The notes under the pieces: generated by a model
What the model was told of the DNA's origin: nothing
The model's database searches: none
The model's input: only the letters and a program-made list of their open reading frames with translations
Position numbers and translations under genes: made by a program
Assembly (NCBI GenBank): GCA_020430505.1
Contig: JAGQJT010000006.1
Location: 1-45,106, forward strand
DNA from: Nanobdellota archaeon
Lineage (GTDB): Archaea; Nanobdellota; Nanobdellia; Pacearchaeales; GW2011-AR1
DNA length: 45,106 bases
Direction of reading: 5' to 3'
Shown: positions 1-45,106 of the stretch, piece after piece
How positions within the stretch are numbered: position 1 is the stretch's first letter
Layout of the letters: every line of letters starts with the position of its first letter

Positions 1-64
1 AATAATCTACAAAAATCAAATATATAAAATTAATTAAAAAAATAAAAATAAAATTTAAGAGAAT

Positions 65-262
65 TTATCTTCTCTTCTTTGTTGTTTTTTTCTTAGCTGG
101 TTTCTTAGCTGCTTTTTTCTTAACTACTTTCTTCTTAGCAACTTTCTTTTTCTTTTTACCACCTCTAGCCATTTTAGCCTCACAAACGTTTCCGCTTCCG
201 TCAACGTAGTAAAGGTGTCCTGGCTTTCTCTTAACAACACTCTTAACAATTACTTTTCCCAT
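65..262 (-). CDS. small basic protein with Lys-rich C-terminal tail (hypothetical, nucleic-acid-binding-like)
   Basis: 65-aa ORF. About 35 aa look globular (KRKPGHLYYVDGSGNV), followed by about 30 aa of nearly pure K/A/V. A GGAGGTG Shine-Dalgarno-like motif (267-273, minus strand) lies 4 nt upstream of the ATG. Confidence 0.6.
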   Translation of the reverse strand: MGKVIVKSVVKRKPGHLYYVDGSGNVCEAKMARGGKKKKKVAKKKVVKKKAAKKPAKKKTTKKRR

Positions 263-309
263 ATTTCACCTCCTTTTTGAAACTAATATAATAAAAATAC
301 TTCAATTAT

Positions 310-324
310 CTATTTAAACCTTTC
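310..324 (-). promoter_or_regulatory. BRE/TATA-like promoter motif GAAAGGTTTAAATAG
   Basis: The minus strand reads GAAAGGTTTAAATAG, identical to the motif at 3055-3069. It lies about 50 nt upstream of the 65..262 start, leaving room for a short leader carrying the SD motif. Confidence 0.4.
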
Positions 325-679
325 TAATCCTCGTCGGTGATCCCAAAAGTTCAAGAACCTCGTCGTATTTTCCATTAATAGGGATCTCAATAAGTTTTAC
401 AAATTTTCTCGACGGTAAAACATTAAATTCTCCTGGAGAAACAACTCTTTTCTCAATGATCTCATTTTTTTCGTCAAGCCAAACAGCCAAAAAATCAAAT
501 GGAATAAATAAAGAAAAAATTGCCATTCTCTTCGGTTTTCTAAAACTAAAAAGCATAGCTTCTGCACTTCTTTTCCTAGAAAACATTAACCCAATTCCCT
601 CATACCACCAAGGAACTTTTTTAACTGTCAAAGAAGAATATTTCTTTTTATCTTTAAAATCTATCTTTATCTTCCTCAT
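314..679 (-). CDS. DUF192-like protein (hypothetical)
   Basis: 121-aa ORF. The GLMF...MLF.F...PFDFLAVWLDEKNEII pattern resembles the DUF192/COG1430 core (GLM..GMLF...WM..T..PLD..F.D..G.I). Recognised by eye only. Confidence 0.5.
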   Translation of the reverse strand: MRKIKIDFKDKKKYSSLTVKKVPWWYEGIGLMFSRKRSAEAMLFSFRKPKRMAIFSLFIPFDFLAVWLDEKNEIIEKRVVSPGEFNVLPSRKFVKLIEIPINGKYDEVLELLGSPTRIRKV

Positions 680-1043
680 CTTTTATTCTCTTATAAGCAA
701 GATAGTGTTTATCAACATTCCTATCTGTAACATGATCATGATGCCTAAATCCTCCTCCAAAACTTTTTGGAATGTGCATCAATTCATGAATTATTACTTT
801 GATTTGTTCAACTTTGTCTAATTTATCAAACCTTTCAGACAAAAATTCCAAGATATAGTATGCTGGAATTCCCAATGCTTTTTGAGTTATCTTATCGATT
901 GCATGGCATCTAGCAATAACATATCTGGAACTAGTGCCGTAACTTCTAATAAACCTTACCCTATCAATATCTATGTGGGGAAAAAGCTTAGAACAAATAT
1001 CTTCAGCAATTTTTTGCAATTCAGGAGCAAATTCATATTTCAT
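654..1043 (-). CDS. putative zinc metallopeptidase (HExxH)
   Basis: 129-aa ORF with HELMH followed by FGGGFRHH, like the small archaeal predicted metallopeptidases. It overlaps the downstream ORF by 26 nt. Confidence 0.55.
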   Translation of the reverse strand: MKYEFAPELQKIAEDICSKLFPHIDIDRVRFIRSYGTSSRYVIARCHAIDKITQKALGIPAYYILEFLSERFDKLDKVEQIKVIIHELMHIPKSFGGGFRHHDHVTDRNVDKHYLAYKRIKDEEDKDRF

Positions 1044-1119
1044 TAAGAGTAAAGAAAAACCCTATTTATATTAATTTTGTAAAAGAAAGAGATGTAATCA
1101 CTTTATAAGTACTACAATA

Positions 1120-1134
1120 GAAAGATTTATATAT
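1120..1134 (+). promoter_or_regulatory. BRE/TATA-like promoter motif GAAAGATTTATATAT
   Basis: A purine-rich GAAAG followed by a TATA-like octamer lies 21-35 nt upstream of the ATG at 1155. It follows the same consensus as five other sites in the window. Confidence 0.4.
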
Positions 1135-1154
1135 TAAAGCAAAGATAAAGAAAT

Positions 1155-2267
1155 ATGAGTATATCCAATGAATTCATAAAATACAAAGATAGAAGGCAAT
1201 CAAAAATTGAAGAAATTACTAGCCAAGCAAATGAAGCAATCAAAAAAATAGAAACAGAGTATAATGAAAATGTTTCTGGAATGCTTATTGGAGAATTAGA
1301 CAACAATTATAGAAAGCTGGAAAATCTTTCTCAAAAATCAAAGTATTCTCAAGAAGAAATAGAGGCGGCTAAAGAAATACAAAATATCACAAAAGAGAAC
1401 TCTCTATTGAAAAAAACTCTAATTTCCAGCTTAAAGGGAAATTTAAAAGATTTAGTGACCAAGGGAATTCCAGAAATTCCAAAAGGACAAAGAGAAATAG
1501 TATCATATATATTTTCAAACGAAAGTTCATGTTATATTATCTCTCCTACCAAAGGAGATAATAAACAATGTGATTTAGCAAACAATTTAGAAGGATTGGT
1601 GGAAGGAGTTTTAAATCAAAATTTGGTACATCATCAAGAATTAAAAGTAGATTCCAAGAGCGATCAAGTATTAGATGGAAAATCAAAAAAAACAAAGCCA
1701 AATTTTGCTTATGAAGAATTGAATGGATATTTAGTTTGGGAAATAAAAGATTCAGAAAAAGATCCTGAAAGTCTAAAAAGATACCTTGTGAGAAAGTTTT
1801 CAAATGAACATGTGAGGCCAAAAGAGTTCAAAAACCTAGGGGTTTTGCACAGACTTGAAGAAATACCTAAAGAAGTATTTGAAGCGTTCAAAAATTCAGA
1901 AGTATTAAACATAGAAAAAGAACTTGAAAAAAAATACTTTGAAGTTTGTGAAAATGCAGGGAAAAAATTCACAAGAACACAATTAGCACAAGAAGGACAC
2001 AGTTCTTTGTATTTAGAAATAAGAAATTATGAGAAAAATCAAGGGGCAAAAGTGGAGTTTCTAGGAAAGGCTCCAACAGGGAGAAGCAAAAAAGAAAATT
2101 CACCAATTAAAGAACTTGAAAAAGAATATAGAGAATTATCAAAAAAAGCAGGACATTCATTAACAAGAACTGATTTGAATAAAAAAAATAGGCCATTATA
2201 TGACAAGATTAGAAAATTTGAAAAAGAAGAAAATGGCGGAGAGAGATTAGATTTCTTTGAAGATTAG
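1155..2267 (+). CDS. charged K/E-rich hypothetical protein with C-terminal tandem repeat
   Basis: 370-aa ORF of coiled-coil-like composition. Two copies of an approximately 45-aa repeat are present (EKKYFEVCENAGKKFTRTQLAQEGHSSLYLEIRNYEKNQG and EKEYRELSKKAGHSLTRTDLNKKNRPLYDKIRKFEKEENG). Confidence 0.6.
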   Translation: MSISNEFIKYKDRRQSKIEEITSQANEAIKKIETEYNENVSGMLIGELDNNYRKLENLSQKSKYSQEEIEAAKEIQNITKENSLLKKTLISSLKGNLKDLVTKGIPEIPKGQREIVSYIFSNESSCYIISPTKGDNKQCDLANNLEGLVEGVLNQNLVHHQELKVDSKSDQVLDGKSKKTKPNFAYEELNGYLVWEIKDSEKDPESLKRYLVRKFSNEHVRPKEFKNLGVLHRLEEIPKEVFEAFKNSEVLNIEKELEKKYFEVCENAGKKFTRTQLAQEGHSSLYLEIRNYEKNQGAKVEFLGKAPTGRSKKENSPIKELEKEYRELSKKAGHSLTRTDLNKKNRPLYDKIRKFEKEENGGERLDFFED

Positions 2268-2467
2268 GCAAACTCAAAAACCTTAATCTTAGATTTAAAT
2301 CCTTTAACAATTTTAACAGGCTTTCCAAATTCTCTTTTAAGAAATTTTTCAAGATAATAATTAGCTTTTCCTTCAATTGGTTTCTCTTTTATCCAAATTT
2401 CATATTCTTCTTCATTTATTTTAGTAAGTTTCTCTTGACTGGAATTTGCATGCACTTTTATCTTCAT
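2264..2467 (-). CDS. DUF167/YggU-family small protein
   Basis: 67-aa ORF. The pattern KEKPIEGKANYYLEKFLKREFGKPVKIVKGFKSKIK matches the DUF167 signature (..P.eGkAN..l..fl......v.i..G..sr.K). Confidence 0.6.
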   Translation of the reverse strand: MKIKVHANSSQEKLTKINEEEYEIWIKEKPIEGKANYYLEKFLKREFGKPVKIVKGFKSKIKVFEFA

Positions 2468-2517
2468 ACCAAAAAATCAGCAACAAACTTTTTAAACATT
2501 TTTTACTAAAAACTAAA

Positions 2518-3012
2518 ATGGTAAAAAAGAGGAAAGCGGAAAAGTCTCCTTATATTAAGGTGAAAAAGTCTAACATACACAATAAAGGAGTTTATGCAAG
2601 AAAAGATATCCCTAAGGGAGCAAAAATAATAGAATATGTGGGGGAGTTAATCACAAAAAAAGAAGCAGATGAAAGAGCAGATAAACAAATTGATAAATCG
2701 AACAAGAAAATAAAGAACGGAGCAGTTTATATTTTTGAATTAAACAAGAGATATGATATTGATGGAAATGTTTCGTGGAACAAAGCTCGTTTCATAAACC
2801 ATTCTTGCAATCCAAATGCAGAAACCGAAGACGAGGATGGACACATATGGATAAAGGCAATAAAACCGATAAAGAAAGGAGATGAAATAACTTACAATTA
2901 TGGTTATGGATGGGAAGATTATAAAGACCATCTTTGCAAATGTGGTTCAAAAAATTGTGTTGGTTACATTTTAGATCAAAAGCATTGGAAAAAGTTGAAG
3001 AAGGGAAAATAA
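2518..3012 (+). CDS. SET-domain protein lysine methyltransferase
   Basis: Motifs GVYARKDIPKGAKIIEYVGE, RFINHSCNPNAE, ITYNYGY and post-SET CKCGSKNCVGY. The start is moved to the ATG at 2518 (MVKKRK...), because the tracked 2446 start would overlap the convergent DUF167 gene. Confidence 0.85.
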   Translation: MVKKRKAEKSPYIKVKKSNIHNKGVYARKDIPKGAKIIEYVGELITKKEADERADKQIDKSNKKIKNGAVYIFELNKRYDIDGNVSWNKARFINHSCNPNAETEDEDGHIWIKAIKPIKKGDEITYNYGYGWEDYKDHLCKCGSKNCVGYILDQKHWKKLKKGK

Positions 3013-3054
3013 AGTTTTCTAAAAAAGTTATTAATTTAATAGTAATAACAAATA

Positions 3055-3069
3055 GAAAGGTTTAAATAG
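3055..3069 (+). promoter_or_regulatory. BRE/TATA-like promoter motif GAAAGGTTTAAATAG
   Basis: Lies 21-35 nt upstream of the ATG at 3090, spacing typical of leaderless archaeal transcripts. Confidence 0.45.
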
Positions 3070-3089
3070 TCTTATTATTTTCAAATTAC

Positions 3090-3692
3090 ATGAAAGAAAA
3101 TAAACTTGAAATTTTAGTTGTTGAAGATACCCCTGAAAATTTAGCTGTTGCTAAAGAATTTTATAACTCTCAAGATAATTTAGTTGTGGATTACGCAACA
3201 AACAGAGAAGATGCACTCTCACTTATAGATTCAAAAAAGTATGATGGAGTTATTACTGATAGAACTATACCTAATACAGAGAAAGATATTTCGCAGGGAT
3301 TAAATTTAACAAATAGTTATATGACCCAAGGTTCAGATGTTTTAGTATATTCTATTATGAAAAAAATCCCAAGTGTTATGTATAGTCAACATGGTCAACA
3401 TAGTCAATTCATTCTTTTCGAGAAAGATCCAGATAAGGAGATTCTAAAGAAAGCTCATGAACTTATTGAGGAAGCTACTCCTTTTTTAGAAGATCGGGAA
3501 AAACTTAGTGAAATTTTAACTCATGGCAAAGATATTTTTAGAATTGTAAGTCAGATTAAATCTATTCCAGAATATGAAGAAAAACAAGCAGAAGTTATTG
3601 ATTACGTTGTGGAAGGAGCTACTAAAAAAGACCCTAAATCTTGGTCTTTAGCTTTGAATTATCTAAAGAAAGAAATTTCTAAAAGAGAATAG
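3090..3692 (+). CDS. orphan receiver (CheY-like) domain protein
   Basis: The N-terminus LEILVVEDTPENLAVAK ... YDGVITDRTIP fits the acidic pocket plus phospho-acceptor Asp layout of REC domains. The C-terminal 90 aa are unassigned. No kinase is nearby. Confidence 0.5.
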   Translation: MKENKLEILVVEDTPENLAVAKEFYNSQDNLVVDYATNREDALSLIDSKKYDGVITDRTIPNTEKDISQGLNLTNSYMTQGSDVLVYSIMKKIPSVMYSQHGQHSQFILFEKDPDKEILKKAHELIEEATPFLEDREKLSEILTHGKDIFRIVSQIKSIPEYEEKQAEVIDYVVEGATKKDPKSWSLALNYLKKEISKRE

Positions 3693-3834
3693 ATTTTTAT
3701 TTATTTTTTATTACACCAATTTCGGCAAAGCCGACTATCTATTTTATCTTTGATAAAACCACGTACTCTTATTTTTAATCCTCAGTAATTTCGTTTAATT
3801 TCGTATTATGCAATTTTCAAATTCAAAGAAATGA

Positions 3835-5031
3835 TCAACGAGTAATAATCTCCAAAGCATCTCTGTGTTGAAGTTTGTAATCTTTACCCAAGGCCATTTT
3901 TGTTTTTGCATTTATTGCCTTTATGAAATTCTTTCCAAAATCTGTGTGCAAAAAATAAGCAAAATCTAGCGCAGTAGAGCCAGGAGGCAACAAAAAACAA
4001 TCCGGCAGTATATTCCCCTTAGAATCCCCCAATTTATTCGCTGAGGCAGGGAAAACAGCTAAATAACCTAATAAATCAAAGACAGATCTATTCAATATTT
4101 CTTGAACCCCTGTCCCATATTCATAAACTTCTAAAACATTTTCTTTAATCTTATCAAGAGCTTCTTTTTGCTTTTCATTCAAATCTTTCAAGATCTTAAA
4201 ATCTTTAGATCCCGGGATATAATCAATTAATCCTGCTTTAGAGGCTTGTCTCAAAGCTAGCTCAGAATCTGCAGAACAAGGGATAATTATTAAATCAGGA
4301 AATTCCTTAATAATTTTCTCATAGTTTTCTTTCCCATTTTCAATATCAATCTTATTAGCAGCAATAATCATAGGTTTAGACAACTTTCTTAAACCTCTAA
4401 CAAAACTCCTAACCTGTTCTTCGTTCCAAGTTGAAGATTTCTCAGGCAAACTTAAATTCCTCAACACTTCTTTAACCTGTTCTTCATTCACTTTCAAACC
4501 AGAGAATTGTTTTGCAACAGCCTCAGAGAATTTAGATTTCTCCATATCAACTTTTCTTGAAAAAGAATTCCAAACTTTCATGAATAAACCATAATACCAA
4601 TTGCCTAATTCTTCTTCTAAAAAAAGAATATCTTCTTTAGGATCGTGATTATCCACACTTTTCCCTTCTGCATCAGTTTTACCAGAGATATCTACTATAT
4701 GAATAAAAACATCTGCTTGTCTTAGATCATCTAAAAATTGATTTCCCAAACCTTTTCCCTCTGAAGCTCCCTTAACTAAACCTGCAACATCCATTAAATC
4801 TATTGGAACAAATCTCTCTCCTTCTAAACAAAAACCATGATTAGGATTACACTTTGCGTTAAATTCTTTATCAATACACTTTACTTTAACATATCCAACC
4901 CCATGATTTGCTTTGATAGTCGTAAAAGGGTAGCTAGCAATCTCGACTTCCGCTAAAGTCGCTGCTTTAAAAAAAGTGCTTTTCCCGACACTTGGCTTTC
5001 CAACAAGTCCTAATAACATATTATTATTCAA
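3835..5031 (-). CDS. YchF/Obg-like GTPase with C-terminal TGS-like domain
   Basis: G1 GLVGKPSVGKST, G2 region YPFTT, G3 DVAGLV, G4 ANKID. Overall length (398 aa) and C-terminal beta-grasp-like region match archaeal YchF/OLA1-type proteins. Confidence 0.85.
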   Translation of the reverse strand: MNNNMLLGLVGKPSVGKSTFFKAATLAEVEIASYPFTTIKANHGVGYVKVKCIDKEFNAKCNPNHGFCLEGERFVPIDLMDVAGLVKGASEGKGLGNQFLDDLRQADVFIHIVDISGKTDAEGKSVDNHDPKEDILFLEEELGNWYYGLFMKVWNSFSRKVDMEKSKFSEAVAKQFSGLKVNEEQVKEVLRNLSLPEKSSTWNEEQVRSFVRGLRKLSKPMIIAANKIDIENGKENYEKIIKEFPDLIIIPCSADSELALRQASKAGLIDYIPGSKDFKILKDLNEKQKEALDKIKENVLEVYEYGTGVQEILNRSVFDLLGYLAVFPASANKLGDSKGNILPDCFLLPPGSTALDFAYFLHTDFGKNFIKAINAKTKMALGKDYKLQHRDALEIITR

Positions 5032-5041
5032 AAAAACAAAT

Positions 5042-6535
5042 TTATATTCCTTCCGGTAATCTTGGGATTCTAACTCTTCTTCTAAGGAATAATCTATTAG
5101 GAACTCTTTTAATCAGAGGTTTATCTTTTCTCTTCTCTCTTCTCAATTTCATTATTATCAAGAAGATCAAGAACAAGATTACTATTATTGCAATTAACCA
5201 GAACCAAAAAGAAATTCTTTCTACTTTGAAAGTATCATAACTACTTGCAAAAGTTTCTCCATAGTTTACTTTAGCATAAAATAAGTAATCTCCTGGAGAC
5301 AAATCCTTTGGAACATCCAAAAAGAAAACATCAAAAAAAGTTCTATTCATAGCAAAATCTTCTTTCTTGATAGTATAATTATTGTTTGCAAAATCTATAA
5401 TCCTATACTCAAGGGAAACATCAAATAGTTCGCTTAAATCCCCCATATTCACAATTGTGATATTTGCTCTAACTCTTCCTCCAGGAGAAACATATTTTTT
5501 TAATACCTCTGTTCTTATATCAAACAAAGCCGCAGGATTTTTTACATCAAGAATAACATTGGTTATCCTATCAAGATATTCTGTTCTAAAAACAACTTTC
5601 CCTACGTAAACATCTGCAATCGCAGATTTTGAAAAATATATGTTTAAATCAACAATATATTCTTGACCTGCGGGAACAGTAACTTTATTTTGTTGGGGAA
5701 AAATAAAATTTTGAACATCTACGGGAATAATATAAATTTCAAGATCGTAAGTTCCATTATTCACAATTTTAACTTCTCTTTTTGTATATTGCCCAGTACT
5801 CATTTGGACAACAAAAAAATCAGGCTCAACATAAAAATCATATCCCGAAGGGGTTACATTTGTTTCATTACTTGGAGGAGTAGTTCCGCCACCGCCACCG
5901 CCACCGCCACCGCCACCGCCACCGCCAGTACCACAATCAGCAGGACAGTTAGTAGAATCTTCTCCAGACTCACAAACACCATTGCCACAAGTAGGCCCAG
6001 TTGGGGTTTCAACAACATAATAATAATCAGAAAAACTAGAAGAACTAAAAATTAAATTTCCCCCAGAATAACTAAATAAAGTGCAATCACTGCATTCACT
6101 TGCACCTTTCATAATAAGAGGGTTTGTAAAAGTTAAACCATACATTGAGAGAGTTACTTCTTTATCAAGATAAGGTAAATTAGTGGAATCGATTCCAATT
6201 AAATTATTAGAGATATTCAGATAAGAATCAAAATTAACAGTCCTTGAAAAACCTCCTGTTAAAGTAAGATTCACTGTTTCATTAAAAATAACTTTTCCAT
6301 ACGAGGATTTTTCCAAAGTCATATTAGATAGATTATTTAATTCAGTAGTATTTTTTCCTTCAAAAACAGTTGTACTTCCATCAAAAGTTTCTGCAAGTAT
6401 TCTCAAACCATCTATGCTAACAAAAGACTGGGAATTTCCTTCAATAACATTTCCTGTAATTGCAATAACTGAAGAAACCATTAAAAATACAAATAAAAAA
6501 AGCACCTCTCTTCTTACTGAAATCATCCAATACAA
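5042..6535 (-). CDS. surface protein with Cys-knot motif, Gly14 linker, Ig/CARDB-like repeats and C-terminal TM anchor
   Basis: N-terminal hydrophobic signal (VLFLFVFLMVSSVIAITG), CGNGVCESGEDSTNCPADCG, GGGGGGGGGGGGGG, beta-rich repeats, then FWFWLIAIIVILFLIFLIIM followed by a basic tail. Many N-x-S/T sequons. Confidence 0.7.
   Translation of the reverse strand: MYWMISVRREVLFLFVFLMVSSVIAITGNVIEGNSQSFVSIDGLRILAETFDGSTTVFEGKNTTELNNLSNMTLEKSSYGKVIFNETVNLTLTGGFSRTVNFDSYLNISNNLIGIDSTNLPYLDKEVTLSMYGLTFTNPLIMKGASECSDCTLFSYSGGNLIFSSSSFSDYYYVVETPTGPTCGNGVCESGEDSTNCPADCGTGGGGGGGGGGGGGGTTPPSNETNVTPSGYDFYVEPDFFVVQMSTGQYTKREVKIVNNGTYDLEIYIIPVDVQNFIFPQQNKVTVPAGQEYIVDLNIYFSKSAIADVYVGKVVFRTEYLDRITNVILDVKNPAALFDIRTEVLKKYVSPGGRVRANITIVNMGDLSELFDVSLEYRIIDFANNNYTIKKEDFAMNRTFFDVFFLDVPKDLSPGDYLFYAKVNYGETFASSYDTFKVERISFWFWLIAIIVILFLIFLIIMKLRREKRKDKPLIKRVPNRLFLRRRVRIPRLPEGI
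5886..5926. repeat. (GGT GGC)n microsatellite encoding the Gly14 linker
   Basis: About 41 bp of perfect ACC/GCC triplet alternation on the plus strand, inside a roughly 30% GC gene. Confidence 0.95.
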
Positions 6536-6560
6536 AAGAAAATATAGTTTATAAGAATTA

Positions 6561-9500
6561 TTAATTAACAGTTATAACTGCTCTTCTATATCTTGTTAAA
6601 GGCAAACTTCCTCCGCCATAACCAGTTCCATCATCCTTAACTTCAAGAATTGCATGAAATTCATCGCCTGAACTTGCATCTGAAGGAACACTAAATGTAG
6701 TGCTAGTTCCACTTAAAGGATTCAAAAATCCATTCAAATAATTTTGTTGAGAACCTGTGTATCCTGAAGGCTCTGGATAAACCCACCAAGAATATGTCAA
6801 AGAATCTCCATCAGGATCTGAGGTTCCAGAAGCATCTAGCGAAATACTTCCTCCAACATTTGCTGAAAACATCAAAACACTCTTAGTAGAATCTCCATTC
6901 AAAACCACATTTGGAGCATGATTAACAGAGTTAAAATTAGATGTCAAAGTCCAATCCATTCTTGCAGCAAAATCATTTTGATACTCCTCTCTCCATCTAT
7001 ACAAAGGGGAGTATTGGTCTGTATACGTTTGAGATCCATATAACCAAGTTTCAGAAACTTCATCAGTATACATTCCTCCAGGGTATACATTTTCATTTCC
7101 ATGATCTCTTCTAGGAGGAGTTGAATCAGTAATCTCTGTAAACCTTCCTCCCCAAGAACCATAATAAGGATGGTTGACATCACCTAATCCATTATTAATA
7201 AAATAAGTTATTGAAGGGCTATCGCCTTCCCACATATAAATTTTAAGAGGATATTTGTCCCCATAAGGATCATGATTATTTCGGATGTTTGAATTAAACC
7301 AATCTAAAGAAGCCACACTCAAATCCCCCCTTTGAGATTCAGAGGGATTTCCAGTTCCTTGAGCAAATGCTAAAAATTGATAAGCACTCCGAGTATAAAA
7401 AATATTTGGATAATTTTGAACTATCCAAGCTCCTCCACTATCTTGTCCAGCAATATCATAAACCTTTATTTTGGAGGTTATCTGATCCATTTGAGCTTGA
7501 GAATATCCCAAAGTATTTTCCATATCCCATAACGCTTGAGCCAAAGTTAAAGTTCCTCCCCACGCCATAAACCAAACAGGCCTATCATCGTTCTCGTTTA
7601 AAACAGATATGATGTGATTTGAACCTTCTGTAGATTTTCCAGAACCTACGCAAGCCAAATCAACACAATTGGTTTGCCCCAATTTTACAACACTATGCAA
7701 ATAAGAATCAGAAGGATAATTTGGATCTTGAACTTGCAAATTATTTAAAACACTTCCATAAGCATCAATTATTTCATTGAAGGTGGAAGTATCTCCTCTA
7801 TCCCACCCATGTTGAGAATTTGTTCCTATTAAACCTTCCACATCCATTTCATTTGAATAAAGCAAAAATCTAACAAAAGTCTCTTGATCATCAGGCTCAG
7901 ATCCCCCAATATCAGACATAACTACAACTCTAGGTTTTTCATAATTAGAAGAAATTGCTGAAGGAGCTCCTTTGTAGATATCAAATTCATCTATAATTTG
8001 CCCATTAACATTCTTGAAATAAGCGTGTGCTTTATTAGGATTTCCATCAACATAAAATTTTATGAATAAAACTCCAGTGGTTAATCCTTGTTGATTTGCA
8101 TAGATATTTCCCCAAATGTAATTACAACCACTTCCCCCTCCATAAGGATAAGAAGTAGGAGTACATCTTGTTTGATCTCTGAAACTATATCCTCCTGCAC
8201 CACTAACAAAAGCAAAAGATTTTCCTTCATCAACAACAACCTCATTAGGATTGCTTGGAACTCCTCCAACAAGAGGATGTTGATTTGTATCTACAACAAG
8301 ATTTTGAAAATCAGTTAAAGTTTTAGTTCTCTCATAAGAATGTTCATGGCCCATTGAGATGATCGCTCCATTTTCTAAACAAGCTTGGAAAGGAGCCCAA
8401 CCAACCTCATTGGTCTTACTTCCCACTTGCATAGTTTGTTGATTCTTATGCCATCCACATATTTTCCAGATATGGTTATCATCACTTAATTCTTGATTTA
8501 CAAAATCAGAATTTCCAGTAGGATCTATAGCTTGGGAACCAAAGACAACTTTTAGCCCTTCATACTCAAAACTATATCTATCATAATTATCATCATAAAC
8601 AGGAGTAAACCCATTCTCTTGCATATTACAATTAAACCACCCTGCCCAAGTAGTAGAGTCTGTACACCCGTCTCTTATGTCTCCCCATTCATCAGTGTCA
8701 TGATTTCCATTAGAACCCACATAAACATAATTGTTCCCAAGAGTATTATCGACACGATTTACAAAAGTAGTAGTAGGAGAATCATAAGAAAAATCACCAT
8801 TGTGAATCACCAAATCTGCACCCTCAGAAGAAATTAAATTTAAAGCATTTTGAAAGTTTGTTCCAGCCCCACTGTCCCCGATAAAAGCCACAAGAAGATT
8901 TTGAGTCGTGGGAATCAGGCTTGCACCTCCACCACCACCCCCAGTTCCTCCTGTTGTTCCTTCAACATATTCATAAGCACCAATATCCCAACTTCCGTCT
9001 CCTCCTCTGGTATTTCCATCTATATCCACATTATAAGAAGCACCAACATTAGTTCCAGCATCTATTGCAGGACTTGTTGATTGTAAATGGAAGTTCTCAT
9101 TTGCGGAATCAACAAATTCCGGATCCGCAACAACACTAGAACCAGACATTCCACTTGCACTAGAGATATACAAATTATTTGAAGATTGAGTTATCAACTG
9201 GGTATTGTGAATATATTTTACAGCAGGGATTGTTGAGAAAATATTATTTTTCAAATAAGCAGTCCCACCAGGTAACCAAAGGGTACCATAGGTTCCACCT
9301 TCACTATTAAAAATATTATTATAGATATGGCTCACTCCAGCATTAATTTGCATTGCAGTATTCTCCCCAGAAATTATGTTTCCAAAGACTTCTGCATAAT
9401 TAGTTTGAATGTCATAAATTCCTGTATTAAAAGGAGCAAAAATTCTATTATTACTTATTGAAACATCATCTCTACTATAAACTCCAATTGTGTTCGCTGC

Positions 9501-12500
9501 ACCATTAGTAGTTAAAGGACCATAAAAAACATTTCCTTCAATTTCTAATCCAGAGGGCCTATAAGATCGAGTATTTGAAACAAGCAAATTAAATTTATTT
9601 CCAGTAGTTGTTTTATTAAATAAGTTATACTTAAAAACTTGGTTTTCTCCACTTACAGCTTGAATTGTATCTCCTCCACAATCATATGGGAAAAGAGTTT
9701 CATCATTTGCACAACTTTCAGGCATTCCATCACCTTTCCCTGCTTCACCAGGGCAATACATATAAGTTACGCCATTCTCAGGACATAAAACTCCATTTGG
9801 ATTTGTTTCCAAATACTTAAACCATCTCAAATTTGGATCATGAAGGTAATTTCCAATAACTTGAAGATCATCCACCCATTCAACATAAACTAAATCATCA
9901 CTTGAATAAGCCAATTCATTACCTATTAAATGTGTTCCGGAATCATAGGGAGTTGTTTTACCTCCAACATGCCTAAAAACATTATAAGTAGAATAATTAT
10001 GATTAAAACTAGATCTTAAAATTGAATCCTGAACAGTAATATCAGAACCGACACCATTTGTGGTTTGACCCCCAACTATAGCTTGAGGAGAAGAACCGCA
10101 ATTGTTACTTTCTCCGTCCCAAAACAAATCCAATCCATCAACAATTAAATCAGAAGGCGTATCAGAAGGTCCTCCAAAATAAATTATTCCTGTCCCTCCA
10201 GTACAAAAAGTACTTCTAATCAAAGGTTTTTCCCCAGTACCATAATAAGATAAAGCGACATGATCATCACCAGCAAATGAAATATGATAATTTGTAAGAA
10301 CCAACTCAGTACCTTTTTTGAAAAAATAAGCAGAATTAGAACTTGTCCTATAATTACTTCCACTAGTGGATAAGAAAGATAAATCCTTGTATGGTTGGTT
10401 TATTGTTCCAGTAGAAGTACCTGTATAAGTCGGATCAATATAATACACATTAGCATAATCGCTAGGATCAACATCTAAGAAAAGCGCAGAAACATTAAAT
10501 TCCACACTAGAATTTCCTCCTGTACCTCCAGTGGTTTCACACTGAGTTGTATCAAAAGTACATTCATTTGCAGTTCCAGAAGCATAACAAGACAAGATCC
10601 CTCCCTCAAATCCTAAACCAGTACAACTATTTGGGATTGAAGTTCCATCACACTGTTCTGTTCCCTCGACAACATTATTCCCACAGATTTGAGTTGGACT
10701 AGCACAAGTTCCATCAACACAACCATAAAGACAATCAACATTATTCCAAAGGATATCATTATTTTGACAAGATCCTTCTTGCAAGTAATTTGTTCCACAA
10801 TAATCATTATAGAGTGTTGAACTTCCATCAGAGTAAGTTACAGTTACATTTCCTTTTATTCCAGAGTTTAGACCATCGCTATCCACACATGAAACAGGAA
10901 CTATTAATTCGCAAGAATCAGAAGAAGTACTACACCATTCTTCTACAGAACATCCACAATCTGATTCACATGTTGAACAAGTTTCATCAGCATCACAAGT
11001 GTTATCTCCACAGAAAGAAGCTTGTGTACAACCACTAGTATCAAAACTTAAACAATCATTTGAACAAGCAAGATCTCCAGATCCAAAACCTTGGCTAGAA
11101 CAAGTTTCTCCAGTTAAATTAGTTCCATCACAAACTTCAGTTCCATTCACAACTCCATCTCCACAAACTTGAGTAGGAGATAAACAAATTCCTCCAGAAC
11201 ATCCATTAGTACAAGAAACAGTTGACCATACCAAATTATTTCCAACACAAGTTGATTCTTGTAAAGAACTTCCAGAACAATAATCTGAATGAGTTGTTAC
11301 AGTTCCATTTGAATAAGTTAAAGTGACTGTTCCAAGAGTGTTTGTATTCGAACCATCGCTATCTGAACAAGTCCAAGTAACTGTTTCAGGAATACAAACC
11401 CCATTCTGACAAATTTCATTTGAAGGACAATCTCCATCAACGGTACATTCCGGAGTCACACTAACATTTGCCAAAGTTTGTATCTCACTTAAATTTAATG
11501 CACTATCAAAAACTTTTAATTCATCAACAGTTCCATTGAAATAACTCAAAGGGGAGGTAGTATGTCTTCCAAGCATCCATGAACTAGAAGGGTTTATCTC
11601 TGGTTCGCAGCCAACTAAAGAAAGAGTTGAACCTTTTTGAACCCCATCAACATAAAACTTAGCACTATCTTGTGCTACATAAGTTAGGGCAAAATGATGC
11701 CACTGATTATCTAAATAGGAACCAGCAGAAGTAGTTAATTCTTTTCTTCCACAACCATTATCCCCATCATCAATATCTATTCTGAAATTACTACCTTCCT
11801 TCATTATAAGTAAATATTCTGCTTCTCCATAACCCCAACCAGTTTGGAAAATTGTCTGCCCGTGGCTCGTAGGCAAATTATTTACTTTTGCCCAAAATGA
11901 AATTGTCGCTTCAGAGAAAGTTTCCCCGGGATCACTAATTGTAACAAGATCATTAATCCCATCAAACTTCAAAGCAGTTCCAGAAACTCCAGAAACCCAT
12001 GTTGGGCCATTAAGATCTCCGTCATAATTATTAACAGAATCTCCAATTGAAGAACCAGATCCTTCATTAAAATCATAATATGCGATTAATCCAGTAAGAA
12101 CAGGTTGATTATAACCGCACTGACTTGTATCATATGAACAACTTGAACAACTAAATGTTCCATAATCATAACCTAGAGAAGTACATTGATCATTTGCAAT
12201 AGGCCCATCACATTGTTCATTTCCATTTATTATATTGTCACCACAATATCCTCCTTGAACAGTTTCAAGAGTACAAGAACTAGAACAATAATCACAACTA
12301 CTTCCATATGAAGGAGAACACAGATTTCCATTAGAAGTTCCTTCATCACATTCTTCTCCAGTTTCTAAGATAGCATTTCCACAAGTAGGAGGAGAGATAG
12401 TTGAAGCAAGGCTAACATTAAATTGATACAATTGCCATTTTTTATCATAACAATTTCTTTTCCCATTATCAAAAACTCCACAAGAATAAATAATAACATA

Positions 12501-12872
12501 ATTTTCTTCAGAAAAACTATTTGAAGAAGTCAAACCAAAATCAGAAGGAGATAATATAAGAGTTTTAGAAACAGAACCAGAAGTTATCCAACCATTTCCC
12601 CCAAAACTTCCTTGGACCCAATCCTCCCCATTAAAACTAGTATAATATTTTGAAAAAATGTAGTCATCCTCTACGCTTATTGTTAAAGGTAAAGTAGAAG
12701 AATCATTTTGAAAATTCAATTCATAACTGCTCAAGAGATAACCTGATTCAGGAAGAGAGAAGTGAGGATGAAGAGGATTAATTATAAAACCTGTTTTAGC
12801 TGGAAGATAGATTGCAATCAAAACTAACGCTACAATCAAGCTCGCAAAAACAAAAACATTACTCCACCTCAT
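6561..12872 (-). CDS. giant multidomain surface protein: TM/signal anchor, Cys-rich repeats, LamG, right-handed beta-helix, purple-acid-phosphatase-like metallophosphoesterase, DUF1593-like domain
   Basis: Cys-rich repeats: CGNAILETGEECDEG, CGDGVVNGTEVCDG and CGNNVVEGTEQCDG. LamG_3-like block: YYDFNEGSG...LKFDG...ISFWAKV...WHHFALTY...FYVDG...FNGTVDELKVF. Beta-helix end motif: DIDGNTRGGDGSWDIGAYEY. Phosphoesterase motifs: GDSG, GDFSYD, GNHD, GHEHSYER. DUF1593-like: PRVVVMSDIGGSEPDDQETFVRFLLYSNEMDVEGLIGT, plus a C-terminal Ig-like part (DASGTSDPDGDSLTYSWW). The start is set at the ATG at 12872 (MRWSNVFVFASLIVALVLIAIYL); the tracked 12977 start would overlap the upstream gene by 59 nt. Confidence 0.85.
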   Translation of the reverse strand: MRWSNVFVFASLIVALVLIAIYLPAKTGFIINPLHPHFSLPESGYLLSSYELNFQNDSSTLPLTISVEDDYIFSKYYTSFNGEDWVQGSFGGNGWITSGSVSKTLILSPSDFGLTSSNSFSEENYVIIYSCGVFDNGKRNCYDKKWQLYQFNVSLASTISPPTCGNAILETGEECDEGTSNGNLCSPSYGSSCDYCSSSCTLETVQGGYCGDNIINGNEQCDGPIANDQCTSLGYDYGTFSCSSCSYDTSQCGYNQPVLTGLIAYYDFNEGSGSSIGDSVNNYDGDLNGPTWVSGVSGTALKFDGINDLVTISDPGETFSEATISFWAKVNNLPTSHGQTIFQTGWGYGEAEYLLIMKEGSNFRIDIDDGDNGCGRKELTTSAGSYLDNQWHHFALTYVAQDSAKFYVDGVQKGSTLSLVGCEPEINPSSSWMLGRHTTSPLSYFNGTVDELKVFDSALNLSEIQTLANVSVTPECTVDGDCPSNEICQNGVCIPETVTWTCSDSDGSNTNTLGTVTLTYSNGTVTTHSDYCSGSSLQESTCVGNNLVWSTVSCTNGCSGGICLSPTQVCGDGVVNGTEVCDGTNLTGETCSSQGFGSGDLACSNDCLSFDTSGCTQASFCGDNTCDADETCSTCESDCGCSVEEWCSTSSDSCELIVPVSCVDSDGLNSGIKGNVTVTYSDGSSTLYNDYCGTNYLQEGSCQNNDILWNNVDCLYGCVDGTCASPTQICGNNVVEGTEQCDGTSIPNSCTGLGFEGGILSCYASGTANECTFDTTQCETTGGTGGNSSVEFNVSALFLDVDPSDYANVYYIDPTYTGTSTGTINQPYKDLSFLSTSGSNYRTSSNSAYFFKKGTELVLTNYHISFAGDDHVALSYYGTGEKPLIRSTFCTGGTGIIYFGGPSDTPSDLIVDGLDLFWDGESNNCGSSPQAIVGGQTTNGVGSDITVQDSILRSSFNHNYSTYNVFRHVGGKTTPYDSGTHLIGNELAYSSDDLVYVEWVDDLQVIGNYLHDPNLRWFKYLETNPNGVLCPENGVTYMYCPGEAGKGDGMPESCANDETLFPYDCGGDTIQAVSGENQVFKYNLFNKTTTGNKFNLLVSNTRSYRPSGLEIEGNVFYGPLTTNGAANTIGVYSRDDVSISNNRIFAPFNTGIYDIQTNYAEVFGNIISGENTAMQINAGVSHIYNNIFNSEGGTYGTLWLPGGTAYLKNNIFSTIPAVKYIHNTQLITQSSNNLYISSASGMSGSSVVADPEFVDSANENFHLQSTSPAIDAGTNVGASYNVDIDGNTRGGDGSWDIGAYEYVEGTTGGTGGGGGGASLIPTTQNLLVAFIGDSGAGTNFQNALNLISSEGADLVIHNGDFSYDSPTTTFVNRVDNTLGNNYVYVGSNGNHDTDEWGDIRDGCTDSTTWAGWFNCNMQENGFTPVYDDNYDRYSFEYEGLKVVFGSQAIDPTGNSDFVNQELSDDNHIWKICGWHKNQQTMQVGSKTNEVGWAPFQACLENGAIISMGHEHSYERTKTLTDFQNLVVDTNQHPLVGGVPSNPNEVVVDEGKSFAFVSGAGGYSFRDQTRCTPTSYPYGGGSGCNYIWGNIYANQQGLTTGVLFIKFYVDGNPNKAHAYFKNVNGQIIDEFDIYKGAPSAISSNYEKPRVVVMSDIGGSEPDDQETFVRFLLYSNEMDVEGLIGTNSQHGWDRGDTSTFNEIIDAYGSVLNNLQVQDPNYPSDSYLHSVVKLGQTNCVDLACVGSGKSTEGSNHIISVLNENDDRPVWFMAWGGTLTLAQALWDMENTLGYSQAQMDQITSKIKVYDIAGQDSGGAWIVQNYPNIFYTRSAYQFLAFAQGTGNPSESQRGDLSVASLDWFNSNIRNNHDPYGDKYPLKIYMWEGDSPSITYFINNGLGDVNHPYYGSWGGRFTEITDSTPPRRDHGNENVYPGGMYTDEVSETWLYGSQTYTDQYSPLYRWREEYQNDFAARMDWTLTSNFNSVNHAPNVVLNGDSTKSVLMFSANVGGSISLDASGTSDPDGDSLTYSWWVYPEPSGYTGSQQNYLNGFLNPLSGTSTTFSVPSDASSGDEFHAILEVKDDGTGYGGGSLPLTRYRRAVITVN

Positions 12873-12918
12873 TAGGTAATTTAGGAAAAAAGGGTTTATA
12901 AAAATTATTGTGGACAGA

Positions 12919-13503
12919 CTAACAAGATAAACCGTTCTGAATTCCCTTAAATGAGAGAGTATTGTTATAATCTCCACTAGGTTGTGAAGCAGGAATATCT
13001 AACCAGAATCTATAATAATTAATTCCTCCAGGAAGAATATTCTCCCCAGATGAAACATAATTAGTGGTTAAAGCGACATCATTTGTGAGACTAGGAATTG
13101 AATCATTCGTAGAAGTTGAATTAGCATAAGTTTCATTTCCCAGAACAATCTCATCTAAAGCGACGCTAGTCAATCCAGAATTTGCTTTTATACAAAAATC
13201 CACATTGGTGTTACTATCGCTAGAAACATTAATATAAAATTCTGTGGAATTTCCAATCCCAATATTATTCCCAGTTGAATTCAAATTAATTGCAGGCAAA
13301 ACACTAACATTTCCAAAATAAATTCCTGAAGAGAGATTATTGCTGAATTCAATTGCTAAATATTTCGTTATGGAGACATTTGAATCAACAAAGTCTTCTA
13401 CAACAAATCCAGAATGCACAAAATTTTGAAAAGTTAAAAGAAATAAACAAATTAAAATAATAAAAAACAAAATTAAATTCAAATTCCTCTTAATCATTAT
13501 CAA
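12919..13503 (-). CDS. small secreted sequon-rich beta-sandwich-like protein (paralogue family A, copy 3)
   Basis: N-terminal signal/TM (LILFFIILICLFLLTF). Shares with 14110..14760 and with the C-terminus of 14815..16890 the pattern GIYFGNV..LP ... NVS.DSNT.VDFCI.AN..LT..ALD.I.LGNETY.NST ... YRFWLDIPA.Q.SGDYNN...FKG. Confidence 0.7.
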   Translation of the reverse strand: MIMIKRNLNLILFFIILICLFLLTFQNFVHSGFVVEDFVDSNVSITKYLAIEFSNNLSSGIYFGNVSVLPAINLNSTGNNIGIGNSTEFYINVSSDSNTNVDFCIKANSGLTSVALDEIVLGNETYANSTSTNDSIPSLTNDVALTTNYVSSGENILPGGINYYRFWLDIPASQPSGDYNNTLSFKGIQNGLSC

Positions 13504-13508
13504 AAGAG

Positions 13509-14108
13509 TTATTTCTTCTTTTTATTCTTTTTTCTTTTAAGAAGATTCCTTGTTAACAAAATTCCCGCAATCAAAGCAACTGTAATATAAACCAGACTAT
13601 AATTTCTCGAATGTGCCAAACATTGAACTCTAACTCTTAAAGGAGCAGAAACAGAAACAGTTGTAGATGAACCCCCAGTATTTCCTTCTAAAATATCAAG
13701 TGAACCTGCTTCTTTTACTTCAACTTCCCCCTCATAAATTTTCACAGGTTCTGAACAATCTTGTTCACACATAAAACGATTGAATAAAAGACAATCCTCT
13801 TCATAAATCACAGGAGTTTTAAAACAAAACTCTACAGGAATGGCTTGATCACTAGAAGTTTGCTTAGGAATAAATTCTGATTGAGATTCCATAGAACTAA
13901 CAATTGGTAATAGTTCTTCAGATAATTCTATTTGAACATATGAATCCTTATTCCAAGGGTTGTAAACCTGATAGGTCATGCAAGTTTTTGTTTTCTCCGG
14001 AACCAAAGAACTTTCTTTATCCCATTTGACTCCAACTCCTGCAGAAACCAAAGGCACAACTAAAAGAGTCATACAAAAAATCGCAAGTAAAAAACTAAAT
14101 TTTTTCAT
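13509..14108 (-). CDS. signal-peptide protein with C-terminal TM anchor and poly-Lys tail (hypothetical)
   Basis: Begins MKKFSFLLAIFCMTLLVVPLVSA, has a beta-rich ectodomain with several Cys, and ends YITVALIAGILLTRNLLKRKKNKKKK. It is wedged 1 nt and 5 nt from the two paralogue-A genes. Confidence 0.7.
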   Translation of the reverse strand: MKKFSFLLAIFCMTLLVVPLVSAGVGVKWDKESSLVPEKTKTCMTYQVYNPWNKDSYVQIELSEELLPIVSSMESQSEFIPKQTSSDQAIPVEFCFKTPVIYEEDCLLFNRFMCEQDCSEPVKIYEGEVEVKEAGSLDILEGNTGGSSTTVSVSAPLRVRVQCLAHSRNYSLVYITVALIAGILLTRNLLKRKKNKKKK

Positions 14109-14109
14109 T

Positions 14110-14760
14110 TTATGGTGTTAAGGTCCCACAATTAAGGGTGGTTTGTACTCCTTTAAAATAAATTGAATTGTTATAATCTCCACTAGCCTGAGCTGCAGGA
14201 ATATCTAACCAAAATCGATACCAGTTTACAGAACCTGCTGCAATATTCTCTCCAGATTTTGCATAACTAGTTGTTAAAGAAACTTGACTTCCAGAACTAG
14301 GATTATTTAGATCTGTAGAGGTGGAATTATAATAAGTTTCGTTATCTAAACCAATTGTGTCTAAAGCAGCATTTGTTAAATCATCATTAGCTCCAATACA
14401 AAAATCAACAGGAGTATTGCTATCTGTAGAGACATTCACACAATAAGTGGAAGCACTAGCAGCACCGTCGTAATTATGAGTACCATTTTGATCCGTAACT
14501 GGAAGAGTTGTTACATTCCCAAAATAGATTCCTTCAGAAAGATTATCGCAAAGAGCAACAGATAGATATTTTTGAATTGTCACATTTGAAACAGTTGAGC
14601 TTTCTGTAGCATGACCAGTAAATGATAGAATAGATTTTCCCGTTTTTGCGTCAGTATTCTGAATTACAAGCAATATCAAGCATGCTACTATGACTATTAT
14701 AAGAACAATATTGAACCAACTCACCCTTTTCGTTTTCATTTTGGATAGCAAAAAAAACAT
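14110..14760 (-). CDS. small secreted sequon-rich beta-sandwich-like protein (paralogue family A, copy 2)
   Basis: Signal/TM (FNIVLIIVIVACLILLVI). Carries the same conserved blocks as 12919..13503 (GIYFGNVTTLP, NVSTDSNTPVDFCIGAN, WYRFWLDIPAAQASGDYNNSIYFKG). An alternative start is the ATG at 14739 (MKTKR). Confidence 0.7.
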   Translation of the reverse strand: MFFLLSKMKTKRVSWFNIVLIIVIVACLILLVIQNTDAKTGKSILSFTGHATESSTVSNVTIQKYLSVALCDNLSEGIYFGNVTTLPVTDQNGTHNYDGAASASTYCVNVSTDSNTPVDFCIGANDDLTNAALDTIGLDNETYYNSTSTDLNNPSSGSQVSLTTSYAKSGENIAAGSVNWYRFWLDIPAAQASGDYNNSIYFKGVQTTLNCGTLTP

Positions 14761-14814
14761 TCTTTTGTTTATAAATATTTCTTTATTCTAGTGTATGAAA
14801 CTAATTTCAAAAAA

Positions 14815-16890
14815 TCACAAACTAGATTGATTATTTATTGCTTTAAAATCTAAATTATTAAGATATGTTCCTGCTGCTTGAGCTGCGGGAGCATCCAAAT
14901 AAAATTTAAGATAGACAGTAGTACCGTTAGATAAATCGCTAGCAATTAAAGTATAATTAGTACTCATCGTTAATCTATCTAAATCTGGAACAGTATTATT
15001 TGTAGTATTCACACAGAAAGTTTCATTGCCAAGCCCAATCTCATCTAAAGATGCAGTTAGCAGATTACCGTCGGCACGCACATACAAATCAACGTAAACA
15101 TTTTCTGCAGAGATATTGATCCAATATTCAGTAACATTTCCTGTTCCATTATTTCCTTCTGCATCTAAATCATCTGCAGGAAGAGAAATCAAACTCCAAT
15201 TAACATTCCATAATAAAGAAGGAGATAAATCAATGGCAATTGCAGCAGAATCATTTATTGTAAAATTAGAAGTGTTATATCCCCAATTACCGCTAGTATC
15301 ATTACAAGCAAACAAAACTGAATGATTCCCCAAAGTCAAAATTGGATTGTAATACCAATAAGTGTCATTAACTTCATTCATTGTTACATTGCCTTGATCA
15401 TCTAAATTATACAAACAAACCGAGATATTTTCATTTTCCTCGACGGAAACGTTGAAATCTATATCAAGAGTTGAATAAGAGATATTTTCTGGGCTGATTA
15501 TTGTTACATTTGGGGAAGTTATATCAATTATTTCTAATTCATTTGAATCTGTCCATGCGCTATAAGAGTAACCATCATTAGTTCTCATAGAACATTTCCA
15601 AACATCTCCCAAAGTCAAATTTCCTTCTTCTAATTGCGTAGAGAAAGTTGTCCCATTAGATTGGCCTGAAAAAGATTCATTAAACTGAGAAACATCATCT
15701 TTTATCCAATTCACATAAACAGTCAAAGAAGAACTATCTGTATCCTCGATATAACCAGAACATTCAAGATTTGTATCAGATTCATTTCTTCCATTTAACG
15801 ATAATAAAGTCACACCAGTTGGATCTTCTGGAGTTGTACTTAATATAGTTAAAGTATTGCTCAAGACGGTTATGCCATCGTCAAAAACATCATTTGGAGT
15901 TAAAGCCACTTGCCATATTTCTCCTTCAGAAGTTTCTTGAGAAACAAATAATTCTGGATGCTTTCCTGCAAGACCTGCCTCATAAAGAGCAGAAATTTGT
16001 TCTTGAGAAAGAGAATAATTAAAAATAGTTGCCTCATCTATTAAAGCATTAGCGTAGTAGGTATTTGAAGAACCAAATCGTCCAATTCTTCTATTCCCAA
16101 AAGAATAAACTAAACTTCCACTAGTAGGTTGTTCTCCAACATATTGTCCATCTAAATAAGTTTTCTTTACTGATCCATTGAATGTAAACCCCACATAATG
16201 CCAATTACCGTCGTTAGCTCCAGAACCATGGTTAGAAACATATCTAGAACTTGTATAAACCCCTGTTCTAACGGCCCCTCCTGAATGAGGGATACTTATT
16301 TCTAATTCTTGTCCTCCAAAGATAATATGATAATTCCCAAGAGGAGTTCCAACAGCCTTAAACCAAGCAAATGCAGAAACTTCAGTTTTATAACCTAAAT
16401 CATTAGGCAAATTAATCCAATCATAATTACTAGAGTAATAGCACCCCCCGACCTTTCCAGAAGAATTCCAAATTGGAGCATTGTCCAAACTTCCTCCTCC
16501 CAAAGTCCCATTATTTTCGTAAGTGGAATAATCTCTAACCGCGCCAGAGTCTGCCCAAAAAACCCTTCTATCAAAAGGCATATTCAAAACAGCCAAACTT
16601 GTTCCATCTACTCTCCAGTCAGTGATATTTGTTATAGCCTGTTCATCAGCGTCGGTAGAAGAGTATGAAACACTTAAATTTTCTCCACTGGTATTCAACC
16701 CAGAACTAGAACTTAATAATACGTTAGAAGAAACTGGAAATCTATTTCCATTTAAAAAAAATGTATTTATGTACCCGTCTGGATTAACAATTAAACTGCC
16801 ATCTCCCCCCGAATTTATTGAGATTATGTCAGCAGATACCGAAGTGAGCATAAACAAAAACAAAAGCAAAAAAATAGCTCTAACATTCAT
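14815..16890 (-). CDS. secreted LamG-domain protein with Ig-like repeats and a C-terminal family-A domain
   Basis: Signal peptide MNVRAIFLLLFLFMLTSVSA. Contains an NITDWRVDGTSLAVLNMPFD module followed by LamG_3-like blocks (AFAWFKA, WHYVGFTF, YLDGQYVG, IDEATIFN). The last approximately 150 aa are paralogous to 12919..13503 and 14110..14760 (LKFYLDAPAAQAAGTYLNNLDFKA). The start is chosen at 16890 because it forms an ATGA overlap with the upstream stop codon. Confidence 0.8.
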   Translation of the reverse strand: MNVRAIFLLLFLFMLTSVSADIISINSGGDGSLIVNPDGYINTFFLNGNRFPVSSNVLLSSSSGLNTSGENLSVSYSSTDADEQAITNITDWRVDGTSLAVLNMPFDRRVFWADSGAVRDYSTYENNGTLGGGSLDNAPIWNSSGKVGGCYYSSNYDWINLPNDLGYKTEVSAFAWFKAVGTPLGNYHIIFGGQELEISIPHSGGAVRTGVYTSSRYVSNHGSGANDGNWHYVGFTFNGSVKKTYLDGQYVGEQPTSGSLVYSFGNRRIGRFGSSNTYYANALIDEATIFNYSLSQEQISALYEAGLAGKHPELFVSQETSEGEIWQVALTPNDVFDDGITVLSNTLTILSTTPEDPTGVTLLSLNGRNESDTNLECSGYIEDTDSSSLTVYVNWIKDDVSQFNESFSGQSNGTTFSTQLEEGNLTLGDVWKCSMRTNDGYSYSAWTDSNELEIIDITSPNVTIISPENISYSTLDIDFNVSVEENENISVCLYNLDDQGNVTMNEVNDTYWYYNPILTLGNHSVLFACNDTSGNWGYNTSNFTINDSAAIAIDLSPSLLWNVNWSLISLPADDLDAEGNNGTGNVTEYWINISAENVYVDLYVRADGNLLTASLDEIGLGNETFCVNTTNNTVPDLDRLTMSTNYTLIASDLSNGTTVYLKFYLDAPAAQAAGTYLNNLDFKAINNQSSL

Positions 16891-19800
16891 ACAAAACAAC
16901 CTCCTTGACATCTAACAGTACAGATGTTTGCAGAATCTTGCCCTTCTATACGCAAAACATCATAATTAGTTATATTGGCTGTGGTCGTGAAAGTTCCAAT
17001 TCCAGTTATGGAAATATTATTTCCTCCAACATTAACTTCGCTAGTAATATTACAACCGTCGGAACAATCAACTTCCCAATTTCCAGAACCAGAATATGTG
17101 CATGTTCCAGAAATTAAAATTGTAAGGTTCTCACTAATAATAGTCTCGCTCTCGTTAATTAAGTCATTTGCAGTAACAGCAACACTCCAATTTTCATCAA
17201 CAATAGTTTCAGAGGATGAAATTAGACTTGAAGCAATCCCATTAGATTCATTTAGATATATTGCTTGAACTTGTTCTGGAGAAAGAGTCCTATTAAAAAT
17301 TTTCACCTCATCAATTGATCCATTAAAAGCACTAGCAATATTTTGAGAGACATATCTTATTTGAGTTACATCTGCCCCTGCAATAGTGTTATTCTCTACA
17401 AAAGAGCCATTTAAGTAAACCGAAACCTCATCTCCTTGACGAACAACTGCAATGTGGGTCCACTGATCATAAGGAACTACGGCAGAAGTGAATCCCCAAT
17501 CTTGCCCATTAGTAAAACTTTCTGTACGAACATACGCGGGATCACCAGTCAAGTAAACATTTGAATAGCCAGAATATTTAGACAAAACGATATTTTTTGA
17601 CCCTCCAACATAATGAGGATAAACCCAAAAAGAAAAAGTAAAATTAACAAAAGTCAAATCAGAACCCAAATCAACATACCCAGTTCTATTAAAAGAATAA
17701 CATCCTCCAACTTTACAACTATTAGTCCACACAGGAGAATTATCCACAAAAGTGATTGTCCCATCATTTCCGTAAGTCGAATAATCTCTAACCGCATTTG
17801 TATCAACAGAAGAGATATTCAAATCAAAAGGCATATTTAAAACTGCAATGCTTGTTCCATTAATTCTCCAATCAGTAACATTGTAAATAGTGTCGTCATT
17901 AACATCTGTAGAACCACTTATTATTACAGTTAAATTCTCAGCGCTAGTATTAGTTCCCAAAGAAGAAAGTATTTCGACAAGTGGATTAGTTGGCGCAACA
18001 TTTCCTAAGGTTAAATTAACAACAGAATAACCTGTAACATTAACAGATTTCTCATCGTAAAACATCCCTTTAGTACCATTTATAGTATAATTATTATAAG
18101 AAATTGAATTTGTATAATTTTCATAATCTCTCAAGACAGTGAGTCTTTCAATTCCAGATGCAGAAGTCGTTCCAGAATCTCTAAGTACACTATTATTATC
18201 ATATGCGTAAACATTTGCACCAGAAACAGCATTTACACCGTCGGTAGCATTAACATCCACATAATCATGCAGATAATATCTATTTAAGGTCTCTTGATTC
18301 CAGTAAAGCCCTCCTAAAGTGGAAGTATTTGTTATATTAAAAGTATGATTTGATGCAGCAGTATTCATATAAAAAGAATCCCCTCCGAAATCATTATCAA
18401 CAAATACATAATTATTATTGCCCCTATAGACAACAACCACATAAGGATAACCCCCATTATTGAAACTATTATTTACAAAATAACTCTCAGTGTAAGAACT
18501 AGAATCTAGAATTAAACAGAAATTAGGGCAGTTGTAATAATTATTTGTAAAATTCTCATAATCCGTTCCCCCATAAAAAAGAGTGGCATAGTTAGAACCC
18601 CCAGAATCAATAAAATTATTTTCGAAAAGAAGATAATCTGAATCTTGAAGATAAATTGCATAATCATTTTTATCCTCTGAAATATAATTATTTGTGAAAT
18701 TATTATTATTAGAACCCACTCTTAATTTTAGAGGATTAACGTCATTTGAAAGTGTTGAGATGTTTGTATTATTCACCAAATAACCACTAGAAGAATAAAA
18801 ATATAATCCGTGAGAAGTATTTGCAACTATGTCAGAATCAAAAACAAAACCATTCGTAGAACTTCCTTGAAGTAAGCCATCATTCCGGATAGTAACATTT
18901 CTATAAGTAACGTTGTTACAGTTAGCGCACAAAACTTGACCATAATTGCTAAGATTAAGATTCTCAAAAACATAATCACTCAAAGAATCATTAAACAACA
19001 CAGGATAATCTTCAGCATAATTAGAAGTGTCAACATCATTTCCCAAACCAGAATATGCTACATAAGATGGAGCCAGTAATGAAGTAACTCTATTATTTCT
19101 CAGGATATTGTTGTCTGCACTATTTGCCAAAAAAATTCCAAAAGAAGCATCTCCCCCAGCATCATCATCGGTAGTAGATACATTATTGTTTGAAATATTG
19201 CAGTTATCTGAATAATAATTTCCTATTCCAAAAGATCTACCAAAGTCTGTATCAAATTTATTATTATAAACTGTAATATTGTCTGAAGAATAAAGGTGAA
19301 GAGCATAACAACTATAACAACGAGTGTAGACCTCATTATTAATCACTCTTGAATTATCAGAATCTCTCAAATACAATCCATAATCACCATACCCAAAATA
19401 ACCATTAGAAGTAGAAGAAACATTTACATTTTCTATAAGGGAATTAAGAGATTGATAATAATAAATACCGAAATTGTTTGTAGTACTTGCATGCTCTGTG
19501 AATATGGTCACATTTGAATCTTTCACATTTGTGTTTACAACATTCCCATATGAGTAAACTGCTATAGAATTTGTCACAGTAAGGCTGCTCAAATTAAAAT
19601 TACAATTTTGAATTAGCAAATTATCATTTCCATTATTAACCACTCCATATCCCGTACTGGAAGAAGCATAGTTTACATAGTTACCTTGACAATCCAAGGT
19701 TACATTGTCTGAAGAAATAGTAAAACAAGTATCCGTTGAAGAAGCATTGGTTGTTAACTTATAGGTCCCAGGAGAACTCAAAGTTCCACAATCTCCTACA

Positions 19801-20825
19801 AATTGAGTTCCAATCTCCAAATTCTCACTTAAAACTGTTGATCCCTCCTCTGTCAGATCTGTCGGAGTTACTGCAACAGACCAAACATCACCATTAGAAG
19901 TTTCGTTACTAAAAATTGCTTGAATGCTTTTTCCATTATTGGTGTAATTATAAATTGTTTCAACTTGCCCTTGAGAAAGTTCCCTATCAAAAACAAGAAA
20001 TTCATCTATTTTACCTTCGAATTCTGTACTTCCACTTCCACTAATAACATCTCCAATTACAAACTCACCAGAAGTGTCTGGAAGAGTATAAGTGCAACTT
20101 GATGTAGTATTCACCAAAACTCCGTCTTGATAAATATTACAAACACCAGTAGTAGAATTAAATGTTAAAATAATGTGAGACCAAATAGACCTAAAATCCT
20201 CCAAAGTTAAAACAGATGTTCCATTAACTCTGAAAGTCCACCTATTTGAATTGTAAATGTCAGATACAAACATAATATTCTCAGAAGTATGAGGATTTTC
20301 TACTTCTTTAACAAAAACCGTTTCATAACCTAGATCTGGAGTAGGATACATCCAAAAAGAAACACTAAATCCTTCAGAAAGCGTTAAAGAATCTGAATCT
20401 TCTACAACAATCCTATCATCATTGCCATCAAAAGTATAACAACCTCCAACCTTACACCCAGCAGCATTGGTCCAAGTAGGCACATATCCAGAAGTACCAT
20501 CCCCCAAAGTACCATTATTCCCATATGTAGAATAATCTCTCAACCCTTGAAAAGTTGTGCTACTATAACTCGTATCAAAAGGCATATTTAAAACAGCGAT
20601 ACTTGCCCCATCAACTCTCCAATCAGTAATGTTATAAACAGGATCAGAATCTCCATCAGATGCAGAAAAAATGATGGATAAATTTTCATCAGTGGTATTT
20701 GTTCCAGAAGAAGAATTAATTATCAAATTGCTAACACTTGGAGCCACAGCGAGAACGAAAGAGGAAATTAAAACAATTCCAATTAAAAAAATCAATGCAA
20801 AAACAATTGTACTCTTATTCTTCAT
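16887..20825 (-). CDS. large secreted protein: LamG, parallel beta-helix repeats, LamG
   Basis: Signal MKNKSTIVFALIFLIGIVLISSFVLA. Two copies of the N.TDWR..G.SIAVLNMPFD + LamG module (residues approx 30-320 and 930-1230) flank about 550 aa of N-rich 20-25-aa beta-helix-like repeats (NN.. I.. N.. S patterns, as in NosD/PbH1). Cys-rich C-terminus. Confidence 0.85.
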   Translation of the reverse strand: MKNKSTIVFALIFLIGIVLISSFVLAVAPSVSNLIINSSSGTNTTDENLSIIFSASDGDSDPVYNITDWRVDGASIAVLNMPFDTSYSSTTFQGLRDYSTYGNNGTLGDGTSGYVPTWTNAAGCKVGGCYTFDGNDDRIVVEDSDSLTLSEGFSVSFWMYPTPDLGYETVFVKEVENPHTSENIMFVSDIYNSNRWTFRVNGTSVLTLEDFRSIWSHIILTFNSTTGVCNIYQDGVLVNTTSSCTYTLPDTSGEFVIGDVISGSGSTEFEGKIDEFLVFDRELSQGQVETIYNYTNNGKSIQAIFSNETSNGDVWSVAVTPTDLTEEGSTVLSENLEIGTQFVGDCGTLSSPGTYKLTTNASSTDTCFTISSDNVTLDCQGNYVNYASSSTGYGVVNNGNDNLLIQNCNFNLSSLTVTNSIAVYSYGNVVNTNVKDSNVTIFTEHASTTNNFGIYYYQSLNSLIENVNVSSTSNGYFGYGDYGLYLRDSDNSRVINNEVYTRCYSCYALHLYSSDNITVYNNKFDTDFGRSFGIGNYYSDNCNISNNNVSTTDDDAGGDASFGIFLANSADNNILRNNRVTSLLAPSYVAYSGLGNDVDTSNYAEDYPVLFNDSLSDYVFENLNLSNYGQVLCANCNNVTYRNVTIRNDGLLQGSSTNGFVFDSDIVANTSHGLYFYSSSGYLVNNTNISTLSNDVNPLKLRVGSNNNNFTNNYISEDKNDYAIYLQDSDYLLFENNFIDSGGSNYATLFYGGTDYENFTNNYYNCPNFCLILDSSSYTESYFVNNSFNNGGYPYVVVVYRGNNNYVFVDNDFGGDSFYMNTAASNHTFNITNTSTLGGLYWNQETLNRYYLHDYVDVNATDGVNAVSGANVYAYDNNSVLRDSGTTSASGIERLTVLRDYENYTNSISYNNYTINGTKGMFYDEKSVNVTGYSVVNLTLGNVAPTNPLVEILSSLGTNTSAENLTVIISGSTDVNDDTIYNVTDWRINGTSIAVLNMPFDLNISSVDTNAVRDYSTYGNDGTITFVDNSPVWTNSCKVGGCYSFNRTGYVDLGSDLTFVNFTFSFWVYPHYVGGSKNIVLSKYSGYSNVYLTGDPAYVRTESFTNGQDWGFTSAVVPYDQWTHIAVVRQGDEVSVYLNGSFVENNTIAGADVTQIRYVSQNIASAFNGSIDEVKIFNRTLSPEQVQAIYLNESNGIASSLISSSETIVDENWSVAVTANDLINESETIISENLTILISGTCTYSGSGNWEVDCSDGCNITSEVNVGGNNISITGIGTFTTTANITNYDVLRIEGQDSANICTVRCQGGCFV

Positions 20826-20847
20826 TCTCTATTTTTTCTTTAACCAT

Positions 20848-23800
20848 TTAACAAATTTCTAAAATACTAGTCGCACCATGTATTTTCACGCAAGTTGAAT
20901 TATCATCAATGTAATTATTCGCACTATTTTCAAATACAATTCTCTCCGTTGTAACATTCCCAGTAAAATTTCCTGTTCCAATAACATTCAAAGTATTTTG
21001 TGGAGTAGTAGTTCCAATACCAACATTCCCCCCACTTAAAATTGCAAATTTGGGACTAGAAGTTGCGGAGGTCCCTCCCAAATAAACTGAACCTCCATTA
21101 AGGAACCTTCCATAAACATTGCTTGGGCTTCTAATATAAATATCCCCCCCATCTTCCACCGCACTCAAAATACTATTTCCTCCTGTATCAACAACAAATG
21201 TATCTATCATCGTACCCCCAGAGTTTGGGAATTGAATTGCTCTATTCCTTTCCAAATAAATTTCTCCACCACTAATGTTTGCATTTCCGATTACATTCAA
21301 AGTATTTTGTGGAGTAGTAGTTCCAATTCCAATATTAGTTCCAAGTTGATAAATATTAGAATTATTCAAACTTGTTGTTCCATTCCACATTGGAATATAA
21401 TTTGCAGTTCCTGCTCCAGTCACAGCGCCTAAACCACTAGCGGAAACTGTTGATAAACAATTTCCTCCTTCAATACAAACATCTCCAGTAACATTTATGT
21501 TTCCTCCCACTTCAAGAGCTTCAGAAGGAGAAGTTACATTAATTCCAAAATACCTCTTTCCAGAAAGATACCTAGAAGTAAAAGCTAATCCAGCACTAGT
21601 GTAAAAATCAATTTGATCAGTAGTATGATTATAAATAATTCTTCCAACATCATCATCAAAAATATCTCCAAAATAAATTCCAGAAGAACCTCCACTGAAT
21701 CCAGATTTTTTAAGTTGTATATATGGTTCATCTCTTAGAATAGAAAGAGCATATCCAGGTTTACCATAATCCTCTCCGATTCCAACATTTCCTGTAGAAT
21801 CATCAATGAAGAAATTATTCGCAACACTAAAATTTCCAGTAAAGTTTCCTTCTCCAATAACATTTAAAGTATTCTGGGGTGTAGAAGTTCTAACACCTAA
21901 TCTTTCAAGACTCTCTTCCCATTTTAAATCGAGATCTGAACTCAAGATATCTGAACCAGTCCAATATGCTAACCTTCCTGCAATCCCTCCTCCAGAAACA
22001 TTTCCATTACCAGTGCCAGCATCACTTAAACAATTTCCACCTTCTATACAAATGTCAGTTGTTGCGTTAACAAATCCACCAGAATAAATATCCCCAGTAG
22101 TATTTGAAGAACCGACTACTTTTAAATTTCCTCCAACATCTAACTTGTAAGTGCCAGGTTTTTTTCCTATTCCAACATTCCCCCCAGTATCTAAATAAAT
22201 ATTGGGATTTCCACTATTCCAATCACCTATAGCAAGAGGAATATATGAAGAACCGGTATAGGGAAGAACTCTACCTGTATAAGTCCCTCCATCGTTATAA
22301 ACATATAACTCAACATAACCATTTGCAATACTTGGATGAGCACCAGAACCTGTAGCAAGAACTTGTTGGGACCTTACTGCCCCATTCACTTCTAATTCTT
22401 CATTAGGATTAGCAGTTCCAATTCCGATATTTCCGCTATTCTGATAAATAACCGAATTATTTAAACTAGTTGTGTCATTCCATAAAGGAATTCTTCCAGC
22501 AGTTCCTTCACCAGTTAAAGCGCCAACACTTCCTGCAGAAACTGTTGACAAACAATTTCCTCCATAAGTACAAAAGTCAGAAGCATTAACTTGTCCTGTT
22601 GCAAAATCTCCATAAATTAAATTAGTTGCATTAACATTTGATTGCTGGACTATGAATTTATTACTTGCAGAATTACCAATTCCTGCACCATAACCTATAG
22701 CAACAACATCATTTCCAGAATTTGATTGAAGTGCTGAAAGACCAATTGCAACAGTATTATTTCCTGAACTCAAAGAACCAGAAAAATAACCCAAGGAAGT
22801 AACATTTTCTCCATGAGCAGCATAGTTTGAAGCAGCACCAACAGCAGTTGCATAAGCCCCCCAATTATCATAACCTGCAGTGTACCCAATAAGAGTTGAA
22901 AAATCTCCATAATTATCATTAGCTGCATTGACACCTAAACCAGTAACATAATTTGCAAAATCTGTATTACCAGATAAAGTCCCAACATAAACATCATCTC
23001 CATTGTCTTTAAAGTTTGAAGCGTAAATTGCATAAGATCCCAAATTCAAATTACTTGTAGCACCAATATAAGGAACATAAGAAGCATTGTATGTAGAAGA
23101 CCAAGAAGAATTGTACAAACTAAAATTAGCAGTCCACAAAGGATCAGTTTCTGAACCACTAACAACATCACTTAAACAATTCCCTCCTTCAATACAAACA
23201 TCAGTTGTTGCATTAACAAATCCCCCAGAATAAATATCCCCAGAAATATTTGTAGAACCATTGACAGTTAATCTTTGATTAGCAGAAGAGGTGCCAATTC
23301 CAACATCTCCACTATAGTCAATTAAAAAATCGGTTCTAGCACCAGAGTTTTGACGAACTTCAAAATATCCATTAGGCACAGCATTTGAACCACTAGAATC
23401 AGTAAATAAAATCCCGCTTTCAGAAGCATCACTTACCAAAAAAGCAAGACGATTATAAAGTGATCCTGTTGAAGCGGAAAAAGCCGTATTTCCTGAGCTT
23501 CTTCCAGTTTGAAAATATGTTGTAGTGACTGAATCCGACCAAGTTCCAGTCCACCCATCAAGTCCTCGAAAGATATTTTGATCATTTGCATATAATTTAA
23601 TATCTGTTCTTCCAGTAGAACCAATTATTCCACTTGTAGAATTAAAGTATAAACTATCCCCATTATCTGCTACCTCAAATTGATAATTTGGACTACTAGT
23701 TCCAATACCTACGTTACCTGAGGAATCAATCACTAATCTATCACTTCCCCCAGTTGCTAAACTTATTTTATCAGAATCCATTCTATACATTCCAGTGTTT

Positions 23801-26529
23801 TCATCACCATTAAAGGTATAGGTAACTGCACTTAAACTTGGAGCTTGACTATGATAAATCTTCGCAGCGTTAGAAACACTTCCCCTAAAATTAGATGAAA
23901 ATAAAACTAAATTTCCAATTTGAGAACTTGTCCCACTTGCTTTTATATCCCCTACAACTTCCAACACTTCCGAAGGACTCGTCGTCCCAATACCAACATA
24001 ACCATTTTCATTATCAACAAATAAATCAGTTCCCCCAACACTAAAATTATTGTCTCCCAAAACAACATTCTGGTTTGCTCCAGTGTAAGGAACATAAGAA
24101 TCATTTATTGTTGAATTGACCTCTCCCCAAGAATTTATACAATCTCCATCAATACAAAAACTTCCATTGATATTTGAATTTCCAGAAAGATACAAATCTT
24201 TCCATCTTAAGCTTGAAGAACCTAAATCAAAGGTGGCATCAAAACCTTCTTGAGGAAATAAAGATCCATTTATGTTTAAATTTGAAACTTGCAAAGAACT
24301 AATGTTGTAAACATAAACTGATTGAGCATACAAATCTCCTCCATTTATTGTAACACCTCCTTCACTCCAAGAGCCTCCAAAATTGTAAGTTCCAGTTCCA
24401 TTATCTCCATCATTTCTCAAAAAAGTTGCATCTGCGTAAGCAATAGCTGGAGTTGTTTGGTTATAAGCCCAAGTATCATAAGTTGAATTATATGTTGAAG
24501 ACCAAGAAGAATTATACAAACTAAAATTAGCAGTCCACAAAGGATCGGTTTCAGAACCACTAACAACATTACTCAAACAATTTCCTCCTTCAATACAAAA
24601 ATCAACTTGAGAACTAACATTCCCAAAAAAAGAATAATTATTCACTCCACTAAATGTTGCAGTATCAACGGCATATTTTCCAACTCCAATCTTCAAAGTT
24701 TCTTTTCCAGAAGCAGAAGCATTATACCCACTTATTAATAATTCTTTAGTTACTCCAGAAAAAGGTTCATAATAAAATTCAAATTCTTCAGAAGTTGCAT
24801 TTCCCAAAATCAAGTTAGAACCATTAACTCTCCAGATAAAATCATAACCTGAAGGGGTGGTTCCAAATTCCAATGCTTTTATATCAGTATCCAAATTAAT
24901 TTCTGCAACATTTCCATCTTGAGCATTATTCCAATTAAGAATCATCTCATGAGCCCCAGTATTTTTAAATAAAAGGGTCCCATCATCATCTCCAAAATCA
25001 AGAGTTAAAAGCTGGTCTGGATTCAAAGTTCCAATTCCAACATTTCCATTCATGAAAGAAATGTTTTCCGTATTGACATCAAAATAAGGATAACCATAAA
25101 CCTCCCCCCAATCACCAAATTGTAAAGCAAAATCATTTCCTGCCAAAGTTCCTGCTGCAGTAAATATATTCTCTCCGTCTGAATCTCTAAATGTTGCGAT
25201 ATTAGAACCTGCAACTCCTTCAACACTAAGAGCTCCAGCCTCACCATTTCCTCCAATAGATAACAAAGCAGCGGGAACTGTTGCCCCAATTCCAATATTT
25301 TCTCCACTTTGATAAATAACTGAATTATTCAAACTAGTTGTTCCGTTCCAAACCGGAATATAATTTGCAGTTCCTTCACCCGACAAAGTTCCAAGACCAT
25401 CGGTAACAGAGGATAAACAATTTCCTCCTTCAATACAAACATCAGCTGTTGCATTTACAAATCCACCAGAATAAATATTTCCAGTAAAATTTCCTGTTCC
25501 AAGAACGTTTAAAGTATTTTGAGGGGTTATGGTTCCAATCCCAACTCTACCTGTAGAAGGATCTATGATTAATATTTCATTTCCAGGAGTTTCTCCCCCA
25601 TATCTAAAAGTTCCGTCGCTGAATTTAACTGCAATAGATTCGTCATCCTCAGTAAGCAAACCCAATTCCCCCCCATAAGAATCATCACTTAAAATCAAAT
25701 AACCAACATTATCTTGACCGAATCTAACTTTATCAGAGAAGACATCAAATTCATATTGAGGGTTGTTAGTTCCAATACTTACATAACCAGTATTTGAATT
25801 CACAAAAAAAGTATCCGTATTTACAGTTAAATTTCCACCAACAACCAAATCATTACTTATATCAACATCAGTTACAAAAAGTTTAGAAATTCTATTTCCC
25901 AAACTTCCCAACCATCCAAAAAAACCTGTTCCAGTTGTGGTAATATTTTGAGAACCTAAATCAACATTTGAATCAGCTCCAGAATAAGGCACATAAGAAC
26001 CATTTGCAATACTAGCATTTATCCAGTTAAGATCATTACTAATTTGACTTCCGCTAATCCCAGTTAATTGAGAACCATCTCCAACAAAGTAAGAAGCAGT
26101 TACATTATAACTTCCAAAATCCAAATTAGAATCTACAATCAAACCTGAAGTAGTAGAATTTTTAGTTTGAAAAGAATAAGGACTTCTTGCAATTTTTGAG
26201 TTATTAATTAAAACGCCATCTCTGTAATAACATAAATAATATTGTTCATCAAAATCTAAGTTTACATTTTCCAAATAATAAGAGATAATTCCACGATTAT
26301 CTGTAGTTAAAGTGGTTGAATTAGAGTAAATAACTGGAGAACAATCTGATTCGTTTGAAATATTGAAAACAAAATCAAATGTTCCCGCAGTTATTTCTCC
26401 TGTTGAGGTATCTAAAGTTTGAATATTCAAATGCAACTCATCTAAGACAGTTGCAGAAGAAACAAAACTAAAGAAAAATATAATTGAAATTAAGTAAATT
26501 ACAAAATAAGTAGGAAATTTTTTCACCAT
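20848..26529 (-). CDS. giant secreted fibre-like protein with reiterated GNVGIGT..P...L.V.G and D.CIEGGNCLS modules
   Basis: 1893 aa with signal FVIYLISIIFFFSFVSSA. More than 10 copies of an (N/R)VGIGT(T/S).P motif, of the kind seen in tail-fibre-like proteins. Six copies of [DF]xC(I/T)(E/Y)GGNCLS plus a seventh degenerate one (FCIDGDCINS), four preceded by IYSGGFVNAT. Long internal nucleotide repeats. Confidence 0.85.
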   Translation of the reverse strand: MVKKFPTYFVIYLISIIFFFSFVSSATVLDELHLNIQTLDTSTGEITAGTFDFVFNISNESDCSPVIYSNSTTLTTDNRGIISYYLENVNLDFDEQYYLCYYRDGVLINNSKIARSPYSFQTKNSTTSGLIVDSNLDFGSYNVTASYFVGDGSQLTGISGSQISNDLNWINASIANGSYVPYSGADSNVDLGSQNITTTGTGFFGWLGSLGNRISKLFVTDVDISNDLVVGGNLTVNTDTFFVNSNTGYVSIGTNNPQYEFDVFSDKVRFGQDNVGYLILSDDSYGGELGLLTEDDESIAVKFSDGTFRYGGETPGNEILIIDPSTGRVGIGTITPQNTLNVLGTGNFTGNIYSGGFVNATADVCIEGGNCLSSVTDGLGTLSGEGTANYIPVWNGTTSLNNSVIYQSGENIGIGATVPAALLSIGGNGEAGALSVEGVAGSNIATFRDSDGENIFTAAGTLAGNDFALQFGDWGEVYGYPYFDVNTENISFMNGNVGIGTLNPDQLLTLDFGDDDGTLLFKNTGAHEMILNWNNAQDGNVAEINLDTDIKALEFGTTPSGYDFIWRVNGSNLILGNATSEEFEFYYEPFSGVTKELLISGYNASASGKETLKIGVGKYAVDTATFSGVNNYSFFGNVSSQVDFCIEGGNCLSNVVSGSETDPLWTANFSLYNSSWSSTYNSTYDTWAYNQTTPAIAYADATFLRNDGDNGTGTYNFGGSWSEGGVTINGGDLYAQSVYVYNISSLQVSNLNINGSLFPQEGFDATFDLGSSSLRWKDLYLSGNSNINGSFCIDGDCINSWGEVNSTINDSYVPYTGANQNVVLGDNNFSVGGTDLFVDNENGYVGIGTTSPSEVLEVVGDIKASGTSSQIGNLVLFSSNFRGSVSNAAKIYHSQAPSLSAVTYTFNGDENTGMYRMDSDKISLATGGSDRLVIDSSGNVGIGTSSPNYQFEVADNGDSLYFNSTSGIIGSTGRTDIKLYANDQNIFRGLDGWTGTWSDSVTTTYFQTGRSSGNTAFSASTGSLYNRLAFLVSDASESGILFTDSSGSNAVPNGYFEVRQNSGARTDFLIDYSGDVGIGTSSANQRLTVNGSTNISGDIYSGGFVNATTDVCIEGGNCLSDVVSGSETDPLWTANFSLYNSSWSSTYNASYVPYIGATSNLNLGSYAIYASNFKDNGDDVYVGTLSGNTDFANYVTGLGVNAANDNYGDFSTLIGYTAGYDNWGAYATAVGAASNYAAHGENVTSLGYFSGSLSSGNNTVAIGLSALQSNSGNDVVAIGYGAGIGNSASNKFIVQQSNVNATNLIYGDFATGQVNASDFCTYGGNCLSTVSAGSVGALTGEGTAGRIPLWNDTTSLNNSVIYQNSGNIGIGTANPNEELEVNGAVRSQQVLATGSGAHPSIANGYVELYVYNDGGTYTGRVLPYTGSSYIPLAIGDWNSGNPNIYLDTGGNVGIGKKPGTYKLDVGGNLKVVGSSNTTGDIYSGGFVNATTDICIEGGNCLSDAGTGNGNVSGGGIAGRLAYWTGSDILSSDLDLKWEESLERLGVRTSTPQNTLNVIGEGNFTGNFSVANNFFIDDSTGNVGIGEDYGKPGYALSILRDEPYIQLKKSGFSGGSSGIYFGDIFDDDVGRIIYNHTTDQIDFYTSAGLAFTSRYLSGKRYFGINVTSPSEALEVGGNINVTGDVCIEGGNCLSTVSASGLGAVTGAGTANYIPMWNGTTSLNNSNIYQLGTNIGIGTTTPQNTLNVIGNANISGGEIYLERNRAIQFPNSGGTMIDTFVVDTGGNSILSAVEDGGDIYIRSPSNVYGRFLNGGSVYLGGTSATSSPKFAILSGGNVGIGTTTPQNTLNVIGTGNFTGNVTTERIVFENSANNYIDDNSTCVKIHGATSILEIC

Positions 26530-26674
26530 TCTTTTAAAACCTCAACAAAATGTATTTCTACATTTATCCTACACTTTTTTACTATATAAATATTCCTTTT
26601 ACCTACATTTTACTTACCGTCGAGAAAACAAGAATAATTCAATTAAAAAAATAAATACTATTTTACTTACAGAT

Positions 26675-27910
26675 TTAACAGGTATAATCTGATATAATCC
26701 CTGCATCAAAACTCATGGTACAACTTCCAACATTGTAAGTTCCAGTTAAACCCTCATTTTCTCCGGAAACAAAACCTTCAGAGGCATGTACAAACCCAGA
26801 AACATCAAGAGTGTAACTTGGATAGTTCACACCAATTCCAACAGATTTAGAATCAATTATAAAATCTCCTTGAGCAGCCAATGGATCTTTTTTCACCCAA
26901 AATACTGGAGTATTTTCTAATAAAAATCTCATTTGATGATCATCATGAATATATTGAATTTCTGAAGCTTGAGGACTATCTGGTCTACTAAAAACAATTT
27001 TAGAAACTCCAGATTCTCCTTCAATTCCCAATCTGATTGCACCATTTCCAAGAATATCTAAATCATAATATCCATGTGGATTTTCAGTTCCAATTCCAAC
27101 ATTTCCGTTCATAAATGAAAATTTATTATTTGGAGCATCAATTATTAGTTTAGCTTGGCTTGAAGAATCAAAAGCATCTCCAATCAAAACTCTTCCTTGA
27201 TAGTTTTCTATTAAAAAATCAAATCCGTCATTAAATGCCCATAAACTGCCATAACCTTCATAAAACAAAACTGAAAAAGGATCATTATACATTCCAATTC
27301 CAAAAAAAGAACCTTCATTATCTTCAAAAATAATGGATTCGACAAGCTCATTAAGAGAATTCCATTTAAGAAGATAATATGCATCTTCTATAATTAATTC
27401 ATTTATGGGAGGATTATTTCCTTCACTTGAAGAGGAATATCCCTCACAACTTCCAATTTCATAAACGGATTCCCTCCCAAGAATAGCTTCATCTCCTTCT
27501 CCCCCAAGTATCGGAACCACAACGACTTTTCTAACATTAAAAGGTTTTAAATTATCAAGCATGAACAAAAATTGTTTTTCTTCAAGTTCTTTCAGAGAAT
27601 AATCTGCATCATGAACTTCAGAATTTAAGCAATCAGTAAATAAAAACCTTAATTTTTGAATATTTCCCTTACCCTGATTTCTTTTAACAACAACTTCCGA
27701 TTCATTTTGATCTTCAAAAGCTTGAACTTTTTTTATTTCCAAACTTACAGTAGTTTTACCTAATTCAATTCCAGTCTTAGCTTTTTCTATTACCCCCCGA
27801 GTTACTCCCCAAATTATTCCTGTAGAAACCAAAACTAAAAGAATTATAATCAAAGTGGTCACAATAGTAGCCATGCCTCGAGAATTTTTAAAAAAATAAT
27901 CACCCATCAA
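26675..27910 (-). CDS. putative archaeal type IV pilin-like (class III signal) protein with fibre-head C-terminal module
   Basis: The N-terminus KNSRG/MATIVTTLIIILLVLVSTGIIWG fits a basic-Gly cleavage site followed by a hydrophobic helix. The C-terminal approximately 175 aa are nearly identical to those of 28105..28905 and contain FMNGNVGIGTENP. Confidence 0.7.
   Translation of the reverse strand: MMGDYFFKNSRGMATIVTTLIIILLVLVSTGIIWGVTRGVIEKAKTGIELGKTTVSLEIKKVQAFEDQNESEVVVKRNQGKGNIQKLRFLFTDCLNSEVHDADYSLKELEEKQFLFMLDNLKPFNVRKVVVVPILGGEGDEAILGRESVYEIGSCEGYSSSSEGNNPPINELIIEDAYYLLKWNSLNELVESIIFEDNEGSFFGIGMYNDPFSVLFYEGYGSLWAFNDGFDFLIENYQGRVLIGDAFDSSSQAKLIIDAPNNKFSFMNGNVGIGTENPHGYYDLDILGNGAIRLGIEGESGVSKIVFSRPDSPQASEIQYIHDDHQMRFLLENTPVFWVKKDPLAAQGDFIIDSKSVGIGVNYPSYTLDVSGFVHASEGFVSGENEGLTGTYNVGSCTMSFDAGIISDYTC
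26704..27232. repeat. 529-bp direct repeat, copy A (pairs with 28146-28674)
   Basis: Aligned by eye with a constant offset of 1442 bp at both ends (no indels) and roughly a dozen scattered substitutions. Confidence 0.9.
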
Positions 27911-27947
27911 AAAAAGAAATAAGATACATATATAAATATTCTTATGA

Positions 27948-28070
27948 TGAGCCTACTCGGATTTGAACCGAGGACCTCTGGCTTTCTTAGAGTAAATCTG
28001 TGAAAGTTGTAATTCTCATGAATCACATTCCTATAAGACCAGCGCTCTAACCAGGCTGAGCTATAGGCTC
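27948..28070 (-). tRNA. tRNA-Ile (anticodon UAU) with a 48-nt intron at canonical position 37/38
   Basis: Cloverleaf built by hand. Acceptor GAGCCUA/UAGGCUC (7/7 pairs). D stem GCUC/GAGC. Anticodon stem CUGGU/GCCAG (one G-U). T arm CUCGG-UUCAAAU-CCGAG. Discriminator A, no encoded CCA. Loop C-U-UAU-A then the intron GGAAUGUG...CUAAGAA then A38. CUUA (32-35) can pair with UAAG in the intron, leaving two 3-nt bulges at the splice sites (BHB-like). Confidence 0.8.
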
Positions 28071-28104
28071 ATTAATAATTTTTAATCAGAAGTCTATTTA
28101 AAAC

Positions 28105-28905
28105 TTACTTAACTCCATCACAGGTAGTATAATACATTATTCCACCATCAAAACTCATAGTACAACTTCCAACATTGTAAGTTCCAGTTAAACCCTCATT
28201 TTCTCCGGAAACAAAACCTTCAGATGCATGCACAAATCCAGAAACATCAAGAGTGTAACCGGGATAGTTCACACCAATTCCAACAGATTTAGAATCAATT
28301 ATAAAATCTCCTTGAGCAGCCAATGGATCTTTTTTCACCCAAAATACTGGAGTATTTTCTAATAAAAATTTCATTTGATGATCATCATGAATATATTGAA
28401 TTTCTGAAGCTTGAGGACTATCGGGTCTACTAAAAACAATTTTAGAAACTCCAGATTCTCCTTCAATTCCCAATCTGATTGCACCATTTCCAAGAATATC
28501 TAAATCATAATATCCATAGGGGTTTTCAGTTCCAATTCCAACATTTCCATTCATAAATGAAAATTTATTATTTGGAGCATCAATTATTAGTTTAGCTTGG
28601 CTTGAAGAATCAAAAGCATCTCCAATCAAAACTCTTCCTTGATAGTTTTCTATTAAAAAATCAAATCCATCATTGACAGAAACAAAATCATTTTGGTTAT
28701 TATCAAACAAAAAACTATATGCATCTCCATGATTGTTAATTTTTAATAATTCTTCGTCAACAGTATCAGAATTGTATAGAGAAGAATCTACATTAACATC
28801 TCCAAAACCTCTCTTAACAAGATAATTTTCTTGAGCACTAACCAAAGAAAGTGTAAACACCAGAGTAATTAAAACGATAAAAAGAGGCAAAAATTTAAAC
28901 TTCAT
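28105..28905 (-). CDS. secreted (Sec-type signal) protein with the same fibre-head C-terminal module as 26675..27910
   Basis: Begins MKFKFLPLFIVLITLVFTLSLVSAQE. From NDGFDFLIENYQGRVLIGDAF to SCTMSFD the sequence is nearly identical to the pilin-like paralogue. Confidence 0.8.
   Translation of the reverse strand: MKFKFLPLFIVLITLVFTLSLVSAQENYLVKRGFGDVNVDSSLYNSDTVDEELLKINNHGDAYSFLFDNNQNDFVSVNDGFDFLIENYQGRVLIGDAFDSSSQAKLIIDAPNNKFSFMNGNVGIGTENPYGYYDLDILGNGAIRLGIEGESGVSKIVFSRPDSPQASEIQYIHDDHQMKFLLENTPVFWVKKDPLAAQGDFIIDSKSVGIGVNYPGYTLDVSGFVHASEGFVSGENEGLTGTYNVGSCTMSFDGGIMYYTTCDGVK
28146..28674. repeat. 529-bp direct repeat, copy B (pairs with 26704-27232)
   Basis: See copy A. The two copies flank the tRNA-Ile gene. 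Confidence 0.9.
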
Positions 28906-28925
28906 AGTAAAAAATAAACCATTAT

Positions 28926-28940
28926 TTATTTAAACCTTTC
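28926..28940 (-). promoter_or_regulatory. BRE/TATA-like promoter motif GAAAGGTTTAAATAA
   Basis: Read on the minus strand, it lies 21-35 nt upstream of the ATG at 28905. Confidence 0.45.
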
Positions 28941-28955
28941 TATCCAAAAAGAAAT

Positions 28956-29144
28956 ATGTCAAAGAAAAAATTATATCGAAGCAAGAAAGACAGGATACTT
29001 GGAGGAGTTTGCGCAGGAATAGCTGAATATGTTGATGCGGATCCTACAATAATAAGATTACTTTGTGTTGTTGCAACCCTTCTATGGGGAGCGGGATTAC
29101 TTGCATATATAATAGCATGGATAATAATTCCAGAGAAGAAGTAG
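28956..29144 (+). CDS. PspC-domain membrane protein
   Basis: The sequence LYRSKKDRILGGVCAGIAEYVDADPTIIRLLCVVATLLWGAGLLAYIIAWIIIP is a textbook PspC domain. Confidence 0.85.
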   Translation: MSKKKLYRSKKDRILGGVCAGIAEYVDADPTIIRLLCVVATLLWGAGLLAYIIAWIIIPEKK

Positions 29145-29180
29145 TTACTTTTAAAAACCAAATTTTTCTTAATTAATCAA

Positions 29181-29253
29181 GCCCCGATAGTACAGAGGCC
29201 AAGTATGCTAGCCTTTCACGCTAGTGACCCGGGTTCGAATCCCGGTCGGGGCG
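29181..29253 (+). tRNA. tRNA-Glu (anticodon UUC)
   Basis: Acceptor GCCCCGA/UCGGGGC. D stem GUAC/GUAU. Anticodon stem CUAGC/GCUAG with loop CU-UUC-AC. T arm CCGGG-UUCGAAU-CCCGG. Discriminator G, no CCA. A TATA-like ACTTTTAAAAAC lies about 25 nt upstream. Confidence 0.9.
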
Positions 29254-29520
29254 TATTAATCTAATGTCCACTTTTGGTGGGCGGAACTTATAAGAATTGT
29301 CTAAGCTATACAAAAAGAATATTCTTCTATATGAAAAGTGGTTAAAATTTATTGATAACTTAAACAAAAATAACTAAAAGCCCATCAAATCTAGACATTA
29401 AGTAAAACTATGCGGTCGGCATTCTTGTACATGTTTTGTACAATAAATTTAAAAAGAATAAAAAATCTTTAATTTCAGAGGTGTTAGTGCCTCAGACATT
29501 TAATTCTGAAAAATAATAAA

Positions 29521-29916
29521 ATGGAAGAAAAAATATATTATGTGAAAAAATTGGAAAAACCTGATTTCTCTGATTTAAGTTATATCTATAAAAATTTAAT
29601 CGTACATTTTCATCACAAGTTGACAGAATCAGACCCAACCATTTATTTTGGTCAAGTGAAAGAAGCTGTGAATAATGATTTATACCTTGAAGGATTCGCA
29701 TTAGTTGAATCTTTTAGTGAAAAATCGGGTTTAGAAAAGCAAGTTGTTTTTGGGAAAGAATATCTTGGAAGATTTCCTTTCTACGAATCTCCTTTAACAA
29801 ATTGCGTTTCAGAAAAAGATAAGATTTATGAGTTTATCTCTGAAGTAAATATCAATTCTTTAAGAGAAATAGCTAACAGTAGAGACAAAAGATTTAGAGT
29901 AGAACTTTCTGAATAA
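29521..29916 (+). CDS. hypothetical protein
   Basis: 131-aa ORF with no recognisable motif. Confidence 0.5.
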   Translation: MEEKIYYVKKLEKPDFSDLSYIYKNLIVHFHHKLTESDPTIYFGQVKEAVNNDLYLEGFALVESFSEKSGLEKQVVFGKEYLGRFPFYESPLTNCVSEKDKIYEFISEVNINSLREIANSRDKRFRVELSE

Positions 29917-30024
29917 GAACTTATTTTACAAAAATCCATAATGTTCCAAGATGTACTCTTATGAGGTTGAAACATTTCCAAAATAATTATAAATTATGAA
30001 ATTTTAAAAAGAAAGGAGGAAAAA

Positions 30025-30264
30025 ATGAAAAAAGAAGTAATAGAAAAATTTGCTGCTTTAATAACAGCCGCTTTTGGTTTAATTGCTGCTTTAGCTTGGA
30101 ATGGTGCAATCCAAACGATTTTCAAAAGAATTTTTGGTGAAGCGAATTCAATCGGAGCAATGTTAACCTATGCAATTATTGTTACATTAATAGCTGTTTG
30201 GGCTACAATGGCAATAGGAAAAGCTGCAGAAAAAGCAAAAAATGAAAAACCTAGAAAAGAATAA
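30025..30264 (+). CDS. small two-TM membrane protein (DUF5654-like)
   Basis: 79 aa. The segment ALITAAFGLIAALAWNGAIQTIF plus a second TM resembles a small archaeal membrane protein family. AGGAGG lies 6-11 nt upstream of the ATG. Confidence 0.6.
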   Translation: MKKEVIEKFAALITAAFGLIAALAWNGAIQTIFKRIFGEANSIGAMLTYAIIVTLIAVWATMAIGKAAEKAKNEKPRKE

Positions 30265-30529
30265 GTTTTATTTCATAAAAGTAAAACATTATGGCCGTGA
30301 ATTAGAATATAGAGGAAAGATCATGTGGATTCACGGAGACGAATTTAGAATGCAATGTGAAGACGATTGCAGATTAAGATTCAAATTAAAACAAGTTTTT
30401 TATATTCGGGAATTAAATGAAAACGAAATAAAAAAGATAGAATATAAACCGCTTCAAATAAATCAAAAAAGAGTATTTATTCCAAGACATAAACTGAAAA
30501 AAATGGAAGAACCTGAAGGGTTAAACTAA
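30242..30529 (+). CDS. hypothetical protein
   Basis: 95-aa ORF that overlaps the upstream gene by 23 nt. No motif recognised. Confidence 0.4.
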   Translation: MKNLEKNKFYFIKVKHYGRELEYRGKIMWIHGDEFRMQCEDDCRLRFKLKQVFYIRELNENEIKKIEYKPLQINQKRVFIPRHKLKKMEEPEGLN

Positions 30530-31054
30530 TCTCCCAATGTACCCTTCTATTTCAGAGAGTCCTCCCAAAGCATAAGCAAGACATCTAGAATTCCCATCCC
30601 AAACATCATAATCAAATTTTTCCGCTGAAGAATCTCTTTCTCTGATAAGCTGCCCTTCCAAAAAAATAGGGGGAAAATTAAATTTGGTGAAATTAAAAGA
30701 ATCGCTTATCCCTCTAATGTTTTCTGATAGTTTAGAAGGAATATTTTTTGAATCCAAAAAGCCAACCAAATTTGAAGAATCCATTACTGAACCCTTAGTA
30801 TAAATTGGATCAAGATTTTTCATTCCTGGCCACAAACCTGCGTGGTAGAGATTTACAATTTCTTTGGTCCACTCAAAATTTCCATATTTTTCTAGATTCC
30901 ATCCTAAATCAGAAGAAATTTTCATTACTTCGTCATCTCCCAAAGAATAAACCCAATTTTTCAAAGAAGAAAAATCAAGAGGATTAAGATAGTCCTTATA
31001 GGAATTCGTTAAAATGACTTGCTTACGAACATCAATCTCAGGAATTGAGTTCAT
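30521..31054 (-). CDS. hypothetical protein, translationally coupled to the GT4 gene
   Basis: 177-aa ORF. Its ATG overlaps the GT4 stop codon as ATGA (31051-31054). Confidence 0.6.
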   Translation of the reverse strand: MNSIPEIDVRKQVILTNSYKDYLNPLDFSSLKNWVYSLGDDEVMKISSDLGWNLEKYGNFEWTKEIVNLYHAGLWPGMKNLDPIYTKGSVMDSSNLVGFLDSKNIPSKLSENIRGISDSFNFTKFNFPPIFLEGQLIRERDSSAEKFDYDVWDGNSRCLAYALGGLSEIEGYIGRLV

Positions 31055-32235
31055 TGTTTTCCCTCTAAAATTTTTTTGTAAAGGTTAGAATACATCTTCA
31101 TTGAACGCTTCAAACTATATTTTTCAGAACTAGGTCGAGCATTTTGAGATAATTCTTCTTTCAAACCTTTTTCATGAAAAAATCTTAATAAAGCATTTCC
31201 AATTTCTGAAACAGAGGAAGGATCAACGGAAATTCCATTGTATTCATCCTGAACAATTTCTGTGGAAGAACCATAATTAGTTGCGATCACAGGAGTTCCG
31301 CATGCAAGGGATTCTCTCATAACCCTACTTAACCCTTCCCAAAGAGTCGGCAAAACAAAAACGTCTGCCCAAGAATAATATGATGGTAACTCATTTTTAT
31401 TTTTAGATCCTAAAAAATAACTGACTCCTTCAAGATTTAAATTTTTTTGAAGCGCTTTTATCTCTTTTGCTTTTACAGATTGTGCATCTTCGCTACCAAC
31501 ATGTAAATGAACCAAACCAGGCAAATCCTCTCTAACAGTATCAATTGCTTTCAATAGAGTTTCTATATTTTTTCCTCGGACAAGTCTACTAGAACTAAAA
31601 ATTTTGTACTTTACGCCAAGAAACTCTTTTGGGAGATATTTTGAAATTTCTTCTTCGCTTTGGGGCTTAAAAAAATCTCTATCTATCCCATTGTGAATGA
31701 CACTAATTTTTTTGGGATCAACCCCGAATTTCTCTTTAGCAAGGGCTTGTAATTCATAAGACTCACAAACCAATGCATCAACTTCTTTTAAAGAATGACT
31801 CAATCTAGTTGGATCATGAGCACTCACCATTAAGGGGGACGAAGAAAAATCTCTAGCAATGATACCCATATCAACAGCAAAATGAGTATTAAATGCCCTT
31901 ATTAAATTAGGGTTAAAATTTTCAACAACTTTTTTTATTGACTCTGAATCCTGCATAAAAATGTCTTTGAAAGAAGCCTTAGACGAATCAAACAAAATCT
32001 CAAAATTTTTCAATTTAGCATAGAGTTGTTCTGCAGCAGATTTATACTTCAAAACGGAATTGGATTTTATTCCAAAATATTCCTCATTCTGTTCGTCTCT
32101 CCAATTTAAAAATTGAACTTCATCGAAAAATCTTTCGCCATAAAAAAGAGGATTAAATTCCCCCAAAAAATCTTCTTTTGGACTTCTAAAGTAACTTTTC
32201 AAAGGATCATTTGGAATTGCAAGTAATTTTTTCAT
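31051..32235 (-). CDS. glycosyltransferase family 4 (GT1/GT4 fold)
   Basis: C-terminal E-x7-E region: FVLPTLWEGLSRVMRESLACGTPVIATNYGSSTEIVQDEYNG. Confidence 0.85.
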   Translation of the reverse strand: MKKLLAIPNDPLKSYFRSPKEDFLGEFNPLFYGERFFDEVQFLNWRDEQNEEYFGIKSNSVLKYKSAAEQLYAKLKNFEILFDSSKASFKDIFMQDSESIKKVVENFNPNLIRAFNTHFAVDMGIIARDFSSSPLMVSAHDPTRLSHSLKEVDALVCESYELQALAKEKFGVDPKKISVIHNGIDRDFFKPQSEEEISKYLPKEFLGVKYKIFSSSRLVRGKNIETLLKAIDTVREDLPGLVHLHVGSEDAQSVKAKEIKALQKNLNLEGVSYFLGSKNKNELPSYYSWADVFVLPTLWEGLSRVMRESLACGTPVIATNYGSSTEIVQDEYNGISVDPSSVSEIGNALLRFFHEKGLKEELSQNARPSSEKYSLKRSMKMYSNLYKKILEGKQ

Positions 32236-32236
32236 T

Positions 32237-33097
32237 TCAAGCTACCTTTTGCCAAGAAAAACAAGTATTATTCTCTTCATTCTTGCCTTGAAATTTAACT
32301 TCCACCTCTAGACCTTCTTTTCTGAGAATTGAATTTCTAATAGCTTCCATTGCAGAACTTCTTGCCTTATCTGCCCCATTTGTTTTCCCCTTAATATGTA
32401 AACGATGATTATAAAGCACTTCTGGATTTCTTGAAATCTGATCAGGATTTAAAAGTTCGCTTGCTCTAAGTGCAAAATCATAATCCTCCACATAAAAATT
32501 TCTAAAACCTTCTAAATCATCAAAAAGACTTCTCTTAAAACATTCTACAGCACCAATAAAATTAAATTCCAATAATTTTTCTCTAGAGTAATCCACACCA
32601 TACCGGGTATATAAAATTCTTCCAGCTTCATCAATTTTTCTATGTTGTGAATAAGAATAAGCAACTTCAGGATGGCTTGCCATAAATTCCAAAGTTGATT
32701 TGATTGCATCTGGTTCCAAAAAATCATCTCCATCTAAGAGCATAACATATTTTCCTCTAGAAGACCTTACCCCATAATTTTTGGCATTCCAAGCTCCCAA
32801 ATTTTGGGGAGTTTTAATTGAGAAAGCATTTTGAAGACCTTTCATTTCTGAAATTGTTGCATCACGTGTACCGTCAATTGAACAATCATCTACAAATAAA
32901 ACCTCAAATAAATCAGAAGAAGCTGTCTGAGCTTTTATTGAACTAACTGTTTCAGAAATAAAATTTTTTAGATTATATGTAGGAACAATTAGACTAACCA
33001 TGGGAAATCCTTCTTTAGTTGAGACGTGTCTATAATATTCAAATGACTTTCCATCCACAATTGGAACGCTCTCTCTTTTCGAATACTTATTTTCCAT
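32237..33097 (-). CDS. glycosyltransferase family 2
   Basis: VSLIVPTYNLKNFISETVSSIKAQT, FEVLFVDDCSIDGT, and a DxD in MLLDGDDF. It lies 1 nt upstream of the GT4 gene. Confidence 0.85.
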   Translation of the reverse strand: MENKYSKRESVPIVDGKSFEYYRHVSTKEGFPMVSLIVPTYNLKNFISETVSSIKAQTASSDLFEVLFVDDCSIDGTRDATISEMKGLQNAFSIKTPQNLGAWNAKNYGVRSSRGKYVMLLDGDDFLEPDAIKSTLEFMASHPEVAYSYSQHRKIDEAGRILYTRYGVDYSREKLLEFNFIGAVECFKRSLFDDLEGFRNFYVEDYDFALRASELLNPDQISRNPEVLYNHRLHIKGKTNGADKARSSAMEAIRNSILRKEGLEVEVKFQGKNEENNTCFSWQKVA

Positions 33098-33292
33098 TTT
33101 ACTTTTAAGGGTTGTATTTTAATCCAAAAATTCGTAATTTTTAATTTCGCTCCTCATAACAAGCACCACTTTATATATTTTTCCTAAGATTTTTTAAATT
33201 TCCGTCGGAAAACTATATACTCTAGATATATAATCGAAAATAATATAGATACAAAACCAAAACCCTATAAATCCTAAACACTTAATCAAAAT

Positions 33293-34159
33293 ATGAGACC
33301 AAGATATAGTTTTTCATCAAGAAGAAACAGAAGAATTGACAAAATGACAAAGCAAAGACAAAAATATCCAGATATAGCAAAAAAAATAGTTGATACTTCT
33401 GATATAATTCTTGAAGTATTAGACTCAAGATTCCCCAACCAAACAAGAAATAAAGAATTAGAAAGTGAAATAAAAACCCAAAAGAAGAAAATAATCTATG
33501 TTTTGAATAAATCCGATTTAGCAAAAAACCAAAAAAGAACACTTCCAACCCCAAATGTTAAGGTTTCCTGCACAAAAAGAATTGGAATAAAGCAACTTAG
33601 AGACAAAATAAAACAGATTTCTAAAACAATTGAACAAAGAGAAACAAGAGAATTAAGAAAAGACAAAGTAGTAAAAGGGGAAGATTCAAGAATAAAAGTG
33701 GGAGTTATTGGATATCCAAATACAGGAAAATCTTCTCTATTAAACCTTCTATCTGGTAAAAAAGCTGCAGGAGTTGGGTCGGAAGCAGGGTTTACAAAAG
33801 GTGTTCAAAAGATAAGACTTTCTTCAGAAATAGTCTTAATAGACACACCAGGAGTTATTCCAGAAGAAGATTATTCTCAAACAGAAAAAAAGAAAATTGC
33901 CCAAAACACCATGTTTGGAGGAAAATCTTACACTCAAATAAAAGAACCTGAGATAGTGATCCATAGAATTTTAGAAGAATTTCCAAATTCATTAGAAAAA
34001 CACTACAAAATAAAATTAGAAAACAATTTAGATTCAGAAGAATTAATAGAGAAAGTAGGAAATTTAAAAGGATTCTTTAAAAAAGGAAACAAAGTTGATG
34101 AAGATAAAACTGCTAGAGAAATTCTAAGAGCTTGGCAGAAAGGTGAAATTAATATCTAA
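33293..34159 (+). CDS. circularly permuted YlqF/RbgA-family GTPase
   Basis: Motif order is G4 (LNKSDL), G1 (GYPNTGKSSLLN), G3 (DTPGV), preceded by DIILEVLDSRFP. The start could instead be the ATG at 33344 (MTKQRQ). Confidence 0.8.
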   Translation: MRPRYSFSSRRNRRIDKMTKQRQKYPDIAKKIVDTSDIILEVLDSRFPNQTRNKELESEIKTQKKKIIYVLNKSDLAKNQKRTLPTPNVKVSCTKRIGIKQLRDKIKQISKTIEQRETRELRKDKVVKGEDSRIKVGVIGYPNTGKSSLLNLLSGKKAAGVGSEAGFTKGVQKIRLSSEIVLIDTPGVIPEEDYSQTEKKKIAQNTMFGGKSYTQIKEPEIVIHRILEEFPNSLEKHYKIKLENNLDSEELIEKVGNLKGFFKKGNKVDEDKTAREILRAWQKGEINI

Positions 34160-34560
34160 ATATCTCCTTTCTCAATTAAAAACTTAATATTTGGTGCAAC
34201 ATTATATTTTCCTTGCTTAATTTCTTCTATGTCTAACCACTTAATTTCTTTTATTGGTTCTAAAGGTCTTATTTCCTCTTTATTTTTTAATTTAGTTAGA
34301 TAATGGATTAGCACAATGCAAGCCTTCTCACCATTTCCAGGGTCTTTCCAAATTATCATTGGATGTAATGGTTTCAGAATTTCAACTTCCCCATTAATTT
34401 CTTCCTTAACCTCTCTATGACAAGCTTCTTCCAAATCTTCAATGTCTTCTTCAACAGTTCCACCAGGAAGTTTATAAAAATCATCTTTGTTGTCTAAGTT
34501 AACTAATAACCTTCCATCTTCAATAATTACAGGACCAGAAGCTACAATTAATCTTTTCAT
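34156..34560 (-). CDS. Nudix hydrolase
   Basis: Nudix box: GGTVEEDIEDLEEACHREVKEEINGEV. Confidence 0.85.
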   Translation of the reverse strand: MKRLIVASGPVIIEDGRLLVNLDNKDDFYKLPGGTVEEDIEDLEEACHREVKEEINGEVEILKPLHPMIIWKDPGNGEKACIVLIHYLTKLKNKEEIRPLEPIKEIKWLDIEEIKQGKYNVAPNIKFLIEKGDI

Positions 34561-34619
34561 AAGATATAATGCAAAATAGATTATAAAAACTTAATCATGT
34601 AAATTTATTTAAAGAAACT

Positions 34620-35636
34620 TTGAAGAGAAACTTTATGACTCAATTAAAATTGTGGAATAAAGATTATTTAGATAAATTCATAGATCTCTCTCAGTCTGTG
34701 ATGCCAATTCATTCTGAGAATGCTCCCCCTACTGAAAGATTAGAATGGTGGGAGTTATCTGAAAAAGATCCTGCATACCATGCCTTGAAAGAAATTGAAG
34801 AAATAAGGCTTTATAATCAAAAGAAAAATCTTCTAAAGAATAATTACCTCAAGATTGGCTTTTCAGATAGGTATTCTAAAACCCTTTTAAATATCTTAGA
34901 AAGAAAGAAGTTGGTTGATGAGGGCATAATCTCTTTCAAGAGTTTCTCAAGTTATTATGAAGAAACAATTAAAACTCATGATGAGCTTTTTGAAAATCCT
35001 GCTAACTTTTATCAAAAAAATAAAAAAATTAGGAATTTAGAAAAAAACATATTCACTTTCGGGAGTCTAAGTTTATCCTATTCTTTTTGTGCCTTACCTA
35101 GATTGGCCTCTTCAATAATTAAAGATGCTGAATCTGTAAGAATATGGCATGAAATTATGTTGGACACATCTGATGAAAATCACAAGTTAGAAGACTTTGA
35201 TGATTTTTTAATGGGGGGTATGAAAGAGAATGAAATAATTGATCAAAAATATGAAGCATTGGTCAAAGATCTCAGAGGAAATAAAGTGCCAGAAAACTTA
35301 CTAAAAGAATTATTTGAAAAAATCAAATATGATAAAAGAGAACACGTAAATATTTGGTTTGGAAATGCCGTAATTACAAAAAGTTCACTCATAGACTCAT
35401 TTTATGTATTCTTTGGATCTAAACTGGGTTCAGACTTTATCAAAAAATGGAGAAGTAAAAAAGATAAAGAAAAATTAAAAGAAGATTTTGAAAACCAAAT
35501 TTATACAAATCCTTATATCAATCTTGGATTAGTAGATTTGTCTTTAAGGGATTTTGGAAGTGAAAAACATTTAGAAAGAGCAAAGAGATATGAGGGGAGA
35601 AGATATGATGAACAGGACAGGGGGTTAATTGAATAA
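34620..35636 (+). CDS. hypothetical protein
   Basis: 338-aa ORF with a TTG start in the track; the first ATG is at 34635. No motif recognised. Confidence 0.5.
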   Translation: MKRNFMTQLKLWNKDYLDKFIDLSQSVMPIHSENAPPTERLEWWELSEKDPAYHALKEIEEIRLYNQKKNLLKNNYLKIGFSDRYSKTLLNILERKKLVDEGIISFKSFSSYYEETIKTHDELFENPANFYQKNKKIRNLEKNIFTFGSLSLSYSFCALPRLASSIIKDAESVRIWHEIMLDTSDENHKLEDFDDFLMGGMKENEIIDQKYEALVKDLRGNKVPENLLKELFEKIKYDKREHVNIWFGNAVITKSSLIDSFYVFFGSKLGSDFIKKWRSKKDKEKLKEDFENQIYTNPYINLGLVDLSLRDFGSEKHLERAKRYEGRRYDEQDRGLIE

Positions 35637-35641
35637 AAAAA

Positions 35642-37000
35642 TTAGTCTAATTTCTTAACAACATAAATCCTATCTTCATCCAATTCATAACCTAATTTCT
35701 TATAATACTCTCTAACACCAACTCCTGAAATAACTTTTAGAAATTTTATTCCTTCAGAAGAAACAATCTTTTCGGCTTCTTGCATAAGCCATTTTCCAAA
35801 ACCTCTATGCTGAGAAATTTCTCCTTTCTCACCAAGATTCAAATTCTGGCCATAAACATGCAACTCCCTTATAATCGCCTTGCCATCAAAAATCCTCAGT
35901 CTCAAAAGTCCAAATAAAACGTCTTTTTCGTTAACGACTTCCAAAAAATATTCCGTTCCATTAGAAGCTTTATATTTTGTGGTTTTCAACTTTAAATCTT
36001 CATTCAAACTATTTTCTTTGTTAAAACCAATTTCTCTTAATCTAATTTCTTTAATTTCAACGCCTTGTTTTTTTAGATTTTCTTCAATAATATTTCTTAA
36101 ATCCAATTTCATTGGCTCAGTAAGCATTTTTTCTTTGGGAATCTCCCTCATAATTCTCATAATTCTACAATAATTTGGAATGATTGGGAACATCTCTGAA
36201 AGAAGTTTTTTCATTTGTTCTGTAGAATAAGATTTGTAACCAATTTTTTCGTACATTTTAGCCAAAGGAGAATCTTCAACAATTTGACACGGATAAATCT
36301 TAAGTTGATCTGGTCTAAAATCTTCTTTATCAAAAAGCATTCTAAATAATTTCAAATCTTTTTCAGGATTACTATAAGGCAAACCAGGCATAAAGTGATA
36401 ACCAACTTTAAACCCCGCATTTTTCAATCTCTTTGTTGCATCAACAACATCCTGAACAGTATGACCTCTATTTATTTTTTTATAAATCTCATCATCTGGT
36501 AATTGAACACCAATTTCCACCCTTGTACATCCAAATTCCAACATTCTCTTAATTTCTTCATCAGAACAATTATCTGGCCTGTTTTCAATGCACAAAGCGA
36601 CACATCTATTTTCTGCAGTTTCATTTATCTTTTTTGCTTCTTCAAGATTATTCGATTTTTTTCCATTCAAAGAATCAAAACAAGATTTTATGAAATCATA
36701 TTGATAGTCTAGATCATACTGCAAAAAAGTTCCACCCAAAACAATTATTTCAATTTTATCTGTTGGATGTCCCATTTTTTTTAAAACTTTTAATCTGGCT
36801 TGAACTTGTTCATAGGGATCAAATTTCAAATCCAAAGCCCTCATAATCGCAGGACTCTTATCAGTATAACTTTGAGGAACAAAATCTCCTCCAGGACAAT
36901 AAATACAAGTTCCATGATTACATTTTCTCGGTTTTAGTACGACTGTCAAAGGTGTAACTCCAGACGCACTTCTTACAGGTTTTTTTGGTTTTTCCATCAA
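35642..37000 (-). CDS. elp3: Elp3-type radical SAM / GNAT acetyltransferase (tRNA U34 modification)
   Basis: Radical SAM cluster motif CNHGTCIYCPGG, a TIM-barrel-like middle region, and a C-terminal GNAT segment (RELHVYG...QHRGFGKWLMQEAE). At 452 aa it is on the short side for Elp3. Confidence 0.9.
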   Translation of the reverse strand: MMEKPKKPVRSASGVTPLTVVLKPRKCNHGTCIYCPGGDFVPQSYTDKSPAIMRALDLKFDPYEQVQARLKVLKKMGHPTDKIEIIVLGGTFLQYDLDYQYDFIKSCFDSLNGKKSNNLEEAKKINETAENRCVALCIENRPDNCSDEEIKRMLEFGCTRVEIGVQLPDDEIYKKINRGHTVQDVVDATKRLKNAGFKVGYHFMPGLPYSNPEKDLKLFRMLFDKEDFRPDQLKIYPCQIVEDSPLAKMYEKIGYKSYSTEQMKKLLSEMFPIIPNYCRIMRIMREIPKEKMLTEPMKLDLRNIIEENLKKQGVEIKEIRLREIGFNKENSLNEDLKLKTTKYKASNGTEYFLEVVNEKDVLFGLLRLRIFDGKAIIRELHVYGQNLNLGEKGEISQHRGFGKWLMQEAEKIVSSEGIKFLKVISGVGVREYYKKLGYELDEDRIYVVKKLD

Positions 37001-37047
37001 ACATTCAAAATAAAAACACTTTTAAACCATTCGAAATTAGACAAAAA

Positions 37048-37470
37048 ATGATTATGGGAAAAAAATTTAATACAAATGAGAAGACCGTAAGAGATATGCT
37101 AAAATTCGGAGAGTACCCTGTAAGAAAGATATATCTCACCAATGGCACAATTTTCAATAATGGATTAAAAGAAGCATTTAGAGAATTCCCCAAATATTGG
37201 ATAGAGCTTGGAAACGGAACTTTTGTTGAAAACAAACTATCTAAAGAATACCAAAACACAAGAAAGGGAAAATTATTCAAATATCTTTTATCTTTAAAAC
37301 CTGCAACTGAATTGAATATAAAACCAAAAGATTTTTACAATGCGGAAGATAGAAAAAATGGGTTTGAATTTGACATCCATAAAAAAGGACATCCAATTTT
37401 AGAAGAAAAAGTTCTAGAGATAGATTTAGAAAAAAAATCTTTAAGTGTTTCCAGGAAATTTAAAATTTAA
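37048..37470 (+). CDS. hypothetical protein
   Basis: The ORF is trimmed to the ATG at 37048 (MIMGKKF), because the tracked 36985 start overlaps the divergent elp3 start. Confidence 0.45.
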   Translation: MIMGKKFNTNEKTVRDMLKFGEYPVRKIYLTNGTIFNNGLKEAFREFPKYWIELGNGTFVENKLSKEYQNTRKGKLFKYLLSLKPATELNIKPKDFYNAEDRKNGFEFDIHKKGHPILEEKVLEIDLEKKSLSVSRKFKI

Positions 37471-38032
37471 TTCCCATTAAATGTATCAACATATAATATA
37501 ATAAGATTATTGCAACTAAAATAAATGCAATAACTATCCATCTGTATTTCCATTTATGTTTATGGAAATTTTTTCTGTCTTTGTGTTTGACCTTGTCAAT
37601 TAATTCGTCCCCAAAATAAACGGATAAAAAAGTTCCTGCTGCAGAAAGAAGTATTATCAAACCATAAGGAAAAGGATGGGTGAGAATATTATAAAATATT
37701 TGAAGTAAAAATGTACTTTGATAAACACCCTTAAAAGAAATTAATGCAATTAAATTCACTATTGCTGCAATTATCCAAACAAAAACCTCTGAATGTAACA
37801 TTCTTATTTTTATCAAAAGTCTAATTGGCAAATCTAAGAACATTCCTGCATCTGCAACAGGAGTGCAAAATACAAAAAAAGACCAAGTTAGGATTGTAAC
37901 AAGAAATCCATGCCCCGCACCAAACCTCAAAGAAGCATAAATAAAATAAGCGATAACCAATAAAAAAACTCCTAAAAATCTAAAAGTAATGTGCCTTTTT
38001 GTTTCGTGTTTAAAAAAATCAAATTTCATCAT
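37460..38032 (-). CDS. polytopic membrane protein (hypothetical)
   Basis: 190 aa with about 5 hydrophobic helices. Confidence 0.6.
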   Translation of the reverse strand: MMKFDFFKHETKRHITFRFLGVFLLVIAYFIYASLRFGAGHGFLVTILTWSFFVFCTPVADAGMFLDLPIRLLIKIRMLHSEVFVWIIAAIVNLIALISFKGVYQSTFLLQIFYNILTHPFPYGLIILLSAAGTFLSVYFGDELIDKVKHKDRKNFHKHKWKYRWIVIAFILVAIILLYYMLIHLMGIKF

Positions 38033-38094
38033 CTCTTACCAGATAAATAAAATAAAAAACAAATATAAGTCTTTTGATTATGAAAACGTTTATC

Positions 38095-38139
38095 AAATCT
38101 TCTTTTTTATATGATTAATGGAAAACCAAGAGAAGATTT
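38095..38139 (+). repeat. ORF-less hairpin at the left edge of the cassette array
   Basis: AAATCTTCT (38095-38103) pairs with AGAAGATTT (38131-38139) around a 27-nt loop. It ends 2 nt before the left border of core 1 (TTGCGTTTAAC, from 38142), roughly where gene-bracketing right arms sit in the other units. Confidence 0.6.
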
Positions 38140-38141
38140 AA

Positions 38142-38260
38142 TTGCGTTTAACATCGGAATTATCTGAAGTTTCACGAAGTGAAATTTGGGAATTTTCGGC
38201 AGGAAATTTCCTTTTATCCCTTGTTATGTGGGGAGACTGCAAGTCGACCTACCGAAGGGA
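38142..38260 (+). repeat. structured intergenic core 1 (attC-like)
   Basis: Left border TTGCGTTTAAC (GTTTAAC at 38146-38152). Hairpin AAGTTTCAC-GAA-GTGAAATTT (38167-38187), then GGG. Hairpin GGAAATTT-TCGGCAGG-AAATTTCC. GTTATGT (38223-38229). GAC-TGCAA-GTC (38235-38245). Right border CCGAAGGGA. Confidence 0.8.
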
Positions 38261-38265
38261 CAGTT

Positions 38266-38529
38266 TTATTTTCGTGAATCATATTTAAACTTAATAAAAA
38301 CTTGAATTCCAGAAATAATTGTTGCAAATCCATTTGTGATTATCAGAGGATAATTCTTAATTAAGATTCCATAAATAGTCCAAAGTAACATACTAGAAAA
38401 GAAAATCAGAAGCATAGAGGTAGAAATGCCTTTAACTGATTTTGTTTTTAGGGACATCTTAATTTGTGGAATCATTGTAATTGCAACAAGTATTCCAGCT
38501 AAATATCCAATTATTTCTACGATTATCAT
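38266..38529 (-). CDS. SemiSWEET / PQ-loop sugar transporter (cassette 1 cargo)
   Basis: 87 aa with three TM helices and the PQ motif ITMIPQIKMSLKTKSVKGIS. Confidence 0.8.
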   Translation of the reverse strand: MIIVEIIGYLAGILVAITMIPQIKMSLKTKSVKGISTSMLLIFFSSMLLWTIYGILIKNYPLIITNGFATIISGIQVFIKFKYDSRK

Positions 38530-38580
38530 AATAAATGAATTAAGTTTAAGTTATATAAAAAGTTTTGTAAGAAAATAAAA

Positions 38581-38754
38581 TTGCACATAACATAGGGATT
38601 AAGGAGAGTTAATTTTACAGAGCGGAACGACGAAGGAGTGACCTCGTAAAATTAATTTGGGAGAGGACTGCAAGTCCGAACTCTTTAACCGTTGTTAAGT
38701 CGTGTGAGCGTTAGCGAAAGTCTGCAAGACGGCACCGAAGCCGAAGGCGAAGGA
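38581..38754 (+). repeat. structured intergenic core 2 (attC-like, enlarged)
   Basis: TTGCACATAAC. A long arm ATAGGGATTAAGGAGAGTT pairs imperfectly with AACTCTTTAACCGTTGTTAAG. Inner stem AATTTTAC...GTAAAATT. ATTTGGG. GGAC-TGCAA-GTCC (38665-38677). GTTAAGT. GTC-TGCAA-GAC (38720-38730). Three consecutive C-GAA-G units (38735-38754). Confidence 0.75.
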
Positions 38755-38938
38755 ATTTTTTCTTCTACGTTAAGAAAATTTAAATCTCTATTTTTAGGGT
38801 GGAAAGTACGCGCTTTTTGCTTACTTTTTTCTAAAAAGTAAGTCGCCACGAAAGGCGAAAATTGGTGACCGAAGAATTTTTAAACTTTAGAAATTTGGTA
38901 ATATCAATAACTGTCCCGTATGGTTCGCCATATTGGGA

Positions 38939-39460
38939 CTACTTTTTATTTAATGCTTTTCTTAGATTTATTGAACCGTCGCAACAATTTCTTAATTGAT
39001 ATGATGAACTTTTTGGAAAGAAAGCATTGATTACTTTTTTGCCATTCTTTCTTGCTAGGTTTATCGCAGGAATAAAATCTGCATCTCCTGAAACGATTAT
39101 TGCAACATCGTATAAATTTTCATAAGAACCTCTAATTAAATCTGTTGCTAAATAAACATCGTCACCTTTTATTGCAAAATCCAAAGAACCGTCTGGCAAA
39201 ATAATTTTTCTTAAATTGCAAAGAACAATATTGAAATTTGGAATTTTCTTTATTTTGTCTAAGAATCTTTTATGTTCTTTGTACTTTGCTTCATCTATTG
39301 ATTTGTCTAGAAGAGCAGTATAATAAAAAATATCTACAATTTCTCTTTTTGTTTCTATTCTTTTTATTATGTCTTCAAATTTTGTTTTTATGTCGTATCT
39401 TTTTAGATTATGATAAAGATTACTTCCATCGATAAAAATAGCAACTCTTTGATTGTTCAT
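38939..39460 (-). CDS. NYN/LabA-like (DUF88) domain protein (cassette 2 cargo)
   Basis: RVAIFIDGSNLYHNL near the N-terminus and IIVSGDADFIPAI later in the sequence. Confidence 0.85.
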   Translation of the reverse strand: MNNQRVAIFIDGSNLYHNLKRYDIKTKFEDIIKRIETKREIVDIFYYTALLDKSIDEAKYKEHKRFLDKIKKIPNFNIVLCNLRKIILPDGSLDFAIKGDDVYLATDLIRGSYENLYDVAIIVSGDADFIPAINLARKNGKKVINAFFPKSSSYQLRNCCDGSINLRKALNKK

Positions 39461-39575
39461 AGAACTATAGAGAAAGAAGAGTTTTAAGTTTTATTGTTCT
39501 TAGAAATTTTCCAAAGCCCTTCAAAATAATTCTTCAAAATTTTAAATTTTGACTAACTTTTAGCTCGCCCGCTTA

Positions 39576-39697
39576 TTGAAACTAACATCGGGATTATCTG
39601 AAGTTTGACGAAGTCAAATTTGGGTGAGGACTGCAAGTCAGAACCAGATAATCGCTGTTATACGTTTTTTCTGCAAGAAAAAAAGCCGAAGGCTCAG
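39576..39697 (+). repeat. structured intergenic core 3 (attC-like)
   Basis: TTGAAACTAAC. Arm AACATCGGGATTATCTG (39584-39600) pairs with CAGATAATCGCTGTT (39645-39659), leaving a TC bulge. Hairpin AAGTTTGAC-GAA-GTCAAATTT (39601-39621). GGG. GAC-TGCAA-GTC (39629-39639). GTTATAC (39657-39663). TTTTTTC-TGCAA-GAAAAAA. GCC-GAA-GGC. Confidence 0.85.
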
Positions 39698-39821
39698 TTA
39701 AATTTTCACGTTAATAAATATCGACTGAAAGGAGTCTATATGTCCGAAGGACGAGGGGGAGTCCAGATTTTTTGTTTCTTTTTTTTAAAAAAATAAAATA
39801 GAGGGGCTTCTATGTTAAAGT

Positions 39822-41072
39822 TTAATCAAAATTTCTTATTAACTTAAATAAATTCCAAAAAGGGTGTGAGAAAAATCTTTTGTAATACTTACTTAACATC
39901 TTAGAATTTTCATGTACCTCTTTTTCAGCAATAATTAATGAATATTTTTTGTTAATATTCGCCCATGCTTCTGTCATTTCAGTTTTATTTTTTGGTCCAG
40001 GAATTTCAATTTTATCGTATTTTCTGAAAATTGCAAAGTTTATTGCTAACCAAAGAGAAATAAATCTGACTCCTAAAAAATTTTCACTTTTTGCATCAAT
40101 TAGTGAGGGGATAAATAGTTTTGGCATGATGAGTTCTAAATCGTTTAGATTACCTAAAACAAATGCCATATTCCATGAAGTATATAAGCTAGCCCATTCT
40201 TGACTTGTTTCTATCGTAGGAAAAAGATTTTTTTTATAATATGATTTGTAAAATGGATTAACATTGTCTGGAACAACAGTCTTTTTTTTGAATATTGTTT
40301 TTGGGCGATTTATCTTTAGATATTCACACAAAGTGTGTGCACATAAGGCATTTGCTCTAAATCCATTATTGTATTCTGTAATTCCTGCTTCATATATGTT
40401 AATTCTTACTAGCTCATTAATGTGTTGATTGTGGTTTTGCCTAATTGGTGATAGAAGCCTATAGTCAATATAGTTTATTTGTTCATCTCTATACAGCTTT
40501 TTTAATTCCTCTTTTTGTAGTTGGGTTTTTGACAATCCTCTTTGAAGTTTAAAATATACTAAAAAAGGATCAAGTGAGAATGGTTTTGCTATATCAAAAA
40601 AATGAGGCGAAATTTTTAATGCGTTTAAAAAAGTTCTAAAAGGGTGTTGAGTATTCAATCCTAATTCTTGTTCTTTTTTCTTATAGTGATTTTGAACTTC
40701 AATAAAAAAATCATGGTCGTTGCACATTGTTGCTGTAAAAGATTCAAGGATATATGCAATGTGTACTGCTTTAATCATATTTTTTGATGGTTTAAACCAA
40801 CTGTTCTCGTTTCCTAACGCTAAGAATTCAACTATTGCAGGATGTTTTTTTAAGATAGCTTTTTTGATAATCTTAAACATTGAATCTAATTTCTTGGATT
40901 TAGTTTTACTTTCTTGTAGAAATTTACTTATGATTTTATTCTTAGTTTTGAAGTCATGCAATCTGATTTCTTTTAGAACTTCTCTTATTGTTTTAGGATT
41001 AGTTGTTAAATCATTTGATAAACCAAACAATAAAAATGATTTTTCAACAACCTCTTTTTTACTTTTTTCCAT
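39822..41072 (-). CDS. hypothetical protein (cassette 3 cargo)
   Basis: 416-aa ORF with no recognisable catalytic motif; no tyrosine-recombinase R..HxxR..Y pattern was seen. Confidence 0.65.
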   Translation of the reverse strand: MEKSKKEVVEKSFLLFGLSNDLTTNPKTIREVLKEIRLHDFKTKNKIISKFLQESKTKSKKLDSMFKIIKKAILKKHPAIVEFLALGNENSWFKPSKNMIKAVHIAYILESFTATMCNDHDFFIEVQNHYKKKEQELGLNTQHPFRTFLNALKISPHFFDIAKPFSLDPFLVYFKLQRGLSKTQLQKEELKKLYRDEQINYIDYRLLSPIRQNHNQHINELVRINIYEAGITEYNNGFRANALCAHTLCEYLKINRPKTIFKKKTVVPDNVNPFYKSYYKKNLFPTIETSQEWASLYTSWNMAFVLGNLNDLELIMPKLFIPSLIDAKSENFLGVRFISLWLAINFAIFRKYDKIEIPGPKNKTEMTEAWANINKKYSLIIAEKEVHENSKMLSKYYKRFFSHPFWNLFKLIRNFD

Positions 41073-41253
41073 TATATTATGTTAATAATTTGAAGAATTT
41101 ATAACTTTTGCTTTTTTAAAAGAAAATGATGAAAGCCCCTCTTAATAAATTTCTTTTACGAAGTAAAAGTCAATATGTGCGTAGCACCTGGACTCCCCCT
41201 CTTTTGCTTCTTTTTCTAAAAGAAGAATGAGATTTAGATTAGTGAAAATTTAA

Positions 41254-41396
41254 TTGCGTATAACATCGGAATTTAACGAAGTCGCCAAAGGCGATTTGGG
41301 AGAATGAGGAGTGAGCTTGGCGAACGACGAATGAACCGTTAAATTCCTGTTAAACTCTTTTTGCATACGAAGTATGTAAAAACTTCGTCCGAAGAG
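41254..41396 (+). repeat. structured intergenic core 4 (attC-like)
   Basis: TTGCGTATAAC (GTATAAC at 41258-41264). Arm AACATCGGAATTTAACG (41262-41278) pairs perfectly with CGTTAAATTCCTGTT (41337-41351) except for a TC bulge (41266-41267). Hairpin TCGCC-AAA-GGCGA. ATTTGGG. GTTAAAC (41349-41355). CATAC-GAA-GTATG. Right border TCCGAAGAG. Confidence 0.85.
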
Positions 41397-41472
41397 TTTT
41401 TGAATTGCTAACAATTATTTTTGTAAGATTACACTTATACTATAAGGCTACAGAAAATAGTTACTAGAAGTT

Positions 41473-41488
41473 GGAAAGTTTTAAATAT
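41473..41488 (+). promoter_or_regulatory. BRE/TATA-like promoter motif GGAAAGTTTTAAATAT
   Basis: Lies 22-37 nt upstream of the ATG at 41510, inside the cassette-specific inverted repeats. Confidence 0.45.
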
Positions 41489-41509
41489 GTATTTAAATAA
41501 GAGTTAAAC

Positions 41510-42682
41510 ATGGACTTAATAATCATCCTAATTGCAATATCTTTCTTAGTTATCATATTTGCAAAACCATTTTTTAACAAACTAAATATTCCTCTGAGTT
41601 TTAGTGCTATGTTTATTGGCATGGTCTTAGGGACTTTGCCATTATTTCAAGAGACTGCTAATACAGATACTTTCTCTTGGTTTGCAAATCTGGGTATGCT
41701 TTTTATGATCTTTTCGATAATCTTTCAGATGAAAGGGTCAAAACATAAACAGGATAAAGCACTTGGAAAATATTTGATAAAAGCAGGCATAAAAGTTATT
41801 ACATTGGAACTATTAATAATATTTCCATTAGTATACTTCTTTTTAGAAAAAAATATTCTTAGTGCATTGTTAATCAGTTTAATATTTACAACTGTTGCTG
41901 AAGTAATGGTAATACCTTTTCTAAAAAAATTCAAGATAATAAATACAAAACTGGGAAAATCAATTGTAGGGATAGGTATCTTAGACAATGCTTTTGAATA
42001 TATAGTCATCCTGATTGCCAGTTTCTCAAGTGTTGGTGGAGATGCAAATATTAAGACATTAACAATCGCGGCAGTTGCTACAATAACTGCATTTATTTTG
42101 GTAAGATCTTTCTCTAAAACAAAATATCTTGAACATATTGTAAAAAATTTAGATTCAAATGGTTTATTTTTATTATCTATTGGAGCATTATTTTTATTTA
42201 GTGGTATCTTGTCATTAATTGGACTAGAATTTTTGGGAGCAGTTATTGCTGCGATTCTTATAAAAAACATTGTTAAAGAGTTACCTAAAAATCATAATGA
42301 TGAGTTAAATAAGATAATTAATGCAAGTTCAGAAGGATTATTCGGACCAATATTTTTCTTGTGGGTAGGGGTCACAACAAACTTGATGTACATTGTTCAA
42401 AAACCAGGTCTAGCAATAATATTTGTGCTAGTAGGTTTATTCGCAAAAATAATCCCAACAGTTATTGCAACAGCAAAAGATATGAATATTCACTCGTCAA
42501 TTATATTAGGTATAGCATTAAAATTCGGTTCAGGAATAATTTTTATCAAATTACTCTTTGAAAAAGGTATGATTACAGAATTAACATATACACTAACAGT
42601 TGCTGCAATACTATTATATAGAATACTTATTCCACTTTTACTAGGACATTTTATTACCAAATGGAAGAAAGACTTAGTTTAG
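41510..42682 (+). CDS. cation:proton antiporter (CPA/Kef-type Na+/H+ exchanger family) (cassette 4 cargo)
   Basis: 390 aa with about 11-12 TM helices. The N-terminal layout (IILIAISFLVIIFAKPFFNKLNIPLSFSAMFIGMVLG) is typical of Na_H_exchanger family proteins. Confidence 0.75.
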   Translation: MDLIIILIAISFLVIIFAKPFFNKLNIPLSFSAMFIGMVLGTLPLFQETANTDTFSWFANLGMLFMIFSIIFQMKGSKHKQDKALGKYLIKAGIKVITLELLIIFPLVYFFLEKNILSALLISLIFTTVAEVMVIPFLKKFKIINTKLGKSIVGIGILDNAFEYIVILIASFSSVGGDANIKTLTIAAVATITAFILVRSFSKTKYLEHIVKNLDSNGLFLLSIGALFLFSGILSLIGLEFLGAVIAAILIKNIVKELPKNHNDELNKIINASSEGLFGPIFFLWVGVTTNLMYIVQKPGLAIIFVLVGLFAKIIPTVIATAKDMNIHSSIILGIALKFGSGIIFIKLLFEKGMITELTYTLTVAAILLYRILIPLLLGHFITKWKKDLV

Positions 42683-42722
42683 AATACTTATTTTCTGTAG
42701 CCGTTTGTTAGCAATTCAAAAA

Positions 42723-42807
42723 TTGAGTTTAACCCTTGTTATACGCCCCGACGACTGAAAGGAGGAGAGCGCAGCGTGGTCGAGCGGAGTGAAACGGAGC
42801 GAAGAAG
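42723..42807 (+). repeat. structured intergenic core 5 (minimal variant)
   Basis: In TTGAGTTTAAC-CCTT-GTTATAC the two boxes (42727-42733 and 42738-42744) are only 4 nt apart and the inner hairpins are absent. This is followed by a GC-rich module containing GAGAGCGCAGCGTGGTCGAG (42765-42784) and the right border GCGAAGAAG. Confidence 0.8.
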
Positions 42808-42824
42808 TTGATTTAGAGGCACGA

Positions 42825-43148
42825 TTACTTGCCATATTTATCAATAAGAAAACCCAACGCTGAACCAAGAATTAAAGTCATTATGGTTATCGGTATTAGT
42901 GAAAATGGTTCTTGCCAACCAATAATTATTGCAGAAGGTAATAACACAAGAAATGGAATAATTATGCCCTTGGCTACGCCTTTTATTTTTAGATCACTTG
43001 TTGCGATTAGAAAGCCAGAGATTATCCAAAGGGAAAAAGCTGACAGATTTGCATCCCATGTCAATTTTTGAAGAACCATTGGGATAACATCAATTACTCC
43101 AGCTATGATTCCAAGTAAAATACCAAGTTGGGTTTTCTTCATGCTCAT
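42825..43148 (-). CDS. small 3-4 TM membrane protein (cassette 5 cargo)
   Basis: 107-aa hydrophobic ORF. Confidence 0.6.
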   Translation of the reverse strand: MSMKKTQLGILLGIIAGVIDVIPMVLQKLTWDANLSAFSLWIISGFLIATSDLKIKGVAKGIIIPFLVLLPSAIIIGWQEPFSLIPITIMTLILGSALGFLIDKYGK

Positions 43149-43206
43149 AATTATAACCTTAATTTATTAGAATTTAAATAACTTTCTCTAAGTGCCTCTA
43201 AATCAA

Positions 43207-43280
43207 TTGCGTATAATTCCTGTTAATTGTCCCGAGCCGATAGGCGAGAGCGCAGCGTGGTCGAGGCGAAGCCGAAGAAG
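43207..43280 (+). repeat. structured intergenic core 6 (minimal variant)
   Basis: TTGCGTATAA-TTCCT-GTTAATT looks like core 4 with its interior deleted. Then GCC-GATA-GGC, the same 20-nt block GAGAGCGCAGCGTGGTCGAG (43246-43265), and GCGAAGCCGAAGAAG. Confidence 0.8.
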
Positions 43281-43328
43281 TTTGAGATTTGGGCGTAATC
43301 AGTATAAACTCTAGAGTGGTAATTGAGC

Positions 43329-43342
43329 GAAAGATTTAAAAA
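43329..43342 (+). promoter_or_regulatory. BRE/TATA-like promoter motif GAAAGATTTAAAAA
   Basis: Lies 25-38 nt upstream of the ATG at 43367, inside the cassette-specific inverted repeats. Confidence 0.4.
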
Positions 43343-43366
43343 GTTCTTATCAATTCTTATATTAAT

Positions 43367-43741
43367 ATGACAGATTCAAATGCACTTTTGGTAAAACCAA
43401 AGATAAGTAAATGGGGAGAAATCAGAGCATACTTAGCTCACGATTTTGATGCTCTTGATTTAGACCATCAAATTTATGTTCCTGAAAGATTTGTTTTAGG
43501 ACACTTTAGGGAGAGGAAAGATGGTTTCAAATTAAGTCAAGGCGGAATTTTTTATAGAGATTCTTCGGAAGCATTAACACAATATCAAAAACATCTTGAC
43601 GATGGAAAAATGGAAGTTGTGCAAGAATTATTGTTACCTGAATCTGTTTTAGAGACAATTGCACAACAGGGTAAAGTGTATATTGATGCAAGAAAACAAA
43701 TCTCTGAATCTGTCCAATCAGTTGATCAATATTTAGTTTAA
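43367..43741 (+). CDS. hypothetical protein (cassette 6 cargo)
   Basis: 124-aa soluble ORF with no motif recognised. Confidence 0.55.
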   Translation: MTDSNALLVKPKISKWGEIRAYLAHDFDALDLDHQIYVPERFVLGHFRERKDGFKLSQGGIFYRDSSEALTQYQKHLDDGKMEVVQELLLPESVLETIAQQGKVYIDARKQISESVQSVDQYLV

Positions 43742-43777
43742 ATCTTTCGCTTTCTATCTTTTAGCCCAAATCTCAAA

Positions 43778-43935
43778 TTGAGTTTAACATCGCGATTAAG
43801 AGAAGTTTGGCGTAGCCAAATTTGGGGAAATTTTCTGCAAGAAAATTTACCTCTTAATCGCTGTTATATTCTTCCGATAGGAACGAGGGATAGTCTGCAA
43901 GACGGTTTTTTGCGAAGCAAAAAAATCCCGAAGAG
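43778..43935 (+). repeat. structured intergenic core 7 (attC-like)
   Basis: TTGAGTTTAAC (GTTTAAC at 43782-43788). Arm AACATCGCGATTAAGAG (43786-43802) pairs perfectly with CTCTTAATCGCTGTT (43851-43865) except for a TC bulge (43790-43791). Hairpin AAGTTTGGC-GTA-GCCAAATTT (43803-43823). GGGG. ATTTTC-TGCAA-GAAAAT. GTTATAT (43863-43869). TTCC-GATA-GGAA. GTC-TGCAA-GAC. TTTTTTGC-GAA-GCAAAAAA. CCGAAGAG. Confidence 0.85.
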
Positions 43936-44101
43936 TTGTGTTTAAGTTCCAATAAATACTGCGTAGCAGACTATATGTCCAAAGGACTGGGGAGAGTTCC
44001 GTTCTTTCAAAAAAGCGTAGCGTTACATATAGAACAAGTATTAAGGGGCACACTCAGATTTAGCAAATATTAATAAATGAATAGTCATATTTAATTTATA
44101 A

Positions 44102-45106
44102 ATGGAAGCTAATAATAATTCAGATAGATTTGAATTAATCTACTCATTTTTTATGTTGATATTTGGATTTGGAATTATTGCTTGCTTTCTGGTTGCGATT
44201 GGTTTCATCATTTACATATACAATTTTATGTTTCTCATTTATTGTTGGCCTATCTTGGTTGGCATCTGGTTAGGAATTTTTAGGAAATCAGATAAAGGAT
44301 ATGAAATGGAGTTAAAACAAGAAGATGCCAAAAAATTAAATGGAATTATAGAAAAAATCATCAAAAAAACTGGACAAAAAAAGCCCTATAAAATAATTCT
44401 TTCAGAAGGTAGTGGAATTGCCGTAAGTGGATTGTTCAGGAAAAAACTAATCATTGGATTGGCTACACTTCAATTGTTAAACGAAAAAGATTTACTTGCA
44501 ATCATCGCACATGAATACGGACATTTTGCTAAGAAAGATACTATTTTAGGATATTTCACATATAGAATACAGAATTTTATTGAATTGCAAAAGGAAATAA
44601 ACAAGCAAAATATAGGAGTTAGTTTTACAATTGTGATTTATTTACCAACCTGGCTTTTTTTCTATTTACTTTCAAAATATTATACTCTTATTAGTTTGTG
44701 GTATAGCAGAAGAGTTGAATATAGAGCAGATAGATTCGCCGCAGATTTAGTCGGAGAAAAAGAGTTTGCTGATGCTCTTGTTAAATATTGTGTAATAAGT
44801 GAGATTTTTGAAAATGTGATTCCCCAACATATTATTCATTTTCTCCAACAAGATAAGCAGTTAGTCAAAATGAATAAAATGTGATTCCCCAACATATTAT
44901 TCATTTTCTCCAACAAGATAAGCAGTTAGTCAATATTTACGATTATATGAATCCAATATATACAGAAGACAATATCAAAAAGTCTTTCAAAGGAGTTTTA
45001 TCCGATAAAAGCAGTTGGTGGTCAACGCATCCAAGCATAAGTGAAAGACTGGAAGCACTAAATACTAAATCTGTTGAGGTAAATATCAATACCAATCTAA
45101 AGGATT
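44102..45106 (+). pseudogene. M48-family (HtpX/Ste24-like) zinc metallopeptidase interrupted by a 65-bp duplication (cassette 7 cargo; 3' end outside the window)
   Basis: N-terminal TM helices and HEYGH (IAHEYGHFAKKD). The frame ends at 44884 (..LVKMNKM*). From 44881 a second frame repeats VIPQHIIHFLQQDKQLV and continues open to the window end, including WWSTHPSISERL, the conserved C-terminal M48 motif. Confidence 0.65.
44811..44933 (+). repeat. tandem duplication: two perfect 58-bp copies with a 7-bp spacer (period 65)
   Basis: 44811-44868 equals 44876-44933 (AAAATGTGATTCCCCAACATATTATTCATTTTCTCCAACAAGATAAGCAGTTAGTCAA). The spacer is AATGAAT. Confidence 0.95.

What the first reader, a model, noticed from the sequence alone, without database searches (positions are those of the whole stretch)
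12919..15270. Family-A beta-sandwich domain in three copies around a membrane-anchored partner: a possible filament-subunit module
Two small secreted proteins (12919..13503 and 14110..14760) and the last approximately 150 aa of the 691-aa LamG protein (about 14818-15270) share one domain. Its conserved blocks are GIYFGNV..LP, NVS.DSNT.VDFCI.AN, ALD.I.LGNETY and a C-terminal [YF][WY]LD[IA]PA.Q..G.Y.N...FK. The ending (..IPA.Q..G.Y......) resembles the last strands of bacterial SCPU/Csu-type and TasA-like subunits that polymerise by strand exchange, but this is pattern memory, not a search result. A 199-aa protein with a signal peptide and C-terminal TM anchor sits between the two small genes at spacings of 1 and 5 nt. 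One reading is a tip adhesin (LamG protein carrying the same domain), shaft subunits and a membrane anchor or chaperone.
Basis: inference. Interest (0 to 1): 0.65.

Follow-up and report, generated by a model that had tools for sequence, protein, structure and literature searches.

The report
Pilus-like adhesin display cassette in DPANN archaea
Tiny symbiotic archaea (Pacearchaeota and relatives) carry a conserved, unannotated set of four or five genes that looks like a simplified bacterial chaperone-usher pilus system, and it probably builds a sugar-coated stalk that holds a large sticky protein on the cell surface.

Summary
Two small genes (12919-13503, 14110-14760) and the last ~150 aa of the LamG protein (14818-15279) share one domain ("famA"; profile E 3e-28 to 6e-94). 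A signal-peptide/C-terminal-TM protein lies between the small genes at gaps of 1 and 5 nt.

- famA is a large family with no Pfam match (587 clusters at 50% identity); every relative that carries a name comes from a DPANN archaeon.
- Its AlphaFold model hits almost only donor-strand pilins (Csu, FimA, CfaB, PapE, the Sulfolobus thread), weakly (best E 3.6e-3; TM up to 0.57). TasA does not appear.
- The 199-aa partner has a PapD/MSP-like fold.
- Thirty-two species-level genomes keep the order: large protein ending in famA, one or two small famA, partner, optional famA.
- Its mature N-terminus carries the same 15-residue peptide (TGxATE..S.SNV[ST]I) as the small famA proteins. That peptide is the most conserved part of famA.

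My best reading (confidence 0.45) is an usher-less, chaperone-assisted donor-strand stalk, closest to the Pam pilus of CPR bacteria. Strand exchange itself is untested. A static WxL/WxLIP-like complex remains a live rival.

The parts
14815..16911 (-). Large secreted LamG protein (698/691 aa): signal peptide, LamG domain (residues 161-307), Ig-like repeats and a C-terminal famA domain. Proposed distal (tip) adhesin. It lacks the shared N-terminal peptide.
   Evidence: Pfam Laminin_G_3, E 3.5e-16. famA profile E 3e-28 at residues 545-696. Orthologous position in 32 genomes. No hit to the N-terminal peptide HMM. 4.6 N-glycosylation sequons per 100 aa.
14818..15279 (-). famA domain copy 3, at the extreme C-terminus of the LamG protein. 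It lacks the Cys pair of the small copies.
14110..14760 (-). Small famA protein 1 (probable start 14739, 209 aa = P0001): weakly conserved N-terminal hydrophobic helix, conserved N-terminal peptide, then the pilin-like beta-sandwich. Proposed stalk/shaft subunit.
   Evidence: Profile E 5.7e-94. AlphaFold2 pLDDT 84.5. Foldseek top hits are Csu, FimA, CfaB and PapE pilins. 8 sequons.
14575..14619 (-). N-terminal peptide TGHATESSTVSNVTI of famA1: candidate donor strand after a probable signal-peptidase site (G-H-A|T).
   Evidence: Translation. Highest column identity in the family, 0.62 against 0.54 for the domain. Mean pLDDT of 48 (residues 41-50) and 65 (51-60), and no secondary structure in the monomer model.
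13509..14108 (-). Partner protein (199 aa): signal peptide, one PapD/MSP-like Ig domain with six conserved Cys and a long hairpin whose Gly-rich tip (~135-150) is low-confidence, then a C-terminal TM helix and Lys-rich tail. Proposed membrane-tethered chaperone or docking platform.
   Evidence: AlphaFold2 pLDDT 89.9. Foldseek: HYDIN PapD-like domain E 4.3e-5, VAP/MSP, WxLIP 1.5e-4, Caf1M 4.2e-4, FimC 1.8e-3. 91 homologues. Always adjacent to famA. Only 0.5 sequons per 100 aa.
12919..13503 (-). Small famA protein 2 (probable start 13497). Second stalk or adaptor subunit; optional across genomes.
   Evidence: Profile E 1.6e-84. 53% identical to famA1. Paralogue pattern.
13369..13413 (-). N-terminal peptide SGFVVEDFVDSNVSI of famA2.
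5042..6535 (-). Fourth conserved component ('w497', probable start 6526): signal peptide, the same N-terminal peptide as the small famA proteins, an N-terminal domain, a CGNGVCE Cys knot, a poly-Gly linker, a beta-rich C-terminal half, then a C-terminal TM helix and basic tail. Proposed membrane anchor or terminator that supplies the last donor strand.
   Evidence: A homologue lies downstream of the partner or the last famA, on the same strand, in all 35 loci. hhalign against famA aligns only the N-terminus (prob 89%, E 2e-6). No Pfam or PDB relatives.
6413..6457 (-). N-terminal peptide TGNVIEGNSQSFVSI of w497.
   Evidence: Translation. Family consensus TG[FYN][AV]TE..SPSNV[ST][IV]. The peptide HMM built from famA alone hits only w497-family N-termini outside famA; the window's own copy was not among those hits, its motif being read from the sequence and the family alignment.

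Best explanation
The region is the core of a conserved surface-display cassette of DPANN archaea. I propose that it works like a chaperone-usher pilus without the usher. All components are exported by Sec.

Proposed roles:
- The small famA proteins are N-glycosylated, pilin-like beta-sandwich subunits. After signal-peptide cleavage at [FYH]-A| they expose a conserved N-terminal peptide (TE..S.SNV[ST]I).
- That peptide is donated in trans to the famA domain of the preceding subunit.
- The large LamG protein has a C-terminal famA domain but no such peptide. It can only accept a strand, so it sits at the distal end as the adhesin.
- The ~490-aa protein at 5042-6535 has the peptide but no famA domain, and it has a C-terminal TM helix. 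It would plug the last subunit and tie the assembly to the membrane.
- The 199-aa partner is a sequon-poor PapD/MSP-like domain on a C-terminal TM helix. It would hold newly exported famA domains in an assembly-competent state at the membrane, like PamC/PamD or FimC.

Shown: the domain family, the folds at prediction level, the conserved gene order, the shared peptide and its distribution among components, and the conservation and sequon patterns.

Inferred: signal-peptide cleavage, strand donation, the order of subunits, the partner's chaperone role, and whether the product is a long filament or a short defined stalk.
For: 1. Fold of famA. The model (pLDDT 84.5) matches donor-strand pilins almost exclusively: Csu 7zl4 (E 3.6e-3, prob 0.99), the FimA rod 8psv, FimA 6swh (TMt 0.57), CfaB, PapE 1n12 (TMt 0.55) and the Sulfolobus thread 7pnb. 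No antibodies or FN3 domains appear.
2. Fold of the partner. The model (pLDDT 89.9) matches PapD-like/MSP domains and the CU chaperones Caf1M and FimC, and it carries a C-terminal TM helix. That is the topology reported for PamC/PamD in the CPR Pam pilus (10.64898/2026.03.03.709456).
3. Gene order. Large-famA, small famA x1-2, partner, optional famA, w497 is kept in 32 species-level genomes. w497 is present in 35 of 35 loci.
4. Shared peptide. A 15-column HMM built from the famA N-terminal peptide alone, searched against 1806 ORFs, gives full-length non-famA hits only at the N-termini of the w497 family (18 hits, best E 8e-4). The large proteins and the partner do not hit. hhalign gives prob 89% and E 2e-6.
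5. Conservation. The peptide is the most conserved segment of famA (0.62 against 0.54). The preceding helix (0.27) is conserved like a cleaved signal peptide (0.17-0.30), not like the retained TM helices (0.45-0.49). The peptide is unstructured and low-confidence in the monomer model.
6. Position. famA sits at the extreme C-terminus of large proteins of 397 to 3174 aa, as pilin domains do in tip adhesins.
7. Glycosylation sequons. Density is high in famA, the LamG protein and w497 (2.4-5.2 per 100 aa) but cytoplasm-like in the partner (0.5). This fits exposed structural parts against a transient, contact-rich helper.
Against: - No multimer prediction and no model coordinates were available, so neither a groove nor strand insertion was seen.
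- The monomer model did not self-complement with the N-terminal peptide, as AbpA and some thread models do.
- Foldseek E-values for famA are weak: none is at or below 1e-3, and TM scores are 0.3-0.57.
- There is no sequence or profile homology to CU pilins or chaperones (hhalign prob 5% or less; Pfam).
- The partner has one domain, not two, and no invariant Arg/Lys pair.
- The spacer between the helix and the peptide is long in some members, up to ~25 aa. That is awkward for signal peptidase I.
- A subfamily (20 of the top 150 clusters) has a ~95-aa charged N-terminal region before the helix. In those proteins the helix is probably a type II anchor.
- The large proteins keep an 'NFTI' strand at the position of 'SNVTI', so this strand could simply be part of the fold in cis.
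Confidence: 0.45

Rival explanations
1. A static WxL/WxLIP-like surface complex, not a polymer. The membrane-anchored partner inserts a strand from its long hairpin (or its invariant N-terminus GVGISW) into famA domains. This tethers one large adhesin and one or two small famA proteins to the membrane as a platform. The shared N-terminal peptide would serve another purpose, such as glycosylation or processing.
For: The cassette composition is the one described for Firmicute WxL clusters: a small protein that is only the domain, a large protein with the domain at its C-terminus, and a TM-anchored Ig-like partner predicted to complete the domain's sandwich (PMC10599100). Foldseek matches the partner to WxLIP 9i1y (E 1.5e-4, 174 aligned columns). 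The partner has a long hairpin with a low-confidence, Gly-rich tip. Only one or two small famA genes occur per cassette.
Against: There is no WxL, DUF916 or DUF3324 Pfam signal. This model leaves unexplained why w497 and the small famA proteins share the most conserved peptide of the family while the large proteins lack it. There is no peptidoglycan to bind in these archaea (general knowledge).
Confidence: 0.2
2. famA is a complete, self-sufficient beta-sandwich, for example a glycan-binding or calcium-binding module. The cluster would then be a surface-protein island whose members do not exchange strands.
For: The monomer model is confident over residues 61-205 without using the N-terminal peptide. 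Conserved Asp/Asn-rich loops (DSNT.VD, GNETY, GDYNN) could bind metal or sugar. Foldseek also hits the N-terminal beta-sandwich of GH123 and Nga glycosidases. All fold matches are weak.
Against: The order and adjacency of four or five genes are strictly conserved across 32 genomes. The domain always sits at the extreme C-terminus of large proteins. The N-terminal peptide shared with an unrelated anchored protein is left unexplained. The top fold matches are dominated by pilins.
Confidence: 0.2
3. The small famA proteins are type II membrane proteins whose N-terminal helix is never cleaved. The cassette would make a membrane-embedded receptor or anchor array, with the conserved peptide acting as a juxtamembrane stalk.
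For: The hydrophobic stretch is long (median 18 residues). A subfamily has a ~95-aa charged cytoplasmic extension before the helix. The spacer after the helix is variable and sometimes long.
Against: Helix conservation (0.27) matches signal peptides (0.17-0.30) and not the retained TM helices of the partner and w497 (0.45-0.49). A good signal-peptidase site ([FYH]-A|) precedes the peptide both in famA and in the two w497 N-terminal variants. Without cleavage, w497 would be anchored at both ends.
Confidence: 0.1

Closest known systems
Pam pilus of Candidate Phyla Radiation bacteria (PamA/B pilins, PamC/D chaperones, PamT tip, PamR anchor; bioRxiv 10.64898/2026.03.03.709456)
   Same: Both hosts have a single membrane and a reduced genome, as episymbiont lineages do. 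Both have Ig-like subunits with a truncated-Ig, CU-pilin-like fold, PapD/FimC-like helpers that carry a C-terminal TM helix, and no usher. Both have a TM-anchored terminal protein with an extra N-terminal strand. In both, the donated element is among the most conserved parts.
   Different: Pam pilins have two domains with the donor strand as an inter-domain linker, whereas small famA has one domain with an N-terminal peptide. PamC/D have two domains and the partner has one. PamT is a single small domain, whereas the proposed tip here is a large LamG adhesin. The paper reports Pam pilins as exclusive to CPR bacteria, whereas every named relative of this family comes from an archaeon. Sequence relatedness could not be tested because no Pam sequences were available. 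Pam filaments are experimentally solved; this system is only predicted.
Classical and archaic chaperone-usher pili (Fim, Pap, Caf, Csu/SCPU)
   Same: These are the best structural matches for famA (Csu, FimA, CfaB, PapE) and include matches for the partner (Caf1M, FimC). The proposed logic is the same: a tip adhesin with a C-terminal pilin domain and no N-terminal extension, subunits with an extension, and a chaperone.
   Different: There is no outer membrane and no usher. There is no sequence or profile similarity. The chaperone-like protein has one domain, is membrane-tethered and lacks the Arg8/Lys112-type invariant basic pair. The subunits are heavily sequon-rich, which implies N-glycosylation.
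WxL / WxLIP (Csc) cell-surface clusters of Lactobacillales and Bacillales (PMC10599100)
   Same: The cluster grammar is identical: a small domain-only protein, a large protein with the domain at its C-terminus, and a TM-anchored Ig-like partner predicted to insert a strand. The partner's fold matches the WxLIP structure 9i1y.
   Different: There are no WxL motifs or WxL/DUF916/DUF3324 profiles. WxLIP has two Ig domains. WxL binds peptidoglycan, which these archaea lack. WxL clusters are not described as having a w497-like component with a shared N-terminal peptide.
Sulfolobus acidocaldarius threads (Saci_0406; PMC9715654)
   Same: Both are archaeal, Sec-dependent, heavily N-glycosylated beta-sandwich subunits. 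The thread subunit is linked by an N-terminal donor strand whose first residues after the signal peptide are conserved. It gives a weak Foldseek match (7pnb, E 0.012).
   Different: There is no conserved N-terminal Asp or YYY motif, and no sequence relationship. Threads have no identified chaperone or anchor. The distribution is crenarchaeal (arCOG10215).
TasA / archaeal bundling pili AbpA-AbpB (PMC9245690)
   Same: Both are donor-strand filaments of organisms with a single membrane, and both have an accessory initiator or anchor (TapA/AbpB).
   Different: TasA and AbpA are jelly-roll (Peptidase_M73-like). famA gave no such Pfam hit, and no TasA or AbpA structure appears in the top 50 fold matches. 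No SipW-type signal peptidase is encoded nearby.

Membership tests
Chaperone-usher pili (Fim/Pap/Csu) | Subunit belongs to Pfam Fimbrial, SCPU or DUF4402, or shows profile homology to CU pilins | tested here: not met
   No Pfam hit for the window proteins. Only 3 of 42 family members give sub-threshold DUF4402 hits (best E 0.17). hhalign against 18 E. coli K-12 pilins gives prob 2.5%.
Chaperone-usher pili (Fim/Pap/Csu) | Subunit has an incomplete Ig fold with a groove filled by a donor strand | tested here: inconclusive
   Foldseek top hits are CU pilins (E 3.6e-3 to 0.25, TMt up to 0.57). The tool returns no coordinates and no multimer run was possible, so the groove was not examined.
Chaperone-usher pili (Fim/Pap/Csu) | Conserved N-terminal extension on all subunits except the tip adhesin | tested here: met
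   The peptide TG.ATE..S.SNV[ST]I is present in the small famA proteins and w497 and absent from the large famA-terminated proteins. It is the most conserved segment of famA. That it acts as a donor strand is inferred.
Chaperone-usher pili (Fim/Pap/Csu) | Two-domain periplasmic PapD-family chaperone with a conserved basic pair | tested here: not met
   The partner has one PapD/MSP-like domain plus a TM helix. No invariant Arg or Lys is found in 38 sequences. There is no PapD_N Pfam hit in 38 members. hhalign against 7 E. coli chaperones gives prob 1.4%.
Chaperone-usher pili (Fim/Pap/Csu) | Outer-membrane usher | tested here: not met
   No Usher family hit in any large ORF of the window. From general knowledge, archaea of this group are not known to have an outer membrane.
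CPR Pam pilus | PapD/FimC-like chaperone with a C-terminal TM helix encoded next to the pilins | tested here: met
   Partner fold and topology and adjacency in all loci. It has one domain, whereas PamC/D have two.
CPR Pam pilus | TM-anchored terminator with an extra N-terminal strand | tested here: inconclusive
   w497 has a signal peptide, the shared N-terminal peptide and a C-terminal TM helix. Its fold and the insertion of the peptide were not modelled.
CPR Pam pilus | Homology to PamA/PamB (two-domain pilins with a linker donor strand) | not testable with these tools
   No Pam sequences or structures were available. Small famA is single-domain. The paper reports Pam as restricted to CPR bacteria.
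WxL / WxLIP clusters | Cluster of a small domain-only protein, a large protein with the C-terminal domain, and a TM-anchored Ig-like partner | tested here: met
   compared with the definition in PMC10599100.
WxL / WxLIP clusters | WxL domain (PF13731) and DUF916 + DUF3324 domains | tested here: not met
   No such Pfam hits in 42 famA or 38 partner sequences. There is only a fold-level match to 9i1y.
Archaeal threads (arCOG10215) | Conserved mature N-terminus with Asp and a YYY motif; similarity to Saci_0406 | tested here: not met
   The mature N-terminus here is TE..S.SNV. The PDB sequence search is empty. Foldseek against 7pnb gives E 0.012 and TM 0.33.
TasA / AbpA (Peptidase_M73 jelly-roll) | Camelysin-like jelly-roll fold or profile | tested here: not met
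   No Pfam hit. No TasA or AbpA entry among the top 50 structural matches.
Type IV pilins | Class III signal peptide ([KR][GA]| before the hydrophobic helix), a retained helix, and a prepilin peptidase or assembly ATPase nearby | tested here: not met
   No consistent G/A cleavage motif precedes the helix. The helix is poorly conserved. No pilus ATPase or peptidase was found in the window.

The most novel reading that the evidence does not exclude
DPANN archaea (Pacearchaeota, Woesearchaeota, Nanoarchaeota) build a previously unrecognised, N-glycosylated donor-strand pilus or stalk with its own membrane-tethered PapD-like chaperone and a membrane-anchored terminator, and they use it to present large LamG-type adhesins to host cells. 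This would be the first archaeal donor-strand system with a dedicated chaperone. It would be the archaeal counterpart of the CPR Pam pilus, which implies either convergence in the two episymbiont radiations or an ancient usher-less ancestor of chaperone-usher pili.
Probability: 0.35. Interest if true: 0.85.

Novelty: new variant of a known kind. Interest (0 to 1): 0.68.

Why it matters
How DPANN archaea attach to their hosts is largely unknown. Their genomes are full of giant LamG-type surface proteins with no known means of anchoring. This cassette offers a concrete, testable anchoring and display mechanism, and it is present in at least 32 species-level genomes and 587 sequence clusters.

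The archaeal donor-strand filaments described so far (threads, bundling pili, cannulae) have no identified chaperone. A PapD-like, membrane-tethered helper next to pilin-like subunits would change that picture.

Together with the 2026 Pam pilus of CPR bacteria, it would bear on where chaperone-usher assembly came from. It would also give three unannotated protein families (famA, partner, w497) a working function.

Tried and rejected
- Sequence searches for famA, the partner and w497 found nothing meaningful in Pfam or among PDB sequences, whether queried as single sequences or as profiles. The w497 PDB hits are poly-Gly linker artefacts. The partner's Pfam hits (ETRAMP, DUF4064, holin) are artefacts of the TM helix and Lys-rich tail.
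- Profile-profile comparison with 7 E. coli K-12 CU chaperones and 18 pilins, fetched for this purpose, gave prob 5% or less. I therefore claim no sequence homology to classical CU systems.
- hhalign of the partner against w497 and of famA against the partner aligned only TM or signal regions. These proteins are not paralogues of one another.
- The TasA/camelysin idea has no support.
- The type IV pilin idea is rejected: there is no class III signal motif and the helix is poorly conserved.
- I asked whether the two small famA genes form two ancient orthologous groups. They do so only partly; several lineages duplicated independently and some have a single copy.
- I looked for RNA-seq runs to compare expression of the subunits and found none. 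The DNA occurs in activated-sludge and wastewater metagenomes.
- Literature searches for a DPANN system of this kind found nothing.

Full report
**Observation.** The window is low-GC (about 30-35%) archaeal DNA. It contains an intron-containing tRNA, an Elp3-like gene and a YchF/YGR210-like GTPase gene. The same DNA occurs in activated-sludge and wastewater metagenomes. On the minus strand a co-directional gene run extends from 26529 down to 3835. The two small proteins and the C-terminus of the LamG protein align at 53% and 39% identity and contain the quoted blocks. A profile of 42 homologues finds exactly these three places in the six-frame translation of the window: E 5.7e-94, E 1.6e-84, and E 3e-28 for residues 545-696 of the LamG protein.

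**The families.**
- The domain ("famA") has no Pfam match and no relative among PDB sequences.
- It is nevertheless a large family. There are 173 clusters at 90% identity in one search. A profile search of 1.84 billion representatives gives 587 clusters at 50% identity with E at or below 1e-3.
- Every named member comes from Pacearchaeota, Woesearchaeota, Nanoarchaeota or unclassified "archaeon" MAGs.
- Three architectures recur: stand-alone proteins of about 195 aa; large proteins (397 to 3174 aa) with famA at the extreme C-terminus; and a ~290-aa form with a charged N-terminal extension.
- The 199-aa partner also has its own unannotated family of 91 clusters. It has an invariant stretch around the signal-peptide cleavage site (SAGVG), six conserved cysteines and a C-terminal TM helix with a Lys-rich tail.

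**Synteny.**
- A scan of one genome per GTDB species with the partner profile returned 32 loci.
- Local HMM searches of these loci show one order wherever the contig reaches far enough: large protein ending in famA, one or two small famA genes, partner, optionally another small famA.
- A homologue of the window's 497-aa ORF (5042-6535, "w497") follows downstream on the same strand in all 35 loci held. The YchF-like GTPase usually comes next.
- The window differs only in having a 2138-aa giant inserted between famA2 and w497.

**Predicted structures.**
- famA1 modelled with mean pLDDT 84.5, high from residue 61 to 205.
- Against the PDB no match reaches E 1e-3, but the list is strikingly uniform. 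It contains Csu archaic pilus subunits (E 3.6e-3), type 1 pilus FimA (TMt up to 0.57), CfaB, PapA/PapE (TMt 0.55), FimI/F/G, SafA and the Sulfolobus thread subunit (E 0.012).
- About 35 of the top 50 matches are chaperone-usher pilins. None is an antibody, FN3 or cadherin domain.
- The partner modelled with pLDDT 89.9 as one Ig-like sandwich plus a C-terminal helix. It has a long hairpin whose Gly-rich tip (about residues 135-150) is low-confidence.
- Its best matches are PapD-like/MSP domains: HYDIN 2e6j (E 4.3e-5, TMt 0.66), VAP and major sperm protein. They also include WxLIP of Enterococcus faecium (1.5e-4) and the CU chaperones Caf1M (4.2e-4) and FimC (1.8e-3).
- Each result alone is modest. 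A pilin-like subunit next to a PapD-like, membrane-tethered protein is what a donor-strand system would look like.

**The N-terminal peptide.**
- After the N-terminal hydrophobic helix, the small famA proteins carry TG[HYF]A-TE.ST.SNVTI.KY.
- The w497 family, otherwise unrelated, carries TG[FYN][AV]-TE..SPSNV[ST][IV] in the same place. A short variant has the hydrophobic region ending in FA directly followed by xTE..SPSEV.I.
- A 15-column HMM of the famA peptide, without the signal peptide, was searched against 1806 ORFs. Its only full-length non-famA hits are w497 N-termini (18 hits, best E 8e-4). The large proteins and the partner do not hit.
- hhalign of the two families aligns only this N-terminal module (prob 89%, E 2e-6).
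- Within famA the peptide is the most conserved segment (mean column identity 0.62, against 0.54 for the domain). The preceding helix (0.27) resembles the signal peptides of the partner and w497 (0.17, 0.30), not their retained C-terminal TM helices (0.45, 0.49).
- In the monomer model the peptide is coil, with mean pLDDT of 48 and 65 over residues 41-50 and 51-60.
- The distribution of the peptide is the one expected for the N-terminal extension of chaperone-usher pili. It is present on stalk subunits and on a membrane-anchored terminal protein, and absent from the adhesin and the helper. The distribution is an observation; the function is an inference.

**Glycosylation signature.**
- Sequon density is 3.8-5.2 per 100 aa in the small famA proteins, about twice the compositional expectation. 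Seven or eight positions are conserved, including N52 inside the peptide.
- Density is 4.6 in the LamG protein and 2.4 in w497.
- The partner has 0.5 per 100 aa, like the cytoplasmic proteins of the window.
- This fits exposed structural components against a helper whose surface is used for protein contacts.

**Mechanism proposed.** This is a Sec-dependent, usher-less donor-strand assembly.
- The LamG protein is the distal adhesin; it has an acceptor domain only.
- The small famA proteins are the stalk or shaft; each has a peptide and an acceptor domain.
- w497 is the base; it has a peptide and a TM anchor.
- The partner is a membrane-tethered chaperone or platform.
- Whether the product is a long filament or a short chain of defined composition cannot be decided here. 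The presence of only one or two small famA genes, with lineage-specific duplications, is compatible with both.

**Counter-evidence and rivals.**
- No groove or inter-chain strand was seen, because no multimer run or coordinates were available.
- The model did not self-complement.
- famA's fold matches are weak.
- Profile-profile comparison with E. coli CU chaperones and pilins is negative.
- Some members have long spacers between the helix and the peptide.
- One subfamily has a ~95-aa charged region before the helix, which in those proteins is probably a type II anchor.
- The large proteins have an NFTI strand where the small ones have SNVTI, so that strand might belong to the fold in cis.
- The strongest rival is a static complex like the Firmicute WxL/WxLIP clusters. 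Their composition is identical (small domain-only protein, large protein with the C-terminal domain, TM-anchored Ig-like partner), and the partner is predicted to insert a strand into the domain (PMC10599100).
- Weaker rivals are a self-sufficient lectin-like domain and an uncleaved, membrane-embedded array.

**Comparison with known systems.**
- The closest functional analogue is the Pam pilus of CPR bacteria (bioRxiv 10.64898/2026.03.03.709456). It has Ig-like pilins joined by donor-strand exchange, PapD/FimC-like chaperones with C-terminal TM helices, no usher, and a TM-anchored terminator that inserts an N-terminal strand.
- The differences are the single-domain subunits and helper here, the large LamG tip, the archaeal source of every named relative, and the lack of any experimental structure.
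- Membership in the CU, WxL, thread, TasA/AbpA or type IV pilin families fails at least one defining test in each case (see the membership table).
- Literature searches found no description of this DPANN cassette.

**Verdict.** The finding is real and more extensive than reported. The filament-module reading is partly supported. Fold, partner type, synteny and a shared N-terminal peptide all point to strand-complementation assembly, but polymerisation is unproven and the TasA analogy is wrong. I rate it as a new variant of a known kind (donor-strand surface fibres) and of good interest, because a single multimer prediction or N-terminal proteomics experiment could confirm or refute it.

Noticed in passing
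window 5042-6535 (-): A ~490-aa protein with a signal peptide and a C-terminal TM helix, with no Pfam or PDB relatives. It is conserved downstream of the cassette, on the same strand, in all 35 loci. It shares the N-terminal peptide of the small famA proteins, and it also has a CGNGVCE.GE..C..DCG knot and a poly-Gly linker.
   Followed up: yes
window 6561-12977 (-): A 2138-aa giant protein inserted into the cassette only in this genome. It combines LamG, a calcineurin-like metallophosphatase, an Sde182 nucleoside-hydrolase-like domain and the Sde0182 C-terminal domain. It has 66 Cys but is sequon-poor (0.6 per 100 aa), unlike its neighbours. The listed GTG start overlaps famA2; the real start is probably the Met near 12872.
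   Followed up: partly
window 27948-28070 (-): A 123-nt tRNA match in Rfam (58.6 bits) that ARAGORN did not report. It is probably an intron-containing archaeal tRNA.
   Followed up: no
P0241, P0244, P0258, P0274 and about 16 more clusters: A famA subfamily of about 280-300 aa. A charged, coiled-coil-like N-terminal region of ~95 aa precedes the hydrophobic helix and the ITG[FY]A motif. It is probably a type II membrane-anchored variant of the subunit.
   Followed up: partly
L004 1-2789 (MAG JAACWA01, also L022): A tandem duplication of the core (famA-partner-famA-partner-famA), plus a second cassette elsewhere in the same MAG.
   Followed up: no
P0216 (698 aa): A single predicted protein that reads through from a small famA into a complete w497, with the w497 signal peptide retained. 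It is either a sequencing or gene-calling artefact, or a natural fusion of neighbouring genes.
   Followed up: no
window 16887-20825 and 20848-26529 (-); L002 1-6730: The upstream giants do not carry famA. One is 1312 aa, with two LamG domains and a beta-helix. The other is 1893 aa with no Pfam hit. Their C-terminal ~70-80 aa are conserved with the corresponding giants of L002. The C-terminus of the 1893-aa protein contains a GNVGIGTTTP motif that recalls tail-fibre or endosialidase chaperone domains (this resemblance is from memory). They may use a different attachment module.
   Followed up: partly
window 13509-14108 (-), residues 20-27: The most conserved stretch of the partner is the signal-peptide cleavage region and mature N-terminus (VSAGVGIS; column identity 0.81, with A23 and G24 invariant). 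This is unexplained. It could be a second candidate for a donated or edge strand.
   Followed up: no
window 14818-15279 (-) versus small famA genes: The Cys pair of the small famA proteins (DFC, invariant, and the nearly invariant C-terminal C) is absent from the C-terminal famA domain of the LamG protein and its orthologues. It is present in some other large proteins, for example P0278.
   Followed up: no

Follow-up and report, generated by a model that had tools for sequence, protein, structure and literature searches.

The question raised by this locus is whether the end of a 45,106-nt stretch of DNA from a Nanobdellota archaeon (hereafter the window), in which GC-rich intergenic cores separate single genes, is an array of mobile gene cassettes, and which enzyme could move them.

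Organization of the array

The cassette array occupies the last 7 kb of the window, and our analysis located all seven cores on the + strand exactly where an earlier note on this DNA had placed them. As that note had also stated, the cores are GC-richer than their surroundings (0.39-0.55 vs approximately 0.30 for the whole window). The left-box pattern TTGNNNNTAACATNG occurs five times in the window vs 0.08 expected, each time within the array and on the + strand, and a pattern scan of the 45-kb window revealed no core-motif copies elsewhere. The gene calls and strands (-,-,-,+,-,+,+) were upheld, with cargo identified as SemiSWEET/PQ-loop, NYN, Na/H exchanger and M48 peptidase. Some cassette genes seemingly have their own TATA-like promoters.

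Core 1 (38142..38263, +) starts with the left box TTGCGTTTAA|C (38142-38152), continues through the folded module A to the inner right box GTTATGTGG (38223-38231, +) and closes with module B (38232-38263, +), made of GNA-loop mini-hairpins ending in ..CAG. Its body opens cassette A (38152..38590, -), where the SemiSWEET gene (38266-38529, -) is accompanied by arms at 38264-38273 and 38571-38580; the left-box half TTGCACATAA (38581-38590) has GTTATGTG of core 1 as its complementary partner. Core 2 (38581..38754, +) has a long variable hairpin and the inner right box GTTAAGTCG (38694-38702). Cassette B (38591..39585, -), with the core 2 body and the NYN gene (38939-39460, -), is degenerate: the interval between cores 2 and 3 has no arms, contains a core remnant at approximately 38800-38876 and breaks the box-complementarity rule described below (1/5). 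The join of the window at core 3 depends on repeated sequence, and a different assembly breaks at this core.

Core 3 (39576..39697, +) consists of a left box (39576-39586), the inner right box GTTATACGT (39657-39665) and module B (39666-39697). Cassette C (39586..41263, -) combines its body with a 416-aa gene (39822-41072, -), arms at 39698-39709 and 41242-41253, and the left-box half TTGCGTATAA (41254-41263), the complementary partner of which is GTTATACG. It also holds two copies of module C, the left one at 39738..39766 (+; ATATGTCC-GAA-GGAC, then box X GAGGGGGAGTCCAG at 39753-39766) and the right one at 41173..41224 (+; ATATGTGC-GTA-GCAC, then box X' CTGGACTCCCCCTC at 41188-41201). Box X' is the reverse complement of box X and is followed by TTTTG and the hairpin CTTCTTTTT-CTA-AAAGAAG. 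Core 4 (41254..41396, +) has its left box at 41254-41264, the inner right box GTTAAACTC at 41349-41357 and module B at 41358-41396. Cassette D (41264..42732, +) carries the core 4 body, the Na/H exchanger gene (41510-42682, +), arms at 41397-41414 and 42705-42722 and the left-box half TTGAGTTTAA (42723-42732); together with the C of the core 4 body (41264), this half gives GAGTTTAAC, the perfect 9-bp partner of GTTAAACTC.

Cores 5 and 6 derive from longer cores by internal deletion, since a full-length core is present in the 107-aa cassette of ten other contigs. Core 5 (42733..42807, +) is without the L stem and the variable hairpins, and retains the inner right box GTTATACGC (42738-42746) and module B; its full-length version is seen in loci L206-L215. 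Cassette E (42733..43216, -) comprises the core 5 body, the gene of a 107-aa membrane protein (42825-43148, -), arms at 42808-42822 and 43192-43206 and the left-box half TTGCGTATAA (43207-43216). In the truncated core 6 (43217..43280, +) a T replaces the C after TAA; the core that follows cassette F in locus L001 is related to it in the inner box GTTAATTGT (43222-43230) and in module B. Cassette F (43217..43787, +) contains the core 6 body, a 124-aa gene (43367-43741, +), arms at 43281-43294 and 43764-43777 and the left-box half TTGAGTTTAA (43778-43787). Core 7 (43778..43935, +), with its left box at 43778-43788, the inner right box GTTATATTC at 43863-43871 and module B at 43872-43935, opens cassette G (43788..45106, +), which continues beyond the window edge and includes the M48 peptidase gene from 44102 and a module C copy at 43973-44001. 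Its predicted left arm is TTGTGTTTAAGTTC (43936-43949), an identical arm being paired in L016, and its predicted right end is ..TTGAATATAA. Given the degenerate cassette B and the truncated cores 5 and 6, part of the array may be inert.

Matches to the core motif were found in more than 120 contigs, mostly DPANN MAGs, the hosts being DPANN archaea and apparently CPR bacteria. The 217 module-A matches fall in 124 loci, are co-oriented within every locus and number up to 8 in 8 kb. Cassettes measure approximately 0.3-3 kb, with a few up to 6 kb; of 65 single-gene cassettes, 47 have their gene directed away from the recombinase and the site 3' of it, 28% of cassette genes are reversed, and the strand on which the cores fold is antisense to 72% of them. 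The proposed right border C-GAAG stands in part: CCGAAG is frequent there, with exceptions, and the constant element is ..(R)AG followed by an arm beginning with T (34/35 cassettes across loci).

Cassette mobility and the exchange point

Gain, loss and shuffling of cassettes, named in the earlier note as a test of mobility, were observed in several comparisons. Up to ..TTGAGTTTAACATCG the window and L001 share 99% identity, beyond which they diverge; cassette F is the same in both, and different cassettes come after it in L001. The terminus ..TTGCGTATAA of the 107-aa cassette was found in 11 contigs, followed directly after TAA(C) by six unrelated sequences, and identical copies of cassette E occur in at least six other contexts, among them a position directly beside the recombinase gene. 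L208 and L215, each from a different sample, are distinguished by precisely one cassette of 556 bp, with flanks identical over 1249 and 1758 nt and an ambiguity window of ATAA|CGTTAGG. In addition, a 734-bp cassette common to L042 and L122 (93% identity) lies beside an attI-like site in one and mid-array in the other. The samples with the window's own cassettes are ENA ERZ27309112 and ERZ28655193.

The five variable nucleotides of the left box of each core are complementary to the five nucleotides after GTTA of the preceding core in 37 of 59 pairs, and 9 further pairs match at 4/5; the controls gave 7/142 for boxes of the same core and 3.2% for random pairs. An exchange at the right border (CCGAAG..GTT), as first suggested, does not agree with these data: homology breakpoints and the box rule place the crossover in the left box TTG-NNNN-TAA|C, apparently at or beside TAA|C, where we infer the exact bond. 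The canonical 'top strand' would therefore be the minus strand of the window, and each gene would go with the core on its left.

Predicted folding of the site and gene-bracketing arms

Compensatory changes were found in 19 of 30 pairs, with TAAC/GTTA invariant. Covariation alone is equally compatible with single-stranded DNA or RNA. The 56 G·T pairs vs 5 A·C pairs indicate the + strand as the folding strand, and this strand was more stable than the - strand at 18/18 sites. The recombination substrate would thus be folded single-stranded DNA of the + strand, as these fold predictions suggest.

The five perfect inverted repeats claimed to bracket genes in the window are exactly in place, with lengths of 10, 12, 18, 15 and 14 nt. 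When the 40 nt after core i were compared with the 40 nt before core j in a 7x7 matrix, these same values were obtained for neighbouring pairs, vs at most 8 nt for non-neighbouring ones. Across loci, 42 of 58 cassettes are bracketed by a perfect inverted repeat 10 nt or longer (control 16/396), and 35 of the 42 end exactly at TTG. That the arms would clamp the whole core in a circularized cassette is supported by predicted fold energies averaging -45.2 kcal/mol for circular junctions vs -31.2 kcal/mol in array context; the reconstituted junctions of the window itself gave fold z-scores of -4.5 to -9.5. Strict cassette specificity of the arms had to be abandoned, as six other MAGs have counterparts of the arms and flanks of the 416-aa cassette at 87-98% identity, around cargo without similarity to the 416-aa gene. 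The arms are specific to a subfamily, as part of conserved flanks with varied genes. With these flanks they belong to a conserved module for recombination of a few hundred nucleotides, comparable to the Vibrio VCR repeats.

The recombinase and the attI-like site

As the earlier note had reported, no integrase was detected in the window, and neither tblastn of the window nor a Pfam search of 20 ORFs revealed a tyrosine recombinase. No sequence extending the contig of the window was found. In relatives such an enzyme is associated with the arrays; the note had named the lack of any such association as a ground for refutation. A tyrosine recombinase of approximately 270 aa is the most recurrent protein near cores (124 loci), and at all 15 loci possessing one it is encoded downstream of the cores and on their strand; at 13 of these 15, a left-box site precedes its start by 60-170 bp. 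The gene again adjoins the 107-aa cassette in four samples. Among metagenomic homologues, the upstream left box was seen only at 43% identity or more, with detectable cassettes in only some of these. The IntI-like enzyme originally envisaged was not found. The recombinase is XerA-like, matching the archaeal XerA equivalog above the curated cut-off in 5 of the 7 first scanned and in the L208 enzyme; it is colinear with P. abyssi XerA (4A8E) and, with approximately 21 aa where VchIntIA has 65, lacks the IntI-specific insertion.

Because it scores as the archaeal XerA equivalog, the recombinase could be a housekeeping dimer resolvase, and its gene adjoins core chromosomal genes, e.g., archaeal topA, in four loci. 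This family match, the colinearity with 4A8E and the chromosomal neighbourhood would suit a housekeeping XerA with dif upstream of its gene, where IMEX-like cassettes have piled up by double-stranded recombination and hairpins and arms are accessory or incidental. Bacterial tandem arrays do arise by successive integrations at dif (CTX/TLC/GGI elements). We nevertheless regard such a platform as unlikely: dyad symmetry of the 11-6-11 type is absent from the exchange site, four of the bases beside TAA in the left box vary per cassette and covary with a box approximately 90 nt away instead of a neighbouring arm, and a folded single strand is favoured by the strand asymmetry of G·T pairing and by the difference in energy. 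In Thermococcales, moreover, dif is not adjacent to xerA (PMC2958812). Most probably, the XerA-type recombinase catalyses cassette exchange at the folded sites.

Comparison with known systems

The arrays resemble integrons, especially sedentary chromosomal ones with Vibrio VCRs, in the terminal tyrosine recombinase gene transcribed away from a co-oriented array, the attI-like site immediately upstream of it, and the accessory cargo of mostly one gene per cassette, directed away from the recombinase with a 3' site. The sites are likewise imperfect palindromes with invariant ..AAC / GTT.. boxes, conserved in sequence despite unrelated cargo, and one strand folds better; the exchange point fits AA|C (= G|TT), which makes the start of a cassette complementary to the inverse box of that cassette. 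In contrast to integrons, the recombinase has no IntI-specific insertion, and the R stem abuts a perfect 10-11 bp L stem via a 2-nt bulge, where integrons have an unpaired spacer and single extrahelical bases. Module B, outer arms and X boxes bring the circular site to a few hundred nucleotides vs 55-141 nt, 28% of genes are reversed, some genes apparently have TATA-like promoters of their own, and the arrays occur in DPANN archaea and, as it seems, in CPR bacteria.

Using IntegronFinder, attC-type arrays were reported in archaeal MAGs, including Nanoarchaeota and Aenigmatarchaeota, with canonical attCs, the integrase mostly absent and six IntIs with the IntI-specific domain (Ghaly et al., 2022, PMC9668308). 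The present arrays share the attC-type organization in archaeal MAGs, and differ in site architecture and in the Xer-type recombinase. It might be argued that our cores are ordinary attC sites, with a true IntI elsewhere and the nearby Xer-like gene coincidental, given the R boxes with AAC/GTT, the imperfect palindromes, a module A of 90-150 nt, near the attC size range, and the report that a few MAGs of Woese- and Pacearchaeales have attC clusters but no IntI (Ghaly et al., 2022, PMC9668308). This we consider very improbable. No IntI-type protein is among the recurrent proteins of the 124 loci, and the Xer-like gene is fixed in position, strand and upstream left-box site. Furthermore, the cores lack an unpaired central spacer and single extrahelical bases. 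The attC from Nanoarchaeota that Ghaly et al. tested is a canonical 60-nt site unrelated to them, and 0/12 checked accession prefixes of core loci appear in their lists.

Like IMEX such as the CTX phage, which uses a folded single strand, the system involves a Xer-family recombinase, tandem accumulation at one chromosomal site and a hairpin with an imperfect centre that could be the substrate. IMEX are phages or islands targeting dyad-symmetric dif, whereas here single-gene cassettes each have a conserved site; to our knowledge, no cassette-level reshuffling platform is known for IMEX. Acinetobacter pdif modules are also small gene modules bounded by Xer-type sites in varied contexts. Those sites are 28-bp XerC/D duplexes, inverted around modules on plasmids, whereas the present ones are long, folded direct repeats in chromosomal arrays beside a recombinase gene.

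A reading of the cores as structured RNAs without coding function (regulators, insulators, terminators), with long-range repeats acting at the RNA level, e.g., in mRNA-end pairing, is as improbable as that of ordinary attC sites. The GC-rich islands in an AT-rich genome, the strong covariation, including G·U-type pairs on a single strand, and the T-rich runs after several modules are what such RNAs would show; yet the R stem and arms form only across a cassette or once circularized, the similarity of one genome to another ends precisely at TAA|C, most cassette genes are antisense to the folding strand, the recombinase link is fixed, and no Rfam family matched the cores even at E<=1. Finally, MITE-like repeats inserting independently into intergenic DNA, which would likewise be short, structured, non-coding and widespread in related genomes, can practically be dismissed, as they are contradicted by the co-orientation of all multi-core loci listed, the box complementarity tying neighbouring cores, the movement of entire gene-plus-site cassettes, the lack of other copies in the 45-kb window and the lack of terminal inverted repeats around the core and of target-site duplications.

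Proposed mechanism

The mobile cassette would read, in + strand order, C, core body, module B hairpins, ..AG, left arm, cargo, right arm and TTG-NNNN-TAA, the core body comprising the L stem, two variable hairpins flanking a conserved ATTTGGG, and the inner box GTTA-NNNN-C. Strand exchange would take place within the left box, at TAA|C or directly beside it, the counterpart of G|TT in the attC R' box on the minus strand. In the circular cassette the split left box would thereby join its own inner box and pair with it as a 9-bp R stem, and the junction would read right arm, TTGNNNNTAA|C and own core. This helix would be extended by the arms (10-18 bp) and often also by the X-box pair, with module B as a side branch, and the + folding strand would be the analogue of the attC bottom strand. 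The arms may stabilize the site of the excised cassette, or bring neighbouring cores together across a gene. The putative enzyme is the XerA-type tyrosine recombinase of approximately 270 aa, encoded in relatives at the proximal end of the array and transcribed away from it; the candidate attI-like site is TTG-NNNN-TAAC followed by a species-specific hairpin or repeats, 60-170 bp upstream of the start codon in most such loci. The recombinase gene of the present array is predicted beyond 45.1 kb on the + strand.

The view that the locus consists of mobile cassettes in an integron-like array, following the logic of attC sites, is supported by the ..TAAC / GTTA.. boxes, the bulge and the folded single strand. 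Judging from sequence comparison, we consider it likely that these 7 kb form the distal portion of an integron-type array for gene capture in the chromosome, with an XerA-type enzyme as the most probable recombinase.

The Cassette Array in the Window

The seven cores and the five perfect inverted repeats (10, 12, 18, 15, and 14 nt) that an earlier note had recognized from the sequence alone were recovered at exactly the same positions. The cores all lie on the + strand and have a GC content of 0.39–0.55 vs. ~0.30 for the window. When the 40 nt after each core were compared with the 40 nt before each core, neighbors scored 10–18 and non-neighbors at most 8. The left-box pattern TTGNNNNTAACATNG was found five times in the window, only within the array and only on the + strand, against 0.08 occurrences expected. 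The gene calls of the earlier note were supported by Pfam for SemiSWEET/PQ-loop, NYN, Na/H exchanger and M48 peptidase. Cassettes A (SemiSWEET; 38152–38590), C (416-aa gene), D (Na/H exchanger), E (107-aa membrane protein) and F (124-aa gene) are present together with the beginning of G (M48 peptidase). Cassette B (NYN) is degenerate, having a core remnant inside, no arms (the gene-bracketing inverted repeats) and boxes that violate the rule described below. Cores 5 and 6 are internal deletions from which the L stem and the hairpins have gone, so that in this genome the sites of cassettes E and F have probably lost the ability to fold; cassette E occurs on other contigs with a full-length core.

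As previously noted, no integrase is present: the window encodes no tyrosine recombinase of the array-linked kind, and the respective gene is predicted past 45.1 kb on the + strand. Extension of the window beyond this point through the 124-, 390-, and 416-aa cassette proteins returned only short fragments of the same context, L001 excepted (L-numbers designate related contigs or loci from other MAGs or metagenomic samples), while no record was found for the 190-aa and M48 products. The M48 peptidase gene contains a 65-bp direct duplication at 44811–44936 (61 nt aligned, 98% identical). It results in a frameshift, with the ORF ending at 44884 and the same frame resuming afterward up to the window end, and represents either a real disruption or an assembly artifact close to the contig end. 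GC skew was found to be negative across most of 4–37 kb and positive from the array start (~37000–38000). This turn may be a replication feature or may only reflect array composition: both the cores and the array's + strand are rich in G, and skew also varies with gene strand.

Distribution of the Core Family

A core-derived motif, TAACATCG..TT....RAAGT(8–38)ATTTGGG, matched at least 120 stretches in species-representative genomes, and its carriers among the matches listed were nearly all DPANN MAGs (Woese-, Pace-, Nano-, and Aenigmatarchaeota), together with a few labeled as CPR bacteria. A profile of module A, the folded left half of the cores, retrieved 217 copies, co-oriented within every locus and numbering up to eight per 8 kb; this model misses other core subfamilies, such as the TAAC-GTWWG cores. 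The MAG contigs were compared over stretches of 8–20 kb. No Rfam 15 family matched the cores, either when the window was scanned at gathering score or when 38000–45106 was scanned at E ≤ 1.

A viral element was ruled out, with one match in 2.9 million viral contigs. A MITE or dispersed repeat would imply independent insertions, terminal inverted repeats, target duplications and occurrence in either orientation, a set of features that the cores do not present.

Box Rule and Exchange Point

In contig L001, which originates from another sample, the stretch that starts at the end of the 107-aa cassette and takes in the 124-aa cassette, as far as ..TTGAGTTTAACATCG, matches the window at 99% identity; beyond it, L001 carries a different core and different genes. 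This breakpoint led to what we term the box rule: the five variable bases in the left box of core N+1 (TTG-NNNN-TAAC) are the reverse complement of the five bases following the inner GTTA of core N. Left box N+1 and inner box N match at 5/5 positions in 37 of 59 pairs and at 4/5 in nine more, whereas a 5/5 match was observed in only 7/142 cases for the two boxes of one core and in 3.2% of random box pairs. In the window, the pairs are GCGTATAA(C), ahead of cores 4 and 6, with GTTATACG(C) in cores 3 and 5; GAGTTTAAC, ahead of core 5, with GTTAAACTC in core 4; and CACATAAC, ahead of core 2, with GTTATGTG in core 1. Such pairing is the classical hallmark of integrons, whose cassettes open with bases complementary to their own inverse core site. 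In agreement with this, R''/R' boxes (RYYYAAC/GTTRRRY) were found with own-cassette complementarity across the junction, TAAC and GTTA being invariant. According to this rule, the exchange falls where the variable bases meet the core body, so the core that belongs to each gene is the one to its left. What is called the "top strand" of a canonical attC corresponds to the minus strand of the window, and by analogy the exact bond cut would be the equivalent of G|TT.

In L207, ~600–6575 (locus coordinates) is a single 6-kb cassette with a matching box pair at its ends, and its cargo (N6/N4 DNA methyltransferase, ResIII helicase, AAA_15 ATPase) is restriction- or defense-like, as in bacterial chromosomal integrons. 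L128 has a variant core at 5390–5490 in which the left-box sequence is reversed at the left end (..TTTCGATGTTAAATG..), while the inner box still fits the next left box, suggesting that rearranged or inverted sites exist.

Cassette Mobility

For the 107-aa protein of cassette E, 60 blocks of the sequence collection contain an exact match. The right end of the cassette, ..GTGCCTCTAAATCAA-TTGCGTATAA, is identical in the ten contigs inspected, which diverge right after TAA(C). The bases after ..TAA are T-TCCTG in the window, C-GCGCG in L206, C-TCCTT in L207, C-GTATG in L209, L210, and L212, C-GTTTG in L211, and C-TCGTT, followed by the recombinase gene, in L208, L213, L214, and L215. L208 and L215 are distinguished by precisely one 556-bp cassette, which codes for a 111-aa EamA-like protein; the sequence around it is identical over 1249 nt as far as TAA on one side and over 1758 nt on the other, with ATAA|CGTTAGG as the sole ambiguity. 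The six contexts of one cassette and the precise 556-bp difference confine the breakpoint to T-A-A-C in the left box. A crossover at the position proposed in the earlier note, or at the inner GTTA, was rejected, since the same cassette precedes different cores and identity stops in the left box. In addition, L042 and L122, which belong to different species, have in common a 734-bp cassette with 93% identity, homology stopping at the left box; it adjoins the recombinase gene in one and lies mid-array in the other. The cassettes are thus mobile across orders and contexts, like those of integrons. The earlier note had allowed that its reading would fail if cassettes were not gained, lost or shuffled; the contexts of cassette E and the pairs L208/L215 and L042/L122 show such changes, so the reading is not refuted on this count.

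The Array-Linked Recombinase and Its attI-Like Site

When the ORFs of all loci were clustered, a tyrosine recombinase of 262–282 aa, present in 15 loci, came out as the protein recurring most often, so that the arrays do not lack an associated recombinase, the other outcome that would have counted against the earlier reading. In all 15 loci the gene is located downstream of the cores and on the same strand; seen from the minus strand, the gene precedes the array and points away from it, as in ordinary integrons. Single-gene cassettes are oriented away from the recombinase in 47/65 cases family-wide. A left-box motif, which is an attI-like site, lies 60–170 bp upstream of the recombinase start codon in 13 of the 15 loci, and also in L208, L213, L214, and L215. 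The related loci hence have a recombinase gene beside an attI-like site, with a co-oriented array leading away from it.

Two types of attI-like site could be distinguished. Eleven of the 13 are of type 1, in which T-T-(G/T/A)-NNNN-TAAC precedes an A and then a species-specific hairpin or inverted repeat whose stem usually measures 10–13 bp; the TAAC-A form with a perfect hairpin and a loop of 2–8 nt was found in L005, L012, L035, L036, L042, L053, L075, L081, and L093. Type 2, with TAAC-TCGTTT followed by repeated TATACGAA and GTATAAT, was found in L072, L128, and L208.

The recombinase belongs to the Xer family. Its best match is the archaeal XerA equivalog NF040815, at 199–250 bits with a cut-off of 220, which was exceeded by five of the seven recombinases first scanned and by the L208 enzyme. 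TIGR02249 (integron integrase) matched only in two stretches (best ~profile 1–181 or 237–315) and below its 265-bit cut-off. The closest solved relative is Pyrococcus abyssi XerA (4A8E), with a colinear alignment, while residues 180–244 of VchIntIA (2A3V) lie opposite just 21 aa of the recombinase, so the IntI-specific insertion is absent. Accordingly, the additional domain around patch III that is specific to IntI was not found in the array-linked recombinases, and the IntI-like enzyme considered earlier gives way to a XerA-type one. Among 80 metagenomic homologs, those with at least 43% identity mostly have an upstream left box, and several have matching cassettes; those below 42% have neither. 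This reverse search from the recombinase is informative only for homologs with at least 43% identity. The left box tracks this level of identity, and therefore the array-linked enzymes constitute a clade.

The Predicted Folded Site

Module A was rebuilt for 30 cassettes from many species by joining the left-box half of each cassette to its own core body. Compensatory changes were detected in 19 of the 30 predicted pairs. The predicted structure comprises a 9-bp R stem containing the invariant TAAC/GTTA, a 2-nt bulge (TC) on the side of the cleaved box, a perfect L stem of 10–11 bp, a hairpin closed by AAGT/ATTT with a G·T pair in 29/30 cassettes, and a second hairpin after the conserved ATTTGGG. 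Pairs on the + strand include 56 G·T vs. 5 A·C, and with DNA parameters the + strand folded more stably than the – strand in 18/18 complete sites. The G·T bias and the stability thus point to the + strand, reading 5'-..TAA|C, as the predicted folding strand, like the attC bottom strand; the strand assignment of the earlier note could not be upheld. GNA triloops closed by a C-G or T-A pair are very stable in DNA, and many of the loops are of this kind. The attC architecture, with an unpaired central spacer, an L box with extrahelical bases and a length of 55–141 nt, was not found in these sites, in which two hairpins flank ATTTGGG and to which module B, the arms and the X boxes are added.

Arms and Recombination Modules

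Arms are general in the family: 42/58 cassettes have a perfect inverted repeat 10 nt or longer, vs. 16/396 in the control. In 35 of these 42 the arm ends exactly at TTG, and on the other side it opens with T immediately behind ..AG in 34/35. Once a cassette is circular, the right arm and TTGNNNNTAA would be joined to C and the cassette's own core; the arms would lengthen the R stem, and module B, a series of mini-hairpins spanning 41–82 nt, would form a side branch. Reconstituted circular junctions fold at a mean of –45.2 kcal/mol vs. –31.2 for the same span in the array context. The reconstituted junctions of the window fold as predicted, with z-scores of –4.5 to –9.5.

In six other MAGs, both flanking stretches of the 416-aa cassette, which comprise the arms, hairpins and X boxes, recur with 87–98% identity, and the interiors behind them show no similarity to the 416-aa gene. 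What is conserved is therefore a recombination module, a few hundred nt long, that accompanies different genes. The arms do bracket genes, as first described, but are not strictly specific to a cassette. The Vibrio VCR repeats are similar in that one conserved module is found on different genes. A further element, module C (..ACTATATGTCC-GNA-GGAC; also ..ACTATATGT[CG]C-GNA-G[GC]AC; then a box X rich in G/C), was counted in 754 kb 80 times on the strand of the cores and six times on the opposite one; a cassette usually has two copies in direct orientation, their X boxes being complementary. Copies are located at 39738–39766, 41173–41224, and 43973–44001 of the window, at 3523–3552 of L001 and in many other loci.

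Host Range and Assembly

The window backbone looks archaeal, carrying an intron-containing tRNA, Elp3 and a YchF-related GTPase, which we take to be of the archaeal type. The Rfam tRNA at 27948–28070 (–), missed by ARAGORN in default mode, spans 123 nt and hence has a long intron, supporting an archaeal host. Giant proteins are common in DPANN genomes, and three very large ORFs (2138, 1312, and 1893 aa) were observed in a row at 6561–26529 (–). In L005, archaeal topA directly follows the recombinase gene, with related proteins in three further loci, while in L050 RadA lies ~700 bp from a core. The archaeal context of several loci is solid.

Bacterial-type genes were found on contigs with the same recombinase family, an attI-like site and the identical 107-aa cassette, namely MurE and FemX in L208 and L213–L215, Ddl in L206, and SecDF and guanylate kinase in L207. 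These contigs, together with L018, L049, L071, L072, and L078 and with the CPR label of several core-bearing MAGs, suggest that both the system and single cassettes pass between bacteria (CPR) and archaea (DPANN), although they may instead reflect mis-binning or chimeric assembly. The latter is a real risk at repeated cores. The ERZ27309112 assembly breaks at cores, with one contig ending at ~39730, the next covering 39550–43154 and another starting from ~43242. An independent assembly also has cassettes A and B attached to the window backbone, which adds to the archaeal context. The join between cassettes B and C (core 3 region, 39550–39730) rests on ~180 nt of repeated sequence without independent support and could be chimeric.

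Comparison With Known Systems

The left border was also considered as a dif half-site, by comparison with the Thermococcales dif, and was rejected, as it has no dyad symmetry and four of its bases vary. A dif site is 28 bp long, with two 11-bp inverted arms around a 6-bp spacer. The system has its recombinase family in common with Xer/dif and IMEX, but the dif-like dyad is absent: the left box, with four variable positions, has no inverted partner at 6 bp. Its partner lies ~90 nt away, and the attI-like sites have species-specific hairpins with loops of 2–8 nt. Compared with integrons, the workings and the topology are the same, whereas the recombinase lacks the IntI-specific domain and the sites lack the fine architecture and size of attC. 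Archaeal integrons have been reported with IntIs carrying the extra domain and, where printed, canonical attCs (Ghaly et al., 2022; PMC9668308). The Nanoarchaeota attC tested in that study is a 60-nt site unrelated to the present cores, and none of 12 checked accession prefixes of our loci was found in its lists. An Xer-related "Cand" subgroup of tyrosine recombinases has been described in candidate phyla with no function assigned (Smyshlyaev et al., 2021). In the open-access literature on DPANN, CPR and Xer-type integrons, no description of the present system was found.

Taken together, we consider it likely that the array is a platform of the integron type, in which a XerA-like recombinase acts on large sites folded from the + strand. 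The kind of system put forward in the earlier note largely stands, while its exchange point, strand, arm specificity and recombinase type do not. A broader reading, which we advance tentatively and hold to be somewhat short of even odds, is that of a distinct integron-type capture system in ultra-small symbionts, whose recombinase would be of the Xer type, lacking the IntI insertion, and whose sites, a few hundred nt in length, would fold as single strands into several stems. It would be common in DPANN, present in CPR and would move identical cassettes between domains, either as an independent invention or as a relative of the Xer-like ancestor of integrons.

Implications

Integrons are the textbook system for one-cassette-at-a-time gene capture, and two open questions about them are touched here, namely the origin of IntI/attC from Xer-like recombination and how cassettes arise. 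The IntI-specific domain is thought to be essential for attC recognition; a full integron architecture with a recombinase lacking it is a natural experiment on the needs of structure-specific recombination. The sites are large, strongly covarying and kept across many species, and their outer stems close only in the excised cassette, which suggests that these stems are a built-in mark or stabilizer of the free cassette. Tools keyed to IntI would not flag the recombinase as an integron integrase, and the enzyme and a site of ~150–200 nt are small enough for direct in vitro and Escherichia coli assays. DPANN archaea have tiny genomes and their gene exchange is poorly understood. It appears that the system is a main route of accessory-gene flux in these archaea, and it may reach into CPR bacteria of the same habitats, with identical cassettes in both.

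Follow-up and report, generated by a model that had tools for sequence, protein, structure and literature searches.

A predicted gene-cassette array with folded, probably attC-like sites and a XerA-family recombinase link in a Pacearchaeota-like DPANN archaeon

The analysed window, a whole contig of 45,106 nucleotides, ends in a predicted gene-cassette array. Seven intergenic elements, here called cores, lie between 38140 and 43872, all on the + strand, and separate single-gene cassettes; five are full and two are collapsed. The covariance model R1, run on the complete 45 kb, matched these cores only, all on the + strand, and the core family comprises at least 215 copies in metagenomes. The following components were distinguished:

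38140-45106, + strand: predicted gene-cassette array, from the first core to the contig end
38140-38232, + strand: core c1 (R1, 78.5 bits), at the array end away from the recombinase; 5' box ATTGCGTTTAAC (38141-52), TC (38154-55), hairpin 1 TTTCAC-GAA-GTGAAA, TTTGGG (38185), 3' box TGTTA (38222-26); closing arms decayed
38227-38265, + strand: tail after c1, with small G+C-rich hairpins carrying GNA loops (GACTGCAAGTC, CCGAAGG)
38266-38529, - strand: SemiSWEET / PQ-loop protein, 87 aa (Pfam MtN3_slv, 3e-10)
38579-38703, + strand: core c2 (27 bits), three-way fold; 5' box (38580-91), TA replacing TC, long hairpin 1, hairpin 2 GGACTGCAAGTCC, 3' box (38693-97)
38939-39460, - strand: NYN-domain nuclease, 173 aa (Pfam NYN, 1.6e-24; PADLOC HEC-09, 6e-21)
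39574-39666, + strand: core c3 (86.8 bits; fold z = -3.6); 5' box (39575-86), TC (39588-89), arms GGGATTATCTG/CAGATAATCGC, 3' box (39656-60)
39822-41072, - strand: 416-aa protein, no family match in Pfam or PADLOC; gene flanked by inverted 14-mers GAGGGGGAGTCCAG (39762) and CTGGACTCCCCCTC (41190)
41252-41358, + strand: core c4 (84.7 bits); 5' box (41253-64), TC (41266-67), arms GGAATTTAACG/CGTTAAATTCC (11/11 paired), 3' box (41348-52)
41510-42682, + strand: Na+/H+ exchanger, 390 aa (Pfam, 7e-20)
42721-42747, + strand: collapsed core c5 (17 bits, model ends only; read directly); 5' box ATTGAGTTTAAC, CCT, 3' box TGTTATACG, hairpin interior deleted
42742-42824, + strand: tail after c5, of the recurrent type CCCGA...GAGAGCGCAGCGTGGTCGA...GAAGAAGTT
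42825-43148, - strand: 107-aa protein, no family match in Pfam or PADLOC
43205-43231, + strand: collapsed core c6, ATTGCGTATAA-TTCC-TGTTAATTG (11.1 bits)
43367-43741, + strand: 124-aa protein, no assigned family
43776-43872, + strand: core c7 (106.3 bits; DNA fold -23 kcal/mol, z = -7); 5' box (43777-88), TC (43790-91), arms GCGATTAAGAG/CTCTTAATCGC, hairpin 2 with CTGCAAG, 3' box (43862-66)
43867-44060, + strand: tail after c7, with GTCTGCAAGAC, TTTTTTGCGAAGCAAAAAA (GCGAAGC at 43912-18), CTGCGTAGCAG and TATATGTCCAAAGGAC
44102-44884, + strand: M48 peptidase (Pfam, 9e-16), shortened by a 65-bp tandem duplication (44811-44936)

The seven cores of the window fall within 5.7 kb, and the median core spacing in related arrays is 1.24 kb. 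Comparison with the related contig L001 (611-705) showed that c6 corresponds to a full core of the c4/X1 type minus its interior. The tail type of c5 recurs after c6 (43226-43300), after core X1 of L001 and after approximately 13 metagenome cores, and the gene for the 124-aa protein is also present in L001, where it has another downstream core and other neighbours. A PADLOC search of the cassette proteins lacking a family yielded nothing beyond the NYN match. In a search for contigs overlapping to the right, the M48 product had no record, and the genes for the Na+/H+ exchanger and the 124-aa protein were found on short contigs only. The cargo of such arrays is of accessory character (methylases, transporters and toxin-antitoxin pairs). 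A loose pattern, TAACATCGN{20,50}ATTTGGG, gave only single chance matches on genome contigs (L003-L122), and the specific core pattern had zero matches among viral contigs.

The cassette boundaries were placed by comparing related contigs. Sequence identity between them breaks at the 5' box, ATTGnnnn|TAAC, at the only four independent breakpoints available, none of which is located at a 3' box. Moreover, the 3' box of one core is complementary to the 5' box of the next core in 52 of 97 cases, compared with 17 of 161 for the two boxes within one core and 5% when boxes are paired at random. Genes lie in either orientation relative to the cores (40 on the + and 38 on the - strand in the arrays; three and four, respectively, in the window). 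Site-specific inversion between a 3' box and the next 5' box was considered as the source of this randomness and rejected, because the CAAT expected to remain after such an inversion is never present in 3' boxes.

The sequence pattern of the cores is far beyond chance. A sequence-only reading of the region had proposed that the conserved feature is a fold, and covariation across 147 distinct copies bears this out, with a family-wide signal exceeding that of 500 out of 500 shuffles. In the closing stem, two-sided changes occur at 10 of the 11 arm pairs (matched by 0 of 500 shuffles), 95.8% of the cells are paired (80.5% after shuffling and 31-45% when the arms are slid), and 351 cells are compensatory (97 +/- 11.5 in shuffles). 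In an anchor-only test, 8.43 of 11 positions paired within an element, as opposed to 6.08 +/- 0.095 with the arms re-dealt; the corresponding values for hairpin 1 were 4.69 and 2.62 of 6. Hairpin 1 does retain its shape while its sequence varies (TTTGAC-GAA-GTCAAA in c3, TTTGGC-GTA-GCCAAA in c7 and TCGCC-AAA-GGCGA in c4, besides the c1 form given above), and in all four cores it is followed by (A)TTTGGG, as had been noted. The TC bulge, reported for c3, c4 and c7, is present in c1 as well and is near-invariant in the family (T in 146 and C in 135 of 147 copies). The statement that the closing arms always pair was too strong: pairing is perfect in c4 and c7 and interrupted by one G.G in c3, while the arms of c1 (38156-66 and 38211-21) pair poorly and those of c2 require bulges.

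The loops and wobbles are unevenly distributed between the strands. Within the window, the identical CTGCAAG loop occurs seven times on the + strand and never as its reverse complement in 38100-44060 (two copies across the other 38 kb), and the abundance of C-GNA-G units was also confirmed, with 19 CGAAG and five CGTAG versus two CTTCG and three CTACG; the density of CGAAG is 3.19 per kb in the array region and 0.16 per kb elsewhere. The exact GCGAAGC exists, one base away from the position first reported for it (43911-43917). In the family as a whole, the + strand has a 30- to 50-fold excess of GNA loops: C-GAA-G was counted 154 times on the folded strand and 5 times on the other, T-GCA-A 100 and 2 times, and C-GTA-G 62 and 2 times, respectively. 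GAA loops are closed by C:G in 312 of 472 cases, and C-GNA-G triloops closed in this manner are a DNA mini-hairpin motif (PMC3201870, PMC13037366). Wobbles on the + strand are more often G.T than A.C (51 versus 13, p = 2e-6), with one G.T nearly universal (131 of 138 copies). The GNA-loop counts, the excess of G.T over A.C and the near-fixed G.T wobble thus support the view that the + strand is the only folded one. Folding both strands as DNA and as RNA, a check proposed at the outset, gave nearest-neighbour energies that separated neither DNA from RNA nor, strongly, one strand from the other; as RNA, the + strand had an advantage of 4-5 kcal/mol over the - strand. The earlier suggestion that the loops point to single-stranded DNA rather than RNA is supported as regards the GNA asymmetry and the single folded strand, and the single-stranded DNA state itself we infer.

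No recombinase gene was detected in the window by tblastn, nor is a terminal site present in it, because the contig stops inside the array; the link to a recombinase consequently rests on related contigs. There, a tyrosine recombinase is the most recurrent neighbour of the arrays; its side and its strand are constant in 12 of 12 loci, and the array always ends about 100 nt upstream of its ATG, with the gene co-oriented with the cores. A reciprocal search, seeded from the recombinase, found cores and a terminal 5' box upstream. The terminal site consists of a 5' box followed by a dif-like 11-6-11 palindrome, with the junction just outside the palindrome. We also considered that the + strand might correspond to the top strand of integrons and cross over at the 3' GTT; the placement of the breakpoints at the 5' box, and of a co-oriented recombinase on the 3' side, led us to reject this. 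The recombinases form two clades that share only about 40% identity and are followed by different genes; both clades adjoin arrays. The array-linked enzyme scored 240.8 against NF040815 (XerA; cutoff 220), and its best PDB match was XerA of P. abyssi. Matches to TIGR02249 fall into two pieces and below the cutoff of 265 (201.5, 194.1 and 168.5), and the IntI-specific additional domain around patch III is absent from the recombinases of the related contigs, whose residues 190-194 align across residues 200-245 of VchIntIA. The array-linked xerA is in an operon with topoisomerase IA, beside core genes, so the adjacency could reflect a preferred insertion locus and not a dedicated enzyme. The recombinase looks like a conserved XerA, possibly of housekeeping function.

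The folded closing stem reads TAA-N6-TTA, which is dif geometry (the dif site of P. abyssi is ATTGGATATAA-TCGGCC-TTATATCTAAA; PMC2958812), but it does so only with TC extruded; in the unfolded duplex the spacer would be N8. The 5' box of the cores matches the archaeal dif arm, including ATTG, which stays outside the fold, and the 3' half of the core, read as duplex, already contains TAA-N6-TTA. These two features are compatible with a double-stranded reaction.

Such a reaction would be duplex Xer recombination of the Acinetobacter pdif or classical IMEX type. Each core would then comprise two dif-like duplex sites in inverted orientation, with ATTGnnnnTAA-N8-TTAnnnnAAGT on its 5' side and nnnnTAA-N6-TTAnnnn on its 3' side, and the hairpin potential would be a by-product of the inverted pair or an aid to cruciform extrusion. 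The enzyme, the arm with its out-of-fold ATTG and the duplex spacing of the 3' half all fit, and gene modules flanked by inverted Xer sites (pdif modules) do occur in bacteria. However, duplex recombination gives no reason for variable arm positions to covary with partners 60-150 nt away, and leaves the GNA loops, the G.T wobbles and the invariant wobble on one strand unexplained; the spacer of the 5' duplex site is 8 nt long, the central regions vary among cores, and the breakpoints are all at the 5' box. We consider this explanation unlikely.

If instead the + strand were transcribed across the array, the cores could be structured RNAs (processing, insulator, terminator or small-RNA elements), as the better RNA fold of this strand and its tolerance of G.U wobbles would allow; covariation alone cannot tell RNA from DNA. 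Core orientation nevertheless ignores the genes (40 versus 38), which also weighs against cores as 3' UTR terminators, and follows the recombinase (12 of 12). Rfam gave zero matches at gathering score and no family at E <= 1 in 38000-44100. An RNA role, which we regard as very unlikely, also fits poorly with the precise coincidence of inter-contig breaks with the 5' box, with the complementarity of cassette ends and with the DNA-type C:G-closed triloops. Even less probable are selfish palindromic repeats (REP/BIME or MITE) spread by a transposase and without a role in cassette exchange: the elements are indeed intergenic, palindromic and numerous, with collapsed and permuted copies, yet each contig has them at one locus only and in a single orientation, genes for transposases, RAYT and HUH proteins are absent among their recurrent neighbours, and neither complementary cassette ends nor a fixed relation to a tyrosine recombinase would be expected.

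The reading that we favour, and consider probable, is that the cores act as attC-like, structure-specific sites of recombination in a chromosomal cassette array of a DPANN archaeon (Nanoarchaeota / Pacearchaeota-like), served by a XerA-family recombinase. The system would most likely work like an integron or like CTX-phage/Xer integration. The single-stranded + strand would fold into a three-way junction composed of the closing stem and two hairpins, of which hairpin 1 rises from an invariant AAGT/ATTT base that includes a G.T wobble; d(C-GNA-G) and d(T-GCA-A) mini-loops would stabilize the structure. The closing stem would thereby rebuild a Xer-type core site, with an nnnnTAA arm, a 6-bp centre (CA-GSRn) from which TC is flipped out, and a TTAnnnn arm. 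A XerA-family recombinase, encoded at the head of the array (in this contig, beyond the last base), would bind the folded core and cleave its 5' arm at TAA|C or immediately beside it. Recombination of two folded cores would release a cassette, C-core-TGTTAxyz-tail-gene-ATTGx'y'z'TAA, in whose circular form the complementary ends would lengthen the stem, and recombination with the terminal site beside the recombinase gene would insert it there. Catalysis by XerA and the exact cut we infer, together with a one-strand exchange resolved by replication, the latter by analogy with integrons and the CTX phage.

An origin from Xer-like recombinases is commonly assumed for integron integrases, but no intermediate between the two is known. 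Tentatively, at slightly less than even confidence, we propose that Pacearchaeota-like DPANN archaea run a native integron analogue, built from XerA, a dif-like site and folded single-stranded sites that mimic dif only with two bases flipped; it would display, in a living lineage, the passage from Xer/dif chromosome resolution to integron-type gene capture, and would either have arisen independently or be related to the ancestor of integrons. If so, an abundant archaeal cassette platform with an unmodified XerA-type enzyme and dif-mimicking folds would make the question of integron origin testable, explain how very small DPANN genomes maintain a variable set of methylases, transporters and defence genes, and offer a compact structure-specific recombination system. 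Surveys requiring IntI or classical attC models would then overlook a whole class of cassette arrays.

A literature search found no prior description of such archaeal sites. The attC analogy drawn by the sequence-only reading holds at the level of genome organisation, since cassettes are bounded at the 5' box, their ends are complementary, and a tyrosine recombinase and an attI-like terminal site lie at one array end. Integrons likewise have co-oriented imperfect palindromes separating single-gene cassettes, accessory cargo, and a divergently placed tyrosine recombinase gene beside a distinct attI site (here seen in related loci); at least two co-oriented sites less than 4 kb apart, the spacing used to define integrons, are present. 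The attC boxes (RYYYAAC / GTTRRRY) resemble nnnnTAAC / GTTAnnnn of the cores, in which TAAC and GTTA are invariant and the flanks variable. Both types of site have a stem conserved in structure and variable in sequence, extrahelical bases, one preferred strand and exchange at the AAC box (nnnn|TAAC at the four breakpoints, whose resolution does not extend to the exact phosphate). In integrons the integrase recombines the folded bottom strand; in the cores the strand preference is a sequence asymmetry. Nevertheless, the array is not an integron on three points: (i) its recombinase is XerA-type, without the IntI-specific domain; (ii) the genes show no orientation bias, whereas integron cassette genes are mostly co-oriented and promoterless behind Pc; and (iii) the extrahelical bases are elsewhere: in attC they are a T and a G of the R''/L'' arm, and the central spacer is unpaired, while the cores have adjacent TC in an otherwise paired central region, on the arm with the exchange point (the proposed cut arm). 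The three-way junction, invariant AAGT and ATTTGGG and the extra ATTG are further differences. The archaeal integrons of Ghaly et al. (2022) include Pacearchaeales attC sites, but these are classical 59-nt attC (PMC9668308), unrelated to this core family, and the supplement of that study contained zero copies of the core motif.

The d(GCGAAGC)-type mini-hairpins share with the cores GNA triloops closed by 5'C:3'G, but are a biophysical motif, and the cores additionally have GCA loops closed by T:A within C...G. For REP/BIME with RAYT, or MITE, dispersed copies and a transposase are expected, unlike the one locus, single orientation and transposase-free surroundings of the cores. Acinetobacter pdif modules are gene modules bracketed by inverted Xer-type sites and strung together, but their sites are plasmid-borne XerC/D duplexes without a conserved hairpin interior or strand-specific loops. 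In CTX-phage attP(+) and IMEX integration, as would be the case here, Xer acts on a folded single strand mimicking dif with an irregular central region, and tandem elements accumulate next to a dif-like site; the present system differs in being archaeal, in having a single XerA and single-gene cassettes in place of phages, and in an exchange point 3-5 nt outside, not inside, the candidate dif palindrome. With archaeal Xer/dif (P. abyssi, T. kodakarensis) the arrays share the recombinase family NF040815, the ATTGnnnnTAA arm and the TAA-N6-TTA geometry, and the 11-6-11 palindrome upstream of xerA recalls the dif-like site upstream of the haloarchaeal xerA operon (PMC2958812, PMC11840125); the known dif sites of archaea are single duplex sites that serve dimer resolution, whereas the cores are folded sites in a cassette array.

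The window is an entire contig of 45,106 nt with a G+C content of approximately 30%. For its housekeeping GTPase, the closest relatives carry the names Nanoarchaeota or Candidatus Pacearchaeota, with identities of at most 71%, and the contig is accordingly assigned to a DPANN archaeon. From position 38140 to the contig end, it consists of short genes with functions unrelated to one another, between which stand hairpin elements (cores c1-c7, of which c5 and c6 are collapsed, their interior being deleted). The following features were distinguished:

6561-12977, minus strand: giant repeat-rich ORF of 2138 aa
16887-20825, minus strand: giant repeat-rich ORF of 1312 aa
20848-26529, minus strand: giant repeat-rich ORF of 1893 aa
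27948-28070, minus strand: tRNA of 123 nt (Rfam, 58.6 bits)
38140 to contig end: cassette genes for a SemiSWEET, an NYN nuclease, a Na+/H+ exchanger, an M48 peptidase and three unknowns

The giant ORFs probably encode surface proteins. The tRNA is probably an intron-containing archaeal one, since Rfam recognizes it, ARAGORN misses it and its length is 123 nt; it is flanked by a 300-nt direct repeat (26663-26962 and 28105-28404; 92% identical), whose copies are the ends of two paralogous minus strand ORFs. The M48 peptidase gene carries an internal 65-bp tandem duplication (44811-44936, 98% identical), which ends the reading frame early, at 44884; no other record of this exact truncated product was found.

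The core consensus, derived from 147 distinct copies, is AATTG-nnnn-TAAC-A-[TC]-G-s-r-a-TT-w-a-n-n-G-AAGT-(hairpin 1)-ATTT-GGG-(hairpin 2)-C-n-n-t-w-AA-t-y-s-c-TGTTA-nnnn. In the fold, TAACA is paired with TGTTA and the next 11 nt with the partner arm, TC is unpaired, and AAGT pairs with ATTT via a G.T wobble at the base of hairpin 1. The tail, 3' of the 3' box, is variable and made up of small G+C-rich hairpins. All sequences cited in the sequence-only reading are present in the window, with the exact GCGAAGC at 43912-43918, one base from the position assigned to it. Its statement that the closing arms always pair was too general: pairing is poor in c1, and c2, which carries TA where the others have TC, needs bulges to pair. 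A covariance model trained on five cores, with which the whole contig was scanned, matched c1, c2, c3, c4 and c7 as well as collapsed copies at 42721-47 and 43205-31, all of them on the plus strand; the remainder of the contig gave no match. Among the matches listed, the model found at least 215 core copies in 100 sources. A 22-base pattern matched at least 120 metagenome contigs (groundwater, sediments and other sources) and none of the viral contigs scanned. Copies sharing a contig lie nearly always on the same strand, and contig L186 carries 12 of them. In a permuted variant (L001 3410-3540 and L249 ~9700-9870; order 5' box - arm' - 3' box ... TTCGTTGG ... arm - AAGT - hairpin), the arms are swapped in order yet still complementary.

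The core fold is under selection. In alignment A2, 95.8% of the cells are paired, vs 80.5% after shuffling and 31-45% with the partners slid; two-sided changes occur in 10 of 11 arm pairs, and compensatory cells number 351, vs 97 +/- 11.5 shuffled. None of 500 shuffles reached the observed covariation, which bears out the earlier proposal that a fold is the conserved feature. Because A2 had been fitted to the structure, the test was repeated with elements set by sequence anchors only, which gave 8.43 of 11 positions paired within an element and 6.08 +/- 0.095 with arms re-dealt across elements. Hairpin 1 likewise keeps its shape while its sequence varies, as had been noticed (154 distinct versions; 4.69 of 6 paired, vs 2.62).

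The loops are strongly biased to one strand. Between 38100 and 44060, the seven CTGCAAG pentaloop units claimed earlier are all on the plus strand (complement 0), and the reported abundance of C-GAA-G units holds (CGAAG 19, CTTCG 2), CGAAG being 20 times as dense as in the remaining 38 kb. When loops on stems of 4 bp or longer were counted over 628 kb, with the sequence turned to the orientation of the cores, C-GAA-G occurred 154 times (5 for the complement), T-GCA-A 100 times (2) and C-GTA-G 62 times (2). A 5'C:3'G pair, which confers great stability on d(GNA) loops (PMC3201870, PMC13037366), closes 60-66% of the GAA and GTA loops in an A+T-rich background. In the closing stem, there are 51 G.T and 13 A.C pairs (p = 2e-6), and hairpin 1 stands on a G.T wobble in 131 of 138 copies. 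By nearest-neighbour energies, the two strands are barely distinguishable, and so are DNA and RNA. Judged by sequence, the folded strand is the plus strand only. A separate hairpin, CTTCTTTTTCTAAAAGAAG, with a TCTA loop between T-runs, lies near cassette ends (window 41205-41226, L001 1385-1415, L126, L154 and L214) and could be a terminator acting in both directions; TTCTA loops number 50, vs 14 for the complement.

The 124-aa gene of the window (43367-43741) also occurs on the related contig L001, with 100% identity through ...GAGTTTAACATCG, beyond which L001 has another core and other genes. The same breakpoint was found in three more contig pairs (L160/L241, L125/L162 and L173/L226); the first of these pairs differs in the variable nnnn bases and shares the sequence from TAAC on. 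None of the four comparisons has a breakpoint at the 3' box. The bases after TGTTA of one core and those before TAAC of the next show perfect 4-base complementarity in 52 of 97 cases, vs 17 of 161 within one core and 5% for random pairs; in the window, c1-c2, c3-c4, c4-c5 and c5-c6 are such pairs. By these comparisons the cores delimit mobile cassettes, and from breakpoints and complementary ends the unit is therefore C-core-TGTTAxyz-tail-gene-ATTGx'y'z'TAA. In a circularized cassette, the complementary ends would extend the closing stem. Relative to the cores, cassette genes are randomly oriented (40 plus, 38 minus), and transcription therefore does not set core orientation. L126 and L154 share core sequence from AATTTGGG on and differ in hairpin 1 and the 5' parts, which suggests exchange or replacement within the core.

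Cassettes contain a second inverted-repeat layer. GGGGRGTYC occurs in the tails (22 of 29 at most 400 nt downstream of the 5' box) and its reverse complement closely precedes the following 5' box (19 of 27 at a distance of no more than 200 nt); the cassette gene is thus bracketed symmetrically in either orientation. The 416-aa gene of the window is flanked by the 14-mers GAGGGGGAGTCCAG and CTGGACTCCCCCTC (39756-39775, 41190-41203). The gene-side tail end has a conserved module, ACTATATGTCC-GNA-GGAC-(G)GGGGAGTYC (window 39730-39772 and 43965-44007; also L125, L162, L247 and L001). After some cores, a recurrent tail family, CCCGA..GAGAGCGCAGCGTGGTCGA..GAAGAAGTT, was observed (42742-42824, 43226-43300, L001 700-770 and ~13 metagenome loci), terminating in a GAAGTT / TTTGGG-like remnant.

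Among all ORFs of the 120 contigs listed, a tyrosine recombinase of ~270 aa is the family that recurs most often (12 loci); in 12 of 12 loci, its gene lies 3' of the array and shares its strand with the cores. It is XerA by NCBIfam NF040815 (240.8; cutoff 220), with P. abyssi XerA as the best match in the PDB, and aligns with VchIntIA in two pieces, leaving out the IntI-specific domain. The insert is also absent from a second clade (~40% identical), which has other downstream genes (Elp3, SRP54) and the same array arrangement. A search seeded with the recombinase retrieved a large family with members named Pacearchaeota or Nanoarchaeota. Upstream of the gene lie variable accessory genes, along with cores on the strand of the recombinase; downstream, it adjoins a topoisomerase IA gene and genes of the conserved core set. 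In L243-L250, covering four lineages, xerA adjoins a co-oriented type IA topoisomerase gene (750-840 aa), and genes for L15e, MetRS and ParA come next. No recombinase gene was found in the window, where the contig end cuts the array. About 100 nt upstream of the recombinase ATG lies a terminal site, in which a normal 5' box is followed by a perfect palindrome replacing the core, often of 11-6-11 geometry, e.g., TGTTATCATAA-CTAAAC-TTATGATAACA.

The core 5' box is an arm of the type seen in P. abyssi dif, ATTGGATATAA-TCGGCC-TTATATCTAAA (PMC2958812), and haloarchaea provide a precedent for a dif-like site upstream of a xerA operon (PMC11840125). The folded stem reads TAA-CA(TC)GSRn-TTA, giving TAA-N6-TTA only with TC extruded (N8 as duplex); the need for this spacing may explain the fixed TC bulge. 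We propose that the plus strand fold would offer a dif-like site to XerA as a single-stranded DNA substrate, with XerA as the predicted catalyst. A single strand would be cut at or beside TAA|C and exchanged, with another folded core for cassette excision or with the terminal site for insertion, and the product might be resolved via replication, by analogy with integrons and CTX phage.

That the cores are instead duplex Xer sites is unlikely, even though the fold does not include ATTG and the 3' half is already TAA-N6-TTA in duplex form, since covariation and the one-strand features would be left unexplained. Still less probable is a role as RNA elements, which conflicts with the orientation data and the breakpoints and has no matching Rfam family. 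Dispersed selfish repeats are the least credible alternative, in conflict with the single locus and single orientation.

No account of such arrays was found in full-text literature searches. The archaeal integrons reported by Ghaly et al. (2022; PMC9668308) have true IntI and classical attCs, and their Pacearchaeales attC is a classical 59-nt site, unlike the present core family. The array described here probably works like an integron and yet departs from integrons in three defining features: the IntI-specific domain, cassette gene orientation and the placement of extrahelical bases.

What the first reader, a model, noticed from the sequence alone, without database searches (positions are those of the whole stretch)
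39698..41253. Cassette 3 is enclosed by a three-tier interrupted stem spanning 1.5 kb
Three separate perfect inverted-repeat pairs are nested around the 416-codon gene. They are TTAAATTTTCAC/GTGAAAATTTAA (39698-39709 / 41242-41253), GGGGGAGTCCAG/CTGGACTCCCCC (39755-39766 / 41188-41199) and AGAGGGGCTT/AAGCCCCTCT (39800-39809 / 41133-41142). Between the tiers each arm carries its own local hairpins. The left arm has GAC-TGAAAGGA-GTC and GTCC-GAA-GGAC. The right arm has CTTTTAC-GAA-GTAAAAG, GTGC-GTA-GCAC and CTTCTTTT..AAAAGAAG. Two GC-rich 10-12-mers matching in the correct nested order in roughly 30% GC DNA is very unlikely by chance. The left-arm module ..CTATATGTCC-[GA]AA-GGAC..GGGGAG.. recurs at 43970-43995 upstream of the M48 gene, so arm types are themselves a small family.
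Basis: seen in the sequence. Interest (0 to 1): 0.65.

Follow-up and report, generated by a model that had tools for sequence, protein, structure and literature searches.

The report
Cassette-closing stems in archaeal integron cassettes
The nested inverted repeats around the 416-codon gene are real and belong to a mobile integron-type gene cassette whose two non-coding ends are kept complementary, so that as single-stranded DNA the cassette can zip shut next to its recombination site; this layout recurs in hundreds of cassettes from DPANN archaea and CPR bacteria, and I found no description of it in the searchable literature.

Summary
They are far beyond chance (0/20,000 shuffles; joined arms fold at z = -8.6). 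The unit is an integron-type cassette, window 39586-41263, whose top strand is the window minus strand: homology among seven other distinct contexts starts and stops exactly at G|TT crossover points. The arms are an outward extension of the cassette's own attC hairpin. Joined as in an excised circle, 5' arm, attC and 3' arm fold into one nested rod (-77.8 kcal/mol, z = -11.2), against -43.1 for the in-array sequence. The layout is general: five of six complete window cassettes have their own perfect stem starting 10 nt from the crossover. In 55 non-redundant cassettes from other contigs the inner tiers differ but match within each cassette (permutation 0/10,000; own versus foreign arm ddG -7.8 kcal/mol, 36/41). 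Small hairpins carry GNA triloops on the bottom strand (236:11), the signature of ultra-stable DNA mini-hairpins, so the fold is probably single-stranded DNA rather than RNA. Arm polarity follows the attC, not the gene (28 sense, 27 antisense). Where present, the neighbouring recombinase is a short Xer-like enzyme lacking the IntI-specific domain. Function is inferred, not shown.

The parts
39586..41263 (-). Complete mobile cassette 3 (1678 bp): 5'-TTATACGCAA / 5' arm / 416-aa gene / 3' arm / spacer / attC ...G-3' on the minus strand
   Evidence: Homology with L002-L008 and L010 begins at G|TTATACGC and ends after ..GATG|TTAT. The identical protein P0004 sits in four unrelated contexts. The repeat spacing of 1678 nt matches (family D1).
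39586..39664 (-). attC core of cassette 3 (R' side at 39586, imperfect L stems, branched tip with GAA and GCA triloops, R'' box complement GTTATAC 39657-39663)
   Evidence: folds as an imperfect hairpin with unpaired bases between the R and L stems; R-box pair TTATACG/CGTATAA.
39665..39697 (+). 33-nt spacer between R'' and tier 1, made of two mini-hairpins: TTTTTTCT-GCA-AGAAAAAA (39665-39683) and AGCC-GAA-GGCT (39684-39694)
   Evidence: The same spacer type recurs in many other cassettes.
39698..39709 (+). Tier 1, 3'-arm copy (TTAAATTTTCAC on the + strand)
39723..39752 (+). Local hairpins of the 3' arm: GAC-TGAAAGGA-GTC (39723-39736) and GTCC-GAA-GGAC (39742-39752)
39753..39766 (+). Tier 2, 3'-arm copy (GAGGGGGAGTCCAG)
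39800..39809 (+). Tier 3, 3'-arm copy (AGAGGGGCTT)
39822..41072 (-). Cargo gene: 416-aa conserved protein of unknown function, with a TATA-like TTATAAAT about 30 nt upstream of the ATG (near 41100), inside the innermost tier
   Evidence: no Pfam, NCBIfam, PADLOC or PDB match; confident all-alpha model (pLDDT 88, pTM 0.90).
41133..41142 (+). Tier 3, 5'-arm copy (AAGCCCCTCT)
41153..41187 (+). Local hairpins of the 5' arm: CTTTTAC-GAA-GTAAAAG (41153-41169) and GTGC-GTA-GCAC (41177-41187)
41188..41201 (+). Tier 2, 5'-arm copy (CTGGACTCCCCCTC)
41207..41225 (+). Local hairpin CTTCTTTT-TCT-AAAAGAAG of the 5' arm
41242..41253 (+). Tier 1, 5'-arm copy (GTGAAAATTTAA); it ends 10 nt from the crossover
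41254..41263 (-). First 10 nt of the cassette (TTATACGCAA on the minus strand). This is the part of R' that travels with the cassette; the crossover lies at 41263|41264.
41264..42732 (-). Neighbouring cassette (Na+/H+ exchanger, gene antisense) with its own arms: 18-nt tier 41397-41414 / 42705-42722 and 14-nt tier 41446-41459 / 42689-42702
42733..43216 (-). Cassette with the 107-aa gene: own 15-nt tier 42808-42822 / 43192-43206; its attC is reduced to the R-box hairpin
43217..43787 (-). Cassette with the 124-aa gene (antisense): own 14-nt tier 43281-43294 / 43764-43777 and 10-nt tier 43326-43335 / 43742-43751
38152..38590 (-). SWEET/PQ-loop cassette: 10-nt tier TTTTATTTTC 38265-38274 / GAAAATAAAA 38571-38580 at the same 10-nt offset
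   Evidence: Read. The left copy touches the ORF call, so the script did not list it.
43788..44053 (-). attC and 3' arm of the incomplete M48 cassette: tiers TTGTGTTTAAGTTCC 43936-43950, GGGGAGAGTTCC 43989-44000, AGGGGCACAC 44044-44053. The partner arm lies beyond the window end.
   Evidence: the same three blocks and their complements in L188.

Best explanation
The window's right end (38152-45106) is an array of integron-type gene cassettes in a probable DPANN archaeon, read on the minus strand. Cassette 3 (39586-41263) consists of a 5' arm, the 416-aa gene, a 3' arm and an attC recombination site. The two arms carry short perfect complementary blocks (tiers) separated by unrelated spacers, and each spacer folds into its own mini-hairpins.

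I propose that the arms pair when the bottom strand (window + strand) is single-stranded, the form in which integron attC sites are recombined. Before excision the pairing would close the gene into a loop. That would bring the upstream neighbour's attC, 10 nt from tier 1, next to the cassette's own attC, 33-66 nt from tier 1'. [quoted passage not shown] There the arms, R boxes and attC would form one long branched rod that keeps the attC folded for re-insertion at an attI-like site beside a short Xer-like recombinase.

Shown here: the complementarity, its conservation and co-variation, the cassette boundaries, the strand bias of the loops and the synteny with the recombinase. Inferred: that the strands actually pair in vivo, on which strand, that pairing promotes excision or insertion, and that the Xer-like enzyme is the recombinase.
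For: (1) Nested complementarity is far beyond chance.
(2) Cassette boundaries at G|TT come from homology breakpoints in seven other distinct contexts, and the identical cargo protein occurs in four unrelated contexts.
(3) The circle-junction composite folds at -77.8 kcal/mol (z = -11.2) as a single nested structure including the attC. The contiguous in-array stretch of equal length gives -43.1 (z = -2.4).
(4) Co-variation. The L004 R-M cassette keeps tier 1 but has GGGAGAGTCC/GGACTCTCCC and AAGAAGGGGTTTTA/TAAAACCCCTTCTT. Tier 3 of the 416-gene cassette changes on both arms between loci. At least ten different tier-2 sequences are each matched in their own 3' arm. Own-versus-other arm complementarity: 0/10,000 permutations. 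Own-versus-chimeric fold energy: 36/41, ddG -7.8 kcal/mol, p = 3e-9. Anchored tier-2 pair count: 83% paired versus 73% with shuffled partners, 0/2,000, with double-sided changes at several columns.
(5) Five of six complete window cassettes have an unrelated, cassette-specific perfect stem of 10-18 nt ending 10 nt from the crossover (plus the SWEET cassette read).
(6) The M48 prediction is verified in L188 and L187.
(7) Triloop hairpins: TNC 236 vs GNA 11 on the top strand, so GNA lies on the bottom strand; all closing pairs are C:G (167) or T:A (69). Coding interior 55:36; window array spacers 17:0 against 18:19 in the rest of the window. d(C-GNA-G) loops are exceptionally stable DNA mini-hairpins (PMC13037366, PMC3201870). 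The bottom strand folds better than the top in 39/41.
(8) Arm polarity follows the attC, not the gene: 28 sense and 27 antisense.
(9) One-step excision of cassettes from linear ssDNA by a single strand exchange has been shown for canonical integrons (PMC12614218), which gives a physical setting for the model.
(10) A Xer-like recombinase is upstream and divergent in 36/36 loci that have one. Most of the 17 recombinase-proximal junctions inspected share a semi-conserved attI-like sequence; at least two are preceded by an attC instead.
Against: There is no direct evidence that the arms pair in vivo; only assembler contigs were available, so circle or empty-site junctions could not be sought in reads. 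Some cassettes have uncompensated single mismatches in tier 2, for example L006 and L010, and the NYN cassette in the window has no convincing arms. The unpaired bases between the R and L stems lie on the 5' half of the window + strand, the opposite side from the extrahelical bases of canonical attC bottom strands, so the strand assignment rests on the GNA bias and folding energies alone (read against the published canonical attC layout). Tier 1 is identical in more than 150 cassettes and could therefore also be a protein-binding element. Archaea make short Okazaki fragments, so a 1.7-kb single-stranded stretch would need another source such as DNA uptake or a rolling-circle or excised intermediate. 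The window itself contains no recombinase.
Confidence: 0.6

Rival explanations
1. RNA-level structure: the arms pair in the cassette transcript, joining 5' and 3' UTRs, to stabilise, insulate or direct processing of each cassette's mRNA.
For: Complementarity is strand-symmetric, so an RNA of either strand would also fold. attC sequences in mRNA are reported to influence translation in classical integrons (general knowledge of the field, not tested here).
Against: Genes are sense or antisense to the arms in equal numbers (28:27) while arm type, tier-1 offset and loop strand stay fixed to the attC. The 416-aa gene has a TATA-like box inside tier 3, so its own transcript would lack the 5' arm. 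The loops are GNA triloops with C:G closure, a DNA-specific stability motif, and on sense transcripts they would read UNC. No Rfam family matches.
Confidence: 0.12
2. Historical by-product: the arms are the two halves of an ancestral long palindromic 'empty cassette' into which genes were inserted, or are kept alike by template-switch (quasi-palindrome) correction, with no present function.
For: Arms form sequence families shared by unrelated cassettes. Perfect blocks could be regenerated by intramolecular template switching.
Against: Only short blocks are complementary, while the spacers between them are unrelated and each is conserved within its own arm family. Window cassettes have entirely unrelated tier-1 sequences at the same 10-nt offset. 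Double-sided changes are frequent. This pattern is what selection on pairing predicts, not descent from one palindrome.
Confidence: 0.13
3. Double-stranded DNA elements: the blocks are inverted binding sites for a protein that bridges the cassette ends, or substrates for inversion of the gene segment.
For: Tier 1 (TTAAATTTTCAC) is invariant in more than 150 cassettes, as a binding site would be. Gene orientation is 50:50, as an invertible segment might give.
Against: Tiers 2-5, and tier 1 in the window's other cassettes, differ between cassettes yet stay complementary, which a sequence-specific binding site would not do. The 416-aa and M48 genes keep one orientation relative to their arms in every locus seen. 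The strand-biased GNA loops have no meaning in duplex DNA.
Confidence: 0.08
4. Terminal inverted repeats of a transposon or MITE carrying the 416-aa gene as its transposase.
For: Inverted repeats flank a single gene of unknown function that is found in many genomic contexts.
Against: The mobile unit ends at G|TT crossover points and includes an attC. The repeats are internal, interrupted and non-homologous between blocks, and there are no target-site duplications. Unrelated cargo (R-M pair, M48 operon, transporters) carries the same arms. The protein has no transposase-like domain or fold.
Confidence: 0.02

Closest known systems
Integron gene cassettes and attC sites (59-base elements; Vibrio cholerae repeats), including the archaeal integrons of Ghaly et al. 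2022 (PMC9668308)
   Same: Tandem array of same-orientation imperfect palindromes with R'' (..YTAAC) and R' (G|TTRRRY) boxes. The cassette is cargo plus a downstream attC. Crossover is at G|TT. A divergent tyrosine recombinase and an attI-like site lie at the array head in related loci. Cassettes are shared across bacteria and archaea.
   Different: Complementarity continues 60-190 nt outside the R boxes on both sides, so in the linear array it spans the gene. The non-coding DNA is built of GNA mini-hairpins. Genes are sense or antisense in equal numbers and appear self-promoted. The unpaired bases between R and L lie on the other half of the hairpin. The associated recombinase lacks the IntI-specific domain. 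Neither Ghaly et al. nor any paper found by eight full-text searches mentions such arms.
Xer/dif recombination of folded single-stranded DNA (CTX-phi type IMEX integration by XerCD)
   Same: A Xer-family recombinase acts on a site formed by intrastrand pairing of ssDNA, with a single strand exchange. The junction next to the recombinase here is a simple 7-6-7 inverted core like dif.
   Different: Here there are multi-cassette arrays with attC-like hairpins, not a single phage attP. The recombinase scores below the curated cut-offs for XerA, XerC and XerD, and no activity is known.
Extraordinarily stable DNA mini-hairpins d(GCGAAGC)/d(C-GNA-G) (PMC13037366, PMC3201870)
   Same: Loops GAA, GCA and GTA closed 5'-C...G-3' (167) or T...A (69), never G...C or A...T, all on one strand.
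   Different: They are known chiefly as isolated motifs, for example at phage ssDNA origins. Here dozens are arrayed as the building blocks of cassette non-coding DNA.
Subterminal hairpins of ssDNA transposons (IS200/IS605) and REP/BIME elements
   Same: Strand-specific DNA hairpins serve as recognition structures in a single-stranded mobile-DNA pathway.
   Different: Those use HUH (Y1) transposases and have no G|TT crossover, no attC and no long-range pairing between element ends of this kind.

Membership tests
Integron cassette / attC site | Imperfect inverted repeat bounded by R'' (RYYYAAC) and R' (GTTRRRY) boxes | tested here: met
   Minus-strand attC of cassette 3: CGTATAAC...GATGTTAGTT. 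Other sites have GTTAAAC, GTTAAGT, GTTATAC. Seven sites share one orientation.
Integron cassette / attC site | Recombination crossover at G|TT of R'; the mobile unit is cargo plus the downstream attC | tested here: met
   Homology among WIN, L002-L008 and L010 begins at G|TTATACGC and ends at ..GATG|TTAT. Upstream sequences differ in every context.
Integron cassette / attC site | Integron integrase (IntI) with the IntI-specific additional domain next to the array | tested here: not met
   No recombinase in the window. In 36 related loci the adjacent enzyme is about 250 aa. It aligns to VchIntIA (2a3v) in two pieces, with 21 residues where IntI has 68. It scores 170 bits against the TIGR02249 cut-off of 265, and its best PDB match is XerA 4a8e.
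Integron cassette / attC site | attI site between the integrase gene and the first cassette, sharing the crossover point | tested here: inconclusive
   Most of the 17 recombinase-proximal junctions inspected share ..TTCGTTTAATAGnTG|TTATACG (a 7-6-7 inverted core); at least two are preceded by an attC instead. Function is not tested.
Integron cassette / attC site | Extrahelical bases on the '' arm (3' half) of the recombined bottom strand | tested here: inconclusive
   Extra unpaired bases lie between the R and L stems on the 5' half of the window + strand, opposite to the canonical layout. No L-box bulge is evident.
Integron cassette / attC site | Mostly promoterless cassettes co-oriented with Pc | tested here: not met
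   The longest ORF is sense in 28 and antisense in 27 of 55 cassettes. The window has 4 sense and 3 antisense. A TATA-like box precedes the 416-aa gene.
Xer/dif-type site-specific recombination | XerA/XerC/XerD-family recombinase above the curated family threshold | tested here: not met
   NF040815 XerA_Arch 183 bits against a cut-off of 220; XerC and XerD about 160 bits against about 330. Related to the family, but not a member by the curated score.
Transposon / MITE terminal inverted repeats | Continuous inverted repeats at the very ends of the mobile unit, flanked by target-site duplications | tested here: not met
   The blocks are internal and interrupted by unrelated spacers; the ends are G|TT; no duplications.
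Known structured RNA families (Rfam 15) | Covariance-model match at the gathering score | tested here: not met
   Only two tRNAs in the whole window.
DNA mini-hairpin d(C-GNA-G) | GNA trinucleotide loop closed by 5'-C...G-3' | tested here: met
   236 GNA against 11 TNC on the bottom strand; closing pair C:G in 167 and T:A in 69, none G:C or A:T. Thermal stability was not measured.

The most novel reading that the evidence does not exclude
DPANN archaea and CPR bacteria share a distinct integron lineage. In it a short Xer-like recombinase without the IntI-specific domain moves self-promoted cassettes, and synapsis of the two attC sites that flank a cassette is guided by DNA rather than by protein. 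Cassette-specific base-paired arms in single-stranded DNA would pre-align the sites for a one-step excision and then hold the excised single-stranded circle as a nuclease-resistant rod built of GNA mini-hairpins. The arms may also be a footprint of how cassettes are first made.
Probability: 0.3. Interest if true: 0.85.

Novelty: new variant of a known kind. Interest (0 to 1): 0.7.

Why it matters
How attC sites fold in vivo, what physical form excised cassettes take, how the right pair of attC sites is chosen for excision and how cassettes originate are open questions in integron biology. A large natural set of cassettes whose two ends are kept complementary, with compensatory changes and a strand-specific DNA-hairpin signature, offers sequence-level evidence consistent with a whole-cassette single-stranded intermediate. 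It also makes the idea directly testable with arm-disrupting and compensatory mutants. The results further suggest that many DPANN and CPR arrays scored as integrase-less CALINs actually sit next to an unrecognised Xer-like integrase. They also give a simple signature (a stem starting 10 nt after G|TT, and GNA triloop bias) for finding and delimiting cassettes that move between archaea and bacteria.

Tried and rejected
- Rfam scan of the whole window found only two tRNAs, so ribozyme, intron and other known RNA readings were dropped.
- Pfam, NCBIfam and PADLOC on the 416-aa protein gave nothing. A profile search of PDB sequences found nothing. The AlphaFold model is confident (pLDDT 88), but Foldseek against the PDB gave no hit with E <= 0.001 and all TM-scores were 0.16 or less. 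The cargo stays unknown and shows no transposase or recombinase features.
- The transposon-TIR reading was rejected on the boundaries.
- My first assumption, that the attCs read on the + strand, was rejected once the homology breakpoints showed the top strand is the minus strand.
- The in-array reading (3' arm of one cassette pairing with the 5' arm of the next) was rejected for tiers 2-3, and for all tiers of the window's other cassettes, because the sequences are cassette-specific.
- The search for circle or empty-site junctions failed because only assembler contigs were available. One low-depth 'skip' joint (39755 to 41202) is probably an assembly path through the inverted repeat.
- The window is the whole 45,106-bp contig, so the M48 partner arm could not be read here; relatives were used instead.
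- The 416-family junctions alone were too similar for a formal covariation count: six unique sequences, one over-extended by my boundary rule.
- One script timed out and three failed on trivial errors.
Full report
**Observation.**
- The middle pair is really 14 nt: GAGGGGGAGTCCAG 39753-39766 / 41188-41201.
- A fourth, outer pair, TTATACG 39658-39664 / CGTATAA 41257-41263, was missed.
- Each GC-rich block occurs only at its two arm positions in the 45-kb window.
- No dinucleotide shuffle out of 20,000 reached the information content of the colinear complementary chain.
- The joined arms fold as DNA at -49.6 kcal/mol against -21.2 +/- 3.3 for shuffles, z = -8.55.

**Context.** The window is about 30% G+C. 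It carries a tRNA with a 49-nt intron, an Elp3-like radical-SAM/GNAT gene and giant Laminin_G_3 surface-type proteins. It is therefore probably a DPANN-type archaeon; the run that holds most of the region (89% of its sampled words) is an activated-sludge metagenome. From 38152 to the end there is an array of imperfect palindromes with ..YTAAC and GTTRRRY boxes, all in one orientation and separated by single genes: SWEET/PQ-loop, NYN, the 416-aa protein, a Na+/H+ exchanger, two small ORFs and an M48 peptidase. These are integron-type attC sites.

**What the unit is.** The 416-aa protein belongs to a conserved, unnamed family in CPR bacteria, DPANN archaea and a few Gammaproteobacteria. One identical protein (P0004) sits next to hsdM, next to mutS, and next to a tyrosine recombinase, in unrelated contigs. 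When the flanks of seven other distinct contexts are aligned in gene orientation, homology starts exactly at G|TTATACGCAATTAAATTTTCAC. It stops after the downstream attC at ..GATG|TTAT, and the sequences outside differ in every context.

The mobile unit is therefore a cassette in the classical sense: cargo plus a downstream attC, with crossover at G|TT. The top strand of the array is the window's minus strand. Cassette 3 is window 39586-41263 (1678 bp).

**Topology.** The 5' arm starts 10 nt after the crossover, and the 3' arm ends 33 nt before the R'' box of the cassette's own attC. In a circularised cassette the two arms therefore flank the attC and extend its stem outward. In the linear array the same pairing spans the gene.
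- Folded as single-stranded DNA, the circle junction (41125-41263 joined to 39586-39815) gives one continuous nested structure: tier 3, tier 2, tier 1, the R boxes and the attC, with hairpin branches. Its energy is -77.8 kcal/mol, z = -11.2.
- The contiguous in-array sequence of equal length gives -43.1 kcal/mol, z = -2.4.

**Generality and co-variation.** The 23-mer GTTATAYGYAATTAAATTTTCAC is exact in 56 GTDB species representatives and in more than 120 metagenome contigs. The genomes are mostly labelled Woese-, Pace-, Nano- and Aenigmatarchaeota or 'Methanosarcinales', with some Patescibacteria and a few Gammaproteobacteria. I could not verify the MAG labels.
- Sixty-three instances have a 3' partner, giving 55 non-redundant cassettes of 0.7-6.5 kb.
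- They share tier 1 and conserved, arm-specific spacers, but their inner tiers differ: GAGGGGGAGTCCAG, GAGTTGGGGGGCA, GAGGGGGTTCC, GAGGGGGATTTTC with AGGGCACACTC and GAATCGAGGGC, GAGGGAGAGTCC, GGGAACCCCC, AAAGAGTTAGGGGCATTA and others. Each is matched in its own 3' arm.
- With tier 1 excluded, own-arm complementarity exceeds cross-cassette complementarity (mean 41 vs 24.5; 0/10,000 permutations).
- A cassette's own 5' arm gives a more stable junction than another cassette's in 36/41 cases (mean ddG -7.8 kcal/mol, p = 3e-9).
- In a register fixed by homology to the window's arms, 83% of tier-2 cells pair against 73% with shuffled partners (0/2,000). Double-sided changes occur at several columns, and so do some uncompensated single mismatches.
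- The R-M cassette next to the 416 cassette in L004 is a clean example. Tier 1 is unchanged, tier 2 is GGGAGAGTCC/GGACTCTCCC, and tier 3 is AAGAAGGGGTTTTA/TAAAACCCCTTCTT.

**Other cassettes in the window.** Five of the six complete cassettes have their own perfect stem, unrelated in sequence, ending exactly 10 nt from the crossover:
- SWEET/PQ-loop, 10 nt (read; its left copy touches the ORF call, so the script did not list it)
- the 416-aa cassette, 12 nt
- Na+/H+ exchanger, 18 nt plus a 14-nt second tier
- the 107-aa gene, 15 nt
- the 124-aa gene, 14 nt plus a 10-nt tier

The NYN cassette has no convincing arms.

The window is the whole contig, so the M48 partner arm cannot be read here. In L188 (M48 79% identical) the upstream arm carries the same three blocks as window 43936-43950, 43989-44000 and 44044-44053. 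All three have perfect nested complements after a four-gene block, and the outermost ends 10 nt from ..TATAA|C. L187 (88% identical protein) has different tiers, again complementary on both arms.

**DNA or RNA, and which strand.**
- Triloop hairpins with stems of at least 4 bp in arms and attCs are TNC 236: GNA 11 on the top strand, so GNA lies on the bottom strand (window +). Closing pairs are only C:G (167) or T:A (69). The coding interior gives 55:36. The window's array spacers give 17 GNA: 0 TNC on the + strand, against 18:19 in the rest of the window.
- d(C-GNA-G) is the classic extraordinarily stable DNA mini-hairpin, and its stability depends on exactly this closing pair (PMC13037366, PMC3201870).
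- The bottom strand folds better than the top in 39/41 cassettes.
- Genes are sense in 28 and antisense in 27 cassettes, while arm type, offset and loop strand stay fixed to the attC. The 416-aa gene has a TATA-like box inside tier 3.

These points argue for a single-stranded DNA structure of the recombination unit and against an mRNA structure.

**The recombinase.** In 36 of 187 loci a ~250-aa tyrosine recombinase is present. It is always upstream of and divergent from the cassette direction, often within 100-350 nt.
- It scores below the curated cut-offs for XerA_Arch and for integron integrase.
- Its best PDB match is P. abyssi XerA. Against VchIntIA it has 21 residues where IntI has 68, so the IntI-specific domain is missing.
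- Most of the 17 recombinase-proximal junctions inspected share ..TTCGTTTAATAGnTG|TTATACG, a simple 7-6-7 inverted core; at least two are preceded by an attC instead.
- Ghaly et al. report that archaeal IntIs carry the additional domain and that most archaeal arrays are CALINs. This enzyme is therefore something else.

**Mechanism proposed (inferred).** When the bottom strand is single-stranded, the arms zip up. This would close the gene into a loop and place the preceding attC and the cassette's own attC side by side at a junction. [quoted passage not shown]

One-step excision from linear ssDNA has been demonstrated for classical integrons (PMC12614218). Pairing of the arms could compensate for the missing IntI domain that stabilises the synapse in canonical systems; that last link is speculation.

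**Caveats.**
- No in vivo or in vitro evidence for the fold exists; the read data were contigs only.
- The unpaired bases between the R and L stems are on the opposite half of the hairpin from canonical extrahelical bases, so strand choice is not settled.
- Tier 1 is invariant in more than 150 cassettes and may also be a protein site.
- Some tiers carry uncompensated mismatches.
- The recombinase's role rests on synteny alone.

**Literature.** Eight full-text searches and targeted term searches within Ghaly et al. 2022 and the 2025 transformation paper found no description of cassette-spanning arms, GNA-loop bias in attC regions, or a Xer-like integrase for such arrays. The library lacks most subscription journals, so prior description cannot be excluded.

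**Verdict.** It is best filed as a new variant of a known kind: an integron-type cassette with a cassette-closing extension of the attC. It does not meet two defining integron features, the IntI-specific domain and co-oriented promoterless cassettes.

Noticed in passing
L004:1955-2707(-), L006:1896-2709(-), and 34 further loci: A ~250-aa Xer-like tyrosine recombinase lacking the IntI-specific insertion is always upstream of and divergent from the cassette arrays. Most of the 17 adjacent junctions inspected share ..TTCGTTTAATAGnTG|TTATACG, a dif/attI-like 7-6-7 core. Arrays of this kind would be scored as integrase-less CALINs by IntI-specific models.
   Followed up: partly
window 38033-44101 intergenic spacers, + strand: 17 GNA triloop mini-hairpins and 0 TNC on the + strand, against 18:19 in the rest of the window. 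The non-coding cassette DNA is largely built from d(C-GNA-G)-type hairpins. The spacers between R'' and tier 1' fall into at least three conserved types.
   Followed up: yes
window 42725-42746 and 43209-43229: Two attC sites are reduced to the R-box hairpin alone (for example GAGTTTAAC-CCTT-GTTATACGC), with L stems and tip missing, although their cassettes keep perfect tier-1 stems.
   Followed up: partly
window 44811-44940: A 65-bp direct tandem duplication (98% identical) inside the M48 peptidase gene shifts the frame; the ORF continues in another frame to the window end. It could be a real disruption or an assembly artefact.
   Followed up: partly
window 39822-41072 (-): The 416-aa cargo protein is a conserved family (87 clusters, 37-85% identity) in CPR bacteria, DPANN archaea and some Gammaproteobacteria. 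It has a confident all-alpha model (pLDDT 88, pTM 0.90) and no match in Pfam, NCBIfam, PADLOC, PDB sequences or PDB folds. One identical sequence (P0004) is indexed in 65 blocks of the assembly collection and was seen in four unrelated contexts.
   Followed up: partly
55 cassettes in L011-L186; window cassettes: Cargo genes are sense or antisense to the cassette top strand in equal numbers (28:27; window 4:3), unlike classical integrons. The 416-aa gene has its own TATA-like box, which suggests self-promoted cassettes.
   Followed up: partly
window 39576-39969: In two activated-sludge metagenomes the 3'-arm segment has assembler word depth of 170-4455, against about 3 for its flanks. The arm module is therefore a highly repeated sequence in those communities.
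   Followed up: no
window 38939-39460 (-); L004:4724-6776: Defence-type cargo: the NYN-domain cassette matches PADLOC HEC-09 (E = 6e-21), and the cassette next to the 416 gene in L004/L005 is a cytosine methylase plus NgoFVII-type restriction enzyme pair.
   Followed up: no
window 27948-28070 (-), 29181-29253 (+): Two tRNA genes, one with a 49-nt intron in the anticodon loop, which supports an archaeal host.
   Followed up: no
window 6561-26529 (-): A run of very large genes (2138, 698, 1312 and 1893 aa, with three small ORFs between them) with Laminin_G_3, beta-helix, metallophosphatase and Sde182-like domains. They are probably surface proteins of an episymbiont.
   Followed up: no
window 39586-39664 and the attC sites in L004: The asymmetric unpaired bases between the R and L stems lie on the 5' half of the window + strand, the opposite side from the extrahelical bases of canonical attC bottom strands. 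The stem between the R box and the tip is otherwise almost perfect.
   Followed up: partly
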